DNA of 64,000 nucleotides from a virus. Its lineage: Duplodnaviria; Caudoviricetes. Every line of letters begins with the position of its first letter. Positions within the stretch are counted from its first letter, which is position 1. The position numbers were made by a program, and so were the translations under genes. The stretch covers positions 96,001 through 160,000 of IMG/VR virus record IMGVR_UViG_3300021426_000063; one strand, written 5' to 3'. The notes beneath the pieces were generated by a model, which did not search any database, had not been told where the DNA came from, and was given only the letters and a program-made list of their open reading frames with translations. Positions 1 to 64,000 of this stretch are shown here, piece by piece.

Positions 1-500
1 GCAGAAACCTTGTCTTCAAGTTTGTTCATTGAAGAGTTGGTAACAACAGAAGTCTTTGGTGTAGGAACACCTGCTGCTTTGAGCTTCTTATAAGTGATGA
101 ACTTATCTTCACAGTTGTCAATTGCTTCAAGGGTGTTCAATACAAAGAATCCATCATTCTGGAGTTCTGTAAGGAAATCCCTTGACTCAATGTTCTTCAA
201 AACTGTTCTTCTTGGAACAATGATAGTGTTATTTGGGTTGAGGGTGAAGGTCTTTTTAGTTTCACCATTCTCAACCACATTATAATTATCATCAGCACCC
301 TTTGAGATAGTTGAAGAAGAAGGATCAATAGTAACCATATTCAATCCTGCTTTCCTTGCAGCATCCTCAAAGAAAAACATTGAATTAGAACTCTTTGTAG
401 TCTTTTCTGCCCTTGATGACAAGAAAACAACCTGGATGTTCTTTGCCTTCTTACTCTCATTAAGAGGTGCATATCCTTTACTTGAATATTTCATAATCAT
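1..500 (-). CDS. RimK-like ATP-grasp ligase (partial, runs off window start)
   Basis: Not in ORF track; manual translation MIMKYSSKGYAPLNESKKAK...FFVLNTLEAIDNCEDKFITYKKLKAAGVPTPKT matches the RimK N-terminal pattern N..AI..C.DK..T...L..AGVPTPKT; late promoter at 523-531. Confidence 0.75.
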   Translation of the reverse strand, partial: MIMKYSSKGYAPLNESKKAKNIQVVFLSSRAEKTTKSSNSMFFFEDAARKAGLNMVTIDPSSSTISKGADDNYNVVENGETKKTFTLNPNNTIIVPRRTVLKNIESRDFLTELQNDGFFVLNTLEAIDNCEDKFITYKKLKAAGVPTPKTSVVTNSSMNKLEDKVS

Positions 501-522
501 TATCTATATGTTTTCAATATAG

Positions 523-531
523 TATTTATGA
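523..531 (-). promoter_or_regulatory. Putative late promoter TCATAAATA
   Basis: Recurrent motif resembling T4 late promoter TATAAATA, ~25 nt upstream of the RimK-like gene. Confidence 0.7.
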
Positions 532-533
532 AA

Positions 534-560
534 AAAGAGTGAGACTGAATCCCACTCTTT
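534..560 (-). terminator. Intrinsic terminator hairpin
   Basis: aaagagtgaga...tcccactcttt stem flanked by A/T tracts. Confidence 0.55.
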
Positions 561-858
561 ATTGAAGTAAATTGTTTTCTTTACAATATTCTAAAAACTG
601 TTCCTTATCCATAATTTGTGTCTCAAGTTCAGGTCCATAATCAAACTCATCCAACACTTCCTGTTCTGAATTCATTATCCCCCTCACATCAAGATACTTA
701 CCATTCCTGATAAGACCACAATGAACAAGAGCATAATCTTCAATATCATAATCATAATCAGTCATCACAAATATCTTATCACCAGGTCTATAGTTATCAA
801 GAACCCACTGATGACACTGACCATGAAGGTATTCATCATATGACAGTATATTATTCAT
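559..858 (-). CDS. Hypothetical protein, possible Cys-His-Asp (papain/transglutaminase-like) fold
   Basis: 99-aa ORF; GQCHQW...LVHCG...YLDVRG; leader NILSYDEYL. Confidence 0.55.
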   Translation of the reverse strand: MNNILSYDEYLHGQCHQWVLDNYRPGDKIFVMTDYDYDIEDYALVHCGLIRNGKYLDVRGIMNSEQEVLDEFDYGPELETQIMDKEQFLEYCKENNLLQ

Positions 859-1703
859 TAAAAGAAATCTCCTCTACTTACTCCATAGTAGTTATAATAA
901 TCTTTTATCTCTCCTTCAATGTCTTCCTTTTCATATTCATTATACAATCCCTCCCAAAACTCTTTTCCAAAATCAGGATCTTCAATGAACTCCTTTACAT
1001 CAAAACAATCATCATCATTACATACTACAATCTCAGTAGGTGTGAATATAGCATCAAAAAGTTCAACACCATATTTTACAATAGGTTCATATGATGAAAC
1101 CTTATAATCTATGACAATAGTATAATTTTGATCATTGAAATCAACATCAAACTCATAAGTTAATGTCTTATTACTATCTGGTTCTATTTCACCAGCATTC
1201 TCATCAATATTACTTTCAAAATATGACCTGATTAGTTTTGTAAATTCTTCAACATCACCAAGATTGCTCTTGAATTCTGTAAGACATCTACTGTGTATAA
1301 GTTCATCCTCCTTATCTCTCAAATGCTTTACAGCACTATCCTCTGCATACTTTGGACTATCATTGAATTCATTACCAGGGTGTCTTTCATCCCTTCTTTT
1401 CTTGAATTCCTTTTGGAAGTCATCATCCTTTGCATAATAACTCAATGTCTCTATATTACCAAGGACAAGATAAGAACCATCTTCAAGTTTTATATGATAA
1501 TGTGGTGTATCATTATCCTTGAAATTATCCAATTCATTATAATCTAATGCAACACCAAGGATTTCAGAATCATCCAAGTCATATAAAAACACATTATCAG
1601 CAGAATATTCTGGCATACCATGCTGTTGAAGTATGTCTTTCAATTTACTACTTTTAAAACTCTCATTCAAAAGTGTATATTCTTCAAATTTAAATACTTT
1701 CAT
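858..1703 (-). CDS. Hypothetical acidic protein with capsid-targeting-like leader
   Basis: 281-aa ORF starting MKVFKFEEYTLLNES; abuts the next gene. Confidence 0.65.
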   Translation of the reverse strand: MKVFKFEEYTLLNESFKSSKLKDILQQHGMPEYSADNVFLYDLDDSEILGVALDYNELDNFKDNDTPHYHIKLEDGSYLVLGNIETLSYYAKDDDFQKEFKKRRDERHPGNEFNDSPKYAEDSAVKHLRDKEDELIHSRCLTEFKSNLGDVEEFTKLIRSYFESNIDENAGEIEPDSNKTLTYEFDVDFNDQNYTIVIDYKVSSYEPIVKYGVELFDAIFTPTEIVVCNDDDCFDVKEFIEDPDFGKEFWEGLYNEYEKEDIEGEIKDYYNYYGVSRGDFF

Positions 1704-1718
1704 ATCTATATTAAGTTA

Positions 1719-4130
1719 TTATATTCTATTTATATTATTATATGTCCTGTCAACATAATCTCTGAAATCATCTACATAATCATAAACCTTTGCATTTGGA
1801 GAATGTACACAAGGTTCATCTTCCTTTCTGAACTTCTTGGCCTTCTTCTTTTTCTTCTTAATCTGTTTCAGGAATGTTGTATAAGGGGCAACCTGATGAT
1901 AGACTATTCCAGTTGGAGATGGAAGGTCACCAGATCCAGGTTCACCATTGGGACCTGGGAAATAAGCAGCACCCATTCCACCAACATTGGCAGGGGTTGC
2001 TCCACCTGGGACACCATCACATTCAACAATCTTCTTACCATCCATAACACCAGGTGAAAAGATTCTTTTCTTTATATATGTATCCATATCTAATCTATCC
2101 CAATTTTTCTTGATGTATTCAATTATCTTATCATAATCTCCAACATTTGTGAACAAATTCTCATCCCTTCTTTTTTCAATATACTTTATAAGACCTTCAC
2201 AATCATTCTCCTTTCTACAAGATGGTGGTGGAGGAACAATATGATTTTGTATATAATGTGCTCTTTCTCTCCTACAATACATCAATGTAAATTGATTTAA
2301 TGAATTAATCTCCTTATCAGAAAGAATTTCATCTTCAATTCTGTTATCTTCACCAGAACCCCTTCTCATCATATCTCCCCAGGCAGATTCATTCATACCA
2401 TTTTCCTTTTCTTTTTCTTCTTCTTTAATAAATCCCTCAATATCTTTCTCAATATCATCAGTCCAATGACTGTCTATGTATTTGATGATATTCACAATAT
2501 TTATATCCTCATTGAATTTGAGATGTTCCCTAACACATTTACAAAACTTCTCCCTGCTGAACTTCTCATTATCCCAAACAACCCTTATTGCAAATTCATT
2601 CATAGAATCTACAATAGCATCCATATCTGTTTGAGTTATCTCATCCTCTTTCCTTATCTGTTCACCAGAACCCCTTCTCATCATATCTCCCCAGGCAGAT
2701 TCATTGACACCTTTCTCCTTAAGATATGTTTCTATCTGTGTTTCAAAATCACTATCATTCCACATATCATCAGGATCATAATACTTCTCTTCATCAGTAA
2801 GAACCTGATTTATTTCATACATCAAATCATCCTTATATGGGTATGAATCCCACCAATCATTAAGTGTTTTTTCTATTGATTTTCCGGGTTCTTTTACAAA
2901 TCCAAGTTTTTTAATTTTTTCTTCCTCTTTGTTTATTTCTTCATTGACTTGTGATTCATAATTCTTACCTTTATTCCAATTTGCCTCAACATATATTACA
3001 ATATCTTTAACCATTTTCTTACCAACATTCTCATGAGTTTTTGAATCATACATATTATTCTTATAACTCTTACTCATAAACTCTTTGAAGTCATCAATAG
3101 AATTCTTATACAAATCCTCATATACAATTTTTTTGGCAAAACATCTAATATCAGCTTTAACACTATTAAGAAAACCTGTATCTTCTCCCCTAACTTCCTC
3201 ACCAGAACCTCTCCTCATCATATCACCCCAGGCAGATTCATTCATATTATTTTTCCTTTTGATTTGTTTTTCTAATGGTTTCTCTACCCTATCCAAAATA
3301 AAATCAAGAACTTCAATGAAGAAACTATTTGACATAGAGACTTCTGCTTGATTTTTTGGATATATGTTTACATTCTCAACCCCAAATCTATTGGTTTTTA
3401 ATTGTATCAAATATTTTTGTTTTAATTCCCTCTCACAATCAAGTAACTCAAAGACATTCTTTTGTGTTGTAATATGAGATTCATCATAGTACAAATAACT
3501 TAAATATCCAGCAGTATCTTCAAAAAGACAAATAGTCAAATAACCTTCATCAACATATATAGTAGCATCATATGGTGCTATACTTTCATAATTTGACCTC
3601 AAATAATCACATAGTTCTTCAAGTCCAAAGTTATTTATATCATCTTCTTCCCTGATTTCTTCACCAGAACCTCTTCTCATCATATCACCCCAGGCTGATT
3701 CAGTCACAAGTATATTATCAATATTATCTAAAAAGAAATCAATGACATCTATATATGTCTGATTTGTACAAGTACCATCTTTTTCTTTTATAATCCTTCT
3801 ATTTACACTAGGATTTTCTACTTTAAACCTTTCTGATAATTTATCAAAGAAAGACATACTTATTTTTTCTTTTGACCAGGATAATAAAACATGAAGTAAT
3901 CCACCATTACCATCAGGTTTTAAGATTAATGATATATTAGTTAATACATCAACATAAATTTCATTATACCAAGTCTTGTCTAAATAAAATACTTTCTTAT
4001 CATACCTGGATTTAATATAATCATAAAGACCATCCAAATCAAGAAGATTCACACCATCCTCTGTTCTGATGTTTTCACCAGAACCTCTTCTCATCATATC
4101 ACCCCAGGCTGATTCACTAATCTTTCTCAT
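1719..4130 (-). CDS. Putative polyprotein of internal virion proteins with five ESAWGDMMRRGSGE motifs
   Basis: 803-aa ORF with motif at 4074-4115, 3660-3701, 3198-3239, 2661-2702, 2349-2390; late promoter at 4136-4144. Confidence 0.75.
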   Translation of the reverse strand: MRKISESAWGDMMRRGSGENIRTEDGVNLLDLDGLYDYIKSRYDKKVFYLDKTWYNEIYVDVLTNISLILKPDGNGGLLHVLLSWSKEKISMSFFDKLSERFKVENPSVNRRIIKEKDGTCTNQTYIDVIDFFLDNIDNILVTESAWGDMMRRGSGEEIREEDDINNFGLEELCDYLRSNYESIAPYDATIYVDEGYLTICLFEDTAGYLSYLYYDESHITTQKNVFELLDCERELKQKYLIQLKTNRFGVENVNIYPKNQAEVSMSNSFFIEVLDFILDRVEKPLEKQIKRKNNMNESAWGDMMRRGSGEEVRGEDTGFLNSVKADIRCFAKKIVYEDLYKNSIDDFKEFMSKSYKNNMYDSKTHENVGKKMVKDIVIYVEANWNKGKNYESQVNEEINKEEEKIKKLGFVKEPGKSIEKTLNDWWDSYPYKDDLMYEINQVLTDEEKYYDPDDMWNDSDFETQIETYLKEKGVNESAWGDMMRRGSGEQIRKEDEITQTDMDAIVDSMNEFAIRVVWDNEKFSREKFCKCVREHLKFNEDINIVNIIKYIDSHWTDDIEKDIEGFIKEEEKEKENGMNESAWGDMMRRGSGEDNRIEDEILSDKEINSLNQFTLMYCRRERAHYIQNHIVPPPPSCRKENDCEGLIKYIEKRRDENLFTNVGDYDKIIEYIKKNWDRLDMDTYIKKRIFSPGVMDGKKIVECDGVPGGATPANVGGMGAAYFPGPNGEPGSGDLPSPTGIVYHQVAPYTTFLKQIKKKKKKAKKFRKEDEPCVHSPNAKVYDYVDDFRDYVDRTYNNINRI
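2349..4115 (-). repeat. Five dispersed in-frame 42-bp repeats encoding ESAWGDMMRRGSGE
   Basis: GAATCNGCCTGGGGWGATATGATGAGRAGRGGTTCTGGTGAR read directly; spacings 414, 462, 537 and 312 nt. Confidence 0.95.
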
Positions 4131-4135
4131 ACTAG

Positions 4136-4144
4136 TATTTATGA
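4136..4144 (-). promoter_or_regulatory. Putative late promoter TCATAAATA
   Basis: Motif immediately upstream of ATG 4130, next to a terminator hairpin (~4146-4174). Confidence 0.7.
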
Positions 4145-4159
4145 AAAAAGGTGGGGAAA

Positions 4160-5026
4160 TTACTCCTCACCTTTCAGGATTTTATCCAATGTATTGTCTG
4201 GGATTTTGTCTATATAAATCTTCTCATAAGTACCATCATCCTTCAACCAGACAAGAACTCTATCTATAATCTTTATACCTATTGATTCAAGCATCCTCTG
4301 GTAGATATTGAACTGTAATGTATAGTGCGAAAGCGGTTCATCAATAAACTTTGACATACATCCTGTCATCATAACACCATTGGTTCTTGAAAATTCCTTT
4401 ATCAAAGACTTGTTTGTTTTCCAGTCTCCAATGACATATCCATCCTTATCGCTGTCATAGAAAAGAAGGTCACAGGTACCACAAATCTTTTCTGCCCATT
4501 CCAAATACTGTGTTGACAACTTGAACTCTGCTCCAACAGGATGGAGGTTCTTCTCCAGTTCATCATAGAACTTCTTCACAGCATCCTCCTTTGGATAGGT
4601 AGAAACCATTGTGTTATACTCCTCAATGTACTGTGGTTTGTTCTGCTCACAGATAAGTTCAGGATGACCACACAACAGATTGGTATAAGATTCTCCAAAC
4701 TCATGTGTCCTGGTACCAGAGATTGTTGCTTTCAGGTTATTGAGTTTCCAATCCCTCTGTACATCCTCTTTCCTCTTACCCCATTTGAGTGCATAATCTG
4801 TGGCCTTCTGTTCCCAGTCAACAACTGGTTCATACCTTTTTATAACATTACTTACAGGAATATATTCATCTTCACCAATGAAATACTGATGCCCTTCTTC
4901 AAGAAACTTGATATTACCAAACTTGTTTCCTATCAAATCCCTACATTCATTGACCTTATTATTCACAAGGTTCTTATCTATCACCTTCTTTTCAAAGGAG
5001 TTATTGAAAATATCATCAAAATCCAT
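4160..5026 (-). CDS. PD-(D/E)XK (Cas4/RecB-like) exonuclease
   Basis: GTRTHEFGE...EFKL...ICGTCDLL...IGDWKTN...YTLQFNIY; ATG start at 5026 preferred. Confidence 0.75.
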   Translation of the reverse strand: MDFDDIFNNSFEKKVIDKNLVNNKVNECRDLIGNKFGNIKFLEEGHQYFIGEDEYIPVSNVIKRYEPVVDWEQKATDYALKWGKRKEDVQRDWKLNNLKATISGTRTHEFGESYTNLLCGHPELICEQNKPQYIEEYNTMVSTYPKEDAVKKFYDELEKNLHPVGAEFKLSTQYLEWAEKICGTCDLLFYDSDKDGYVIGDWKTNKSLIKEFSRTNGVMMTGCMSKFIDEPLSHYTLQFNIYQRMLESIGIKIIDRVLVWLKDDGTYEKIYIDKIPDNTLDKILKGEE

Positions 5027-5030
5027 ATCC

Positions 5031-5300
5031 CTACAATTTACCAATTATCATTTCAGGAGTAATAACAACATACTCCACATCTTCAACCTTCATATAGATA
5101 CCTCCCATATCAGCAAAGGCAATGTGGTCTCCTTTCTTCCATTCATTTTCAAGGCCAACACTGTCGATCACACCAGTATATGGTTCTGGTATCTCATATA
5201 CATTCTTTGATTGCTGTTCAGGAAGAATCAAAGGAGAATTCTTCTCATCCTTATCCTTCACCAAAATAACAACATCATTTACTGCCTGGAACTTTATCAT
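5031..5300 (-). CDS. GroES-like co-chaperonin
   Basis: 89 aa; FQAVNDVVILV...LILPE...GVIDSVG...KKGDHI...VEYVVI..EMIIG matches the Cpn10 pattern. Confidence 0.75.
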   Translation of the reverse strand: MIKFQAVNDVVILVKDKDEKNSPLILPEQQSKNVYEIPEPYTGVIDSVGLENEWKKGDHIAFADMGGIYMKVEDVEYVVITPEMIIGKL

Positions 5301-6358
5301 AATCTGTCTCTATATTCAATCATTTTCTCCTGTACACTCTTCAACATCTCTTCTGTCAAATCCTGCTTTTGAAGAAAATCTTCCATATATTCATCACTAC
5401 TCTTGGCATCATTAAAATTAAATTCCCCGGTTGTATCCAGTTCCTGCATCACATTATCACCAATGGGTTGAAAACTTCTGTAACTACCCTTCAATATGGA
5501 ACATAAATCATCAAAATTACACTTTGTGATGTCACTGTTCTTCATATGAAGTTCAATCCTGTTGTTCTTCCACCTTTCTTTCAGTTCACCAACAGTCATA
5601 TTAAGAATATCATAAATGTTCTCCTTCATATATTTTGGTGTTACTGTGTTCTCAATGAACCTTGTTTCACCAGTCTTGATGTCAAGTACAGTTATACCCT
5701 TTGGATTATCCCTATCACCCCTATCCTTATGATAAGGATTTCCAATATAATGAATGTTCTTATTATCCTGTCTGATGTGGATGTGACCAGCATAAACCTG
5801 TGCAGTCTTAAAGTCTCCACCCTGAACACCACCAGAAACATTGATTTTTACACCAGACCTGTTAGATACCTGTGAACCATTGATTTCAAGATGACCAAAG
5901 ATATAATCCACATTCACCCCAGCAAGTATCTGCTTCTCCTTTTCTGGATCCTCCACCCAGGGGTTGAAAAGACAGGATTTTCCATCAATCACATCTACTT
6001 CCGGTGTATAATACACCTTCACATGTGGGATATACTTCAACATATTGATGGAAGTGATGTCATTGATAGACTTCTTCATAATATCATGGTTACCAACAGT
6101 TATCCTGATGTCATTGAAGATTGCAGAAAATTCTTCAAAAAGTTTGATTGTTCTGTATATGGTATTCAATCCAATAGTAGAACGGTTGTCAAACACATCA
6201 CCACAATGAATGAGAATATCTTCCTTCCCTGCTTCCTTCTTCATAAGAGGTATGACAACATCTTCAAAGTAACCTATATAATCATTAAGCCACTCTTCCT
6301 CATCACCCTTATATCCAAAGTGAGTATCTGCTATAAGCCAAATCTTTCTATTTCCCAT
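5297..6358 (-). CDS. Recombination endonuclease subunit (T4 gp47/Mre11/SbcD-like)
   Basis: Metallophosphoesterase motifs ADTHFG, GDVFDNR, VGNHD, FGHLE, AGHIH. Confidence 0.85.
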   Translation of the reverse strand: MGNRKIWLIADTHFGYKGDEEEWLNDYIGYFEDVVIPLMKKEAGKEDILIHCGDVFDNRSTIGLNTIYRTIKLFEEFSAIFNDIRITVGNHDIMKKSINDITSINMLKYIPHVKVYYTPEVDVIDGKSCLFNPWVEDPEKEKQILAGVNVDYIFGHLEINGSQVSNRSGVKINVSGGVQGGDFKTAQVYAGHIHIRQDNKNIHYIGNPYHKDRGDRDNPKGITVLDIKTGETRFIENTVTPKYMKENIYDILNMTVGELKERWKNNRIELHMKNSDITKCNFDDLCSILKGSYRSFQPIGDNVMQELDTTGEFNFNDAKSSDEYMEDFLQKQDLTEEMLKSVQEKMIEYRDRL

Positions 6359-6364
6359 ACAATA

Positions 6365-6375
6365 AATATAACAAC
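6365..6375 (-). promoter_or_regulatory. Putative middle promoter (variant GTTGTTATATT)
   Basis: Variant of the recurrent TTTGTTATATT motif, upstream of the gp47-like gene. Confidence 0.55.
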
Positions 6376-6404
6376 AAAGGTGGTAAATTAATCACCACCT
6401 TTGT
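6374..6404. terminator. Hairpin terminator
   Basis: acaaaggtggt-aaattaatc-accacctttgt inverted repeat. Confidence 0.6.
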
Positions 6405-6406
6405 AA

Positions 6407-6676
6407 TTATTCATTGTTTAACTGTAATCTATCAAGTTCAGCTGCAATAAATGCTCCAACTTTCTTGAGGTTTTCAACATCTCCATCATTATGAAAATAC
6501 TTCAAATCAAATGGCCAATCAGATGTTGATTCACAACCCATTGCAGCCTTTAAATAAGTAAGTGCTGCCCTGAGTAATTCATTGTTCTGATATCCACAAT
6601 CATGTTGAGGAGTATATCCATGCTTGGAAATCTGCTTCTCCCTCTCCTCTGCAATAAGTTCAATACCTGTCTTCAT
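6407..6676 (-). CDS. Conserved phage hypothetical protein
   Basis: IAEEREKQISKHGYTPQHD...GAFIAAELDRL resembles a widespread small phage protein family. Confidence 0.65.
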   Translation of the reverse strand: MKTGIELIAEEREKQISKHGYTPQHDCGYQNNELLRAALTYLKAAMGCESTSDWPFDLKYFHNDGDVENLKKVGAFIAAELDRLQLNNE

Positions 6677-6682
6677 AATAAA

Positions 6683-7492
6683 TTAAATTAAACCCCATTC
6701 TGCAAAGGCCTCAAAGCCACCAATAGAGTCAATATATCCCTTGGCGACATTCACAATTTCAGAATATGGAATACCATTCACTTCAGTATCTCCAATAGCA
6801 CAGCAATAAGTCTGGGTCTTTCCAGTCCTCTGTGCCTCAAGGAAAGCATAGATGTTCACTGATACATCAGCCTTGGAGATGTCCTTACCATGGAGACCAC
6901 CACCAGTGACAGACCTACCCATATCAGAACCAAGTTTCCTGTTGGTTGCACCAGAATCTACATTAGGACCACCAGTCCAGTCACCAAGAGGATTCACAAT
7001 GACTGTATAATGAGGATAACTTGTCTCTAACCACTCTTTCAACATAGTAGAATCAGCATTACTCTGACAAATAATAATCTTATTGTTCTTCTCATCCAGG
7101 ATGTATTTACCATCAGTAGGATATGCATTATAGATGTCCTGTGCAATCTGACTGAGTTCCATTTCCTCACCATCAAGAGGTTCACCCTTAAAGATACCAT
7201 TGTCACCACAACGGATTGCACCATCCTGGTTTTCAGCAAGATGAACATCCTGTGGAACAGCAAGAAGGTTTACTTTCAAACCATCACCAGCAATCCTCTT
7301 GACAATAGGTTCAACATTCTCATTAGTGAATTCAAAACTTGACTCTGTAATGATAGTACAGAGACCATGTCCAATAAGCACTTCAACAGCAACCTTTGGA
7401 GTTTCCTGATTGGCATATGCAAGGTCAACAAGAGCACCAGCAATCCTGTCCGCTACTTTATCAGGATGATTAGGATTAACTTTTTCAAACAT
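6683..7492 (-). CDS. metK: S-adenosylmethionine synthetase (compact phage type)
   Basis: EKVNPNHPDKVADRIA, GDNG, DSGATNRKL, GGGLHGKDISKAD motifs. Confidence 0.9.
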   Translation of the reverse strand: MFEKVNPNHPDKVADRIAGALVDLAYANQETPKVAVEVLIGHGLCTIITESSFEFTNENVEPIVKRIAGDGLKVNLLAVPQDVHLAENQDGAIRCGDNGIFKGEPLDGEEMELSQIAQDIYNAYPTDGKYILDEKNNKIIICQSNADSTMLKEWLETSYPHYTVIVNPLGDWTGGPNVDSGATNRKLGSDMGRSVTGGGLHGKDISKADVSVNIYAFLEAQRTGKTQTYCCAIGDTEVNGIPYSEIVNVAKGYIDSIGGFEAFAEWGLI

Positions 7493-7532
7493 ACTATATA
7501 AGATTAAAAATTAACATTCTTTTACAATCTTA

Positions 7533-7555
7533 AATATAACAAAACCTCATAAATA
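7533..7555. promoter_or_regulatory. Divergent promoters: TTTGTTATATT (- strand, metK) and TCATAAATA (+ strand, SAWGD cluster)
   Basis: aatataacaaa 7533-7543; tcataaata 7547-7555. Confidence 0.7.
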
Positions 7556-7577
7556 TTATATCACAATTTTTTAACAA

Positions 7578-8879
7578 ATGAAGAAATTAAGTAAAATAGA
7601 TGAATCCGCCTGGGGTGATATGATGAGAAGAGGTGCAGGAGAAACCAGAAGAAGAGAAGATGGTGTCAAGGTTCACACTTGTATTGATGTAGATATCTAT
7701 CTAATAAATGTTTCTGATTCTTATTATGAAGAACTCATAAAAGAAATCCTTGATTATAATAACAGTTCTGTTGAACATAAAGTTGCAATCTTGAATACTA
7801 TAGACAAGGCATATTCTACAGAAGAAATGAAAAATATCAGGGCATTTGAAGCTCCTTATACTTATCTAATCTATGATGGAGAACATGGTACAGACCTGAT
7901 TGCTGAATTCTGGACATATGATGAGATGAAAGACTTTGACTTGGATGACTTTGAAGACAGAGTACCTGAAGAAGATTATATATCAATCTGTAAAGGTATT
8001 GCAACCAAGTTGAAAGAAGTTGGTGGAGACATTGAATACCTACCAAGATTTAAAGGTAGTTTTATTGCAACAAAATCTAATAATATATCTGATTATGATA
8101 GTGATTATGTCTTACAGTTAATTGATGAATCAGATGTATATGATTGGGAAATACAATATACTGACAAATATGGTGAAGGAAGTACTGCCACCTGCTTGGA
8201 TGATTATAAAGAAAGTATGATTGACACATTCCCTGAATTAAATGATGTTGTTTTCATCACCTGGTCATTCAACAATTATGCTTGTAACATTGGTATCCCT
8301 ATCACAGCAACAACAGTGAAGAACTTCAAGAAATATAAAGAATATACTAAAAACTGGTTTACAGTAGATGAAATTGATGAATCTGCCTGGGGTAATATGA
8401 TGAGAAGAGGTTCTGGTGAAAAAGAAAGAAGAGAGGATATCATAAACTCCAATGTGAAAGATATAAAACCTGTTGACTTGGGATTATCTGTTCTCTGGGC
8501 AGACAAGGATCTTGAAATTAATGATGAGTATGAATTTACCATTGATGAGATTGCTGATTATACACCAGATGGATGGAGAAGACCAACACAAAAAGAGGCA
8601 GATGAATTATTACATAATACTAAAAAATCAGTAGACCAAGATTTATCTCCAAAAACATTTAAGAGAATCTTCAAATTATCAAACAATGGTGTTGATCTTT
8701 ATTTCAGTTGTAAAAATCTTAAAGAAAAAGCTGAATATTGGGAACTCGATAAAGGTAATATGGATAAATATTGGAATACATTTGTTCTTGAAGAATCTGG
8801 ATCATTTGTTGCACATTCAGCATATCAAATAGCAAAACCAGATGAAAAACATAGAGTGAGATTTGTTAGAGAAAAATAA
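7578..8879 (+). CDS. Two-module SAWGD-motif protein; C-terminal module DUF1566/CLec-like
   Basis: Motifs at 7602-7643 and 8379-8420; second module has PVDLGLSVLWA...WRRPTQKEADELL...VRFV. Confidence 0.75.
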   Translation: MKKLSKIDESAWGDMMRRGAGETRRREDGVKVHTCIDVDIYLINVSDSYYEELIKEILDYNNSSVEHKVAILNTIDKAYSTEEMKNIRAFEAPYTYLIYDGEHGTDLIAEFWTYDEMKDFDLDDFEDRVPEEDYISICKGIATKLKEVGGDIEYLPRFKGSFIATKSNNISDYDSDYVLQLIDESDVYDWEIQYTDKYGEGSTATCLDDYKESMIDTFPELNDVVFITWSFNNYACNIGIPITATTVKNFKKYKEYTKNWFTVDEIDESAWGNMMRRGSGEKERREDIINSNVKDIKPVDLGLSVLWADKDLEINDEYEFTIDEIADYTPDGWRRPTQKEADELLHNTKKSVDQDLSPKTFKRIFKLSNNGVDLYFSCKNLKEKAEYWELDKGNMDKYWNTFVLEESGSFVAHSAYQIAKPDEKHRVRFVREK

Positions 8880-8881
8880 GT

Positions 8882-9514
8882 ATGATTAAGATAGGAATAG
8901 ATTACAGTCTCATATCCCCGGCGATATGTGTTTATAAAGATGGAGAGTATTCTTTCATCTCCTTCTTTGATGATTATGGTAAGAACTGGAAGGCTGGTAA
9001 GATAAAAGCATTCAACTATCATAAGGAACTCTCTGAATTTATGGAGATGAATCCTTATACAAGACATATTGAAAAGAAAGATTACAGGGAAGAGCAGAAG
9101 ACAAAGATGGCTGCTGCGAAGATGATCGCACATAAAATCTCCAACAGATTGGTTGAAATTGTTGGTGATGAAGAGGTCATCATTGGACTTGAAGGATTCT
9201 CTTATGGAAGTATCTCTTCATCTACACTGGACTTGGCACTGTTCAACTCATTCCTCAGAATTAAACTTCTGGAGGACTTTGGTGAGGATTGTCTTGTCAT
9301 CATCTCTCCAACTGAAGGTAAGAAAAACCTTTCTGGTAAGGGTAATGCCAAGAAGGAAGATATGATCCAGGCTTTCATTGAGAACAGAACCAATGACCCT
9401 GACATTGAAAGATGTCCTTTCTGGAAGTACTGTAAAGAAAATGAATTAGATTATAAAAACATAAAACCTATTGATGACCTTGTGGATTCATATGGTATAT
9501 TGAGAAGCATATGA
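8882..9514 (+). CDS. RuvC-like (RNase H fold) resolvase/nuclease
   Basis: IGIDYSL..PAICV, LEGFSYGS, GKGNAKKEDM, DDLVDSY. Confidence 0.75.
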   Translation: MIKIGIDYSLISPAICVYKDGEYSFISFFDDYGKNWKAGKIKAFNYHKELSEFMEMNPYTRHIEKKDYREEQKTKMAAAKMIAHKISNRLVEIVGDEEVIIGLEGFSYGSISSSTLDLALFNSFLRIKLLEDFGEDCLVIISPTEGKKNLSGKGNAKKEDMIQAFIENRTNDPDIERCPFWKYCKENELDYKNIKPIDDLVDSYGILRSI

Positions 9515-10005
9515 AAAAGTTAAGTAAAATAGATGAATCTGCCTGGGGTGATATGATGAGAAGAGGCTCAGGTGAAACTGTAAGGGAGGAAGATAAGTTC
9601 AATCCTGATTATGTTGACTTTGGTGAAAACACAACAGTCTATTGGGCAATTGATAATCTTGAGATTGATGGTGAGGTGAAATTTTATTTTAATGATGTAA
9701 AGGATTACAACAACAATGGTTGGAGACTTCCTACTGTTGATGAAGTGAATCAATTGAAATGGAATATAAGGATTTCTTGGTATGATGGTTGTAAACATCT
9801 GAGATTTAATGATGGAAATGAATTAAGACTCAATATCAATGGGAGTGGGGGATTCCATATGTGGACAAAAGAAATTAATCCTAAATTTCCAACAGGAGCA
9901 TTTTCATATGGATTTGATAATATGGATAATTTCAATATCAGTAGTTTCAACATATCCATCAACAAACTCTTTGTTTTCCTTGTAAAAGATAAAAAACTTA
10001 TTTAA
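9511..10005 (+). CDS. SAWGD-motif protein with DUF1566/CLec-like domain
   Basis: MKKLSKIDESAWGDMMRRGSGE; YVDFG..VYWA...GWRLPTVDE...MWT...VFLV. Confidence 0.75.
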   Translation: MKKLSKIDESAWGDMMRRGSGETVREEDKFNPDYVDFGENTTVYWAIDNLEIDGEVKFYFNDVKDYNNNGWRLPTVDEVNQLKWNIRISWYDGCKHLRFNDGNELRLNINGSGGFHMWTKEINPKFPTGAFSYGFDNMDNFNISSFNISINKLFVFLVKDKKLI

Positions 10006-10008
10006 GAA

Positions 10009-10584
10009 ATGAAAAAGTTAAGTAAAATAGATGAATCCGCCTGGGGTGATATGATGAAAAGAGGTTCTGGTGAGATTGTAAGGAAGGAAGATGATCTCAC
10101 AAACATAAAATCCCTGAAACCACTTGATATGGGAGGATCTGTTTTGTGGGCAGATGATGACCTTTCATTAAAAGATGAAGATGACTGTTATTTTACATTT
10201 GATGAAGCATTTGAACTTATTAAAAACAGTGATTGGAGACTCCCAACACTTGAAGAAGTTGCAGAACTTGATGATATTTATATAAAAGGTTCATTCTGGG
10301 AAAATGATGATAGATTTGTATTTGATGGATTTCCACATCAATTAGTATTCTTCAAGAAAGGTTTAATATATACATCTGCAAGTGATAAACCTATAGATGA
10401 AGATTATTATTATTGTTGGACATCATCTCTTTCTCCAAATAATAGTAAATATGCAAATATATTTACTTTTAATAATGGTATACCTTGTCACACACCATTA
10501 AATGATCAACATAATGTCAATAATAGTGTAACACAAGATACAACTAATGGTAAACTCTGTGTAAGATTAGTAAAAGATAAATGA
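10009..10584 (+). CDS. SAWGD-motif protein with DUF1566/CLec-like domain
   Basis: Same leader (MMKR variant); LDMGGSVLWA...WRLPTLEE...CWTSS...CVRLV. Confidence 0.75.
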   Translation: MKKLSKIDESAWGDMMKRGSGEIVRKEDDLTNIKSLKPLDMGGSVLWADDDLSLKDEDDCYFTFDEAFELIKNSDWRLPTLEEVAELDDIYIKGSFWENDDRFVFDGFPHQLVFFKKGLIYTSASDKPIDEDYYYCWTSSLSPNNSKYANIFTFNNGIPCHTPLNDQHNVNNSVTQDTTNGKLCVRLVKDK

Positions 10585-10585
10585 T

Positions 10586-11134
10586 ATGAAGAAGTTAAGT
10601 AAAATAGATGAATCCGCCTGGGGTGATATGATGAGGCGAGGTTCCGGTGAAGACATCAGAAAGGAAGATGATTTAACAAATCTTAAAGAAATTGTTCCAA
10701 TTGATATGGGTGTGTCTGTCCTTTGGGCAGATAGAGACCTGGAGTACAAAATTGATGATACCTGTTATTTAACATATGAAGATGCTGAAAGTATTTTCAA
10801 AAATACAGGATGGAGATTTCCAACAAAGGAAGAGACATTAGAACTTTTTAAGTATACCAGAATTATGAAAAACACAGATAATGTGTGTATTCTCGAAGGA
10901 GACTTTGATGGAGGACCACAACTTATATTTAATAAAAATGGTTATAAACTTGGAAATTCTGACCAATTATTTAAAGAATATTGTTATTGTTGTTGGACAT
11001 CTACAGAATACAAACCTTCTCCAGAAGCATATTATATGATGAACATCCAACAATATCAAAGTCATATTCCTATGCATAAAGAAAATAGAGTACCTGCCAG
11101 ACTGGTTAAAGACAAAGAAAAAAGAGAGGATTAA
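10586..11134 (+). CDS. SAWGD-motif protein with DUF1566/CLec-like domain
   Basis: Same leader; IDMGVSVLWA...WRFPTKEE...CWTST...ARLV. Confidence 0.75.
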   Translation: MKKLSKIDESAWGDMMRRGSGEDIRKEDDLTNLKEIVPIDMGVSVLWADRDLEYKIDDTCYLTYEDAESIFKNTGWRFPTKEETLELFKYTRIMKNTDNVCILEGDFDGGPQLIFNKNGYKLGNSDQLFKEYCYCCWTSTEYKPSPEAYYMMNIQQYQSHIPMHKENRVPARLVKDKEKRED

Positions 11135-11146
11135 ATCCTCTCTTTT
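11119..11146. terminator. Bidirectional terminator between convergent genes
   Basis: aaaagagaggat-taa-atcctctctttt. Confidence 0.7.
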
Positions 11147-11166
11147 GTTTAATGTGATGTCCAGGT

Positions 11167-12024
11167 TTATGCAAAGCGGACAGGAGTAAGAACCACATAG
11201 GTCTTGGTACCCTTTGCATCCACAGAGATGAACTTAATCTTGTTGCTGTGGAACTCAATGTCATAGTGTTCATCTGAATCAATCCAGACAAAGTATGACT
11301 TGTTGAAGCAGCGGAGGTAAGGTTCCTCACTCTGACTTTCAAGATTCTCATAAGTGAGTTTCTTGGTATAAAGCTTGTCAAAAGCATCAAACTCAAGAAT
11401 CTTACAATCATCAAGGAAACCATTAACAGTCTCACGGACATTCTCATCAGTACTCTCAATTTCAGAGACAAGTACCACATCACCACTGATGGAGAAGAAT
11501 ACTCTACAAGACTCCTTATTAAGAGCAAAGAGCTGTGAGAGATACTTGAACTCATTCTCTGAAATACCAACCTTATATTCAAGGGTAGAATTATCCTCAA
11601 AGATGGTATGACGGGCATGTTCAGGAATCTCCAGGAATGCAAGTGCCTCCTTGTCAGCAGCTGGAACAGTAAGGTTAACCTCTACATTGGCAACAACCAC
11701 CTTCTTTGCATAACCATTATCCTCAATGTAGAATGTTACATCCACACCCTCTGTACCAACAAGACCAAGTACAGAAATGAGTTTGCCTGCATTGGTGAAC
11801 TGAATCTTGACAAGTTCATCTTCAAGTTCATTCACAAAACTCTCACAATACTGATTAAGGTCAGCAGTGATGGACTTCAATGCAGATTTGTTCTTATTGT
11901 AGGCAGTTGATTCAAACTGACTACCTCTCACATTGATAAAAATGAAGTTATCCAGTGAACTAGATTTCTTAAACAGTGATATCACCTCACGAGTATCACA
12001 ATTCTTTAAAATGATTTTCTTCAT
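11167..12024 (-). CDS. Probable DNA polymerase sliding clamp (gp45/PCNA-like)
   Basis: 285 aa with two-domain alpha/beta pattern, near the polymerase, middle-type promoter at 12057-12067; no diagnostic motif. Confidence 0.5.
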   Translation of the reverse strand: MKKIILKNCDTREVISLFKKSSSLDNFIFINVRGSQFESTAYNKNKSALKSITADLNQYCESFVNELEDELVKIQFTNAGKLISVLGLVGTEGVDVTFYIEDNGYAKKVVVANVEVNLTVPAADKEALAFLEIPEHARHTIFEDNSTLEYKVGISENEFKYLSQLFALNKESCRVFFSISGDVVLVSEIESTDENVRETVNGFLDDCKILEFDAFDKLYTKKLTYENLESQSEEPYLRCFNKSYFVWIDSDEHYDIEFHSNKIKFISVDAKGTKTYVVLTPVRFA

Positions 12025-12074
12025 ACTATTTAACTATTAGAATTTTCTATACACTAAATATAACAAATAAATTC

Positions 12075-13274
12075 TTATTTTTTATTCCAATCTATATCTT
12101 TTAACCATTTATTTTTCCTTGCTATTTCATATAAATATGAATAATTATCTCTGAATTCTTTTATTGAATCATACTGTTTAACAATTTCTAAAACATTTTC
12201 TTTATTCCATTTCTTACCAGTTTTTGATTCTTCTAACCAAGGCATCTGATTAAAAAGATTATTTCTTCTTACATATGCATATCCACAAGGACATTTTAAT
12301 CTAAACTCATTTCTTGTTTTATATTGTTTAGATTCATTAATTACCATATCATCTGTCCACATAATATGTTTTGGTTTTAACCAGGTCATCTCATCTAACC
12401 AACCATTTTTCAATGAAATATCATATGCAGTTCCATTGCCAAGATAAAATTCTCTTCTACTATTATATTTTTTAGATTCATTAATAACCATATCCTTATT
12501 CCAATATTTAAGTTTTGGTTTTAACCAGGTCATCTCATCTAATAATTTATATTTCAGAGCACAAGTATATGCTGTTGATGAATTCTTTTTGAAATCATTT
12601 TTATTATCATATTTTTTAGATTCATTTATCACAGCATCTTTTGTCCATTTATTAGATTTACCTCCAATAGAACTAGAGAATTCACCAGTCTTTGCAACAT
12701 TTAACAAATGATATCCCATATTCTCATATGTTTTACTCCATTCATTTTCTTTTATCTTTGCATCATTAACTGATAAATTTTCTTCAAGATAAATTGGTTC
12801 TGGAACATTTTTACACATATTTGTAAAATATTTAAAAACACTTGTTTGACAAATATGATTTTTATATATACCTGTCTTATGTGTATTATGTCTTGTTATT
12901 TTATCTCTTGTTAATCCAACATATGCAACTTTATTATCATCATCAATATAAACATATATTGAATATGGATACTTCATATCTTTTTCTTTTAACCAGGTTA
13001 ATTCTTTCAACCAACCATTTTTTCTTGCTGATTCATATGCACAAAAAGAATGTTTTCTGAAATCACTTATATATTCATATTTTTTAGATTCATTAAAAAC
13101 ATTTTCCTTGTTCCATTTATGTAGTTTATATTTTAACCAAGTAAATTCTTTCAACCAACCATTATCCTTTGATATTTTATAAAGACCTCCATAGTCTTTT
13201 CTCAAATCATTAAAATACTCATATTTTTGAGCAATTTCAATTACCTTTTCTTTTGTCCATTTATTGTATTTCAT
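12075..13274 (-). CDS. GIY-YIG homing endonuclease-like protein with tandem ~47-aa repeats
   Basis: YSIYVY...AYVGLT...R..H core flanked by W(T/N)K..V..E.KKY....F.....AY..A.KNGWL repeats; more AT-rich than neighbours; late promoter 13295-13303. Confidence 0.8.
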   Translation of the reverse strand: MKYNKWTKEKVIEIAQKYEYFNDLRKDYGGLYKISKDNGWLKEFTWLKYKLHKWNKENVFNESKKYEYISDFRKHSFCAYESARKNGWLKELTWLKEKDMKYPYSIYVYIDDDNKVAYVGLTRDKITRHNTHKTGIYKNHICQTSVFKYFTNMCKNVPEPIYLEENLSVNDAKIKENEWSKTYENMGYHLLNVAKTGEFSSSIGGKSNKWTKDAVINESKKYDNKNDFKKNSSTAYTCALKYKLLDEMTWLKPKLKYWNKDMVINESKKYNSRREFYLGNGTAYDISLKNGWLDEMTWLKPKHIMWTDDMVINESKQYKTRNEFRLKCPCGYAYVRRNNLFNQMPWLEESKTGKKWNKENVLEIVKQYDSIKEFRDNYSYLYEIARKNKWLKDIDWNKK

Positions 13275-13337
13275 AAATTCAACTCATTATATAATATTTA
13301 TGAAAATTGTTTTGACAAAATAATCTTTATTGACTTT

Positions 13338-14102
13338 TTAAAATAGAGACAATTCTTCTGGTTTACCATCAAATCTCTCCATTTCATCCAATAACCAATC
13401 CATCACCTTTGCTGGTGTATCAGAATAAGGAATACACATTGTTACACCATCCATCTGGAATAGATTATATGAAATGATATTTGCAAATTCTTCCATCATC
13501 TGGGTTGGTATTGATTTCTTGAATCTGTCTTCAAACCAGTCAATCACATCATATAAGACATTCTCCCTGGCAAGAAGAAGTGAATCACCCTGCCACTCAT
13601 AACCATAGACTGCCTGTAATGCATAAATGGTACACACTCTCCAAGTCTCTAAATCAGTTGTGGTAGGAATACTGTTTATTCTTCTCATCTTCCTATCCAG
13701 AAGTCCCTGTCTTTCTGACAATGGAATCATCTTCCCGGTTGATACATCATACCTTGAAACAAGATAAGGTGCTTCTCCACAGGTGACTTCAAGAACCTTC
13801 CTCCTGATATATGTCTCATTAAGTGGTTCATCTGTATCAACAGAATCATTCATCTTCTTGATGATTTCAATAGGAGTATAAACCTCAGCCTTGGAATCAG
13901 TCCTGGATTTCTGGTCTTCCTGGGATTTCAGTACTCTTGGTTTAATCACATCACCTGAAAGAATCTGATTAATCTCAATATGAGACTTGGGATCAAAACC
14001 ATACTGGTCAGTTCCCCAAAGGATATTCTGACCAGTGGTTCTGTCTTTCAAGAGAATTTCCAAGATATTTCTTGGTATACTGAATTCTTTAATGTCTATC
14101 AT
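13338..14102 (-). CDS. DNA methyltransferase-related protein (SAM-binding part of an N6-MTase)
   Basis: AEVYTP, VLEVTCGEAPYL, VYGYEWQGDSLLLARE, NLFQMDG; no (D/N)PPY seen. Confidence 0.65.
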   Translation of the reverse strand: MIDIKEFSIPRNILEILLKDRTTGQNILWGTDQYGFDPKSHIEINQILSGDVIKPRVLKSQEDQKSRTDSKAEVYTPIEIIKKMNDSVDTDEPLNETYIRRKVLEVTCGEAPYLVSRYDVSTGKMIPLSERQGLLDRKMRRINSIPTTTDLETWRVCTIYALQAVYGYEWQGDSLLLARENVLYDVIDWFEDRFKKSIPTQMMEEFANIISYNLFQMDGVTMCIPYSDTPAKVMDWLLDEMERFDGKPEELSLF

Positions 14103-14122
14103 ACTTCAAATATAACAAATAA

Positions 14123-17053
14123 TTACCACAATCCAGCCTCTGTTGTCATAGAAATATCAATAGCAGGATAACCCATTGCCTCAACAATTCTATTGACAGG
14201 ACTCAATATGAGAAGGTCAAACATCTTGTTCTTGTCAATCTCCAAGTTAGATGCCATATCCATAGGGAACATACCAGCAGGATAACTGAATGCTTCACAC
14301 TTCTGAAGACTCATAATGTCTGTGTAGACATCAATATTACCCTTTCTTGTTTCTTTTGCATCACTGATAAGTTTATACATATCAGGATTCTTGATATATT
14401 CACTCACAGGAATCTGTGCTTCCTTCTTCCAGTACTTATACCTTTCAGTAGGTTTCACATAAAGTACACAGAGTTTATCTGCATCAAAGAGTACTGAATA
14501 TCTCTTCTTGAACTTCTCATTATTATTGAGGATGTAGTTATAGAGTGCAGCCCCCTGAACTGTAATCATCGCCTTTTGATTCATCTCAATGGTGTCAGTA
14601 TCACTCAACACATACTCACTGTACTTGTTCATACCCTTGTTGACACTGATGGTCTCTGGACTCTGCAACATAAACTGTTTCTTAATACCTGCAAGTTTCT
14701 TCACAAAACTGTCAAGTACAAATTCCTCCTGCTGGAAAATCCACTTCACCAGATCAATCAACTGGTTCTTCACCCATTGTGATGAACTTGTTTGCGCAAT
14801 CTCAACACCAGTGGCCTTGATTTTACTGCAAGGTTCATAGTACACATTAGGTTCTGCCCAGGTCATATTCTTGATGTACTTCTTCTTGGCCAACCAGATA
14901 CCTGCTTCATTGTATGCCTCCAACTCAAAGTCAAGGAGAGCAGGTGTACCATTCTTGGCAGCATAGTCCTCATGAATCTTCTTCAGATAATCAGACATAA
15001 ACACCCTGTTGATGGTAAGACAGAACTCTCTACCAGATGGTTCAATGGTGTCTATATGCCATTCATACTTTGAAGTATCAATAGAATCTACATCAAAATA
15101 CTTCCTTGCATCATCCTCTGTCGGATATCCACCAGTTGATACATACACAAACTCCTTCTGGTCATTCTGCTTGTTTATCTTTGTCAATCTCCATACATCA
15201 TGCTGGAACCAGTCAGTCACCTTGATGATGTCCTCATAAGAGGTGTAGATGGAATCAGTATCAATGTACCTGGTGATTGGCTTGATTTCCTTGTTGGGGT
15301 CAGTGATTTTAATACCCATAGCAAGGTGTGTCTTAGTATCCCTCTGCCAGATTTTTGCAGCCCACAGATTGATAAGTCTTTCTGCATTAAGGATGGCATT
15401 CTTACCCTGCTTGGTAACAGCCTCTGCAATGGTAGGATTATAGAAGTAGAATCCAGAGAATCCGAATGCACCATAGATACCATTAATAACCACCTTTGTA
15501 CCAAGCTGGAAGTTGTTGTAGATGTCTGCCTGTACCTGGCAGTAAGACATAATCTCATCCACCTCACTTGCCTTTCTGCCGGCAAAGTCATTCTTATTCA
15601 GATAATCCTCAATCTCCTCTGGTGCAGCATTATCATGCTTGAGGTCTTTCAGGTCATAGTAAATCTGTGTGAACTTAAATGAGGTTTTCTTATATGCCTT
15701 TCTCTTGAAGTAAAGGTCTGTGATAATCTTCTTCAAGTGACCATCCTCCTTCTGGAAGACTGCACCAGATGCACAAACTATGTAACCCTTTTCTCTCCAC
15801 TCCTGTTTGAGTGCCTCATCATTTTCAGGAAGAAGTGTAACCAGTGTTTCAGGACCAATATTGAACTGTCTCATCAATGTAGGATACAGTGATGCATAGT
15901 CATTACAAGTACAATACTTATGAAGTCCTGGGATAGGTTGCTTTACGAATGCACCCTCATACTTCTCACCCTCTTTCTTCTTTGCAAATGGGTCAATACC
16001 CAATACCTTACCATCACCCTTGAAGGAAGACCTCAACAGGTTCTCTGGAATATAAGTTGTAGAGAAGCAATCCATTGCCTTAATCCTACCCAACCAGGCA
16101 GTAGTCAGTCCACAGGTCAGTGCATTACAGGCCTCATGGATAAGTTTTACCAAGCAACAGTCAATGGCATTATAATAGACATACTTCTCAAAGTTATTGT
16201 GAAGCATATCATCAAGGGATTCAGAATGCTGAACCTTCTTAATCTTACACAACTTCTCACCAATGGTATCCAGTCTGTAATTCTCATTGGAGTTCCAGGT
16301 CCACTTCTTGTATGCTTTGAGATAGTCAATGATACCAACATGGGCCGGTCTATCAATCTGACCAGTGAGAATCCTGGAAGGTGATGCCAATGAAGGGTCA
16401 ATACCCAACATCTTTGCCCTGTTATAGAGATACCTCCAGTCATAATCCTCAAAGTTCCAACCTGTCATCATTGCCATCTTTGGAATGAAGGTGGAGAAGA
16501 AGAAATACAACAAGTCATATTCAGAAGGGAAATATCTGAACACAAACTTGAAGTGTCTGTTCACCTGCTTGAAGTGTTCATCAATCCTTTCCTGGATACT
16601 GTTCTTCTGTTTCTCTGTGAGGTCATAACCACCAGACATCACCATCACAGTGTCATTAGGACAACATACACCTATGACTGTGACAGGCTTATCAGGTTTT
16701 TCTGGGTTTGGTTTACCCTCCTGAGTCTCATTTTCAATATCAATAAAGAATAAATCTGGAAGATTATAAGAAAAAATCTGTTCTTTCAACACATCAGGTA
16801 ATGCATCAAGGAGTTCATACTGCCTGTACCTGTTCAGTTTCTCCCTTTGTGGGTCAACCCTGTGTTTGTAAACTGGTCTTCCATTCCAGTTGTGTGCATT
16901 CTTGACCTTCAGATCGGTCTTGTCTTTTGGATTAGTAACCCAGATATACTGTTCATCATCTGGGATTTTGATGACCTCGATGTGGGTCTTTCCATCAGGT
17001 CCCCAATAGGATACCTGTAGATTGTTTTTGTCTTGAATAATATCTAATAACAT
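14123..17053 (-). CDS. DNA polymerase family B (T4 gp43-like)
   Basis: Exo motifs DIENE, GWNFEDYD, YNAID; pol motifs DYASLYP, KVVINGIYG, YIDTDS, KKKY. Confidence 0.95.
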   Translation of the reverse strand: MLLDIIQDKNNLQVSYWGPDGKTHIEVIKIPDDEQYIWVTNPKDKTDLKVKNAHNWNGRPVYKHRVDPQREKLNRYRQYELLDALPDVLKEQIFSYNLPDLFFIDIENETQEGKPNPEKPDKPVTVIGVCCPNDTVMVMSGGYDLTEKQKNSIQERIDEHFKQVNRHFKFVFRYFPSEYDLLYFFFSTFIPKMAMMTGWNFEDYDWRYLYNRAKMLGIDPSLASPSRILTGQIDRPAHVGIIDYLKAYKKWTWNSNENYRLDTIGEKLCKIKKVQHSESLDDMLHNNFEKYVYYNAIDCCLVKLIHEACNALTCGLTTAWLGRIKAMDCFSTTYIPENLLRSSFKGDGKVLGIDPFAKKKEGEKYEGAFVKQPIPGLHKYCTCNDYASLYPTLMRQFNIGPETLVTLLPENDEALKQEWREKGYIVCASGAVFQKEDGHLKKIITDLYFKRKAYKKTSFKFTQIYYDLKDLKHDNAAPEEIEDYLNKNDFAGRKASEVDEIMSYCQVQADIYNNFQLGTKVVINGIYGAFGFSGFYFYNPTIAEAVTKQGKNAILNAERLINLWAAKIWQRDTKTHLAMGIKITDPNKEIKPITRYIDTDSIYTSYEDIIKVTDWFQHDVWRLTKINKQNDQKEFVYVSTGGYPTEDDARKYFDVDSIDTSKYEWHIDTIEPSGREFCLTINRVFMSDYLKKIHEDYAAKNGTPALLDFELEAYNEAGIWLAKKKYIKNMTWAEPNVYYEPCSKIKATGVEIAQTSSSQWVKNQLIDLVKWIFQQEEFVLDSFVKKLAGIKKQFMLQSPETISVNKGMNKYSEYVLSDTDTIEMNQKAMITVQGAALYNYILNNNEKFKKRYSVLFDADKLCVLYVKPTERYKYWKKEAQIPVSEYIKNPDMYKLISDAKETRKGNIDVYTDIMSLQKCEAFSYPAGMFPMDMASNLEIDKNKMFDLLILSPVNRIVEAMGYPAIDISMTTEAGLW

Positions 17054-17105
17054 AACTAAAAAATTTAATATATCCAGTTTAGAAGCTGGACTTCATTCAA
17101 TAAAA

Positions 17106-17143
17106 AATATAACAAAAAGAGTTTATAAATATTTTGTTATTTT
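17106..17143. promoter_or_regulatory. Divergent middle-type promoters (TTTGTTATATT on -, TTTGTTATTTT on +)
   Basis: aatataacaaa 17106-17116; tttgttatttt 17133-17143, between the divergent pol and 17172 genes. Confidence 0.6.
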
Positions 17144-17171
17144 TAGTATATAAAATGAAGTCTAATTAAAG

Positions 17172-17756
17172 ATGTTAGGAAAGAATGATGTTGTAGATTT
17201 TGACAATTCTCCAATTGACGATGATGAAGACATAGCAGTTGATAAAAGAGACTTCCTTGATGATAATGGTGTCAATATATTCTCCAAGAAATCTGGTGAA
17301 AAGACTGTTGAAGAGAGAATCAAGACTTCCAGGTCTTTGAAAATCAAAAACAACAAATGGAACCAGGTTGATTACACAGAAGATTTTTCAAATGAGAAAA
17401 TCACCATTGACCCACACAGTTACCAGTACAAATCTTCTTATGAGGATGTTGAGTTTGAAAAGACCTTCCAGAAGATTATTGAGAACTCAAAGTATAAGGA
17501 ACTTCTTCTTGGTGAGGATAGAGTATCAATAACTTACCAGACTGTGAATGACATTATCATTTATTGTTATCCAAAGATGAAGCAGGATTATACAATGGCA
17601 CAACTCTTTGTCCTTGTATGTGAGTACTGCGGAGTTGGTCTTCAAGCGATGTGGAAGAGATTAAGTACATATCTTCAAATTCAAATACTGGAAGATTTGA
17701 AAGAAGTAAGTAAGTTACCTAATGAAATACTTAATAACAATGTAAAATTATTTTAA
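17172..17756 (+). CDS. Hypothetical protein
   Basis: 194-aa ORF with typical codon usage; start uncertain. Confidence 0.6.
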   Translation: MLGKNDVVDFDNSPIDDDEDIAVDKRDFLDDNGVNIFSKKSGEKTVEERIKTSRSLKIKNNKWNQVDYTEDFSNEKITIDPHSYQYKSSYEDVEFEKTFQKIIENSKYKELLLGEDRVSITYQTVNDIIIYCYPKMKQDYTMAQLFVLVCEYCGVGLQAMWKRLSTYLQIQILEDLKEVSKLPNEILNNNVKLF

Positions 17757-17758
17757 TT

Positions 17759-18370
17759 ATGTTGTATATACCAAAAGGAAAAAGAAAACAAATTGCAACC
17801 AAAGACATTATCAGTTATAGGTTGTTCATACTTGATAATCATTCAAATCTCATAACCATTCCTGGTTGTAAAGAAGAGAACTGTGAGATTATGAACACAT
17901 TCACAGATTATATATATGAACCCAAATGGAAAAGTGAAAAAACATCAACACATACATATCATTTGGATAATGATATGTTAGTTGACCACTACTTTTATGG
18001 GAGAAATATTACAGGCGGTTACTATTCTTTTGAAACAATTGAAAATATTGAAAGATTCTGGTATCATATTCTTCCATCTGAATTTGGAGATGAACCAGGA
18101 CACAAAGGTTTAGTCATTGTAAAATGTATAATTCCAAGAGGAACAGAATATTATAAAGGTTCTATTAATTCATCATCTGAAGGTGACTCCTATTTTTCTG
18201 GATATATCTCTAAAAAATTGAGAATAGATGGAATTGTTAAAGTATTAAACAAAGAAGAAAAAGAAAGAATAGATAATAAAATTAAACCATTACAAGATGC
18301 TTGGTTGGAAAAATACAATAATGAAATTGTACCAAAGTTAAAAGAAAAAATAATCAATAAATGTAATTAA
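17759..18370 (+). CDS. Hypothetical phage protein
   Basis: 203 aa; GGYYSF...VIVKCIIPRGTEYYKG. Confidence 0.6.
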   Translation: MLYIPKGKRKQIATKDIISYRLFILDNHSNLITIPGCKEENCEIMNTFTDYIYEPKWKSEKTSTHTYHLDNDMLVDHYFYGRNITGGYYSFETIENIERFWYHILPSEFGDEPGHKGLVIVKCIIPRGTEYYKGSINSSSEGDSYFSGYISKKLRIDGIVKVLNKEEKERIDNKIKPLQDAWLEKYNNEIVPKLKEKIINKCN

Positions 18371-18373
18371 ATT

Positions 18374-18613
18374 ATGGCAAAAGAAGTAGAAATCAACTAT
18401 TTTGAAGTGACAGTTAAACTTCAGGAAGAGACAGATCAAGAAGACCGTGCCGGGAATCCTAAAATCAAGAAGTGGCAGGAAAAGTGGTTAGTCCATGCAA
18501 AGACTACAGAAGAGGCCAACACAATCGTACAGAAAGAGTATGACGGTACAATGGCTGACTGGAGAATTGCCAATGTGAAGGAAACCCAGATTCTTGGTGT
18601 ACTTGATAATTAA
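18374..18613 (+). CDS. DUF4494-like protein
   Basis: YFEVTVK...G.PKIKKWQEKWLVHAKTTEEA...I.NVKET.I resembles the Bacteroidota DUF4494 family. Confidence 0.6.
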   Translation: MAKEVEINYFEVTVKLQEETDQEDRAGNPKIKKWQEKWLVHAKTTEEANTIVQKEYDGTMADWRIANVKETQILGVLDN

Positions 18614-18651
18614 CCCATATCTTTATTGTTCATATTTGTTTTGTTGTTTTT

Positions 18652-18692
18652 AGAGTGGAGTTGTAACAAACCCCACTCTTTTTTCATAAATA
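18652..18692 (+). terminator. Terminator hairpin fused to late promoter TCATAAATA (18684-18692)
   Basis: agagtggagttg...aaccccactct-tttt-tcataaata. Confidence 0.65.
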
Positions 18693-18719
18693 CCTTATAC
18701 TATGTACATATATTAAAAT

Positions 18720-19205
18720 ATGAACAATATAAAGAATTATACTGAATTTCTCCTTGAAGTGAAATCAGACAAGGACATTGTTAAGGACTTGGCAAGACAC
18801 CTGGCATTTGACAAGGACATAATCAAGTATCTTAACACATCCAGGGCAAAGCGTGAAATAGGTTGGAGAGAGATGCTGGATACAAAACTGCATGGTAAGA
18901 ACAAATTCTACATCAACTATATCACAAAGAATATGGTTGCTGATTATAACCCACAGATTACAGGTTATATCCATATCAATGATAATGAAGATGAGGAAGA
19001 TTTTGATCAGCAGGACAAGGACAGGGGATTTGATGATATGAGTCCTGAAGAACAAATTGCTGACCTCAATGACAGGGTTGGTGATGTTGAGGATCTTCTT
19101 GGTATCGACCCTGATAAGGATTCTTCACTTGACAAGGTTGCAAAGGCACTTGACAAGGCTGGTTATGAAAGACCTGAAATCAAAGATGATGAAGAGGAAG
19201 AATAA
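18720..19205 (+). CDS. Hypothetical acidic protein with capsid-targeting-like leader
   Basis: MNNIKNYTEFLLE...; ends DDEEEE. Confidence 0.65.
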   Translation: MNNIKNYTEFLLEVKSDKDIVKDLARHLAFDKDIIKYLNTSRAKREIGWREMLDTKLHGKNKFYINYITKNMVADYNPQITGYIHINDNEDEEDFDQQDKDRGFDDMSPEEQIADLNDRVGDVEDLLGIDPDKDSSLDKVAKALDKAGYERPEIKDDEEEE

Positions 19206-20113
19206 TGAGTGATTACAACCAGAAATATAACAAGGATGATGTTTTCATAAGGAGTATGATAGTGTGTCTTCTTGCAGAAATGAACAAGAAGATGTACATC
19301 TATAACCGTCTTGATGATGGATCTATACAGAAGGTTGACATTCCTTGTCTTTATTCCATAACTGGAGGGGAAAGATTCTTAAAAGATGAGTTTTACTATG
19401 ATGCGCTCCAGCAAGGTAAGGCATTCGGTGACTATGAGCATGTCCCAAGATGTATGGTGAACCTTACCAGTTTCAGTGTCAACCAGGCAGAACAAACCAA
19501 CAAATACAACAGGACAAAGATCGTAAGAGAGAGTCAGGGTGTTTTGAGGACATTGTATCTTAATGTTGAATGGATCCCTGTCACTCTTTCCTTTGATTGT
19601 AGGGTCATCTGTGCAAACAACATTGAACTCTTCAAGGCAACAGAGATGATAGTCTCCAAAATCTACAAGAACCCAAACTACTTCAAGGTTGATTTTGGTA
19701 TGTTCAATGTTGATGCTTGTCTTTCTGTACCTGCTGATTATAATCATACACTTCCACAGGAGTTTGGATTGAATGATAAAAAAGAGTTTTCAACAGAGTT
19801 CAGTATTGAAATGAAGTGTTTCATACCTGCATTTGAGCATGGTCTTCTTCTTTGTGAGATTGATGAACTCTTACTCCAGGTTCCAAAGGATGTTAAAGGC
19901 ATCATTGAATACAGACCTGATGAATTTGGTGTATATGGTATGAGGGCTGGTGGTGTAATGGAAACAATTATTGAATCTGAATATGCTCATCATATTGAAG
20001 AACCAACATTAAAATCAAACACACATACTGTTCCTATGAAAGTCAGGTCATTGGATGATTTGAAGAAAAAGGATTTGAATGAAGATTTAATCCAAAGGAA
20101 GATTGTAAAATAA
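19205..20113 (+). CDS. Tail terminator/sheath stabiliser (T4 gp15-like)
   Basis: Pattern VDIPCLY...ERFL...VPRC.VNL...IPVTLSFD; late context. Confidence 0.55.
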   Translation: MSDYNQKYNKDDVFIRSMIVCLLAEMNKKMYIYNRLDDGSIQKVDIPCLYSITGGERFLKDEFYYDALQQGKAFGDYEHVPRCMVNLTSFSVNQAEQTNKYNRTKIVRESQGVLRTLYLNVEWIPVTLSFDCRVICANNIELFKATEMIVSKIYKNPNYFKVDFGMFNVDACLSVPADYNHTLPQEFGLNDKKEFSTEFSIEMKCFIPAFEHGLLLCEIDELLLQVPKDVKGIIEYRPDEFGVYGMRAGGVMETIIESEYAHHIEEPTLKSNTHTVPMKVRSLDDLKKKDLNEDLIQRKIVK

Positions 20114-20153
20114 TCATAAATATAGAGTATTATAATCCTAATTTTTAAACAGA

Positions 20154-21833
20154 ATGATAGCATTACAAAACATACTTAACTCAGAAGGCCAAGAATTCTT
20201 GGATAATCTTTTGAATAAAGAGGTTGTAGTAAATGAGAAACTCAATGCAGCAACACTCTCATTTCAGAAGAAGGTCAAGTCTGAAACAGACCTCAACAGG
20301 AAGTTGACTTTCTATAAGGGTTCAGGTGTTAATAAGAGAGAGATTACTGTTGCTGATAGAGTTATGACTAATTTCTATGCCAATGGTATGACCTATTTGA
20401 GTAACTTAAGTAAAATCATTATAGACAAGATTCCAAACAACTGGACTTTTGTCTGTAAGTATTTCCCTAACCACCAGCCAAGTTTCATCAATTATTCTGT
20501 TCTCCCAAAGAACAACTTGGTTCTTTCTTGTATCATCACATCTGGTGGTACAAAGATTGAGGATGTGGAGGATTTGAGATCTTGGGCAGAGATGTTTGAC
20601 ATTGCTTACCAGGAACCAGTGTTCAGAGGATACCTCACACAGTATCAGAAAGAGAGATTGAATGATTATTTGAAGAATGGATCCACCAAGGATTCATTTG
20701 CAAGATTCATTATCACCTTATTGAACCCTAACCTCACACACTCATTATATCAAAATGATGGTTTTGATTCACCTATTGATGGTTTCATCTTCAAGTTTAT
20801 ATCAGATGACGGAGTAACCAAACCTGTATCTGCCAAACTCATTGACCCTTATATGACCAATATCATATTGAAGAACAAGTCAAACAAGGGATTCAAGGAC
20901 AATACAGATGTTCTGTTGTCTGATTTTGCTGTCTTTATGACAGGACAGGATATGGACTCTATTCTTCTTCATAGTGATGATGAGAGTCAGAGGTATCTTG
21001 AACTCTTCTATAAATTGTTCAACAGATACATCAAATATAAGAAGTCACAGTTGGAAGACTTTGATGTTGACACAAATGACATTGTAAAGGAATCCATCAA
21101 TGTAGAGTTTGATGTTGATATGGATGCCATCACCAATGAGACCACAAAGAAACTCTTGAAGGATAATCCGGAATACAAATCTATCTTCAAGACTCTCCTT
21201 GGTTCATTCAAAGCAAAGAAACCAGAGGATTACAAGTCTCTTGTTATGTCTCCTGGTGTAGTAAGAATCTTCAATGAAATCATTGATAAGATAAATGATA
21301 AGATTAAGACACAGGATCAGAATAATGATTTATCATTCACATCCTATCTTGATAGTATTCATCATAAGGACATCAATGACCTTGACATCAAGAATGCTCC
21401 ACAGGAAGTACAGGATGCCAACCTGGAAGTAAAGCCAGAGGAGAAGAAGAGTATTGCTGCCCTTTCATTTGCAGACTTCAAGAAGAAGGATGAGCAGGAA
21501 AAGGATGACAAGCAGGAGAAGAAACAAATCAAATCCATTGAGGATATGATCAAAGACCTTCAGAAGGATGTAAGTGGTATCAAGGACAACATTAAGGATG
21601 TTGAACAGAGTATAAAGGATTCTGCTGAAAAGAAGGAAGAGGAAGAAAAGAAAGAGGATAAGAAGGAGGAGAAAGAACCTGAAAAGGAAGAAAAGAAAGA
21701 CACTCCAAAAGACACAGGTGATTCAGATTCAGATGTAGAAGAAAATGATGATGAATCAGCAGACAACAATGATGATGAGAAAAAGGATAAGAAAGAAGAA
21801 AAGGAAAATGACAATCCTCTTTTGAACCTTTAA
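20154..21833 (+). CDS. Hypothetical protein with ligase-like N-terminus and K/E/D-rich tail
   Basis: 559 aa; VNEKLNA, IDGFIFKF, SAKL; late promoter 20114-20122. Confidence 0.6.
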   Translation: MIALQNILNSEGQEFLDNLLNKEVVVNEKLNAATLSFQKKVKSETDLNRKLTFYKGSGVNKREITVADRVMTNFYANGMTYLSNLSKIIIDKIPNNWTFVCKYFPNHQPSFINYSVLPKNNLVLSCIITSGGTKIEDVEDLRSWAEMFDIAYQEPVFRGYLTQYQKERLNDYLKNGSTKDSFARFIITLLNPNLTHSLYQNDGFDSPIDGFIFKFISDDGVTKPVSAKLIDPYMTNIILKNKSNKGFKDNTDVLLSDFAVFMTGQDMDSILLHSDDESQRYLELFYKLFNRYIKYKKSQLEDFDVDTNDIVKESINVEFDVDMDAITNETTKKLLKDNPEYKSIFKTLLGSFKAKKPEDYKSLVMSPGVVRIFNEIIDKINDKIKTQDQNNDLSFTSYLDSIHHKDINDLDIKNAPQEVQDANLEVKPEEKKSIAALSFADFKKKDEQEKDDKQEKKQIKSIEDMIKDLQKDVSGIKDNIKDVEQSIKDSAEKKEEEEKKEDKKEEKEPEKEEKKDTPKDTGDSDSDVEENDDESADNNDDEKKDKKEEKENDNPLLNL

Positions 21834-21871
21834 GATTTTCATAAATAATAATATATAAACAATATCTAATC

Positions 21872-23452
21872 ATGGATAATTTGAATACAAACTTAATCAA
21901 CTTGATCGCTTCATTCAAGAAGACTGGTCAGTCTGATGAGGTTATCAAGCAGTCATTGTGGCAATTGGGTATGATTCCAGAGATGGTGGAATCACACCTT
22001 GACTATTATAACAAGCACACTGCACAGATTAACAAGGACATAAACATAGTAAAAGAAACTAAAGATATGAAACTAACACTTGAAAAATTGCACACTCAGT
22101 CTGAAAAGACTATTGCAGCACTTGAAGAAATGAAGTCTGACAACAGTCTCGGTTTCTCTGCATCAAGCGCACAGAAAATCATTGAGAATGCTTTGGCACA
22201 GCTTCAAATCACAAAGGATGACAAGACTGTGATGGAAGAGAAAATCAAGGCTGGTTATAAGATTGATGATACACTTGTAAATCCAGTTTTGAAGTACACT
22301 GTAACCGAAAGTCTCTACTCTGCTCTTACACAGTATGACTGGTTACAGCCTGTTGCTGATTTCAGAGGTATGATTGCTGAATCATTCGTGGCAGACAAAT
22401 GGAGTTATGTTGCAGCTAATTTTGCAAACAGTCTTGCTGGTCAGTCTTCAAATCCTTCATATGCTCATCTCTATGAAGGCCTTGTAGATGTTCTCATTGA
22501 TGAGGAAAATGTAAGACTTGCACTTAAAGATGTTCTTCTTGAGAACTCTTGGCATGCTGATTGTAAATCTCTCCTTTCATCTATTGTTGCTGAAGAAAAG
22601 GCAGAACAGGGTGAGATTAACACCAGTATCTATGAGAACTCTAATTGTTCTGTAAGAAAGACCATCTCACCACTTATTATTGATGGTGATAAGAAAGTAT
22701 TCTTCCTTAATGGTAAGAATTACATCTTTGATGGTCAGACTCTTGAAGAAGCAACAGTTACTGACAGAAAATATCTCAATGTACTTGAAGGTCTTTCAAT
22801 ATTGAAGTATGAAGCAGACAAAGACAGACTTGTTTATTATGGTAAGAACAATATGGTTCTTGAATACAACTGCCAGACAGATGAAATTGCTCTCACTGGT
22901 GCAGAGAACATCAATGAAATGTCAATCATTGATCTCAATGAGACATTGAAGAGATGTGGCATCTTTGACAGAGAGACTATTGGTAACTGTGAGAAACTTG
23001 TTAAGTTCTTTGAAGCAAAGGATATCCTTGTTGAACTTGACACTCCTATCACCACTGTACAGAATGACAAGATGGCAGGTGTATTTGTAACTGTTATCAA
23101 TGTTCAGGAAGGTGTATATGTAAACAAGGTAAATGCTGTTCTTGGTATCAATGAGATGACTTATTACAAGACTGCAAAGGAAGCATGTGATGCTATCAGA
23201 GATTTTATGAAGTATGATGCAACTCCAATCCTTTCAGAGAAACTCCAGGCAGAAGGTATCAAGAATGCTGTCATTGAGTCAAAGAGAAATGAAATCAAGG
23301 AAACCCTTTCATTCCTTTCAGAGAAGAGAGCTCAGCTCATTGCTGGTCTCCAGGAAACCAACAACAATGAACAGGTAAAGGCTGCTCTTGAACTTGTTGA
23401 AGGTGAAATTAGAAAGTTTGAGAAGGAACTCCAGGAAACATATGTAGAGTAA
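21872..23452 (+). CDS. Hypothetical late (probable structural) protein
   Basis: 526 aa, coiled-coil C-terminus; late promoter 21839-21847. Confidence 0.65.
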   Translation: MDNLNTNLINLIASFKKTGQSDEVIKQSLWQLGMIPEMVESHLDYYNKHTAQINKDINIVKETKDMKLTLEKLHTQSEKTIAALEEMKSDNSLGFSASSAQKIIENALAQLQITKDDKTVMEEKIKAGYKIDDTLVNPVLKYTVTESLYSALTQYDWLQPVADFRGMIAESFVADKWSYVAANFANSLAGQSSNPSYAHLYEGLVDVLIDEENVRLALKDVLLENSWHADCKSLLSSIVAEEKAEQGEINTSIYENSNCSVRKTISPLIIDGDKKVFFLNGKNYIFDGQTLEEATVTDRKYLNVLEGLSILKYEADKDRLVYYGKNNMVLEYNCQTDEIALTGAENINEMSIIDLNETLKRCGIFDRETIGNCEKLVKFFEAKDILVELDTPITTVQNDKMAGVFVTVINVQEGVYVNKVNAVLGINEMTYYKTAKEACDAIRDFMKYDATPILSEKLQAEGIKNAVIESKRNEIKETLSFLSEKRAQLIAGLQETNNNEQVKAALELVEGEIRKFEKELQETYVE

Positions 23453-23458
23453 TTGGTT

Positions 23459-23734
23459 ATGGAAAGGGTAAAGAGTTTCAATGAGTTTATCAATGAAACC
23501 TTCCTTGAAAAACCTGCTGATGTTGACATTCTTGACCACAGTAAGAAAAAGATGGAAAAGAATGGTTATGCAGAAGTAACAGTCATTGAAACTGTAGATG
23601 GTCTTGAAAAAGGTGACAAGGTATTGGTTTCAGCAACAGAGTATGGTCAGTTGGATGACGAATCATTTGTTACCTGTTACAAGGATGATGAAGAATACTT
23701 CATTCAGAAAAAGAATTTACAGGCAAATTCATAA
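23459..23734 (+). CDS. Small protein with capsid-targeting-like leader
   Basis: MERVKSFNEFINE resembles the T4 internal-protein leader (MKTYQEFIAE type). Confidence 0.65.
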   Translation: MERVKSFNEFINETFLEKPADVDILDHSKKKMEKNGYAEVTVIETVDGLEKGDKVLVSATEYGQLDDESFVTCYKDDEEYFIQKKNLQANS

Positions 23735-23737
23735 CAT

Positions 23738-23780
23738 AGAAAATGTGGGAAAACAACCCCACATTTTCTTTTGTTATATT
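23738..23780 (+). terminator. Terminator hairpin followed by middle promoter TTTGTTATATT (23770-23780)
   Basis: agaaaatgtggg...cccacattttct-tttgttatatt. Confidence 0.65.
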
Positions 23781-23812
23781 TAATATATACAATATATCCT
23801 TTGTATTGAAAA

Positions 23813-24484
23813 ATGGCCAAAAAGAAAAACTATTTAAGTAATGCTGAATTAAGGGATGAGATTCTTAAATGTATAACAGATGGATATGAAAAGGCCATAT
23901 CTTATGGATTTGATCCAACACTTCCACCTTATGACAATGGTAGTTCAGAATCAGAACAAGATGACATTGTAGAAGATAAGACAATAAAGATTGGTTATCT
24001 TTTTGACAGTGATGATGAAGAACTTATAGAGAAGTATGAGATGGCTATCAAGAATGGTTATATGCCAGAGAGATCATACTGGATAAGGAAGGTCAGGGAA
24101 TATGAAAAAGAGGATACTGATGATATGGTTAGTTCAGATGACAGACTCAATCTTCAAATGGCAAAACCAGTAGTCAGTGACAAACTAGCCAAGATGTTCC
24201 AACTAATAGTAGAAAATATTGCAAGAAGTTTCTACTGGTCAAATCCTGATGATGGTGAGGATTGTAAGGCCAATGCAATCCTGGATTTATGTTCTTGCTT
24301 CTGGAAGTATGAACCGGTTGATGTGAATGGAAGACCATACAGTGCATTTGCCTTCTGTTCACAGATTGCCTATTTTGGAATTGCCGGCGCACACAGGATA
24401 CTTCATCCAAAGAAGTACAATGGTACAATATCTATTTCTTGCTTGGATGAAAATGGAAGACCATTTGATTTATACAATCTTTAA
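23813..24484 (+). CDS. Late-transcription sigma factor (T4 gp55-like)
   Basis: KNYLSNAELRDEI...KMFQLIVENIA..F...D....AILD.C..FWKYEP...AFAFCSQIAY. Confidence 0.7.
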   Translation: MAKKKNYLSNAELRDEILKCITDGYEKAISYGFDPTLPPYDNGSSESEQDDIVEDKTIKIGYLFDSDDEELIEKYEMAIKNGYMPERSYWIRKVREYEKEDTDDMVSSDDRLNLQMAKPVVSDKLAKMFQLIVENIARSFYWSNPDDGEDCKANAILDLCSCFWKYEPVDVNGRPYSAFAFCSQIAYFGIAGAHRILHPKKYNGTISISCLDENGRPFDLYNL

Positions 24485-24489
24485 TTCAC

Positions 24490-24527
24490 AAAGGAGTAAC
24501 CACAAGTTACTCCTTTTTTCATAAATA
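24490..24527 (+). terminator. Terminator fused to late promoter TCATAAATA (24519-24527)
   Basis: aaaggagtaac-cacaa-gttactccttt-tt-tcataaata. Confidence 0.7.
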
Positions 24528-24547
24528 CATTATAATAGTATATACTT

Positions 24548-25834
24548 ATGAATAAAGATTTATTTCAGAATGACCATATAACTGGTAACTCATTGATTGG
24601 ATTTGAGTTCAAAGGTCAGTTCAAGGATGATGAGAATGTATTACTCACCAAGTTAAAGGATATACTCAACAGGGAAGTATCATTCTCAAACATCAGTTAT
24701 AAGCTCCTTGAACCAACAGACCACCAGGCAGTTATGACTCTTGATGGAAAATACTGTGAAGTAAAGACTCCTCAATACAGTTACTTTGAAGCACTCTTCA
24801 TTCTCCCAAAGATTCTTGAACTTCTCAAATCTTTGAAAGATGACAAGGGATCATATCTGTATTTCAGGATTGGATTCAACAAGGATTTCTGTGATATAAC
24901 ACAGATCAATGTGATGAAGTTCATCCTCGAATTCAATGAAGATTATGTATTGAAGCATCTCACTGACCTCACTCTTGATGGTAATTTTGAGAAACTCACA
25001 GACATAAAACCATCAGATATTGAATCTTGTATTGATACCATCAAGAAAAGAATGGATGGTTTGAAGTACACTGATTATGAAGACATCTATGGTATTGATT
25101 TCAGTACTGTCAAACTTGGATACATCACATTCACATATGCCAGGGAAATCAACTTCAGGAACAAATGGGAAGAACTTCTCAAATGCCTGAACCATACCAT
25201 CATCACTCTTTACAACACCAGTACAGTATTTGAGTTTTCAGATGATGAGAAAAAGAAGATTGAAGACCTTGATACTACATACAAGTCAACCTCCCAGGCC
25301 TTTGGATGTTATGAACTCTTCAAGGAGAAATATAAGGGTATCAAACTCACCAAAGACCTAAATGCTGATGGTATGGATATTGAAATCATCTTCCCAGCAA
25401 TCAAGGACAAACTCTTTGATATTGTAGTGAAGTGTGGCATCAAGGAGGCTCAGATTAATTATGATTCTGATATTTCCAGGATCCAGTTAAAGAATATTGA
25501 GACAAAGAAGTGTTATCACCTCAATGGTGTTGATATTGTTGACAGTGAACTCACCAACTGTACCATAAGAGACTGTGATGTCTATGATACCAATATTGAG
25601 AAATCATCCATCATCAAGAGTAATCTATTTGGATATGCTGATTGCAAGGATTGTAGGATTAAAGATTCCTTTGTCAGTAGAAATATCAAGTTGAAGGATT
25701 GCAGAGTATCTGGCAATCTTGGTAAGATGGGTGGTATAATGAAAGGTGGTATGTTGAAGGACACCACTGTCATTGCATCAATGGCAGATATTGCTGATGA
25801 TGTAGAAAAGAACAATGTAAATGAAATTCAGTAA
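24548..25834 (+). CDS. Hypothetical protein (amidoligase-like N-terminus, beta-helix-like C-terminus)
   Basis: IGFEFK...CEVKTP near N-terminus; C-terminal short I/C/S-rich repeats (NCTIRDCDV, DCKDCRIKDS). Confidence 0.55.
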   Translation: MNKDLFQNDHITGNSLIGFEFKGQFKDDENVLLTKLKDILNREVSFSNISYKLLEPTDHQAVMTLDGKYCEVKTPQYSYFEALFILPKILELLKSLKDDKGSYLYFRIGFNKDFCDITQINVMKFILEFNEDYVLKHLTDLTLDGNFEKLTDIKPSDIESCIDTIKKRMDGLKYTDYEDIYGIDFSTVKLGYITFTYAREINFRNKWEELLKCLNHTIITLYNTSTVFEFSDDEKKKIEDLDTTYKSTSQAFGCYELFKEKYKGIKLTKDLNADGMDIEIIFPAIKDKLFDIVVKCGIKEAQINYDSDISRIQLKNIETKKCYHLNGVDIVDSELTNCTIRDCDVYDTNIEKSSIIKSNLFGYADCKDCRIKDSFVSRNIKLKDCRVSGNLGKMGGIMKGGMLKDTTVIASMADIADDVEKNNVNEIQ

Positions 25835-26193
25835 TGTTAAGAGACATATATGCAATTCCTGAAGAGGAACCAAGATATAAGGACAATGTACTTGAAATCA
25901 CTGGTGAATTGGATGAAATCATACAACAGGTAGATATGATTCTCTTCACAAACAAAGGTGATGTCTTGTGTATGCCTGATTTTGGATGTAACCTTGGAAG
26001 ATACTTGTTTGATACTACCTATAATGAACAACTAATCAAACAGATTATAATGGATCAGATTAATAATTTCATTTATTTAGATGGTTCTTACAAAGTTGAT
26101 GTTGATGTGAATTTCATAAAATGGGATTATAATGTTGCAATGGTTGTAGACCTCAATATAAACAATCGCCGTGTGGCATCTTATTTAGTTTAA
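25834..26193 (+). CDS. Baseplate wedge protein (T4 gp25-like)
   Basis: ILFTNKGDVLCMPDFGCNL..YLFD. Confidence 0.8.
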   Translation: MLRDIYAIPEEEPRYKDNVLEITGELDEIIQQVDMILFTNKGDVLCMPDFGCNLGRYLFDTTYNEQLIKQIIMDQINNFIYLDGSYKVDVDVNFIKWDYNVAMVVDLNINNRRVASYLV

Positions 26194-26197
26194 AAAG

Positions 26198-26236
26198 AAA
26201 AGAGATGATACCAAATCATCTCTTTTTTCATAAATA
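26198..26236 (+). terminator. Terminator fused to late promoter TCATAAATA (26228-26236)
   Basis: aaaagagatgat-accaa-atcatctctttt then tcataaata. Confidence 0.65.
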
Positions 26237-26260
26237 AATATATAATGTTAATTATCAGAT

Positions 26261-28036
26261 ATGTCTTTTTTATCCAAGACTAGATTGAAGGCAAGTGAAT
26301 TGATGGAACAATCTGTCAATTTCTTACATGAAAAGTATAACCAGGCTGCAAATGTATTCACAGCAGCATCCCCATTTGGACAATTATTGACAGTCATAGC
26401 AAATATGGCTGAACTTATCTTCACATATATCTCCCATACAGCAGAAGAACTCAATATAAAGACTGCACAGAATGTGGAGACTATATATGGTCTTGCTCAA
26501 ATGACAGGACATGATGCTTATAGAGGTGGAAGTGCATATGGTATGATGGCATTGAAATTAAATACATATTCTGATTTGATTGAAGGAAATTATATAACTA
26601 TAAACAACTTCACAAAATTCTCAATAACTGAAACTGGATGTACATACTTCTTAAATCTTCCAAGTGATTATATTAAGCTTGATGTTGGAGCAAATGATTT
26701 TGTGAATGTTAATTTCATCCAAGGTATCGCAGAAAGTCAAAAATTCACATCTGATGGTTCACCACTTCAATCATTCAATCCTATTGTAAAATCAATGACA
26801 GACAATGATAATGTTGCTGTCAGTGTGAATGGTAAACAATGGAAGAGGGTGAACAGTCTTTATGATATGCCGGCAGATGATGACACCAATGAGAATTCAG
26901 AATGCTTTATTGTAAAATCATCAGTCAATGTTGGTCTTTCAATCTTCTTTGGTAATGGTGAATTTGGTAAGATTCCACCAGCAGGTTCTGTCATTGAGAT
27001 AACATATATCAAGACAGATGGTGCTGCCGGTAATGCAGATACATCAAATCTCACATATATCTTCCAGGATTCTGCTGTTGATGAGTATGGTAATGAAATC
27101 AACCTCAATGATGTACTCACAGTCGAGACAGTAGTACCCCCAACACTTGGTAGTAATTTTGAAGACCCAGAGTTCACAAAACTCATTGCTCCAAAGGCAA
27201 GTAAGTCATTTGTATTGGCAACTCCAGAGAACTATGTGAGTTATCTTTCAAAGTATAATCAGTACTCATTCATCTATGCATACAATACAAAGGATGACCC
27301 TAATGTATATGATGACAATGTGATCTACTTAAAGATAATTCCTAACATTAAGAAAAAACTTTCAAACAGTCAGGATTTCTTTGAACTCCCAACAAGTGAG
27401 TTCACATTGAGTGAGTATGAAAAACAATCCATCATTGATGCACTTGACAACTCTGGCAGAATGCTTGTCAATGCAGAGGTAAAGATTGTTGATCCAACTG
27501 TAAAGAAATATGTAATCAATATCATTGTAAGATACTTTGAGGATATTGACAGAACCCAGATAAGGGCAAGTATCAGGTCTCTTCTCGATAAATACTATCT
27601 CAATATAAACAGAAATGACATCGTCCCGCTTTCAGATATTATATCTCTTGTTGAGAGTGTTGATGGTGTTGATACATGTGATGTATTCTTTGTAAGTGAA
27701 GAAAATGAGAAAGCAATTGAGAATGGTTATTACTACACCAATGAGATGACCTGGGATGGTCTTGAATATGTAGAGAACCAGAAGAAGGTATATGTTAATT
27801 ATGATGAGGATCCAAGGATTGGATTTGATGATTTTGGTAACCTCAAAGTTAATGAATATGAAATCTTCATTCCAAAGGGTGGATGGAAAGACAGGGATGG
27901 TAATTACTACACAGAAACCCCGGAAGATGGTAAACTTGGTCCACTCAACATCTTCTTCATAGATAAGGTTGACAGTTCTTCTTATAACCTTGCTATGCAG
28001 AGGAAACTCAATACATTATTGAAAAACAACTATTAA
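26261..28036 (+). CDS. Baseplate wedge protein (T4 gp6-like)
   Basis: ELNIKTAQ..TIYGLAQMTG, IFFGNGEFGKIP..GSVIEITYIKTDGAAGN, follows the gp25-like gene. Confidence 0.8.
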   Translation: MSFLSKTRLKASELMEQSVNFLHEKYNQAANVFTAASPFGQLLTVIANMAELIFTYISHTAEELNIKTAQNVETIYGLAQMTGHDAYRGGSAYGMMALKLNTYSDLIEGNYITINNFTKFSITETGCTYFLNLPSDYIKLDVGANDFVNVNFIQGIAESQKFTSDGSPLQSFNPIVKSMTDNDNVAVSVNGKQWKRVNSLYDMPADDDTNENSECFIVKSSVNVGLSIFFGNGEFGKIPPAGSVIEITYIKTDGAAGNADTSNLTYIFQDSAVDEYGNEINLNDVLTVETVVPPTLGSNFEDPEFTKLIAPKASKSFVLATPENYVSYLSKYNQYSFIYAYNTKDDPNVYDDNVIYLKIIPNIKKKLSNSQDFFELPTSEFTLSEYEKQSIIDALDNSGRMLVNAEVKIVDPTVKKYVINIIVRYFEDIDRTQIRASIRSLLDKYYLNINRNDIVPLSDIISLVESVDGVDTCDVFFVSEENEKAIENGYYYTNEMTWDGLEYVENQKKVYVNYDEDPRIGFDDFGNLKVNEYEIFIPKGGWKDRDGNYYTETPEDGKLGPLNIFFIDKVDSSSYNLAMQRKLNTLLKNNY

Positions 28037-28039
28037 TAG

Positions 28040-28324
28040 ATGGATACATCAAAGAATAATGACATAAACATTGTCAAATACAAAGGATTTGACTCCATCT
28101 ATGATAAGATTAATGAGAGTAGATGGGAGACAAAGAATGAAGGATACAAGTATGAAGATACATTGATGGAAGACAACACAAGTAAGTACCTTCAAAAGAA
28201 TCCTATGATGAGACAGTTCTTCCCTTATCTGAACAAACTGATGTCTCATCTCATCAATAGTGTGAAGTATTTGAGAAACTTCAACAACTATGCAGTCAGA
28301 AAAGATTACAAAAGAATTGACTAA
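28040..28324 (+). CDS. Hypothetical protein (baseplate region)
   Basis: 94-aa ORF coupled to neighbours. Confidence 0.6.
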   Translation: MDTSKNNDINIVKYKGFDSIYDKINESRWETKNEGYKYEDTLMEDNTSKYLQKNPMMRQFFPYLNKLMSHLINSVKYLRNFNNYAVRKDYKRID

Positions 28325-31113
28325 TGGAGATTAGGAACTTACAATTTTTTGATAGTAATGGTTACAATCTAAATTTTGATTGGAATGAAAATGGATACTG
28401 GGAAGGTAATATCTATCTTCCCAAGGTAAGTGTTGGTATCTATGCAAACACATCCATTTATATACTTGAAAAACTTGATTCTTCTTCTGTTGAAACTTAT
28501 CAGAATCAATATTTTGATGTAAGAGTAGACAGTAGTCTCTTTGATAATAAGTATTTCTTCCCTACTGGTTCTGGTAAGATAGAGTTCCATTGGGATAAGG
28601 TTAACAAATTTGTTGATGAGTTCTTTATGTTTGATTTTGATGAATCTTATGTAATGCAAGAAACATCAGCACTTGTATATACTCCTAATGATGGTCCTGA
28701 ATGTAATACTCTTATCATTAACAGGTTTGACACCTATGATATTACTCTTGATAATACTTTATCATCAAAGGCACTTCCTGTTCATATTGCCTTTATGGCA
28801 AATGAGAAGTATGATGCAACAACCTATAATAGGACTCTCATAATGTCCCATAATGGTAAAACCATTGCCAGGATAAAGTTCTATGCTGAAACAATTGAGG
28901 AAGATGAGAGATTGAAGGTCTGGAATGCCAACCTTGGTTACAATATCACTCCTGAAGATGAGATGATTTTCTATAAGAGTGACATCAAGGAGTATATGCC
29001 AAACTATGAAACCCTTAATGAGAAAAGAAAAGAATTGATGATGGAAGGTAGTAACATCTATCCTTACATTGGTTCATACAAGGCCATCATCAATGCCATA
29101 AAGTTCTTTGGTTATGACAATCTCAATATCATTGAGTATTGGAGGAATGTCAATCCAGATGATGTTAATTTTGGTAAGATTTATCACAGTTCAAAATACA
29201 GTCTCACAAAGAAGGAAACATTGACCATTGGATCCAGGAACATTACTCTTCCTAACAAGGATTATAAGAAGATTAATGCTCTTGCACTGGTGTACTCCAT
29301 CAATAAACCAACAGGTCAGATTGATGAGTTTGAACTTCCTCTTATGAAGGAACAGTTCACCTATACCATTGAAGAGGCACTCATCAAACTCTTTGCATTG
29401 AGAAAGAAACTCAATAAGGAGTTTATGCCTGGTTCAAGTAGAATCATTGACATCATTGGTGAGGGAAATTACTTTGGTCTCCAAGGTATCACAAAGGTAA
29501 AAGATGAACAACATATTGATTTCTTTGAGAAACAGAGGTATGTAGATTTCAGTGTTGAACCAAGTAAATATGCTCACATCACAGATAATGAGTATTTCAA
29601 CAGGTACATCAATACAATCAAAAACTACACTGATGGTACACCCATACCTTTGAGAGACCAGTTGTTGTCAGATATGATGGACACAAATCTTAATTCAATT
29701 AGGAATGACAGAGGATACTATGATGAAAATAATCATAGAATCCCTGAAATGATTGAACTTAAAGAGTTAAACAACAATACCAAATGTGAACTTTTCAGAA
29801 ATTATCATCAAGATGCTTTTGTTGATTACACTCTATATAAAGATATAGAAGATAATGATGACTATCCTTTTGATAATCCCGAATATCAATATACATCTGT
29901 TTATGACAGGTTCTCTGCAAAAGTCATTCTTAATAATATCTCATTTGAAGAGGTAACCTTTGATAATTGCGATTTAAAATTTGATTGTTCATATAATGTA
30001 TATGAACTTGATGATGATGGTCATATATTAAATTATGAACTTGATGATAATGGTCATGTATTAAATCGTACAACAAAAGAACATTATATAGATGGTAATA
30101 ATAATCCTATTACATTTAATAATGTTGATTTACTTCACCGTCCTGATTTAATTACTTGGAAGATAAAAATGTCTGACAACCAGGTTGATGATGATTTAAA
30201 GAAAGCTGGAATAGATAAAGAGTATACAAAATACAATCTTGATGCTTTAGAAAATCCATATAATATGAAATATACAAAGACAAGAGAATTTGTATATGGT
30301 GATTATTCTTACAACCAGTTCTTTGTTGAACTTCCTTATGTTGGATATTATGATGTTACTATGACACTCAGTTACAGTAATAAACCAGATACATATAATA
30401 TCACAAAGACAAAGACAAGATGTATCAAGGTTGAACCATATCAGATTGAACTGAAAGGATTCTACTATGATGCAAGAAAGCTTCCTACTGATTTACAGTA
30501 TGAAAACGAAGAAGGAAGTGAAATGTATAATTTCATCCATAAGAGTTTAACAAATATGATTGGTTGGGCAGTTGCAGAAAAAACAGCAGTTGACAATCCA
30601 ATAGAATACTCAATGCCAACATATTCTACTGATGGTTCTGTTATCAATCCAGGTCCATACTTTAATAACAATATCATCAATGAATGGTATCTTTCTGATA
30701 ACATCACATATGATATAGCAGAATTAAAACCTATTGTAAAATATGCAAGATATATAAAGAGTGGTGTTGATGTAAAACCTTACACTTGGTTCCTTCTTGG
30801 ATTTGATTACACAAAGATTGCAGGTAAGATAAATCCAGTATGGACTATTAAAAATAATTCAACTGGTGAAGAATCAGACTATGAAGGTTTATATTTCACA
30901 TTCTTATTAACAAGAGAAGGTAACTATACAATAACCTTAAGACTTGAAGATAAACTCGGTAACAAATATGAAGTTGTGAGGAACATAATTGTAGTTGGTA
31001 AGTCTGCCAATTATAAATTATACCAGACATTCAAGAAAGATTATGATTATGTTCAAGAACAGAATATGTTAATTGAACTCAATAAACTCAATGAATTTTA
31101 CATTAGAGATTAA
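28324..31113 (+). CDS. Large baseplate/structural protein with PKD-like segments
   Basis: 929 aa; YIGSYKAIINAIKFFGY, LPYVGYYDVTMTL, EGNYTITLRL; follows the gp6-like gene. Confidence 0.6.
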   Translation: MEIRNLQFFDSNGYNLNFDWNENGYWEGNIYLPKVSVGIYANTSIYILEKLDSSSVETYQNQYFDVRVDSSLFDNKYFFPTGSGKIEFHWDKVNKFVDEFFMFDFDESYVMQETSALVYTPNDGPECNTLIINRFDTYDITLDNTLSSKALPVHIAFMANEKYDATTYNRTLIMSHNGKTIARIKFYAETIEEDERLKVWNANLGYNITPEDEMIFYKSDIKEYMPNYETLNEKRKELMMEGSNIYPYIGSYKAIINAIKFFGYDNLNIIEYWRNVNPDDVNFGKIYHSSKYSLTKKETLTIGSRNITLPNKDYKKINALALVYSINKPTGQIDEFELPLMKEQFTYTIEEALIKLFALRKKLNKEFMPGSSRIIDIIGEGNYFGLQGITKVKDEQHIDFFEKQRYVDFSVEPSKYAHITDNEYFNRYINTIKNYTDGTPIPLRDQLLSDMMDTNLNSIRNDRGYYDENNHRIPEMIELKELNNNTKCELFRNYHQDAFVDYTLYKDIEDNDDYPFDNPEYQYTSVYDRFSAKVILNNISFEEVTFDNCDLKFDCSYNVYELDDDGHILNYELDDNGHVLNRTTKEHYIDGNNNPITFNNVDLLHRPDLITWKIKMSDNQVDDDLKKAGIDKEYTKYNLDALENPYNMKYTKTREFVYGDYSYNQFFVELPYVGYYDVTMTLSYSNKPDTYNITKTKTRCIKVEPYQIELKGFYYDARKLPTDLQYENEEGSEMYNFIHKSLTNMIGWAVAEKTAVDNPIEYSMPTYSTDGSVINPGPYFNNNIINEWYLSDNITYDIAELKPIVKYARYIKSGVDVKPYTWFLLGFDYTKIAGKINPVWTIKNNSTGEESDYEGLYFTFLLTREGNYTITLRLEDKLGNKYEVVRNIIVVGKSANYKLYQTFKKDYDYVQEQNMLIELNKLNEFYIRD
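30001..30066 (+). repeat. 33-bp in-frame tandem duplication
   Basis: Encodes YELDDDGHILN / YELDDNGHVLN. Confidence 0.85.
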
Positions 31114-31155
31114 AAACTTCATAAATATATTTATACATTTGTAAAACATTTAATT

Positions 31156-32121
31156 ATGAAAAAAGATGAAAAGACTGTCATTGATCCTGTTGTAGATACT
31201 ACAATAGATAACAATGATAATGTTGTTGTTGATTCAACACAAGATGAAAATCCTGACTCTGTAGTAGTTGATAATAACACAGAACCTGATCCAGAGTCTG
31301 TAACTGAACCAGTGGTAGAACCAGAACCAGCAGTTGACCCTGTGGTTGATACACCTGTTGAAGAACCAACACTTGCACCTACTGATGATATTATCCCTGC
31401 ACCTGTTGATGTTACTGGTGAAAAACCCGTGGTTGACCCAGTAGTTGCTGATGAACCTGTGGTTGACCCTGTCATTCCAGAAGACCCAGCAGCATTGGCA
31501 CCAGCAGAACCTGTTGTTGATGCACCTGTTGAAGAACCAATTGTTGGTCCTGGTCCAGAAGCAGTACCTTGTGATGGATGTGCTGGTGTAGAACCATCTC
31601 CTTGTGAATCACCTGTAACTGTTGCCAACTTCTTTGGTACACTCCAAGAGTGTGTAACCATTGTTTGGAGATATCATCTCAAAACAAGAAAGCATCATGT
31701 ACATGTTGACCTAAATGATTTCTATCAGGGTGCTCTTTACAGGGTTGATAATATCATTGAACAATACCAGGGTATTGTTGGTATCATTGAAGATCCATTC
31801 ACCAACTGTATTGTAGGTGAAGGTAAAGATGAGATTACTTATCTCCAGGAACTCAAGAACTTTATTGAAACCAATAAGTGTGTTCTTGGTGAGCACAGTG
31901 AAATCAATTCATCAATTGATGACTTCCTTGGTCTCATTGATTCAACACTCTACAAACTCACTTCATTCTGTGAGCATGCAGTAAAATCATTTGATGAATT
32001 CTGTTATGAAGATTTCAATATGAATGAATCTTGCTGCCACAAAATTCCAAAATTCTCAAAAGGACCAGAAGAAGATGAGTATGGTAAAGAGGAAGATGAT
32101 GAACCAGCAGAAGAAGAATAA
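31156..32121 (+). CDS. Pro/Val/Asp-rich N-terminus fused to ferritin/Dps-like (DUF5856-like) domain
   Basis: Repeated (E/D)PVV(D/E); HLKTRKHHVH..LNDFY......DNIIEQYQG...IDSTLYKL; late promoter 31119-31127. Confidence 0.6.
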   Translation: MKKDEKTVIDPVVDTTIDNNDNVVVDSTQDENPDSVVVDNNTEPDPESVTEPVVEPEPAVDPVVDTPVEEPTLAPTDDIIPAPVDVTGEKPVVDPVVADEPVVDPVIPEDPAALAPAEPVVDAPVEEPIVGPGPEAVPCDGCAGVEPSPCESPVTVANFFGTLQECVTIVWRYHLKTRKHHVHVDLNDFYQGALYRVDNIIEQYQGIVGIIEDPFTNCIVGEGKDEITYLQELKNFIETNKCVLGEHSEINSSIDDFLGLIDSTLYKLTSFCEHAVKSFDEFCYEDFNMNESCCHKIPKFSKGPEEDEYGKEEDDEPAEEE

Positions 32122-32126
32122 AAAGA

Positions 32127-32157
32127 AAAGAGAGAACATTTAAGTTCTCTCTTTTTT
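32127..32157. terminator. Bidirectional terminator
   Basis: aaaagagagaac-atttaa-gttctctctttt between convergent genes. Confidence 0.7.
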
Positions 32158-32728
32158 ATACTCTTGCTGGTTCTAATACCACATTAACTTTATTGGCTCT
32201 CCAAGTAGTTGTTATAATCTTCTGGTCAACCTCATTAGAACTGAAATCAAATTCAAGACCACTCACACCGGTAAAAAGAAGATCATCAAATGAAATCCTA
32301 TATAATGACCTGTTGTAACAATCCAAAATTTCCATACCTGGAACAGCAGGGATATACTTTGGATCTGGTTCTGCACAATAATAGTACATAAAAATTTCAG
32401 TCAGGATTGCCCAAATGATATATGCTGAATCCAATTGGAAGGTGATGATCATTGACTTCTTCCACAAGAAGTCTGGGAACATATCTGACCTATGTAACCT
32501 ACCATAAGGTGTTCCTCTATCAACCTGTTCAATTGGTTCATACTCTGCTGGATTAACTTCAAGTTCAACACTCTTTATACTGTAATTAAGGAAATCAACA
32601 ACAGTAGTACACATATTTCCAGGTATCCTGTTAAGAATTGGAGAATACTTTTCCTCTATCTCCTTTGGTACAAATACCTTCGGGAAATCAAACCTGAAAT
32701 TATTATTTTTACCACTTAAAAAAGCCAT
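32156..32728 (-). CDS. Tail tube-like protein
   Basis: Start MAFLSGKNNNFRF; ...ITFQLDS.Y..W...LDC....YRISF..L.FTGVSGLEFD resembles the gp19/gp3 tube fold; late promoter 32752-32760. Confidence 0.55.
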   Translation of the reverse strand: MAFLSGKNNNFRFDFPKVFVPKEIEEKYSPILNRIPGNMCTTVVDFLNYSIKSVELEVNPAEYEPIEQVDRGTPYGRLHRSDMFPDFLWKKSMIITFQLDSAYIIWAILTEIFMYYYCAEPDPKYIPAVPGMEILDCYNRSLYRISFDDLLFTGVSGLEFDFSSNEVDQKIITTTWRANKVNVVLEPARV

Positions 32729-32813
32729 ACAATACTTAATGTATATATAAGTATTTATGAAGAAAGTGGTCATTCTATAAAGAACAACCACTTTTAAAAT
32801 AGCAAATCTCTGA

Positions 32814-33983
32814 TTAAGCAATCTTCAATCTTACAGTTTTCTTCACAGTATCAACACTTTCTACTGGAAGTTCAACTTCCTGACCAACTGTAAGTTTGTC
32901 AAGTTCAACAACTTTTGAAGATAAGAAGAATGTGATTCCATTGAATTCCTCTGAAAGGATAACAACACCATTATCAAAGAGGTTCTTAACAACACCCTTC
33001 AACTTGTATTCTGGTGTCTTGTCGATTGTCTCCTTCAACTTATCCCAACCTTCAGTCTTACTTACAGTCTGGGTGATGATTACCTTCTCATCATTGATAC
33101 TGTCAATGTAGAAGTCAATAGAATCACCAACCTTCAACTGACCAGCCTTGAACTTGGCCTCTGTCACCTCATTCATTTCAGATACTGAAAGTAAGGTAGC
33201 AACACATTCATCAATTAGGATGAATACACCAAAATTCTTGATTGATGAAATAGCACCAGTAACAACAGCACCTTTTTCAAGATCATAAAGTCTATCAAGT
33301 ACACTTGGTTTCTTTGTATTGAGATATTCCTTATGAGAAACAATGATACTGTCTTTAATCTGATTAACAGGCATCACGAACAGTTCCTTACCAAGGAGTT
33401 CCTTAAAGTCATTAAGAGGAACAACATCTGATTCAGTACCAGGCATAAAGCATCTTACACCCTTAATGTCAACAATGAAACCATTGAACACATTTGAACT
33501 GTTATATACAATCTCTTTTACAACACCAAGATATGCTGATGTTGGTGTCTGTATTTCCTTAACAAGTTCCTGTCTCAATCTCTCCAACTGTGCAGTCTTT
33601 GAAGAAGCATCAGCAGTAAGATGACCCCTTGCTTTTGTCACAACAACATCAATCTTGTCACCAACATTGACCTTCTCATCTGAATTGATTTCAACAGCAA
33701 CAGAGTGTTTCTGTGAAAGAGCAATGTCAGCTGTTGCTTTATTCTCATCATACCTTGTAATGTTACCCTCTCTGACATCCTTGAACTTACCAAGTTGTTC
33801 ATATTCAACAATAGCATCAAGGATTTCATCAGAACAATACCTTGCATACATCTTCATTGCATCAACCACATATGGTTCATGAGACATAATCTTGTCACCA
33901 TGATGTACAGGTACTTCTACAATTTTGGAATTCAGAGGATCTGATTCAGAAAAGATTTCAACTTTTTGAGTTAAAATACCCAT
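32814..33983 (-). CDS. Ribosomal protein S1-like multi-S1-domain protein
   Basis: Repeated S1 motifs: GFIVDIKGVRCFMPG, VTGAISSIKNFGVFI...LLSVSEM...LKVGD, GVVKNLFDNGVV...LTVGQEV; late promoter 34032-34040. Confidence 0.8.
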   Translation of the reverse strand: MGILTQKVEIFSESDPLNSKIVEVPVHHGDKIMSHEPYVVDAMKMYARYCSDEILDAIVEYEQLGKFKDVREGNITRYDENKATADIALSQKHSVAVEINSDEKVNVGDKIDVVVTKARGHLTADASSKTAQLERLRQELVKEIQTPTSAYLGVVKEIVYNSSNVFNGFIVDIKGVRCFMPGTESDVVPLNDFKELLGKELFVMPVNQIKDSIIVSHKEYLNTKKPSVLDRLYDLEKGAVVTGAISSIKNFGVFILIDECVATLLSVSEMNEVTEAKFKAGQLKVGDSIDFYIDSINDEKVIITQTVSKTEGWDKLKETIDKTPEYKLKGVVKNLFDNGVVILSEEFNGITFFLSSKVVELDKLTVGQEVELPVESVDTVKKTVRLKIA

Positions 33984-34043
33984 TTATTTAATTTTTAAAT
34001 GTTCCAGAACGGAACGGTTAAACATACAATGTATTTATGAAAA

Positions 34044-34871
34044 TTACTCTGCAACTTCTGGTGCTACTTCTTCCTGAGTTGATACCTGATGTTCTTCCTC
34101 TGGAATATCATTCTCACTGCGGTTGAACTCTTCCTCAACATTATTGAGGTCTGTACCAATCTGACGGGTTGCTGCATTGTCCTTCTGAATCTGACGGACT
34201 GCATCAGAAACTGACTGACCACAGTTGGCCCAGCACTCAAGGAAGGTTCTTGCCTCAAAGAATCCCTTACCATTGAAGTCCTCCATAATACATCTCCAAA
34301 GACTCAATACGCTTGCGGAACGAAGGATGATGACATTATCAAACTCCTTGGAGTTGACCCATGCCTTGTTCTCCTCCATATTACGAACAAGAACCATAAG
34401 ATTCACAGCACTCTTTGCAGTGAAGGATACATTATGGTTGAGATATTCAAGAAGCTGCTTAAACACCTTCTTACCCTTTGAAGGGTCAATAGGTTCATCT
34501 TCTTTTTCAGGTTTTGGTGCCATCTCAATATGATACTCCTTAACCGTATCATTCCTATAAGCATCCTCAAACTTCTTTGCCAATGCATCAAGAATTGGTT
34601 TGAGTTCTGACTGTTTATAAGAGAGTTCAGCAATCTTCTTTTCAGTTTCTTCAATCCTTGAATTGGTTGAATCAACATGACCCTTCTGGAGTTCATACTC
34701 ATTTGAACCTACACCAAAAACAGTCTCGGCATTTGCCAAGTCCTTCTGGTGTGCAACCAACTCTTCTTTAAGAGATACCAGTTCACCACGCTGTTTCTGT
34801 AACTCATTTACTCTTTCTACTGCTTCAGCAATCTGCTCATCAGTAATTACATTTTTTACTTCTTCTGCCAT
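34044..34871 (-). CDS. Hypothetical coiled-coil protein
   Basis: 275-aa ORF; middle-type motif near 34906-34916. Confidence 0.65.
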   Translation of the reverse strand: MAEEVKNVITDEQIAEAVERVNELQKQRGELVSLKEELVAHQKDLANAETVFGVGSNEYELQKGHVDSTNSRIEETEKKIAELSYKQSELKPILDALAKKFEDAYRNDTVKEYHIEMAPKPEKEDEPIDPSKGKKVFKQLLEYLNHNVSFTAKSAVNLMVLVRNMEENKAWVNSKEFDNVIILRSASVLSLWRCIMEDFNGKGFFEARTFLECWANCGQSVSDAVRQIQKDNAATRQIGTDLNNVEEEFNRSENDIPEEEHQVSTQEEVAPEVAE

Positions 34872-34917
34872 TTTATTATTATTAAATGTTAAAAAACTTT
34901 CTATAAAAATAACAAAT

Positions 34918-35148
34918 TTATAAAGATTTTATTAAAGACTCTTTATCACTAAATAATTGTTCATTTTCACAAGATACTTCTCTTCCACAAATAAGAACAT
35001 AATACCTTTCAACAGTAACTATTTCTTCATAATTAAGGTTACTTATGAACTGTGCATAATAGATGGAATTTATCTCACTACTTACTACTTGGTTGTCATA
35101 CATCAACCAAACTACATCACCAATATTTCTATTTAATTTTATCTTCAT
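34918..35148 (-). CDS. Small hypothetical protein (paralog of 35150-35356)
   Basis: NIGDVVW...LFSDKESLIKSL. Confidence 0.65.
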   Translation of the reverse strand: MKIKLNRNIGDVVWLMYDNQVVSSEINSIYYAQFISNLNYEEIVTVERYYVLICGREVSCENEQLFSDKESLIKSL

Positions 35149-35149
35149 A

Positions 35150-35356
35150 TTATAATGATTTTAATAGTTCTTCTTTTGATGCAAACAACTTACTCTCATC
35201 AACATTATCATCCATATGATTGAGTTGATAAGTTACCTTTACATTATGGGTATTATCTACATTAATCTTATACATTGTGACAAGTTTCTGAACTACCTTA
35301 TTACCAGAAACAACCCATACAGTATCATTAAGATTGTATTTTGTTGAAATTTCCAT
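35150..35356 (-). CDS. Small hypothetical protein
   Basis: TKYNLNDTVW...LFASKEELLKSL. Confidence 0.65.
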   Translation of the reverse strand: MEISTKYNLNDTVWVVSGNKVVQKLVTMYKINVDNTHNVKVTYQLNHMDDNVDESKLFASKEELLKSL

Positions 35357-35358
35357 AA

Positions 35359-35826
35359 TTAAAATAATGATTTTTCAGTTTCACTTTCTTTATTTGTATT
35401 CTTATCAACCAAGACCTTTTCCTTATTATTGAAGAAATTGGATTTGATAAGTTTAAGTGCATTATCCAATTCAGTCTTATTGATCGCATATGCTTCCTCA
35501 ACCTCCCGGATACCACACTCATTTATTTCCATATACTTGTTAAGAACATCATCTTCATAATATGTCCTGATTGTTTCCTTCTTCTTTTTCTGGTCAATCC
35601 TGGTTTTCAAGAAATTAGGAAGACCATTGAACCTCATTGCCAACATAGCAATAATCTCAGCATCCACCAATGGATCACTGTCAAGTCTATTGACAAGTTC
35701 ACACTGGACAGGAAACTGAGCACTGAAAAGTCTTCTTAACATATAAGAATACTTCCTCTTGTCTTCCTTTGATACTGCACCAGAATTACGATTACAATAG
35801 CAGTTCAGTACTTCATAAAGTTCCAT
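35359..35826 (-). CDS. Hypothetical protein
   Basis: 155-aa ORF in an apparent operon with the exonuclease gene. Confidence 0.6.
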   Translation of the reverse strand: MELYEVLNCYCNRNSGAVSKEDKRKYSYMLRRLFSAQFPVQCELVNRLDSDPLVDAEIIAMLAMRFNGLPNFLKTRIDQKKKKETIRTYYEDDVLNKYMEINECGIREVEEAYAINKTELDNALKLIKSNFFNNKEKVLVDKNTNKESETEKSLF

Positions 35827-35830
35827 GATC

Positions 35831-37015
35831 TTAACCTTTAATAAAACTCATATCTCCATCATCCTTGACACCCTTCATCACATTACTCCTCATCTGGATA
35901 CTGGATTTGTAATCCTTGAACCTTGACTTGGAGAATAAGGTCTCCTTTGTAATCTTTGAAAGAATGGCGGGATTCTTTACACTTTCAATCTCAATATCAG
36001 TTCCCATATTGGTGATCACATCTTCCGGGATACTCTCACTGGTCAATGACACCAGGGAAGTATTGGTCTTTATGTTCTCAAACAACATCCTCCTGGTGAA
36101 CTCCTCATCATTTATCTTGGCAACATCATAGATGACATTACACAACATCTTGACGGTGTCTTCCTGACCATAGATATGATAATCAAACTCACATCCAAGT
36201 TTCTCCTTGAACTGATTATAAATCTTCTCAACAGTCTTCTCTCCAAGACCCTTTGCTCTTGTACTCTCTGTTGCTGCTTTATAATACACAGGGAAAATAT
36301 TGTCAGAGGTATCACCACCAACAATCTTCATAAACCTCACCTTTTCAGGATCCACCACTTCAACATCCATTCCTTCAATGAACCTTTCAAAAGGATCATT
36401 TTCAATGGAGATGGTGAAGTACTCATTAAAGAGATTCTCCTGGGTCACTTGACGGTTACTCAATTTCTTTATCTCCCTGTCCGATGCTTCTGACACCCAC
36501 AGTTTATTCTTCACAGGACCATACTGGATGATGTGTACACCATCTACACACTTCACCAGTTGGTTAAGGTCTCTATCCGTAGACAGTATCAGACTTGACT
36601 TACCCTCATTGAAAAGATAATCACTCCAGGCATAAATCAAATCATCACCCTCACTTCTTTCAACCTGACTTACCTTGACACCAATAGTTCTCAATGTATT
36701 TGCAAAATTACTGATGACAGTATTGAATCCATTCTTATCTATATCTTCCTGGACTTTCTTCCTGTTACCCTTGTATTCCTGTTGAAGGAGTAGATCCTTT
36801 CTCCAAGAATGACTGTCCATAATAAACACAACATCATTGATGACTGGATTCACCTGTTTGATAACAGCACAGAAATCAACCATCAACTTCTTTTCAAAGG
36901 TATCCATATCCTTCTGGGTAGACAAAATCTTTGATTTACCTCCCTGACGGAAAGTAGACCAAAGACTTCTGAAGAAGAAATTATGTCCATCTACAATTAA
37001 TGTAAACCTTTTCAT
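35831..37015 (-). CDS. 5'-3' exonuclease / T4 RNase H-like (FEN1 family)
   Basis: LIVDGHN, SWRK...YKGNRK, EGDDLI, STDRDLNQL, GGDTSDNI; promoter 37022-37032. Confidence 0.9.
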   Translation of the reverse strand: MKRFTLIVDGHNFFFRSLWSTFRQGGKSKILSTQKDMDTFEKKLMVDFCAVIKQVNPVINDVVFIMDSHSWRKDLLLQQEYKGNRKKVQEDIDKNGFNTVISNFANTLRTIGVKVSQVERSEGDDLIYAWSDYLFNEGKSSLILSTDRDLNQLVKCVDGVHIIQYGPVKNKLWVSEASDREIKKLSNRQVTQENLFNEYFTISIENDPFERFIEGMDVEVVDPEKVRFMKIVGGDTSDNIFPVYYKAATESTRAKGLGEKTVEKIYNQFKEKLGCEFDYHIYGQEDTVKMLCNVIYDVAKINDEEFTRRMLFENIKTNTSLVSLTSESIPEDVITNMGTDIEIESVKNPAILSKITKETLFSKSRFKDYKSSIQMRSNVMKGVKDDGDMSFIKG

Positions 37016-37033
37016 ATATTAAATATAACAAAA

Positions 37034-37726
37034 TTATTCACTGTAATTAGTTATCATTCTTACATCCGGCTTCTGTTCAATAACCATTTGAGGGAATGAC
37101 ATAAAGTAATCGCAAATATTCTTATCAAGTTGCATAAGATTATCTTTGTTGTTTCCAATGAACATATTCATAAAACTTACATAATCATCAAAATGGAATT
37201 TCATAAGGAACTTCCTGTTCAAATAAGAATTTGGAATGAGTTCATTAACCATAAAAATCTTGTTCACCATATCAATAATTACTTGTGAAAACATATCTGA
37301 AAGATTCATCTCAATTGCTTCCAACTTATAAATGTATCTCTTGGTAACCTTTTTCCTCTTTATCAGATTCTCATATGCATCATCTATCTCTTTATCATTA
37401 GTAAAAATGAAATTGATGTATTTCAATTTAGGAAACATCTTCAATGATCCAATCATAACACCAATAACATCCTTATTGACATCAACATCAAGACCCTCCT
37501 GGAAAGTAGATGCAAATAAAAATGCATTCAAGGCATCAATTGCCGGCACTTCCTTCCATTCATTCTCTCCTCTCTTATAATATGCAAGCATCATATTAAA
37601 AGTCTCTTTTAAGTAATTAACACAAATATCACTCAAAGGACAATACAAGGTAATTGTGTGTACCTGGTTTATCCTCGACATCATATCCGTCTTATCCCCT
37701 TTTGTGTAAAACTCCATATCACTCAT
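37034..37726 (-). CDS. Hypothetical protein
   Basis: 230-aa ORF. Confidence 0.6.
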   Translation of the reverse strand: MSDMEFYTKGDKTDMMSRINQVHTITLYCPLSDICVNYLKETFNMMLAYYKRGENEWKEVPAIDALNAFLFASTFQEGLDVDVNKDVIGVMIGSLKMFPKLKYINFIFTNDKEIDDAYENLIKRKKVTKRYIYKLEAIEMNLSDMFSQVIIDMVNKIFMVNELIPNSYLNRKFLMKFHFDDYVSFMNMFIGNNKDNLMQLDKNICDYFMSFPQMVIEQKPDVRMITNYSE

Positions 37727-37764
37727 AAATATATATAATTATCTTTTGTAAAAATAACAAAATT

Positions 37765-38256
37765 ATGGCAGGAATCAAAGACCTGAAACCAAAAAGAGGT
37801 GGACAATTCAAACAAGGATACTATGATCCAGTCTATCCTCAAAAATACAAGACTAATACCAAGCAGATTATTTATCGTTCTTCCTGGGAGTACAAACTAT
37901 GTAAATGGTTTGATTTAACCCCAGAGGTATTAGAGTGGGCTTCTGAACCTGTATCCATAAAATATTTCTACACTCTGGACAACAGGATGCATACTTATTA
38001 TCCAGATTTCTATTTTGCATATCAAAAACCTGATGGTAGAATAGTCAAATACATTGTAGAAGTAAAACCAACAACACAACTTCAAAAACCTGAAGAACCA
38101 AAGAGAAAAACAACCAATGCAATCAAGAACTACAATTACTTGATGGAAGCATACATAAAGAATACTTGTAAGAGGCAGTATGCCAAGAAGTGGTGTTCTG
38201 AGAATGGTTATATTTTTGTTTATGTAACAGAAAAGTCAAACTTGAATTTTATTTGA
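37765..38256 (+). CDS. Head completion nuclease (T4 gp4 / TnsA-like)
   Basis: QGYY.P..P.KY...IIYRSSWE...WASEP..I.Y......H.YYPDF...VEVKP...VTE. Confidence 0.85.
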   Translation: MAGIKDLKPKRGGQFKQGYYDPVYPQKYKTNTKQIIYRSSWEYKLCKWFDLTPEVLEWASEPVSIKYFYTLDNRMHTYYPDFYFAYQKPDGRIVKYIVEVKPTTQLQKPEEPKRKTTNAIKNYNYLMEAYIKNTCKRQYAKKWCSENGYIFVYVTEKSNLNFI

Positions 38257-38321
38257 TTATTTATTTATAATATACAAACGGGCCATTTCTCATAAATATA
38301 ATACATAAGATAATTATCTCT

Positions 38322-40889
38322 ATGCCAATAGATAATAGTTTAAAAGCATTAACTCAACCTCTTGGTAGGATTGCAGAAATAACAGATGATCCAAACTATA
38401 AAAAGTTACCTACTAATGTTAAGGAAATCAGGGATGCTGTATGTGGAAACGGTATCCTTGGTATATTATCTCATATAGATAAGAATATTGAAGATTTCAA
38501 GAAGAAAGATTCTATTGCAAGATTAACTGGTAAGAAATCTACATCAATCAATCAAAAATCAATATTAAGAAGTACAAACTCAATAGAATCATTATTGGGT
38601 AAGATTCTTGGTCAGGTACAAAGATTATCTGGAAATAGTAGAAGATTAAGTATATCATCAAGAGAACAACAATCAGGAAAGATAAAAGGACTTGAATCAT
38701 TGTCAAGATATGTTGACATCGCTGAAAGATTGAAGTTTATGAAATTGAAGGATTTCCTTTTTGCAAAAAGGAAGATGAATATAATCAGTAAACTCATAAC
38801 AAAAACTCTTGATTTGTTCAGAAGTTTCAAAGATCAGAAAGAGATTGAAGGTACATTGAGTCTTGCAAATTCTTCAATAGAACTGGCAAAGAAACTATCA
38901 AAGATTTCTCTTCTTTCTAAACCAGCACAGATGGGTGTGAAGGTTATAGAAAGATTATTCCTTGGTAAGAAGGGTAAAGGAGGTCTCCTTAAAATATTCA
39001 AAGAACTCAGTAAAAATAAAAGACAAATAGACAGAGGTAAAGAATCAATCAAAGATATATTAAAATCTTGTGGTTCTATGCTTCTTACATCAATGATATT
39101 GACAGGTGTTGCTGTTGTTGGTATTCCAGCAATACTTGGTGCCCTTTTTATGAAGGGTATTGTCTGGATATTATCTGGTACATTCAAGATGTTGAACAAA
39201 GCAAAGAAGAATGCTCTTATTGGTTCTACTGTGTTATTGATAATGTCAACATCTGTTATCACATTTGCACTTGGTCTTGGACTTATGGTCAAAGCAGTCA
39301 AGGGTATGGAGTGGAAAGACTTTGGTAAGATTATGGCAAGTCTTGCTGGTGTTGGTATTACTGTTGCTGGTATTGGTCTTCTTGCTGCTCCTATTGCTAT
39401 TGGTAGTGGTGCATTATTACTTATGGGTGCATCTCTTGGTATCCTTGCATTGTCATTGAGAGCATGGAAGAATTTTGATTCAAAATCAGCAATGACCAAT
39501 ATTAAAGATGCTGTTGGTGGTTTAAAGGAAGCATTTGGTCTTGATGAAAAATCCCATCCAGATAGAAAGACAATTGGACAGAAACTTGGTGGTGGTCTTA
39601 TGGATATTGCTGTTGGTGTTCTTAATTTTGGAAAGACCTTCTTTATGGTTGGTTCATTGTTATTGACTGGTGTAGCACTTGGTATTCTTTATCGTGGTGT
39701 AAAAGTATGGCAAAACTTCAATGCTAAAAAATCAGCAGAGAACATCAAGACATCACTTGGTGTATTAAAGGATGCCTTTGGTCTTAAAGACAGAGATGGT
39801 GAAAGTGTAACTGCAAATGTAAAGGGTGGATTAAATGATTTGATTGGGCTCGCATCATCTATCTTCCAGATGGGTAAGACATTCACTCAAATGGGATCAC
39901 TTGTATTTGCAACAGCAATGATGGACATCATCAGATTGACATTGATTCCTTGGGAATCATATAATGCCACTGCTGCTGTTGGAAATATGAAGATTGCATT
40001 CAGTGGATTGACAGAATGTTTTGGTCTTGAATCAAGTAATACCATTGTTGGAAGTATAAGTAGTGCTGTTACTAACTTCTTTGACCTTGGTGCTGGACTT
40101 TTGAAGATGGGTTCAATGTTTACAAAGATGGGAACTATCCTTATTGCCACAGCAACAATGGATAAGATAAGAGAAAACCTTGATTCATGGAAGAGTTATG
40201 ATTCTGGAAACAGTATATCAAACATCAAGAGTACAATGACTCAATTGATGGATGCATTTGGTATTTACAATGATATAGATGATAAATCACCAGGTATTTT
40301 AAAAGTAGTCTCATCTGTTGGTAGAGGTATTACCAATATGTTCAGTCTTGCTGAAAACCTTACTGAAAAGGGTTCAAAGGCTTCTAAACTGTCTGACCTT
40401 GTTACCTGTGTCGCAACAATGGATAAAGTGAGAGAATATCTTGTATCTTGGAACTCATTTGATCCAAAGGATCCTCTCAGTAATATGAACAATGCCATTA
40501 AGACTTCTGTTGATTCTATCAATACTCTTAATATCTTTAAGGCTGCTCAACTCACTGATGTGTTCAGATCATTCAAGAATATTGGTAATAAACCATTTGA
40601 TAAGTTCACTGCTGCTGTTAATCAGTTTACAAAATCTTGTAATGACCTTATTGATGCAATGAAAGAATATGGTAATGTGACTGTTACAGCAGAAGCAAAT
40701 GGTTCAACTGGTGCTGCATCAACCAGTGTATCTGGTGGTGTTAACATCAATAATCCAAATGATTTGGCAAAGGCAATTGCTGAAGCAATCAAATCATTAC
40801 CTATCAATGTTGAGACTAATCTGTCAGACATCAGGTTGGTTGTTAATAATGAAGCAGGTAGAAGAGTGGTACTTACACTTGAAAATTAA
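38322..40889 (+). CDS. Tape-measure-like protein with hydrophobic segments and internal repeats
   Basis: 855 aa; Gly/Ala/Leu-rich hydrophobic block and repeated W..F/Y....A..NIK......AFGL units; late promoter 38290-38298. Confidence 0.5.
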   Translation: MPIDNSLKALTQPLGRIAEITDDPNYKKLPTNVKEIRDAVCGNGILGILSHIDKNIEDFKKKDSIARLTGKKSTSINQKSILRSTNSIESLLGKILGQVQRLSGNSRRLSISSREQQSGKIKGLESLSRYVDIAERLKFMKLKDFLFAKRKMNIISKLITKTLDLFRSFKDQKEIEGTLSLANSSIELAKKLSKISLLSKPAQMGVKVIERLFLGKKGKGGLLKIFKELSKNKRQIDRGKESIKDILKSCGSMLLTSMILTGVAVVGIPAILGALFMKGIVWILSGTFKMLNKAKKNALIGSTVLLIMSTSVITFALGLGLMVKAVKGMEWKDFGKIMASLAGVGITVAGIGLLAAPIAIGSGALLLMGASLGILALSLRAWKNFDSKSAMTNIKDAVGGLKEAFGLDEKSHPDRKTIGQKLGGGLMDIAVGVLNFGKTFFMVGSLLLTGVALGILYRGVKVWQNFNAKKSAENIKTSLGVLKDAFGLKDRDGESVTANVKGGLNDLIGLASSIFQMGKTFTQMGSLVFATAMMDIIRLTLIPWESYNATAAVGNMKIAFSGLTECFGLESSNTIVGSISSAVTNFFDLGAGLLKMGSMFTKMGTILIATATMDKIRENLDSWKSYDSGNSISNIKSTMTQLMDAFGIYNDIDDKSPGILKVVSSVGRGITNMFSLAENLTEKGSKASKLSDLVTCVATMDKVREYLVSWNSFDPKDPLSNMNNAIKTSVDSINTLNIFKAAQLTDVFRSFKNIGNKPFDKFTAAVNQFTKSCNDLIDAMKEYGNVTVTAEANGSTGAASTSVSGGVNINNPNDLAKAIAEAIKSLPINVETNLSDIRLVVNNEAGRRVVLTLEN

Positions 40890-40928
40890 TTTTTTGTTAT
40901 ATTTAGTTTATATCATATATTATAGTTT

Positions 40929-41918
40929 ATGAGTAAAAATGTAGATAACTACGAAGAGCAGGTTCGCAAAGAGTTTGAATCTACTCAGGAAGAAGTAAAA
41001 GAAGAAAAGCAGGATACTGTCAAGAATCTTGGTAAAGTAGAACTTGACAAGACTATTGAAGACCCAGAGATTGAGAGAATCAAGAACTCAATGAATTATA
41101 TCAATATCCCTCTTGAAACTCTCCCAAGTGGTGGTAGATATTATCCAGAAGGAACAAGAATCAGTATCCGTGCTGCAAGGGTTGGTGAAATCAGAGAATT
41201 CTCTATCATCAATGAGGAAGATCCAAAAGACATTAGGGATAAGATGACTTACATTGTTTCACAGTGTACAAAAGTCTATTATGGTAACACACCTGGTCAT
41301 TACAAGGATATACTTGAAGATGATAGAATTGTACTTGTTCTTAAAATCAGGGAACTTACATTCACTGATGCAAAACAGAGTATCAAGATTCCAGTACCAG
41401 AAGGTGCATGTCAGACACCAGGATGTCATCCACAAGAATCAGTTGAGTTTGATTCAAGTAAACTTGAATTCCTCAAACCAAGTGAGAAACTTGAAAAGTA
41501 CTATGACCCAGTTGAAAGATGTTACAACATTCAGACAAAACACTTTGGAGTAATCAAATTGTATCCTCCTACCATTGGTGTAACAAGTATCATTGCTGAT
41601 TGGATTAGGGAACAGCAAAGAGATGACAAGAAGATGGATGCTGCACTTGTTGATATTCTCCCTTACACAATAAAAGACTGGAGAACATTCTCATCAAAGC
41701 AGGTATTTACCAAAGTAACTGAACTTTCTGGTTGGTCAACAGAGAAGTTCACATTGGTTACCAGATTGGTTGAAGAAATCAGTGTAGGAATTAAATTTGA
41801 AATCAAGGAGACTTGTGCTCAGTGTGGAGGTGAGTTGATTATTCCTGTCACCTTTCCCAACGGATTCAGATCCTTATTTGTTCCAACAATTTCTGATCTC
41901 GGAGATGAACTTCTATGA
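40929..41918 (+). CDS. Baseplate hub assembly protein (T4 gp26-like)
   Basis: LPSGGRYYP...DRIVLVLKIRELT...CAQCGGE..IPV.F..GFRSLF; promoter 40893-40903. Confidence 0.65.
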   Translation: MSKNVDNYEEQVRKEFESTQEEVKEEKQDTVKNLGKVELDKTIEDPEIERIKNSMNYINIPLETLPSGGRYYPEGTRISIRAARVGEIREFSIINEEDPKDIRDKMTYIVSQCTKVYYGNTPGHYKDILEDDRIVLVLKIRELTFTDAKQSIKIPVPEGACQTPGCHPQESVEFDSSKLEFLKPSEKLEKYYDPVERCYNIQTKHFGVIKLYPPTIGVTSIIADWIREQQRDDKKMDAALVDILPYTIKDWRTFSSKQVFTKVTELSGWSTEKFTLVTRLVEEISVGIKFEIKETCAQCGGELIIPVTFPNGFRSLFVPTISDLGDELL

Positions 41919-42165
41919 TAATGTAGTCATTGCTATGGAGAAACTCAATATGCAATGGGACATTATAATGAATTTAAATTTCTATGATTTTCAGAACATC
42001 CTTGACAGTTATACAAGGATACTTGAAGAAAGAAAGGCAGCAGAAGAGGAAGAGGCAAAGAAGTATGGTTATGATGAGAAGAATATGAATCCTCAAACTA
42101 TGATGAACCAGGCACAAAAGAATATGCCAAAGATGCCTAACCTTACAATGCCAAAGATAAAATAG
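41905..42165 (+). CDS. Small hub/tail assembly protein (T4 gp51-like)
   Basis: MNFYDNVVIAMEKLNMQW..IMNL.FYDF; overlaps the gp26-like stop as in gp26/gp51 pairs. Confidence 0.5.
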   Translation: MNFYDNVVIAMEKLNMQWDIIMNLNFYDFQNILDSYTRILEERKAAEEEEAKKYGYDEKNMNPQTMMNQAQKNMPKMPNLTMPKIK

Positions 42166-42194
42166 AAAAGGATGGTTTATTTACCATCCTTTTC
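42165..42194. terminator. Bidirectional terminator
   Basis: gaaaaggatggt-ttattt-accatccttttc. Confidence 0.7.
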
Positions 42195-45041
42195 TTCATT
42201 TACATTACCAAGGTCTTTCACAGGTCTTGGTTCTTTTTGTTCTTCATTGATAGTTGTACCAATGTACTCTGTTGTTTCAGTATCAATAATCTTACTGTTT
42301 GTTACATTACCAAGGTTCTTTGCAACAGGTGCTGCCTTGTCTGTCTCATTGAGTATAGGTTTGATGAAACCAATGTTCAATGCATCTGCAACACCTTCTG
42401 TTGGAACACCGGTTGATGCAGCAACACCAGTGACCAGTCTTCTCAATGCATCATTCATCCTGGTGAGTTCTTTATTCTTTTCTGCTACTGAACCCAATGC
42501 AAAATCATTTACAATCGTTGTCTTGTAATGGTCATCAACTGCAACAGATGCATCTCTTCTAATATATTCACGGTAATCATTATTGTTTACATTACCAAGA
42601 AGACTCTTATCAAACCATCTCCTGAAGTTACCATCCAATCCACCAGATGTATCAAACTCATTGTTTCCAACATCAGTCAACCTGCTGTAAGCTTCCTTAT
42701 GGAATGGTTCAAGATCAGAAAGGTCTTTGTTCTTCTTAAGTACATATTGTCTCAAATCATCAAATGGTAAGAAGTTGATAACACAGTTTCCATATGTGAA
42801 TACAAACTTTGTATTCCTCATTTCATTTGATGGAAGATTGGTTACATTCTCAAATATACTACCTGTCTCTTCTGGAACAATCTCACAATCAAAGAACTTG
42901 AATTCTACTGCTGACATATAATTAAGTGCCAACTCTGTAAGTATAGATGGGTCACCAATTATATTGGAAATGTCCTCATCTTTAACATTGATGGAGTTTC
43001 TGAAGTTCCTTATATCATGTACAAACACAGAACAATTGAATCTCCTCAAATTTATAGGTACTCTTTCCCTCCTGTAATGTCTGTCATATACAGCATTGAA
43101 ATACTTATTGAACATTGATGATACTCTCATATCAAGGAATTCAAGACAATCAATGGTAATCTTGTTATCACCAGATCCCATATATGGATCTTTCATTTCA
43201 AAATATTTCTTATATGCCTCATCCAATCCAGTTATTGATTGTAACACATAAGGATAATCTTCTGTAATTGTCTTCATACCATAGATGAATCCAAGAATAT
43301 CATAAACTGTTTGAGGTACTTCCTTTGTTGGTTTCTTTGTTTCTCCACCTTCGGTATCTGTTGCTATGGTCTCATTTGTTGTTCTTTGAGCACTTGAACT
43401 ACCAGACATCTTTTCAGTATAAGCATTGGTATTATCAATATTTTCTTTTGTGTCATTAAGCAAATCTATATAGTTGTTAATGCTGGTAACCTGGTCAGTT
43501 TCATAATCTTCATTTGCTTTATTATAAAGATATCCAAGACTACCAGTAAGTTCACCTTTCTCATTTTTAACAGCTGTTGGATTTGCTTCTGTTCCAGTAC
43601 CAAACAATTGTGTTTCTAATTTCTTTTTTTCTTCTCTTTTAATATTAAGGTCTTTTACAGAATCATCTTTCACAGAAACATTATGGATGTTTGTTTTCAT
43701 TATCACAATAATGTTTTTAAGAATCTCCTCATCAGAATCATTTATTTTAGAATCTTTTCTGATTGAATTCAATTCATTTTCAATAGTCTTTTCATCTGGG
43801 TATTTATATTCTACTTCAAGATTTTTACCATAATTCTTTTTATCATTTGATGAAATATCACCAACCATATTTTTAAAATCATTCCAGATATTTTCTACTT
43901 CACTCTTTGTAGTACTTCTTATATCATTATCACTTGATGTTTTTAATATCTCCAACTTCTTTTCAATGGTAGATTTAAAATTAGAAAGGTCTGATTTAAC
44001 ATTTCTTTTTTCATCATCTATTGCATTTTGTAAATCTTCAACATCCCTAAATGCTTTATATTTCTTCAAAACAGACATATAATTTTCTTTTGCAGTTTTG
44101 AGAGCTTCTTTCTTTGCCTCATTTGCCGCATTCATCTCATCAGTAATACTTGTTTTAGCATTCTGAATATTCATATCAAGTAAAGATTTCTGATTTTCCT
44201 TACCAAGTTTTCCAATAAACTTACAAATAACTGCCCTGTTCTTTACATTGATTGCAAATGGTTGAACAGTATCTCCATAATGTGCAGTAGTTATACGGGA
44301 TGGATCAATATCATTACCAGATTTAATGAGTTCACCTCTTACTTTTTCTGCTCTGTTTTTTGATAGTTCAAGATTATGTGATTCAGTACCTGTTTGCTTA
44401 TCAGCATAACCAGAAAGTGTAACTTGAAGTTCTGGATTATCAGTCAAAGTCTTAACAATATATGCAATAGTTGCTTCTTCTGATGGTCTAATCTTATATT
44501 GATCCCTATCAAAGAATATATTTGCAGCAGACAATTCTTCTGCATATGTATCATATATACTCTTGTTTGGAGTACCATTACCAATATAATCAGACTTACT
44601 ATATGTACCTTCGACAACCTTATCAACCATATAGATATAGTCAACAGCACCATAAAGAGGTTTATCTATATCATGTTCATCCCATAATCCATAACCAGGT
44701 TTCCTACCATTGTTAGTACCAAATGGATCCTTTGCTTTGATGGTACTTGTCTCATATGTATTTGGAGTACCATGTATATCTCTATCATTGATTTTCTTTA
44801 ATTTCTCCTCTATCCTTTCTGCTAATGGAGTATCTCCTTCATTTTCTTGAACATCCATACCATCAGGAGACCTCAAGGTTTTAGATGTAGCATATTCTTC
44901 ACCATTAAGGAATAATGGTGAAAACAGTTTATCAATAGCAAAAGTAAACCCAGTAAAGATTGGGTCTTCAATATTGTTCGTTGAGTTCTTACTGTAATGT
45001 CTCAACAAATCATGTGTATTCAAAAATTTGAGATTATTCAT
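42177..45041 (-). CDS. Large structural protein containing an OmpA-like peptidoglycan-binding domain
   Basis: NIFFDRDQYKI...LSGYADKQTG...NLELSKNRAEKV...IDPSRI....YGDTVQP...NRAV, followed by coiled coil. Confidence 0.7.
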   Translation of the reverse strand: MNNLKFLNTHDLLRHYSKNSTNNIEDPIFTGFTFAIDKLFSPLFLNGEEYATSKTLRSPDGMDVQENEGDTPLAERIEEKLKKINDRDIHGTPNTYETSTIKAKDPFGTNNGRKPGYGLWDEHDIDKPLYGAVDYIYMVDKVVEGTYSKSDYIGNGTPNKSIYDTYAEELSAANIFFDRDQYKIRPSEEATIAYIVKTLTDNPELQVTLSGYADKQTGTESHNLELSKNRAEKVRGELIKSGNDIDPSRITTAHYGDTVQPFAINVKNRAVICKFIGKLGKENQKSLLDMNIQNAKTSITDEMNAANEAKKEALKTAKENYMSVLKKYKAFRDVEDLQNAIDDEKRNVKSDLSNFKSTIEKKLEILKTSSDNDIRSTTKSEVENIWNDFKNMVGDISSNDKKNYGKNLEVEYKYPDEKTIENELNSIRKDSKINDSDEEILKNIIVIMKTNIHNVSVKDDSVKDLNIKREEKKKLETQLFGTGTEANPTAVKNEKGELTGSLGYLYNKANEDYETDQVTSINNYIDLLNDTKENIDNTNAYTEKMSGSSSAQRTTNETIATDTEGGETKKPTKEVPQTVYDILGFIYGMKTITEDYPYVLQSITGLDEAYKKYFEMKDPYMGSGDNKITIDCLEFLDMRVSSMFNKYFNAVYDRHYRRERVPINLRRFNCSVFVHDIRNFRNSINVKDEDISNIIGDPSILTELALNYMSAVEFKFFDCEIVPEETGSIFENVTNLPSNEMRNTKFVFTYGNCVINFLPFDDLRQYVLKKNKDLSDLEPFHKEAYSRLTDVGNNEFDTSGGLDGNFRRWFDKSLLGNVNNNDYREYIRRDASVAVDDHYKTTIVNDFALGSVAEKNKELTRMNDALRRLVTGVAASTGVPTEGVADALNIGFIKPILNETDKAAPVAKNLGNVTNSKIIDTETTEYIGTTINEEQKEPRPVKDLGNVNEEKDGK

Positions 45042-45051
45042 AGTTGTAATT

Positions 45052-46875
45052 TTAATTTGCTACTAATATATCATCAATGATATTTTCATTCTTATATTTA
45101 TCAATTGCCTTTTTGGCCATATAATACTCATCCTTGAAACAAGGTTTGTATTCAATCCTGTTCAACATCAGATTCATTTTGAGATTGTTGTCATTAGGGT
45201 CATAATCAATCTCAATCTCTGTCACCACATACCAACCTGATAATCCTCTGTTGTATATGATTTCAGGCCAGAACTTCTTCTTTCTTGGATAAATTTCCTC
45301 AATGACACCTTCATCATCAAATTGAAGGATGTTCTTGTTCTTTGCCTCTTTATATTTAAGTAAATCACCGGTATCATTATCTTTATATACTTCATCCTTT
45401 GAAATCTCCTGACCAGACAATGGATGCTTGTCATAGATGTCAACCCAGATTCGACTGAACTTTGTAACAGCAGGATTGTAGTTTTGTAGTTTCACTTTCA
45501 ATCCACACTTCTTCATCCACTTCAACTGGAATCTATTCTGAACCTCTGCAAAGTAATACTGCTTAAAGGTGTTGGTTGTATCAACATTACCAAAGTTATT
45601 GAATGATTCAACATTGGTCATATTATCAACACTCGCCATATCATCCAGGTATTCACTCTTTGTCATCTGGATAAGGTTCAAAGGAATGTATGAATCCTGA
45701 TTTGGTTCTTCATCTATTGATTCAATCTTCTGTGTTGCCACATCCCTTTTGAGATTATCAATTGGTCTGATAAGGAAATCACATTGTGATAATCCCCAAC
45801 TACCCATATTGGAATCATTATATGTCACATGTGTCCTGAATCCATCAGATAATCCAGATGAACCATTATGTATCTCTTGGTATGACTCAATATAGTTTGA
45901 CCAACCATTGAAGTATTCATCGTTTGATATATAATAATAGCTCAACTTCTGATAGTTGTTTTTCATTGGATTCTCATCTGCACCAATAGGAATCTGATTA
46001 TCTGTCTTCTTTTCATCTTTTTTAGGATCATAATCAGGTAATTCCCTTGGTGGAGTACAGTTATATATCATTGCTGGTGTATCTGTCTTCTTACCACCAT
46101 GTGAAAGAAGTGAATGGCACTCCACAAAATTCAACACATTATACTGGTCAATGAATGATGTGAAGAAAGTATTTGGTGAATAACAGGCATGACCAGCAAT
46201 ATCTTCCATAAAATCAAAGTATGTTGTGGTCTCATTGTTCCTCCAGGCCATCTCATCCAATGTATTTGTCTTTGTGAAGTTGGTTGAGAATCCAAGACCT
46301 GTCCATACTGCCAGGTTGAAGAGAGACTGCATCGCTGTACACTCACCTCCACACCAGGCTTCCTTCCTGTATCCATAAGGTACATTCAACTTACCATATA
46401 CCCTGTACTTCAAACCACTGTTACTAATCTTTCTTATACTGGTTAATATAAAATCTTGCCTAATTGGTTTATAATAGAGTTCATCACCTTGTCCACCAAT
46501 ATAAACTTTGATGATAGACCCATCCTTTGGTATATTAGTTGACAGCATACTGTTTGAAGAATCAATAAACTCAAACATCAATGTTGGCAAAAATCCTGTA
46601 TAATCCAACTTGAATGCGCACACATCAACCTGATTAATTACATAATCATTGATACTTATTAAAGGAATTCTATAAGCATACTTATATGGGATATTATTTT
46701 TATCATTAGTGAAGAAATTCTTATTTAATAAAAACTCTTTTACACCCAATGATGGTTCAACAAGTTGTACTGAATTGATTTTATCACCAGTCAATTCAGT
46801 ATACTTGTTGTTGTCATCTATACCTCCAATTGGAAATATAGTCTTGTACAATGTATCTAATGTTATATTATTCAT
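45052..46875 (-). CDS. Probable baseplate hub/tail protein
   Basis: 607 aa in a structural operon; C-terminal LSGWYVVTEIEIDY resembles gp27-type hub proteins. Confidence 0.45.
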   Translation of the reverse strand: MNNITLDTLYKTIFPIGGIDDNNKYTELTGDKINSVQLVEPSLGVKEFLLNKNFFTNDKNNIPYKYAYRIPLISINDYVINQVDVCAFKLDYTGFLPTLMFEFIDSSNSMLSTNIPKDGSIIKVYIGGQGDELYYKPIRQDFILTSIRKISNSGLKYRVYGKLNVPYGYRKEAWCGGECTAMQSLFNLAVWTGLGFSTNFTKTNTLDEMAWRNNETTTYFDFMEDIAGHACYSPNTFFTSFIDQYNVLNFVECHSLLSHGGKKTDTPAMIYNCTPPRELPDYDPKKDEKKTDNQIPIGADENPMKNNYQKLSYYYISNDEYFNGWSNYIESYQEIHNGSSGLSDGFRTHVTYNDSNMGSWGLSQCDFLIRPIDNLKRDVATQKIESIDEEPNQDSYIPLNLIQMTKSEYLDDMASVDNMTNVESFNNFGNVDTTNTFKQYYFAEVQNRFQLKWMKKCGLKVKLQNYNPAVTKFSRIWVDIYDKHPLSGQEISKDEVYKDNDTGDLLKYKEAKNKNILQFDDEGVIEEIYPRKKKFWPEIIYNRGLSGWYVVTEIEIDYDPNDNNLKMNLMLNRIEYKPCFKDEYYMAKKAIDKYKNENIIDDILVAN

Positions 46876-46881
46876 ACATTA

Positions 46882-49515
46882 TTAATTTACTCTATATTTA
46901 ATACCATCAACAGTCACATAATCACCTTGTCTTACATAGTTGTCAGCAACAAATACCTTTCTCTTATTACCATCACCATCTGTCACTTCAACCACTGAAC
47001 CATTTTCAGTTCTTACAACATTGTCTATAATCTTTGTGTTATCAACAGTTGTTCTTTCAAAACAATCCTTTTCAAGGTCTTCTGTGTAATATGTATACCA
47101 ATAGAATGCTGTGTATGCTTCATCTATCTTTGTTATAATTGTTCCAACATTTTTCTTATGTAATTGGGCAATACCACCATTTATCTTATGACCATTCTTG
47201 GAAGCCTTCTTGATAATCTTACTTTTTATCTTCTTCAATATCCTTCCAATGATTCCAGGTGTATAATAAATATTTCCTGTATGGTTAAGGTTTGGATGGA
47301 AGAAGTGCCAACCAATAAACTTGATATCATTGTCCATTGGTTCACCATTTATCATATCTGATACAGTTGATGATTCTCCTACTTCTTGGATGATTGGAGA
47401 TTTATATGCAACAATAATATCACCTTTGTCATCCAACTCATCAATCAGTTCTTCAATTTTTTCTGATTGCTTATCTCCAACTGTTGTGAATTTCAAGACA
47501 TTATTAATACTACCTATAAGATCCTTCAATTTCTTATCATCATATGATTCCAATAATTCCATAGTTGAAGAAAGAGACTCTTTACCTTCTTTTGATGTAC
47601 TTCCATTTTCAAGGAATGAATCAAGTATATCAATGGTATGTTCAAACTCTTCTGTATCTCTGAAATGAACAGGAGACAATGTGTTAACCAATCTCACTCT
47701 TGATGACTTTATGCTATCACCAAAGGCTTCAATGATACTCTGTATCAAATCCATCAACCATTTGAGACCAAACAACTCCATCAACTGTTTGATGATGTCA
47801 CCAAGACTGTTCAATCCATTAAGCATTATCCTGGCAATCTTGTTGATGTTATTGATGATGTCAATTATTTTTTCTATAAGGTCTTTGATGAACTTGAAGA
47901 TGGTCTTGATGTCCATCCAGAAGTCAGCAATCTTATATGCAGGATTTGGTACAACAGAACCAATATCAGAAGGCATTGCAATCTTTACAGTAGATGCAAC
48001 CAACTGTGTAGTAAGATTCTTACATATCTCCTTGATATCATTGAAATCCTGATTGATTGCATCACAACAATCATCAATGAACATATCACAAGAACCACCA
48101 TTTGTAAAGAACTGTTTTATCTCTTCAATGGATGCCTTGTACTGGTTCATCATAGATTGCCAATCTGATTTGATAGAGTTACACCTATATTCTGCTTCCT
48201 TCTTGAACTTGTCCAGTTCTGTTCCAATGATAGACTTCATTGTATCAGCCTGCTTGGCATTCTTTATCTTCTTCCTGAACTTCTGCATCTCCTTGATGGC
48301 AGATCTCATTTCTCTCTTTGATTGAGTATCCAGGACTCTCTTGTCAAGGTCTTGCCTTTTCATAAAGTGTCTGATGTCCTCTCTCTGTTTCTTCAACTCT
48401 TCATCATACTCTTTCAAAAACTCTTTATAGTTCTCTTGGCTATAATTCCTTCCTTCCGGTGGCATGTTCTCCAGTTCTGCATAAGTATTATCAACCATTT
48501 CACTGTATTGATTATACATATCTTCAGAAGACATTGTCAAATCATTCCTGATTTTATAGAGCATTGATTCAAAATCAATAGGAGGTAACTGGTCTAAACC
48601 AGTTCTTACTATCACAGACTGAACAAGAACACCAGTAAATGCAGAGACGACCTTACCAATACTGAAGTTCTTGATTACTGTTGCAAGTGACCCAGATACA
48701 TTTGTAATTGCCTGATTGACCTTTGTGTCCTCACCATATTGTTTGAGTTCTTCTGAAATAGTAGTAGCACCTTTTGAAACAGAAGACAAACCAGTCACAT
48801 CCTTGAAGTTGGTATCAACAAGGTTTGACAACTGTTGCATCTTTTCACGGAGTTCAGAGATAAGAGTCTCAACCCATTTGTTTGCATTGTTGATTGTATC
48901 ATTCACCTTACTTGCTGTATCTCCAACAGTAGTAATACCCTGTGTCTTGATGTCTGTGAGTTTCTTTGTGACACTTTTCAACTTATCTGTAACATTTGAA
49001 CTGATAGTATTGAACTCACTACCTGTCCACTCGAGTACTACCTCCGCAGAATCATGTATGTCATTAGCAATCTCAAACTTACCAAGTACATCTGAACTTG
49101 TTTCTGCAACAGCCATTCCAAGATTTGATATTGCACCACTCAATTCACCGGCAGATTCAATGGTCTCACCAGTCAATGTAGAAATCATATCTATTGTTGT
49201 TTCACCAATACCAACAGTCTTGTTGATGGCATTCTGTGTAAATGTATCCAATCTGTTTGTGATACCTGTAAGTGAACCAGTGATACTGTTCATCTGGGTC
49301 ATCAAGTAATTGGAAGGGATGTCTGCATAACTGTCCAGTAGTCTATTCATATCATCAGATAACTTCTGTATCTGAGCTGACAGATAAACCACATCACCAA
49401 CAATCCTGGTTACAAAATCCTGAGGTTTTGGCATAAGAGCAACAAACTGCAATGTCTGTGATACAACACACATAGACTTTATGCCTTTTCTCATTCCTGC
49501 ATTAATAATCTCCAT
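46882..49515 (-). CDS. Large helical hypothetical structural protein
   Basis: 877 aa with coiled-coil and amphipathic segments. Confidence 0.6.
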   Translation of the reverse strand: MEIINAGMRKGIKSMCVVSQTLQFVALMPKPQDFVTRIVGDVVYLSAQIQKLSDDMNRLLDSYADIPSNYLMTQMNSITGSLTGITNRLDTFTQNAINKTVGIGETTIDMISTLTGETIESAGELSGAISNLGMAVAETSSDVLGKFEIANDIHDSAEVVLEWTGSEFNTISSNVTDKLKSVTKKLTDIKTQGITTVGDTASKVNDTINNANKWVETLISELREKMQQLSNLVDTNFKDVTGLSSVSKGATTISEELKQYGEDTKVNQAITNVSGSLATVIKNFSIGKVVSAFTGVLVQSVIVRTGLDQLPPIDFESMLYKIRNDLTMSSEDMYNQYSEMVDNTYAELENMPPEGRNYSQENYKEFLKEYDEELKKQREDIRHFMKRQDLDKRVLDTQSKREMRSAIKEMQKFRKKIKNAKQADTMKSIIGTELDKFKKEAEYRCNSIKSDWQSMMNQYKASIEEIKQFFTNGGSCDMFIDDCCDAINQDFNDIKEICKNLTTQLVASTVKIAMPSDIGSVVPNPAYKIADFWMDIKTIFKFIKDLIEKIIDIINNINKIARIMLNGLNSLGDIIKQLMELFGLKWLMDLIQSIIEAFGDSIKSSRVRLVNTLSPVHFRDTEEFEHTIDILDSFLENGSTSKEGKESLSSTMELLESYDDKKLKDLIGSINNVLKFTTVGDKQSEKIEELIDELDDKGDIIVAYKSPIIQEVGESSTVSDMINGEPMDNDIKFIGWHFFHPNLNHTGNIYYTPGIIGRILKKIKSKIIKKASKNGHKINGGIAQLHKKNVGTIITKIDEAYTAFYWYTYYTEDLEKDCFERTTVDNTKIIDNVVRTENGSVVEVTDGDGNKRKVFVADNYVRQGDYVTVDGIKYRVN

Positions 49516-49518
49516 ACA

Positions 49519-51390
49519 TTAACCCCATTTATAATTTACAAGTAACTCTGGTTGAGCATTATCAACAATCAATGTGTTGTGAGTATCATCAACAACATAC
49601 TGACTCAATATGAGTTTGTGAAGGTCTTCTTCACATAGTTTGTTCCATAATCTGAAATTGGTGAGATGTAAGTTACCACCAACAATACCACAATAACCAT
49701 CAACACTGAATGAACCAAGTTCATTAGGTGTACATCCAATCTTGATTATCTCACTATGACTATTGTTGACAGTCTCACTACCCTTTACCTCATACAACCA
49801 CATATTAGACATACCTCTCTTCATTCCAAGTACACAGAAGTACCACTTTGATTCAAATGAAGAGAATCCTTCAAAGTTGTAATCATAATTCTTTCCATCA
49901 ATCCTGACAACCATCTTGTCTGGCATCTGAATGATTTCAAATCCATCATTGACATATACACAGGTGTTGGCCTCATAACTGACAAGTTTACCACAAGACT
50001 GAACCTTTATACTATTATCATAAGGAACATCAATATCTACAAATAATTTTCCTTTATTTATATTGGTTATCCTATGCCAACCATTGATACCCATAACCCT
50101 GGATACCTTTATCATATTTCCTTTATCCAACAGTTTATCCCATGACTTAACCTTTAATCTTACAAAACCACCATTATCAACAACAGAATCTATCATCACA
50201 TTATCTGATACATTCTTCATATTGGTTGGTCTGAATGCAAAAGTAAACATCCTTTCATCTTCTGATGAAAGACCTTTATTCCAGTATTCAACAGCAACAT
50301 CACCCTTATCAATGGTTGATAGATTGTAATATTGTTTTGCAATTACTGTCCAGTCACTGTATATGTTCTCTTCTACAATTCTGACATTTTCGTGAAGAAT
50401 CCTTCTTAATGGATCCTGACCTTGTTCAAGCATACCAACATCATTGAGTTGGCTATCCTTCCTGTTGTCAGCAACCTCATCCTTCATCTCTTCCTCAAAC
50501 TTACCTTCAGCAGAGAACACAAGACTCTCTGTATCAGTCATAAGGTCATCATTGTCAAACTGTACAGACTTCATCTCCTGGTAAGGAACAAGACTTACTC
50601 TCCAATAAGAAGCAGCATATCCAAAGTCATCAGGGTCAGATACTGAATCCACCATATACATCTTGTTAAGATAATTACTGAAATAAAGATAATCATGTGG
50701 ATCAGGATGACTACCATTACCAAAGACCTTCTGGAATTCTGATTTCACAATGTGAACTTCAAACTGAACTGGGTAATCAATCATCATTGAATTGAATTGA
50801 AGTTCCCTTGTTGGAAGTTGATTATCTGGTACCAGGATCTTCACATTCTGTTTATCAATGACTTTCTCAATAGAGTATTCCTTCAACACAACATCTCTTG
50901 ACTTTGCATTTGGTTCTGTCTTGAAGTAAAGAACACAGAATCCAAACATATTTGAGATGAGTGTTGACATCTGGTTATAGATGTCCAATGATTGTCCAAC
51001 AGCATAAGGATTGAAGAGATTACTACCTGTACCACCATTATATACAATCTGTGGAGTAGATGTACCCTTATTCCAGAAACATTCAGGAATAGGATTCTCT
51101 TCATTCACATAATCTACATCAAGTGATATACTTTCAACAGTCAATTCACCAGGACCAACCTGTGTGAACTTGTACTGGATATAAACCTTATCATCATAAA
51201 TCTTGACAGAAGAAAGATTCTTGTTAGTTAAAGATTTCCAGTCACTCCATAATATCTTATCAGATGAGTATCTGAATTCTTTGTTGTAATAGGTCTGGTC
51301 TGTCTCACCTGTTACAACACAAGTGAAACCAGTCAAAGACTTGATTCCAGAATACTCCATCACATTGGATTCTATAATTCCTTTTGCCAT
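49519..51390 (-). CDS. Neck/head-closure protein (T4 gp14-like) with extra domains
   Basis: FEVHIVKSEFQKVFG...PDPHDYLYF..LNKMYMV; C-terminal LamG-like WYFCVL...NFRLWN; late promoter 51413-51421. Confidence 0.55.
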   Translation of the reverse strand: MAKGIIESNVMEYSGIKSLTGFTCVVTGETDQTYYNKEFRYSSDKILWSDWKSLTNKNLSSVKIYDDKVYIQYKFTQVGPGELTVESISLDVDYVNEENPIPECFWNKGTSTPQIVYNGGTGSNLFNPYAVGQSLDIYNQMSTLISNMFGFCVLYFKTEPNAKSRDVVLKEYSIEKVIDKQNVKILVPDNQLPTRELQFNSMMIDYPVQFEVHIVKSEFQKVFGNGSHPDPHDYLYFSNYLNKMYMVDSVSDPDDFGYAASYWRVSLVPYQEMKSVQFDNDDLMTDTESLVFSAEGKFEEEMKDEVADNRKDSQLNDVGMLEQGQDPLRRILHENVRIVEENIYSDWTVIAKQYYNLSTIDKGDVAVEYWNKGLSSEDERMFTFAFRPTNMKNVSDNVMIDSVVDNGGFVRLKVKSWDKLLDKGNMIKVSRVMGINGWHRITNINKGKLFVDIDVPYDNSIKVQSCGKLVSYEANTCVYVNDGFEIIQMPDKMVVRIDGKNYDYNFEGFSSFESKWYFCVLGMKRGMSNMWLYEVKGSETVNNSHSEIIKIGCTPNELGSFSVDGYCGIVGGNLHLTNFRLWNKLCEEDLHKLILSQYVVDDTHNTLIVDNAQPELLVNYKWG

Positions 51391-51443
51391 TGATACAATA
51401 CAACTTATATGTTATTTATGAAAAAAGGAGGTCTTCTGACCTC

Positions 51444-51986
51444 CTAAATATCTAATTTCAAATCATATTTCTTCAATATATCACCAAATCCAAGACCTTC
51501 AACTCTTCTTATGAAAACATCCTTCTGGTTGTTGTATATTGGTTGATTGACAAGGAAACTTCTACTTGTGAGCTGATATAGTTTCCTGAAATGATAATTG
51601 ATGATGTATTTTACAAACTTGTTGTATAAATCAATCAATCCCATTTTATCCGGGACAATATAATTATCTTCCAAGTAGAATGCCTTGTTGTTGAGTTTCT
51701 GGATGAGTTCACTCATACTGTTCACTGATTCAACCTCACTCTTTCTCAACAAGGTTGTAAGGTTAGCAGTCTTCAAACTCATTGACACCTTTACATTGAT
51801 GAAGTGTTCCTTCAAGAAGTTGATGTCATTCTCAAATATCTCCCTTATCTTCACCTTGTATGTAGTCCTGTCACCCTGTGTATATTTCTCCAATAGAACA
51901 ACCTTAACAGGTAACAGGAATTCAGGTTCATTAGGTGATGTGACAAGAGCATAACACTCTGTACCTATATTATATGTCCTTACCAT
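51444..51986 (-). CDS. Hypothetical protein
   Basis: 180-aa ORF. Confidence 0.6.
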   Translation of the reverse strand: MVRTYNIGTECYALVTSPNEPEFLLPVKVVLLEKYTQGDRTTYKVKIREIFENDINFLKEHFINVKVSMSLKTANLTTLLRKSEVESVNSMSELIQKLNNKAFYLEDNYIVPDKMGLIDLYNKFVKYIINYHFRKLYQLTSRSFLVNQPIYNNQKDVFIRRVEGLGFGDILKKYDLKLDI

Positions 51987-52576
51987 TACTTATCTTCTTT
52001 ATCTGAAACCTTCCTGATCAATCTCATCAAATCCTTCTGACTACTTGACTTGAAACCAGATGAAATCTCACCAGCCTGTGATGCAGTTGTTGTCTCAACA
52101 GCAGAATCCTTATCAAGAGCGATCTTCTCATACTCATCACTGGCATTCATAATATATGTGGTCTGTGCTTTCACCAAGTCAATGAATGTACTCTGGAGTT
52201 TGCCAAGTACCTCAAACAACTTTGGATTGACATCACCCAGTTCAATATTATCCATAAGAATCTTGATTGCTCTCTGGCTGACTTCCATCTGGTTCATAAT
52301 ATTACCAAGAGTCATTGAATCCAGGTTCACCTTTGCCTTGACATACTCATTCTTTGAAATAAAATTGTCAGAAAGATAAACCCTTAACAGAGATTCCATC
52401 ACATCCTTTGCTTTCTGCCTAGATTGCTCCAATGTAACCATATCATTCTTTGATATAGTGGAAGGAACTCTATTGAAATTCAATGTCTGTGAATCAATAT
52501 CATCTGTCAAGTTGATGTCATTGTCTGTCAATAAATCAGCAATACTGTCTCTAATTATGTCCTTATTATCTCCCAT
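51986..52576 (-). CDS. Terminase small subunit (T4 gp16-like)
   Basis: NPKLFEVLGKLQ (cf. HPRAYEV.GQL) and C-terminal F.SSSQKDLMRLI. Confidence 0.55.
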   Translation of the reverse strand: MGDNKDIIRDSIADLLTDNDINLTDDIDSQTLNFNRVPSTISKNDMVTLEQSRQKAKDVMESLLRVYLSDNFISKNEYVKAKVNLDSMTLGNIMNQMEVSQRAIKILMDNIELGDVNPKLFEVLGKLQSTFIDLVKAQTTYIMNASDEYEKIALDKDSAVETTTASQAGEISSGFKSSSQKDLMRLIRKVSDKEDK

Positions 52577-52587
52577 ATACTTATATT

Positions 52588-52770
52588 TTAATCAACATAC
52601 TGTCTAATCTTCTTCATCATCTCATCAATCTCCTGGAACTCTCTCTTGATGAAAGTCCCAGTCTTTGGTTGAGTCATCTTTTCTATTTCCTCATCAGTAA
52701 TAAACCTTCCATCAAATGTCCTGGAAGTATCCTCAACCTTCTTCTTTCTTTTGAAAAAATTAAACCTCAT
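52588..52770 (-). CDS. Small hypothetical protein
   Basis: 60 aa; late promoter 52776-52784. Confidence 0.5.
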   Translation of the reverse strand: MRFNFFKRKKKVEDTSRTFDGRFITDEEIEKMTQPKTGTFIKREFQEIDEMMKKIRQYVD

Positions 52771-52782
52771 ATATGTATTTAT

Positions 52783-52814
52783 GAGAAAAGGATGGTGTAG
52801 ACCATCCTTTTCTC
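52783..52814. terminator. Hairpin terminator
   Basis: gagaaaaggatggt-gtag-accatccttttctc. Confidence 0.7.
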
Positions 52815-52822
52815 ATTCTCTA

Positions 52823-53227
52823 TCACTTATTTATAGGTAAATTTTCTGGATGATATTCAAACTGTGCATAAGGATAATAGTCATGCCAATCACCAGTATA
52901 ACCAAGGAAGATTGTTGATTCATCATTTGAATTCAAAATTCTGAATTCTTCAAGTTCAACACCATATGTGTATTCAGAATCATATGTATCACCTATGACA
53001 ATCTCAACTTCCTGTTCAGGAAATTCAACAACAGTTTCTTTTGAATAATAGTAATCACCATCTATAATTTCTTGGATGGCACAGTTAGACCTGTACTCAT
53101 CATCATCCTGTTCATAAATGATATATCTTTTACCATCTATTTCCAGTATATATCCTTCCTCTGTTACTGCATGTCCAACACCAGTTAACTTATGCTTTCC
53201 TGAAAGTATGTTTATATCAAACTTCAT
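52823..53227 (-). CDS. Hypothetical protein
   Basis: 134 aa; EQDDDEYRS...GDWHDYYPYAQFEYHPEN. Confidence 0.6.
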   Translation of the reverse strand: MKFDINILSGKHKLTGVGHAVTEEGYILEIDGKRYIIYEQDDDEYRSNCAIQEIIDGDYYYSKETVVEFPEQEVEIVIGDTYDSEYTYGVELEEFRILNSNDESTIFLGYTGDWHDYYPYAQFEYHPENLPINK

Positions 53228-53233
53228 AATACT

Positions 53234-53821
53234 TTAATCAATTAAGTTCTTAATAATCACTTGGTCATATGGTTTCATAATACCCCTTCTCATCAAATCT
53301 TCATACTGTTCATCTGTCCACATCTTGAGGTCTTCGGGCCATTCTTCATCAAGAATCTGTTTGAATAGAGGAATATATTTTAGTTTAGCACCATCAGCAA
53401 ATCTTTCATTACCAAGTGCAACTTCTTTTGCTATCCAGGGCCAGGTTCTGTAAAAGTTAACCCATTCTCTGTCAGACCTTTTAAGTGAAGGAACTCTCAC
53501 ATATCTCTGTCTTCTAGCAAGAGATGTGTTCCTGTATTTGGCATCATCTTCTGCAAGAGCTTCCCTAATTGTCTTCTGGTCTTCTGGTGTGATATGTTCC
53601 TTCTTGTATTTCTTCTGGTCATCAGGTACATCATATCTGTAATTTTCTGCCTCAACAATCCAGTATGGAGTTCTCCATTCATCTCTTTCTTTCTGGATTG
53701 CTTTTCTGATGACATTTTCAAGAGAATCTCTCTTTACAAATCTACAATGCACCATTTCCATATCATCATACTTCCTCACATCATTATCTTTATGAGGAAA
53801 TTTAGGTGAATGAAATCTCAT
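53234..53821 (-). CDS. Hypothetical protein
   Basis: 195-aa ORF. Confidence 0.6.
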   Translation of the reverse strand: MRFHSPKFPHKDNDVRKYDDMEMVHCRFVKRDSLENVIRKAIQKERDEWRTPYWIVEAENYRYDVPDDQKKYKKEHITPEDQKTIREALAEDDAKYRNTSLARRQRYVRVPSLKRSDREWVNFYRTWPWIAKEVALGNERFADGAKLKYIPLFKQILDEEWPEDLKMWTDEQYEDLMRRGIMKPYDQVIIKNLID

Positions 53822-53859
53822 CCATCTTCCTACTGACCTGTGGTTAGGATTTTCATAAT

Positions 53860-54537
53860 TTATTCAGAACTTGCTTCTCTACAATACTTTGAGAGTTTTT
53901 CAAAAGCATCTTTGTATATCTTATTAGCAGTGTTGATTGGAACCTCTAATTCATTGGCAATATCCTTCATTGAATTTTTGTATTTCCATTCAATCCTATC
54001 CTTATCAGGATTTTTAATCTGTTCAGAATACTTGCCAAGATGAAGTTTCATTTCCATTGCAATCCTTCCATTGATGTCAAGTGTTTTCAATCCTTCTTCA
54101 AGAATGGCATCCCGGTTAATCTGAAATGCTGTGTTATCTACTTCCCCCAGTGTATCATAATTGGTTGCATCAATGGGGCAATATTCAATCTTTGATTCTT
54201 CCAATCTTTCCTGTCCCTTCTTGAATCCCTTCAAATGATTTGCAGGGATATGAACCAATGAACATTCTCTGTTAACATAATTCTTCAAATATCCCCTGAG
54301 AGATATTGCTGCAGCCTTCACAAACTTATTATTCTTTGTGGAATCATATTTCTTTTCAAATTTCATCATTGCAAGTACACCTTCATTGATGAGTGATTCA
54401 AAATCTTCACCTGTATTGTTGGCAATATCCTGTGCAACCTTTACCACATAGAGTAAATTCTGTTCTGTCAATGAACCACCATTCTTTTTGGCGATTTCCA
54501 CCGCCTTTCCAATTTCATTATATAATTTACTATCCAT
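53860..54537 (-). CDS. Sigma70-family RNA polymerase sigma factor
   Basis: Region 2 NLLYVVKVA...FESLINEG..AMMK..KKYD...NKF; region 4 SMKDIANELEVP...ANKIYKDAFEKL. Confidence 0.85.
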   Translation of the reverse strand: MDSKLYNEIGKAVEIAKKNGGSLTEQNLLYVVKVAQDIANNTGEDFESLINEGVLAMMKFEKKYDSTKNNKFVKAAAISLRGYLKNYVNRECSLVHIPANHLKGFKKGQERLEESKIEYCPIDATNYDTLGEVDNTAFQINRDAILEEGLKTLDINGRIAMEMKLHLGKYSEQIKNPDKDRIEWKYKNSMKDIANELEVPINTANKIYKDAFEKLSKYCREASSE

Positions 54538-54584
54538 ACTATTTAAACTGATTTTACTTGTATAACTGAATCATTATACCATAA

Positions 54585-54616
54585 CAAATATAATGAAACT
54601 TTGTCAAATTTCCAAA
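54585..54616 (-). promoter_or_regulatory. Bacteroidota housekeeping-type promoter (TTTG-N20-TATATTTG) upstream of the phage sigma70
   Basis: -33 TTTG at 54613-54616 and -7 TAnnTTTG at 54585-54592 with 20-nt spacer. Confidence 0.7.
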
Positions 54617-54676
54617 TTTATTTGACAAAAATTAAAATGGTTAAAGACACCCTGTTCTCACAAAGTGTCCCAACCA

Positions 54677-55213
54677 TTAGAGTCTATTTTTAAATGTCTC
54701 AATATTCTTCTGAACATCAGTGATATTGACAGGTGAGTACTCCCACTCACTTCCAATACAAGTGATATTGTGTCCTTCAATATCCATTGTATTATTCAGT
54801 CCATGAAAACAATATGTACCTGTAGATTTTCCAACCCAGTCTTCAAGAGGGAAATAAGACAGAACAACATCCAAATCATTCAATGTCAGAATTTGTGCCT
54901 GTTCAAATATAATCCTTGACTTCAACTCAATGTCACTTGATTTTCTTACAGCATCCATCATGGTGTTTAAGAACATCTTTTCATCATTGTTAAAGTAGTT
55001 GGCAAGAAAATGAATCTCTCCATTCAATCTGACAAGGATATGATAAAGATCCCCAATACCAAATCCACCAAGTACATAAACCTTATCATCCTTGTTCACT
55101 GTCTCATTCCAACACTGGATGATATGGTCATTATTATCGACAACATTTGCATTTGGGTCATCCTCCATAAGGCGGTTGAACCAAGTGTCACTAATAGCAA
55201 AAATGCTTGGCAT
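54677..55213 (-). CDS. Calcineurin-like phosphoesterase homolog, degenerate
   Basis: ISDTWF, WNETV..DD.VYVLGGF, LNGEIHFLANY, LSYFPL..W, CFHG. Confidence 0.7.
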   Translation of the reverse strand: MPSIFAISDTWFNRLMEDDPNANVVDNNDHIIQCWNETVNKDDKVYVLGGFGIGDLYHILVRLNGEIHFLANYFNNDEKMFLNTMMDAVRKSSDIELKSRIIFEQAQILTLNDLDVVLSYFPLEDWVGKSTGTYCFHGLNNTMDIEGHNITCIGSEWEYSPVNITDVQKNIETFKNRL

Positions 55214-55228
55214 ATTTTTTTGATTAAA

Positions 55229-55254
55229 GGTGGTGGGAAGAATTTCCCACCACC
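55229..55254 (-). terminator. Hairpin terminator after the SSB gene
   Basis: ggtggtgggaa-gaat-ttcccaccacc. Confidence 0.6.
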
Positions 55255-55266
55255 AGGTTAAAGAAA

Positions 55267-56343
55267 TTAACTATTCAGTACACTGTTGATCCAGTCATCA
55301 TCATCTGTGGAAACAGGTGTTTCATTTGCTGGAATCTCTGGACTTCCTGTTGTACCACCACTTGTGAAATCAGGCATATCCTCATCCTCTGCAAGAGCAG
55401 AAGGAGCTGCTGGTTCAACTGGCTTGTTAGTAGTTGTGGTAGCAGCATTGACTGCTTCCTTGGCTGCTGCTGCGGTAGTACGGGGAGCAGAGTAACCAGA
55501 GGTGTAGGTTGCAAGGTTTGCATTCACCTTCTCTGTGGTTTCAGAATCCCACTCCTTCCAGAAGTAGTCCTTAATCTTTGGTGCATCCTTCTCCAACCAG
55601 TTGAAGAAAGCCTTCTGGGAATCCCTATCATCTGCTGAAAGGGTCATCTTTACCTTCTCTTCACCACCATTATCAACATAGAAATGAATAGGTGCAGTCT
55701 TCTCAATGAAACGACAAGCATCATAGTTGGCAACTGCCTTCCTGTTGTTGTCCATCTTCTTGGAAGCATCCTTGGTCATATTAATCTCAAAGAGACGACC
55801 ATCATAAAGAGCAAAAGGATTGAATCCATCAGTGAACTCTGTGCTCTTCATAGCATTCTCAAGCTTGTCATTGATCTTCTGACCAAACTGATAGATGAAG
55901 ATCTTACCATCATATTCAGGGTGCTGAACATCCTTTACTACCTCAATAAGAGCATAGTACTGCTGGTAAACCTGGATTTTCTTGGAATTTTCTTTGTCGA
56001 TTGCGCTGTCACTTGTGTAGAGCTTATAAGAAAGGGCTCTCATAGGACATTTCTTGTTGTCTGTCTTTGGTGAGACTACAAAGATACCATTCTCACCATT
56101 CACATCTTTAAGGAAGCATTCCCAACGACAGACAGTTGTACGCCACTTTCCTTCATGGAAGAAAGGAATGAACCTTACAAGTGCACGATAATTTTGGTCA
56201 GTACACTTCTCATCATTGATGGATGGTTTGTAGAGATCAGCTCTGCCAGAAAAACTGGAAGTGTTGTTGGTCTCGGTTGCTGCAAGAGCATCTGCTGCTG
56301 AAAAATTTCCAAACAGCTCATTGAAATTTACTTCATTTGCCAT
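55267..56343 (-). CDS. Single-stranded DNA-binding protein (T4 gp32-like)
   Basis: ALVRFIP, CP, VVKD..HPEYDGKIFIYQFG.KI, FNPF, NYD..RF, acidic C-terminal tail; promoter 56411-56421. Confidence 0.85.
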   Translation of the reverse strand: MANEVNFNELFGNFSAADALAATETNNTSSFSGRADLYKPSINDEKCTDQNYRALVRFIPFFHEGKWRTTVCRWECFLKDVNGENGIFVVSPKTDNKKCPMRALSYKLYTSDSAIDKENSKKIQVYQQYYALIEVVKDVQHPEYDGKIFIYQFGQKINDKLENAMKSTEFTDGFNPFALYDGRLFEINMTKDASKKMDNNRKAVANYDACRFIEKTAPIHFYVDNGGEEKVKMTLSADDRDSQKAFFNWLEKDAPKIKDYFWKEWDSETTEKVNANLATYTSGYSAPRTTAAAAKEAVNAATTTTNKPVEPAAPSALAEDEDMPDFTSGGTTGSPEIPANETPVSTDDDDWINSVLNS

Positions 56344-56444
56344 AACTTAAAACTATTAAAACTTATATTAACTGTGTCCAACTGGACAACATTTCAACTA
56401 TTACAAACTAAATATAACAAAAAATAATCAGAAATGCACAGAAA

Positions 56445-57221
56445 TTATTCTTGAACATCTAATTCAAGATTCTTTAATGCATTTGCCATCTCTTCTTCTG
56501 TGTAGTTCTTACCTGTTGTAGAATTAACACCTGTAACAATCTTATAATTAGTACCTGTACCAATTACAGTACCAGTATATTCTGCACCACTCTGATATTC
56601 TGCCAACTTGGATTCTATCTCATTGTATTCAACATACATCTTATCATAACTATCCTGAAGTGCAGCAAGTTGTGCAGCAAGGTCTGCATTCTGTTCCATC
56701 AACTTCACATTTGATTCCTGGAGACTCTTGATTTGTGCATCCCTGTCATCAAGAGCAGTCATCAAGGTCTTTACCTGTGATGTGTAGTTCTCAACAGTAT
56801 TTGATGTCTCATCCTTCCACTGTCCAGTATATAATACCTCTTCATCAGAAGAAACTACCTTCTTACCAGTAGAATCTGTCACATCATATACTCTGGTGAT
56901 ATAAAACACCTTTGTATCCATAGCAAGAATGTCTATGGCCTGCTTCTTGGCAATCTTGAACAATACCTGACCATTAACCTTGTCAACAGTATAATTACTG
57001 TCAACTAAATCATATTCAGGTATCCTGATTTCCTTTTTCTTTGACTTGAAGACAAGATAAATTTTTTGGCCATTTGAAAGGTCAATAGGTTTGCGATCAT
57101 CGCTTCGCCAATCTTCATATAATGTAAACATCCTGAAATTATCAAAAGGATTCAATTTAAGACAAATATCACCCTTTCCATAAACAGTACTGTTTGTATT
57201 TCCATTTACTGAAACTGCCAT
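56445..57221 (-). CDS. Hypothetical structural protein with coiled coil
   Basis: 258-aa ORF. Confidence 0.6.
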   Translation of the reverse strand: MAVSVNGNTNSTVYGKGDICLKLNPFDNFRMFTLYEDWRSDDRKPIDLSNGQKIYLVFKSKKKEIRIPEYDLVDSNYTVDKVNGQVLFKIAKKQAIDILAMDTKVFYITRVYDVTDSTGKKVVSSDEEVLYTGQWKDETSNTVENYTSQVKTLMTALDDRDAQIKSLQESNVKLMEQNADLAAQLAALQDSYDKMYVEYNEIESKLAEYQSGAEYTGTVIGTGTNYKIVTGVNSTTGKNYTEEEMANALKNLELDVQE

Positions 57222-57227
57222 AGTTTA

Positions 57228-59150
57228 TTACTTGATTAAGTATATGAATTTCTTTTCACCATTATTACTAACACTCACACATATAACCTCTATAAGATTA
57301 TGTCCTTCAAACTCTGATCCAAGGATAGGAATGGTTACACCACTTGTAGGTATAATTATAACACCCTTTGTTGATTTGAATCCTTCATCAAAATTCAATG
57401 CACCCTCTTCACTTACAAATAACAATTTCAATGACTGACCAAGTTCCCATTCATAATTATTGGTTTCTTCATCAATGTTAATTCTAACATCTGTTGTACT
57501 GTCACCAATATCATTAATATGTATTACTGCAAAATTCTCACCAGGTTTCAAAGGAATCCTACATACCTTTAATTCTGCTGTTGAATCAATAGGATTATCT
57601 TCTGTGATTTCCTCATCATTGGTACTCAAACCATTATACACAGTATTGATAGAATACTTCTGTTCTGCATTGATGACAACCTTGTTCTTACTCTTTTCAA
57701 GACCAATACCGGAACCAGGTTGAAGAACATCAGTATCAAACTGAAGTTTAAGATCCTTTCCACCATTCATAATAGTATCCAGTCTCTTGGTATTCTTGTC
57801 TATCAATCCAAGGATAGTAGATGTGTCAATGATTGCATTACCATCACAGAGATCATACAATCTATTAATATCTTCCTTTATTGCATTTACAGAATCAATA
57901 CCCATAACAGCATTTTCAAGTGCATCAACCCTGCCAGATAACTTCACAATCTCTGTCCTCAATGTATAGAAGATGTCTATACAATTCTGAAGTTTCTCCA
58001 TTGACCTCATATAAAGATTCATTGATGTTGTACTTTCAGAACCTGGTACCTCATTGTTAGTGTAATCAGCATCACCAAGAGTATCTATCTTCAAATCCAA
58101 CTTCAATGCATAACTGTTACCATTACCATAAACAGTCTCCTTCTTCTTTGGGTATCTCTGTATGAAGATTCTATTATTGATTTCTTTTACATTATCAAGG
58201 AAAAGAACACCATAAAGGTTTGTGGCAACCCTCTTTACATTGGATGTTTCTGTCTTCTCATATATATCATAATAAATGAGTACAGTATTGAACTCAAAAT
58301 CTTCAACACTCTTGGCATTCATATTATTGATACCTTCACCACCATCGTAACTTGAATCCCTGAAATCAATTGTGTGACCAATGTCACCTTTATATACATT
58401 AGCAGCGGTATCAATGTCTGTGAACATCTTTCTGGTTAAACCATATTTGGTATTATCACCAACATTACCTTCTGGTCTGTCTTCGCTTCCAATGATATAT
58501 TCACCTGTGTTCTGACCAAGTGGATAATTCTTGTTAAGATAGTTCTTGGTATCAGTCATCTCACCTGTTCTGAAAATAACAGATGTGCTTGCACCAACTG
58601 AACTAGGAATGTGTATATAAATTTCTTCAAAAACATCACCATTCACCTCTGCAACATTCATCACATCAATGTTACCAATATACTGAACAGTCCTATCATA
58701 TAATTCATCATACAACTCTGCTGTGTGACTCTCATTGAACTTAATAGCGCCAACCTTCTGTAACCAATTCCAGAATATCTTTTCAGAAACAGTTGTAAGA
58801 ATATCAGGATCATAATCATCATTATCTCCTTCACCATTAAGGATGGCTGTTTCAAAGTTCATAATATAGTTCTGGAAGTTCTCTGAAATAGAATTGTTTG
58901 CACTTGTTGCATCCAATTCATCTTCTCCCCATTGACCCATCAATGATGTTATATAAAGTCCTTTCTCATCACCATCAGTATAAACACCATTACATACATC
59001 AGGTATGTTCAGACATGCAAAATGACTGAACTTGAAATCATAATCACTACTTGCAAATGTTTTTGTTAAATCAATACTTACAGAAGGAAATACATAAAGT
59101 GTTCCACCATCTGTATTGAATTTTTTCAAATATGGTGTTTTAAGTTTCAT
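57228..59150 (-). CDS. Hypothetical structural protein
   Basis: 640 aa; late-type CCATAAATA at 59175-59183. Confidence 0.6.
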   Translation of the reverse strand: MKLKTPYLKKFNTDGGTLYVFPSVSIDLTKTFASSDYDFKFSHFACLNIPDVCNGVYTDGDEKGLYITSLMGQWGEDELDATSANNSISENFQNYIMNFETAILNGEGDNDDYDPDILTTVSEKIFWNWLQKVGAIKFNESHTAELYDELYDRTVQYIGNIDVMNVAEVNGDVFEEIYIHIPSSVGASTSVIFRTGEMTDTKNYLNKNYPLGQNTGEYIIGSEDRPEGNVGDNTKYGLTRKMFTDIDTAANVYKGDIGHTIDFRDSSYDGGEGINNMNAKSVEDFEFNTVLIYYDIYEKTETSNVKRVATNLYGVLFLDNVKEINNRIFIQRYPKKKETVYGNGNSYALKLDLKIDTLGDADYTNNEVPGSESTTSMNLYMRSMEKLQNCIDIFYTLRTEIVKLSGRVDALENAVMGIDSVNAIKEDINRLYDLCDGNAIIDTSTILGLIDKNTKRLDTIMNGGKDLKLQFDTDVLQPGSGIGLEKSKNKVVINAEQKYSINTVYNGLSTNDEEITEDNPIDSTAELKVCRIPLKPGENFAVIHINDIGDSTTDVRINIDEETNNYEWELGQSLKLLFVSEEGALNFDEGFKSTKGVIIIPTSGVTIPILGSEFEGHNLIEVICVSVSNNGEKKFIYLIK

Positions 59151-59190
59151 ATTCTAATTTACCTATATATAAGTTATTTATGGAAAAAAG

Positions 59191-59222
59191 AAAGGAGAGT
59201 GGTATTCACTCTCCTCTTTTTT
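59191..59222 (-). terminator. Terminator after dnaK
   Basis: ggagagtg-gtatt-cactctcc with flanking A/T tracts. Confidence 0.65.
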
Positions 59223-61056
59223 ATTGTGGATTTCCTTCTCCTTGTGGTTGTTCACCTGTATTCTTATACAGTTCCTCTGAAATCTTATACCAGGATTGAG
59301 CAAGGATTTCCATACAAGACTTACAAGCATCAACATCCTTCTGTTCATAAGCATCCTTCAATGCTGTGAGACCATTCTCAAGTTCAGATTTCTGTTCATT
59401 TGTAATTTTGTCTCCATACTCTTCAATCTGTTTCTCTGTTCTGAAGATTGTTCCTTCCGCTGCATTGAGAGTCTGAACCCTTTCAAGTTCCTTCTTGTCG
59501 GCCTCAGCATTTGCTTCAGCTTCCTTTTTCATCCTCTCAATCTCTGCATCACTCAAACCAGAACTACCTTCAATCCTGATTGACTGCTGTTTGCCTGTAC
59601 CCTTATCCTTTGCAGATACAGAAAGGATACCATTGGCATCAATATCAAAGGTAACTTCGATCTGAGGAACACCCTTCCTGGCAGGAACAATACCATCAAG
59701 ATGGAAGATACCAAGCTGCTTGTTATCCTTTGCCATTGGTCTTTCACCCTGGAGAACTCTGACCTCAACACTTGGTTGATTATCAGCAGCAGTGGTGAAC
59801 ACCTCTGTCTTTGTAACAGGAATGGTTGTATTAGCTTCAATGAGCTTGGTAAACACACCACCAAGAGTCTCAATACCAAGAGATAGTGGAGTAACATCCA
59901 AAAGAAGAATGTCATTCATACCTTTCTCACCAGCAAGGATAGCTCCCTGAATGGCAGCACCAGTTGCAACAGCCTCATCAGGATTGACAGACTTATTAGG
60001 AGTCTTACCAAAGATTTTTGCAATTGCATCCTGTACAGCAGGAATCCTGGTGGATCCACCAACAAGAATGACCTCATCAACCTCTGATGTCTTTACCTTT
60101 GACTTCTTCACACAAGAATTACACTTGTCAACAATCCTCTTGATAAGAGAATCAGACATCTGTTCAAACTTTGCCCTGGTCAATGTCTTCACAAGATGGA
60201 TAGGTTTGTTATCAACATTTGCAATATAAGGAAGATTGATGTCAGTACTTGTAGAAGTAGAGAGTTCAATTTTGGCCTTTTCTGCATCAGCCTTCAATCT
60301 CTGCATTGCCATAGGATCACCAGTAAGGTCAACACCATAATCTGCCTTTGCTTCACTTACCAACCAGTCAATGATGACCTGGTCAAAATCATCACCACCA
60401 AGATGTGTATCACCATCAGTAGCCTTTACCTCAAAGACACCATCAGCAATCTCCAACATAGTGAAGTCAGAAGTACCACAACCAATATCAGTCACAATGA
60501 TCTTCTGTTCTTTCTCTGTGTTGATACCATAAGCAAGAGCAGCTGCAGTTGGTTCATTGATAACCCTGACCACATTAAGACCAGCAATCTCGCCGGCATT
60601 CTTAACAGCCTGTCTTGCTGTGTCATCATAATAAGCCGGACAGGTGATGACAGCATCCTTCACTTCCTCACCAAGATAATCCTCTGCAATCTTCTTCATC
60701 TTCTGAAGAATCATAGCAGACAATTCCTCCGGTGAATAGAGTTTACCATTGATATCAACACGGGGCATATCATTTGGACCCTGTACAACCTTGTACTGTG
60801 CCCTCTTGACCTCATCTGTTACATTACTATACTTCTCACCCATAAACCTTTTGATGAATGATACAGTCTCCTGTGGCAACATAATTGCCTGTCTCTTGGC
60901 TGCATCACCAACCTTGATTTCATCCTTTGAGAATGAGATGACAGAAGGTGTAGTTGCCTTACCTTCTGAATTGATAATTACTTTTGGCTGGCCTCCCTCC
61001 ATTACAGCAACACAGGAAAAACCAGTACCTAAATCAATACCTACAATTTTACCCAT
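59221..61056 (-). CDS. dnaK: Chaperone DnaK (Hsp70)
   Basis: [67 protein letters not shown]; promoter 61134-61144. Confidence 0.97.
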
Positions 61057-61153
61057 AACTTAATTAAACTTTTTTATTTTTATAACTCTTAAGTCTCCAT
61101 ACAGATGAAGACTTGCAGTTTTTGTCAACTATAAATATAACAAAAAGTGAAGA

Positions 61154-61849
61154 CTATTCCTCTTCACTTTTTTCTTTTTTATCTTTGTCCTTATCTTTAT
61201 CCTTTTCTTTTTCTTCCTTTTCTGGTTCTTCTTCAGATTTTTCTTTCTCTTTATCCTTGTGTTTAATCTTTTCTATCTTCTCATCATCCTCTTTCCTTTC
61301 CTTCTTCTCATCCTCTGATTCATCATAGATAGGACTCTTGTACTCATGTTCTTCCTCATCCTCTGATTCTTTCTTCTTTGAAACAGATTTCTTTACTTCT
61401 TCCTCCTTCTCTTCTTCCTTCTCAATAGGTTTTGTCTTCTTTATTTCTTCATCCTCATCTTCTGTCTTGACAGGTTTTGATACTGGTTTAGAAACAGATT
61501 TTGTTGCTTTAGGAGTAGCAGATGGATCAACAGGCTTGATATTAAGAATCTTGATGAATGAATATGACCTGAAACTTCTCCACCCTTCCTTATCCAAATC
61601 ATAGTAAACCATCTGTTTCTCTGGTCTTGGACCACCACCCTTCAATGGTGGAAGATAATCTGGATGAAGAGTACCATGTGCAGTTCTTATTTCTCCATTT
61701 CTTTTCTTGAACTTGAATGTAATGATATTATCACGGAGTTCTCTTCTCATCCTTTTCCTGGCTGGCATATTGAGAACACCATGTACATCCTTCTTGAGTT
61801 TCTTCAAGCTGGATTCATTAATAATATAACTTCCAAAATCTAATATCAT
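61154..61849 (-). CDS. WYL_2/DUF2693-like Sm/SH3 domain protein with capsid-targeting-like leader and K/E-rich tail
   Basis: MILDFGSYIINES; FKFKKRNGEIRTAHGTL...YYDLDKEGWRSFR; ends KSEEE. Confidence 0.7.
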   Translation of the reverse strand: MILDFGSYIINESSLKKLKKDVHGVLNMPARKRMRRELRDNIITFKFKKRNGEIRTAHGTLHPDYLPPLKGGGPRPEKQMVYYDLDKEGWRSFRSYSFIKILNIKPVDPSATPKATKSVSKPVSKPVKTEDEDEEIKKTKPIEKEEEKEEEVKKSVSKKKESEDEEEHEYKSPIYDESEDEKKERKEDDEKIEKIKHKDKEKEKSEEEPEKEEKEKDKDKDKDKKEKSEEE

Positions 61850-61850
61850 A

Positions 61851-63158
61851 TTATCTTGTTCTGTATATATAATATGTGATATAATCTATTCTCTCTTCCC
61901 TTTCCACATTATCATATCCGGCAATAATTGATTCTGGACCATCTGATTCTATAATCTTTTCTGCAAGTTTCCTTTTATCAATATATGATTCTATACCATC
62001 ATATCCAAAATTAGAAATGTATTCATCAATATAGTCATTAATGTTATCTATATATTTTTCAACATATGCATCTTTATAATCATTATAATCAAACTTCGGT
62101 TGTGAATGGTCTATATCTCCATCCTCATCAACTTCAAAATAATCTTCTGTATCCTCAATAATTTTCCTCCTTATCAACTCATCAATGGCATCATCCTCAT
62201 CTAAATCATCATAATAAGATTCCTGACTCTCCTTAAGGTCTTCCTTTATTTGATTTTCATCAAGGAAGTCGTCACCAAGTACTCTCCTATATCTCTCAAC
62301 ACCTTCCTTTGTGAAAACTTCAGAATCAAGAAAATCCTCCTCATATTCTTTAGCATCTTCTATTGCCCAGTCTCTATCCTCATAAACTGAAAATTCACAC
62401 CATTGATTTAGGTTGAAATCAACAGAATGATTCTTAACTTTTACATTAAGTCCATTAAGATAATCATTATCCCATTCATCTTGGTTCATAATAGCTCTCA
62501 ATGAACCAAAATCATTGATACTTCTAATTGTAGAATCTGCCTCAAAACATCTCACCATATTTACAGGATCTTCTAAATCTTCATCATACTTATAATAAAC
62601 ATCTGTCTTACCATCTGATATGACTGAAACATAAGTAGGTTCATCTCCAGATTCATTAAAGATATAAATATTACTACCATCAAAATCAACAAGATCACCA
62701 TCTGCAAATGCTTCATTTGAAAGTATAAGTCTTGTTCCATCTTCAAGTGTACCAATTATTCTTCCTTCATCACTTCTTATCTGTTCACCAGAACCTCTTC
62801 TCATCATATCACCCCAGGCAGATTCTCCAATAAAATCAGTACAACTCTTTATCACATTCTCTTTCATTACATATCCTTTCAGGAAGTAATGGAAATCAGA
62901 ATACTTATTGTATCTACCAAGAAGTCTTATGACCCTGTCTGAAATAATCCTGGCATCCCTCATATCATAAAGATTGAGTTTATCATTATCAAAACTTCCA
63001 AAGAGTTTAGTAATAGTCTCATTCCTTTCAATGATATACTTGATATTGTTTTTCTTGTCATCAACAATCAATCCACCACCTTGTGATTGAGCAAAATAAA
63101 TATCTTCATTCTTCTTTGGTCTCATTGTACCAGTCTTATGGTCAAATTCAAATTTCAT
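61851..63158 (-). CDS. Acidic protein with internal SAWGD motif
   Basis: Start MKFEFDHK; IKSCTDFIGE-SAWGDMMRRGSGE (motif 62784-62825); late promoter 63178-63186. Confidence 0.7.
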   Translation of the reverse strand: MKFEFDHKTGTMRPKKNEDIYFAQSQGGGLIVDDKKNNIKYIIERNETITKLFGSFDNDKLNLYDMRDARIISDRVIRLLGRYNKYSDFHYFLKGYVMKENVIKSCTDFIGESAWGDMMRRGSGEQIRSDEGRIIGTLEDGTRLILSNEAFADGDLVDFDGSNIYIFNESGDEPTYVSVISDGKTDVYYKYDEDLEDPVNMVRCFEADSTIRSINDFGSLRAIMNQDEWDNDYLNGLNVKVKNHSVDFNLNQWCEFSVYEDRDWAIEDAKEYEEDFLDSEVFTKEGVERYRRVLGDDFLDENQIKEDLKESQESYYDDLDEDDAIDELIRRKIIEDTEDYFEVDEDGDIDHSQPKFDYNDYKDAYVEKYIDNINDYIDEYISNFGYDGIESYIDKRKLAEKIIESDGPESIIAGYDNVEREERIDYITYYIYRTR

Positions 63159-63177
63159 AATAAAAAACTTTATAGAA

Positions 63178-63199
63178 TATTTATGACTACACATAAATA
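63178..63199. promoter_or_regulatory. Back-to-back late promoters
   Basis: tatttatga 63178-63186 (-) and cataaata 63192-63199 (+). Confidence 0.65.
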
Positions 63200-63204
63200 A
63201 TAAT

Positions 63205-64000
63205 ATGGAAAACATACTTGATTTTAATAATTATATTCTTGAATCAAAGAGTATTTATAAATTAGATAATGAGACTAAATCCAAACTTCTGGTCTTGGAT
63301 GAGAAGTATCATAAACTTATAGAAAAATTCCGTACGAAATATGTTGCACAGACTGTCAGTAACATCAAGGAAGAGTTTAACAAGTTTATGAATGCCAAAA
63401 ACCTTGGCCAGAAATATTATCCACAATTGGAAATAAAAAACTCTGAATATGATCAGAAGTTATATGATGGATTCCTTAATCTTATTGATGAGTTTGAAAA
63501 AATCAAAGACAGTTGTTATATTGCAAAGTTTTATCTTGAAAAACTCCATTCAATGAAAGGAAGTCTTGAGACCAGACAACATCTTGAAAATGGGGATTAT
63601 GAACCAGGAGAAAACCCGGTTGACAAAGAACTCTATAAAGAAGCTCTTAAATGTATAAAAGAACATCCATATAAGAAACCAGACTTCAAGGAAGATAGAA
63701 CAAATGACAGTGACACAGTATTAGAAGCAATTGAAGATGCATTGGATGAACTTGGATATGACTTTGATGTCCAGATAGACACAGGTATGCTCCCAAGAAT
63801 GAATGTTAAGATGGGTAGGGTAAATATAAATAAGGCAGCCAAGTTTTCTGATGAAGACATTGAAGGACTTATTGCCCATGAAATCAAAGGACATGTCGGT
63901 AGAAGATACTATGGAAAGAAGACTGGACTTTGGTTGTTTGCATATGGTACACAATCCAGTTCAACATATGATGAAGGTCTTGCAGTTTGGAATAGTTTAA
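63205..64000 (+). CDS. DUF1704/MATCAP-like (QEGLA-motif) zinc carboxypeptidase, partial
   Basis: Not in ORF track; MENILDFNNYILES... GLIAHEIKGHVGRR (HExxxH) ... YDEGLAVW, open to the window end. Confidence 0.75.
   Translation, partial: MENILDFNNYILESKSIYKLDNETKSKLLVLDEKYHKLIEKFRTKYVAQTVSNIKEEFNKFMNAKNLGQKYYPQLEIKNSEYDQKLYDGFLNLIDEFEKIKDSCYIAKFYLEKLHSMKGSLETRQHLENGDYEPGENPVDKELYKEALKCIKEHPYKKPDFKEDRTNDSDTVLEAIEDALDELGYDFDVQIDTGMLPRMNVKMGRVNINKAAKFSDEDIEGLIAHEIKGHVGRRYYGKKTGLWLFAYGTQSSSTYDEGLAVWNSL

Follow-up and report, generated by a model that had tools for sequence, protein, structure and literature searches.

One peptide of about 20 residues, h-x-E|SAWGDMMRRGSGExxRxED (h, hydrophobic; the bar marks the proposed cut), heads a series of unrelated protein modules in a phage genome, and the form in which it is encoded divides by gene class. 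Judged by promoter motif, genes that carry this tag behind a leader or internally are late in 35 of 36 cases, and genes of relatives that start directly with Met-Ser are never late, a division newly found here. The explanation that we consider best, with slightly less than even confidence, is that the tag would be a common N-terminal label, exposed by two routes and read by one co-evolving partner.

The window (the whole stretch of DNA analyzed, 64,000 nucleotides) lies in a 233-kb record; the phage is known here from a metagenomic viral contig. A six-frame scan, a search over the full length of the record, and alignment agreed on exactly 11 tag copies; all lie within the window, and no copy was found elsewhere in the 233 kb. 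This confirmed the number and coordinates given in a preliminary description made from the sequence. Five copies lie on the minus strand in a single open reading frame (ORF), at 4074 to 4115 (ISE|SAWGDMMRRGSGE), 3660 to 3701 (VTE|S), 3198 to 3239 (MNE|S), 2661 to 2702 (VNE|S), and 2349 to 2390 (MNE|S), with their Glu codons starting at 4115, 3701, 3239, 2702, and 2390; the Glu codon of the sixth minus-strand copy starts at 62825. On the plus strand, the Glu codons start at 7602, 8379, 9535, 10033, and 10610. Across all 11 copies, the residues E, S, A, W, G, M, M, R, G, G, E, and R were invariant in the alignment, and D is replaced by N at 8379, S by A at 7602, and R by K at 10033. The hydrophobic-x-Glu that the preliminary description had noted ahead of the tag was borne out as the exact triplets ISE, VTE, MNE, VNE, MNE, IDE (five times), and IGE, and the xxRx(E/D)(D/E) that it had noted behind the tag trails every copy.

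The 11 tags are spread over six carriers. Five are in an 803-amino-acid (aa), polyprotein-like ORF (1719 to 4130, minus strand), which consists of the leader MRKISE and five tag-plus-module units, with the tag Glu at residues 6, 144, 298, 477, and 581. Its modules 1 and 2 belong to a DVNLLD..Y alpha/beta type; judged by sequence, modules 3 and 4, which are of acidic types, look helical; module 5 bears a conserved tail. Homologues have up to seven units. Two more tags are in a 433-aa carrier (7578 to 8879, plus strand), which runs from the leader MKKLSKIDE through tag 1 (7602 to 7643), a 257-aa module, and tag 2 (8379 to 8420, the AWGNMM variant) to a lectin-like module. Three single-tag carriers follow on the same strand: a 164-aa protein (9511 to 10005; tag at 9535 to 9576) with a lectin-like module, and proteins of 191 aa (10009 to 10584; tag at 10033 to 10074) and 182 aa (10586 to 11134; tag at 10610 to 10651) with Lcl_C-like modules, each module preceded by a leader and the tag. 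The leaders found in the window were MKKLSKIDE (four times) and MRKISE. The remaining tag (62784 to 62825, minus strand) is internal to ORF 61851 to 63215. The true start of this ORF is probably 63158, since homologues P0013 and P0083 begin at the corresponding MKFEFDH; the resulting 435-aa carrier (61851 to 63158, minus strand) has a basic N-terminal domain of 109 aa (given as 128 aa in another count) in place of a leader, then IGE|S, the tag, and a 324-aa acidic domain.

Clustering and structure prediction gave several distinct types of cargo, in agreement with the earlier claim that the domains behind the tag are unrelated: a lectin-like Lcl_C fold, an alpha/beta saddle fold, and several acidic types that appear helical from sequence, with DUF285/BspA leucine-rich repeats in addition in relatives. 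Some lectin-like and alpha/beta modules stand alone, and others are parts of fusions. The lectin-like Lcl_C-type domain is the cargo of four window carriers. Its matches to PF07603 (Lcl_C/DUF1566) scored 23.5 and 23.1 bits against a curated cut-off of 34.9 (7e-5, below cut-off, for the 191-aa carrier), and some homologues bear PF07603 in precomputed annotation. The best Foldseek match of the 182-aa carrier (query model pLDDT 86.5) was the Lcl C-terminal domain 8q4e_A, at a probability of 0.99, a TM score of 0.53 by target, and an rmsd of 4.0, although the E-value was only 0.12; C-type lectin domains came next in the list. The commonest module most resembled the MotA C-terminal double-wing domain by two methods (1kaf, probability 0.94, TM 0.63; 6k4y_M, Z 7.6 and rmsd 2.8 over 97 residues, where a Z below 8 may reflect a common arrangement only), with type III secretion chaperone-like and YbjN-like folds scoring close. 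Modules of this type are acidic, and their median pI of 5.3 argues against DNA binding.

The conserved tail of the 803-aa ORF (1719 to 2021, minus strand, after IVE|C) comprises a stretch similar to the capsid protein N-arm (nucleotides 1860 to 1988), a poly-Lys run, and a conserved C terminus. The N-arm-like stretch is 49% identical to residues 65 to 113 of the phage's own capsid protein (E 2e-7). Two relatives, G004 and G005, encode the tail unit on its own, as a 104-aa gene with a separate leader; in fusions it is preceded by (I/L)xE in 22 of 24 cases, as read by eye from the alignment. Because the terminal unit of the 803-aa protein is a separate gene in these relatives, we argue that the fusions are cut apart again. 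The tail and the cargo would also suit a quite different, and improbable, role for the tag, as a dockerin-like anchor that fastens interchangeable adhesin modules to a repeated site on the capsid or fibers, with the N-arm-like tail fixing the 803-aa protein in the shell and tag variation tracking the site that it binds on a structural protein. In favor of this role, both the Lcl_C-like fold and the DUF285/BspA repeats are of adhesin type, the carriers lie behind late promoters and diverge as fast as receptor-binding proteins, and the tail and capsid N-arm change together in G004, where both read GGMGD. [quoted passage not shown] Lcl_C lectin-like and DUF285/BspA cargo is nonetheless typical of surface adhesins rather than intracellular effectors, which counts against the explanation that we consider best.

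Beyond this genome, a profile search of the kind suggested in the preliminary description, run over 1.84 billion proteins, returned at least 258 protein clusters that bear the tag, mostly with 2 to 7 copies each. Tags are spaced at a median of 154 aa, and in 132 of 149 proteins the first one lies no further in than residue 20. At the variable positions, every related phage uses a "dialect" of its own, uniform over all its tags; five relatives with capsid proteins 86 to 97% identical have five dialects. Tags within one protein are 80% identical, versus 25% for module bodies of the same type, and entropy at tag positions 7, 8, and 10 is 2.4, 2.1, and 1.4 bits overall versus 0.08, 0.35, and 0.04 within a protein. 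The tags thus evolve in concert. A single co-evolving partner would explain why each genome has one dialect and close relatives have different ones. Carriers are the most diverged of the shared proteins (34 to 36% identity versus a median of 76%). The tag system is dispensable, since G004, a 96%-complete relative, has almost none of it. In two AlphaFold2 models of different folds, the tag had a pLDDT below 50 and the bodies above 90; these include the 182-aa carrier and the model covering copy 2 (mea044e0ddb6f). The models show only a nascent helix over W-G-D-M-M-R-R, and no Pfam match was found for the tag. On this evidence the tag is not part of a fold and has the predicted features of a short linear motif: it is short, disordered, and more conserved than its folded flanks.

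Uniformity within a genome might also arise at the DNA level, if the roughly 60-nucleotide repeat were a recombination site at which modules are shuffled, duplicated, and deleted, with gene conversion keeping copies alike and the peptide tolerated as a linker. Contigs from other samples break at tags, some joining tag to tag so that modules are skipped or inverted, and some L016 copies are identical over more than 60 nucleotides. We nevertheless regard this account as very improbable. Synonymous codons in the tags of four genomes are near the codon-usage expectation at most positions, those between conserved residues being close to random, and nine tag residues are invariant across dialects despite differing DNA, which places selection at the peptide level. 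The tag is also retained at the start of single-module genes, and the contig joints are short-sided and may be assembly artifacts. One-codon use at a few dialect positions (Ala GCC in 11 of 11 window copies; Ser AGT in 24 of 25 in G002) favors the DNA-level account to the extent that short-tract gene conversion may add to the uniformity.

The genome encodes T4-type head genes, namely, a Peptidase_S77 prohead protease, a gp23-type capsid protein, and a gp20-type portal. The protease matched PF03420 (37 bits at G000:62522-64459) and the head maturation protease family phrog_207 (1.6e-36). In alignment to T4 gp21 (5JBL), its His (GELDHP) and Ser (ISSRAAG) stand opposite two Ala of that chain, which we take to be the mutated catalytic His and Ser of the crystallized protein. 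The capsid protein carries LNE|S, invariant in six genomes, at the expected end of its propeptide. Over 385 tags from 149 proteins, P1 is Glu in every case, P3 is Ile, Leu, Val, or Met in 89% (19% background), and P2 is Asn in 46% (4% background); [ILVMF]NE[SAG] occurs in the first 40 residues of 14 proteins versus 2.0 expected. Leaders fall into a few conserved types; some, such as M..KSFKEFINE and MIPDFKTYIKE, are similar to MKTYQEFIAE, the capsid-targeting sequence of T4 (PMC8442874); the commonest, MKKLSKIxE, is not. MRKISE and MKKLSKIDE may be capsid-targeting leaders, as the preliminary description proposed. Being disordered, terminal, and invariant in its charged residues, the peptide might also, though this is decidedly unlikely, serve as a degron or processing signal by which a host or phage protease or unfoldase sets the lifetime of accessory proteins. 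A DnaK-like gene (59221 to 61056) adjoins one carrier, a GroES-like gene (5031 to 5300) lies near another, and the genome has a second S77-like domain, fused to a dUTPase. However, internal repeats are not expected of a degron, a host reader would not require different dialects in phages whose capsid proteins are 92 to 97% identical, and nothing links the tag specifically to any protease or chaperone.

We assigned promoter classes, late and early host-type, from motifs alone. The late-type motif TCATAAATA occurs 17 times in the window (2.4 expected), including at 4136 to 4144 on the minus strand, 5 nucleotides upstream of the ATG of the 803-aa ORF; at 7547 to 7555 on the plus strand, ahead of the operon 7578 to 11134; and at 63178 to 63186 on the minus strand, 20 nucleotides upstream of the corrected start 63158. 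The 8-mer CATAAATA is also found upstream of the capsid protein, portal, protease, sheath, and baseplate-wedge genes, which makes the late-promoter label reasonable, and it was not found in the neighboring SbcD/exonuclease operon. The earlier observation of late promoters upstream of the carriers held for all carriers in the window and extended to structural genes. Across genomes, genes with leader or internal tags lie behind late CATAAATA promoters in 35 of 36 cases (17 of the 17 promoters that could be classed). In contrast, genes starting directly with MS divide into 9 early genes, 1 in a third class, and 6 without class, with none late (6 promoters counting L097; Fisher P = 1e-5 for class versus tag form, counted by promoter). 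These leaderless M-S-x-W proteins, of 55 to 173 aa, occur in host-type early operons of relatives, including a contig with the window phage's own dialect, and in-frame stops sit just 5' of their MS starts. The host-type promoter motifs suggest Bacteroidota hosts. Given the early/late split, we read the tag as an N-terminal label that would start at Ser.

Because of the MS-type proteins, we place the tag's presumed role in the infected cell, where it probably acts, and not in the capsid as an address. The preliminary description had proposed maturation by the prohead protease, with the retained peptide serving as an address for core docking or ordered ejection, and had itself named occurrence in early genes as contrary evidence. 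The maturation part is supported in silico by the S77 protease, the capsid LNE|S, the conserved hydrophobic-x-Glu, the conserved leader types, the late promoters, and the free-standing tail gene; the address part is not supported, given the leaderless early-operon proteins. The same proteins invite the view that nothing is cut at all, and that the whole h-x-E-S-x-W...ED is a linear binding motif or flexible connector through which intact proteins bind a cytoplasmic phage or host hub, with polyprotein-like ORFs acting as multivalent scaffolds and MS-type proteins lacking three dispensable first residues. We consider this unlikely. In its favor, no part of the proteins is better conserved than the tag, which is disordered; multivalency is frequent (2 to 7 tags per protein); early-type genes cannot meet the prohead protease; and cleavage itself is only predicted from sequence. 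Uncut docking leaves unexplained, however, why leader and internal forms lie solely behind late promoters and MS forms never do, why late single-module proteins have conserved leaders, why the pre-tag residues match the propeptide-end site of the capsid protein, and why the polyprotein-terminal unit is a separate gene elsewhere. The hydrophobic-x-Glu may simply belong to a binding motif and be dispensable at a true N terminus, a possibility that counts against the labeling explanation.

In the labeling explanation, the label would be a short flexible linear peptide, S-x-W-x-D-h-x-x-R-x-x-G-x-x-x-(R/K)-x-E-D, shared by many unrelated accessory proteins in a clade of giant T4-like ruminant-gut phages and starting exactly at Ser. 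By the late route, the tag, encoded after a short conserved leader or between polyprotein modules and always after hydrophobic-x-Glu, would be built with its carrier into the prohead, as T4 internal proteins are; the S77 protease would cut after each Glu, placing the label at the new N terminus of each module, and the modules would enter the next host along with the DNA. By the early route, Met-Ser-x-Trp would be encoded directly in host-type-promoter operons, and removal of Met would yield the same N terminus. The label would then dock its carrier onto one co-evolving putative partner. Also counting against this explanation are that the conserved part follows the proposed cut, the reverse of the T4 arrangement, that the commonest leader is unlike the T4 capsid-targeting sequence, and that G004 has almost no tags.

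The proposed late route parallels the gp21-cut T4 internal proteins (IPI-III and Alt) in its T4-type gp23, gp20, and S77 protease families (PMC8442874, PMC5694885, PMC9958956), in short leaders ending in hydrophobic-x-Glu, some near MKTYQEFIAE, in late genes as judged by motif, and, by analogy, in the expected outcome, carriage of the proteins within the head and their entry into the host. In T4, however, what is conserved is the leader, which is cleaved off to leave mature proteins with no common peptide, whereas here it is the roughly 20 residues after the proposed cut, repeated inside polyprotein-like ORFs, in genome-specific dialects, and also directly after Met in early-type genes. Paralogous head proteins of SPN3US (gp53/gp54) and the phiKZ gp93 family are substrates of a related prohead protease that cleaves after Glu, and phiKZ-like paralogues only 34% identical have identical N-terminal residues, taken as a sign of targeting (PMC5694885). 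Those N termini are propeptides that are lost on cleavage and range from 15 residues to more than 100, whereas the tag would stay; the phiKZ-like cleavage motif is A/S/G-x-E rather than hydrophobic-x-E, and descriptions of those ejection proteins mention no shared postcleavage peptide, no tandem fusions, and no counterpart in early genes.

As in viral polyproteins, independent units lie in one ORF with a recurring site between them and are separate genes in relatives; the site here, in contrast, would bring with it a 20-residue label that stays on the protein, and the units are highly variable accessory proteins, not core replication or structural ones. We know of no such protease-cut polyprotein in tailed phages. 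The system also resembles cohesin-dockerin pairs, in which one short module occurs on many unrelated domains and specificity is lineage-specific and uniform within a lineage, as expected of a single co-evolving receptor. Dockerins are folded, calcium-binding, duplicated modules of roughly 70 residues, usually C-terminal, with a cohesin partner. A dockerin-type module was rejected, the tag being of about 20 residues, disordered, N-terminal, and without a Pfam match, so that the two are alike only in logic. Polyvalent proteins and MuF-type polymorphic toxins likewise join a conserved part to variable cargo in large, fast-evolving, multidomain proteins thought to be delivered with DNA; they use large folded N-terminal domains and recognizable enzymatic or toxin domains, with no repeated linear tag. 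The presence of the same 20-residue peptide on many unrelated modules, apparently exposed by both routes, points to an undescribed way of labeling phage proteins.

The preliminary description had reported 11 copies of the tag, the peptide of about 20 residues that runs from Ser onward (S-x-W-x-D...ED). A six-frame scan, a search of the whole record, and an alignment recovered exactly these 11 copies at the positions reported and none elsewhere in the 233-kb IMG/VR phage record (G000), and the three residues described before each copy (hydrophobic-x-Glu, h-x-E) and the xxRxED after it were likewise borne out. Of the 11, five are found in a polyprotein-like 803-aa ORF (1719-4130, minus strand), where each heads a successive part; a 433-aa ORF (7578-8879) contains two, and three small ORFs (9511-10005, 10009-10584, and 10586-11134) each open with one. 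The last lies near residue 130 of the ORF at 61851-63215, whose real start, by comparison with homologues, is probably at 63158.

A profile built from the 11 copies was searched against 1.84 billion representative proteins (E < 1e-3), returning at least 258 tag-bearing proteins (clusters), most with 2-7 copies. In the best 150 of the 258, the tag takes the general form h-x-E-S-x-W-x-D-h-x-x-R-x-x-G-x-x-x-(R/K)-x-E-D, tags are separated by a median of 154 residues, and the stretches between them sort into many sequence families; of 149 proteins, 132 have their first tag no later than residue 20. The commonest module is an alpha/beta type starting DVNLLD..Y (about 217 modules), alongside 34 lectin-like modules, three acidic types that look helical by sequence alone, DUF285/BspA leucine-rich repeats, and several unknown families. 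Three polyproteins (P0004, P0014, and P0125) carry a GNAT acetyltransferase domain N-terminal to the first h-x-E|S tag.

We modeled the first module of the 803-aa ORF between two tags, and a 182-aa carrier, with AlphaFold2 and family alignments. In both models the bodies scored a pLDDT above 90, and the tags fell below 50 with just a short nascent helix. The body of the 182-aa carrier resembles the solved Lcl C-terminal domain and C-type lectins in a structure search. For the alpha/beta module, the best match by two methods was the "double-wing" C-terminal domain of T4 MotA, though weakly (Z 7.6), with type III secretion chaperone-like and YbjN-like folds scoring nearby; a DNA-binding role is unlikely because the modules are acidic. 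Feature searches of the ESM Atlas with a 257-aa module and a 435-aa carrier gave no match above chance level. Since the tags are predicted to be disordered and the bodies folded, the best-conserved sequence of these proteins is a flexible linear peptide, a hallmark of recognition or processing elements. We regard the tag as almost certainly a real, disordered recognition element acting at the peptide level.

Within the phage record (35% G+C, CheckV completeness 62%, coding density 96.6% with table 11), the window spans G000:96001-160000. Outside it, the record encodes a gp23-family capsid protein (PF07068, 1e-30), a gp20-family portal, and a tail sheath. In collections of cultured or named phages, the nearest capsid proteins are those of a 462-kb uncultured phage (45% identity) and of the Prevotella Lak megaphages (33%); public metagenomes contain about 3,400 related capsid proteins. 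Several studies of the goat and bovine gut yielded metagenomes in which the stretch itself is present. Neither a nucleotide search with this stretch nor tblastn with the 803-aa protein gave a match among INPHARED phages, and no cultured relative in that comparison carried the tag. G000 is a T4-like giant phage whose host is probably among the rumen Bacteroidota. Relatives were found in IMG/VR with an alignment of the conserved C-terminal tail of the 803-aa protein, four genomes being taken whole and others in part; their capsid proteins are 79-97% identical to that of G000.

T4 gp21, the prohead protease, prefers Leu or Ile at P3. Among 385 tags, the P1 residue before the tag Ser was Glu without exception (385/385), P3 was I/L/V/M in 89% and Thr in another 10%, and P2 was Asn in 46% of all tags and in 65% of the internal ones. 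For comparison, other E-(S/A/G) dipeptides of the same proteins had I/L/V/M at P3 in 19% and Asn at P2 in 4%. LNE|S occurs at residue 52 of the capsid protein, where a T4-type propeptide would be expected to end, and is invariant in six genomes. Leaders ahead of first tags belong to a small number of conserved types: MKKLSKIxE (77), MIPDFKTYIxE (35), MSKFYEHITE (5), and M..KSFKEFINE (5). T4 gp21 and its giant-phage relatives cleave after Glu, and T4 internal proteins lose a leader of about 10 residues, MKTYQEFIAE (PMC5694885, PMC8442874, PMC9958956), which the last three leader types resemble.

G000 encodes a gp21-like Peptidase_S77 prohead protease (G000:62522-64459), fused to a long coiled-coil, scaffold-like region of ~450 aa with roughly eight HQDYLAENMNKM-like repeats. 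Aligned to T4 gp21 chain 5JBL, its His and Ser face two Ala residues, which we take to be the mutated catalytic His and Ser of the crystallised enzyme. No S78 protease was found in G000. G000 has another S77-like domain, a weaker match, joined to a dUTPase (G000:1690-2619); a diverged prohead protease paralogue is also reported for giant phages (PMC5694885). That the prohead protease is the cutting enzyme, and that late carriers are hence packaged, we judge to be an even call.

The motif [ILVMF]NE[SAG] is not confined to carriers: it occurs 43 times over the G000 proteome versus 16.3 expected, with the strongest enrichment in the first 40 residues (14 proteins versus 2.0 expected). These 14 include the capsid protein, a 1927-aa nuclease-helicase-methylase, a RimK-like ligase, neighbors of the carriers, a DUF2201-type metallopeptidase-like protein, and a DUF285 and MoxR-type AAA protein (example loci: 858-1703, 61154-61849, and 63205-64362 in the window, and G000:34030-39813, 76070-78316, and 78402-81188). 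Many fit (K/D)xFxx(F/Y), resembling the T4 capsid-targeting sequence, and together the motifs suggest a large set of capsid-loaded enzymes in this phage. For the RimK-like ATP-grasp ligase (589 aa; PF08443, 1.7e-28; loci G000:94731-96500, with its N-terminal part at window 3-500, L022:5980-7773, and L025:11625-13403), the promoter is late-type and the N-terminal leader reads ...PLNES. In G000, G004, and G006 its gene is consistently found beside that of the polyprotein or tail, and the ligase could modify tagged proteins or the tail unit.

Evidence on cutting also came from the last ~100 residues of the 803-aa ORF, a tail unit with 76% mean column identity across proteins of different dialects, that is, genome-specific versions of the variable tag positions. 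In an alignment read by eye, (I/L)xE directly precedes this unit in 22 of 24 fusions. In two relatives (G004 and G005) the unit is encoded separately, by a 104-aa gene whose own leader has 10 residues and ends in INE. A rival reading, in which the tag is an uncut docking motif, would leave the fusions whole; since the unit stands free in one genome and is fused behind modules in another, the arrangement is most simply explained if the polyprotein-like fusions are cut apart. One stretch of the tail unit matches the phage's own capsid protein at residues 65-113 (49% identity, E 2e-7), a segment lying shortly past the predicted mature N terminus, and in G004 GGMGA has become GGMGD in both proteins. 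These parallels hint that the tail unit associates with the capsid. A complex prediction with capsid protein aa 114-580 and the tail unit scored 0.01, giving no verdict and counting neither way on binding.

Not all tagged proteins carry a leader. Small MS-type proteins (55-173 aa), which start Met-Ser-x-Trp, number 13 in G002 and 3 in G003; they bear the full tag in their genome's own dialect and lack both leader and h-x-E, with in-frame stop codons closely upstream. L097, a metagenomic contig with the window's own dialect, has four MS-type genes in a row, so the lineage of G000 has such genes too; in G000 they presumably sit in the missing part of the record.

Each tag gene was assigned to the class of the first promoter-like motif met walking upstream, timing being read from the motifs. 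The motif CATAAATA has 62 copies in G000, 52 of them at most 80 nt upstream of an ORF start, and lies upstream of the capsid protein, portal, protease, sheath, and baseplate-wedge genes, marking it as late-type. TTTG-N17-23-TAnnTTTG, the Bacteroidota housekeeping consensus (PMC12632263), occurs 54 times in G002 and 80 times in G003, versus about 17 expected, and stands ahead of small-gene arrays (e.g., L097:723-754); by its sequence it points to a Bacteroidota host. A third class, GTTATATTTAA, lies upstream of a SAM-synthetase-like/SbcD/exonuclease operon (4160-7492), often after a hairpin. Carriers with the tag behind a leader or between modules were late-type in 35 of 36 cases, the lone exception being the ORF with the corrected start, late as well. 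MS-type genes were early in nine cases, third class in one, unresolved in six, and late in none. Counted by promoters, 17 late (leader/internal type) stood against 6 non-late (MS-type; p = 1e-5).

In six genes (window 4130-4144; G000:92698, 148770, 159205, 187766, and 192255), CATAAATA ends just 4-5 nt before the ATG, versus 19-37 nt at most others, so the late mRNAs would be leaderless or nearly so. Contigs from a metatranscriptome of the source sample (9357-9526 and 9638-9798, 0-1 mismatches) were set aside as expression evidence, as DNA carry-over is possible and such contigs show neither start, strand, nor level. Several other genes lie near the carriers or share the late-type promoter. 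A RuvC-like resolvase gene (phrog_159, 8882-9514) sits within the late carrier operon with overlapping start and stop codons, which fits, by analogy, a packaging role like that of T4 endonuclease VII. A DnaK/Hsp70 (611 aa, 59221-61056) and a GroES-like co-chaperonin (89 aa, 5031-5300) are each encoded near a carrier, and a 399-aa protein (12075-13274) with a late-type promoter has about six NKWTKE...WLKE..TWLK repeats around a GIY-YIG-like segment (phrog_20046).

Bacteria remove the initiator Met when Ser follows. Leader cleavage and Met removal would thus both leave the tag Ser first, which sets the functional start of the tag at Ser, apart from h-x-E; we somewhat favor a functional unit that begins at a free Ser. 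The proposal that the tag serves as a capsid address did not hold up: early-type MS proteins carry it too, and it is therefore not in itself such an address. The best-supported reading, which we place slightly short of even, is an N-terminal label unmasked by the prohead protease in late proteins or by Met removal in early ones. Late carriers and polyproteins would be loaded into the capsid, where cleavage exposes the label; in early proteins Met removal would expose the same label; and in the infected cell it would be read by one co-evolving partner. That a single such partner exists we consider marginally the better bet. A turnover signal is a rival reading. The adhesin-like cargo (lectin-like domains and BspA repeats) is not accounted for by the N-terminal label; it is the cargo around which another rival, a virion-surface anchor for adhesin-like modules, is framed.

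Within one protein, tags are 80% identical and module bodies of the same type 25%. Three variable tag positions have entropies of 2.4, 2.1, and 1.4 bits overall, versus 0.08, 0.35, and 0.04 within a protein. Each relative has its own version despite 79-97% capsid protein identity: SAWGDMMRRGSG in G000, S(T/V)WG(G/D)ILDRG(T/S)G in G001, S(V/I)W(A/S)D(I/M)H(K/R)RSNG in G002, S(V/I)W(N/G)DIR(R/K)RGNG in G003, and a W-less SRFVDLINKKFTGE in three genes of G006; in G004 (96% complete) the tag is almost absent. An unlikely rival reading of this uniformity is a recombination cassette acting at the DNA level. In four genomes, synonymous sites within tags lie near the codon-usage expectation at most positions (His in G002 is encoded by CAC in 16 cases and by CAT in 9; both AGA and AGG encode Arg), which argues that the copies are old and their uniformity is kept at the amino acid level. 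Some dialect-specific residues rely on one codon: the tag Ala is GCC in all 11 G000 copies (e.g., 7608-7613), versus 11% of Ala codons, and a dialect-specific Ser is AGT in 24 of 25 G002 copies. These can arise by parallel one-base changes (GTC->GCC, GGT->AGT) or short conversion tracts. The codon preceding TGG in other dialects also tends toward a final C (GTC, ATC). A CCWGG site created by GCC-TGG was dropped as a cause, such sites being neither avoided nor enriched genome-wide (468 observed versus ~429 expected).

Assembly contigs from goat and bovine gut stop at tags (2391-2393, 2676, 3236-3240, 3692, 4087, 7604-7629, 8388-8413, and 9546-9549). A few link tag to tag (9989 to 10609, with one lectin-like gene lost, and 3246 to about 4040), and some show inversions between the two carrier clusters. 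The joints may be either true module shuffling at repeats or an assembly artefact. Carriers are the most diverged shared proteins (34-36% identity versus a median of 76%). Ranking shared proteins by divergence in search of a partner pointed to nothing beyond the carriers themselves, and the genes present in tag-rich G002 and G003 yet absent from tag-poor G004 numbered 169, too many to single one out.

A broader and rather doubtful extension of the N-terminal label is a private protein-addressing code, in which the free-Ser peptide directs a changing set of dozens of accessory proteins to a single receptor or compartment that the phage specifies in the infected cell. Part of the set would be produced early and part preloaded in the capsid and then unmasked by the prohead protease, whose cleavage would be an activation that creates a functional N terminus, beyond mere leader removal. 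Code and receptor would drift together, leaving every phage lineage able to read no dialect but its own.

In its processing logic, the system varies the head-maturation theme of T4 and phiKZ. A full-text literature search for six tag strings returned no paper, and in a limited search we found no description of a retained universal peptide, tandem polyprotein-like use, genome dialects, or presence on early proteins. The tag offers a natural peptide bait for its partner, and it might serve to load foreign proteins into large capsids, as the T4 capsid-targeting sequence does. With its sequence as a handle, one can also list the accessory proteins that evolve fastest in an abundant clade of ruminant-gut giant phages; these proteins may act in host takeover or anti-defence. 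If the reading is true, the T4 model of capsid-targeted, protease-matured internal proteins would gain tandem polyprotein cargo, a universal peptide retained after cleavage, and the same peptide on early proteins, and the tag would be a rare case of a virus-private addressing tag with lineage-specific dialects.
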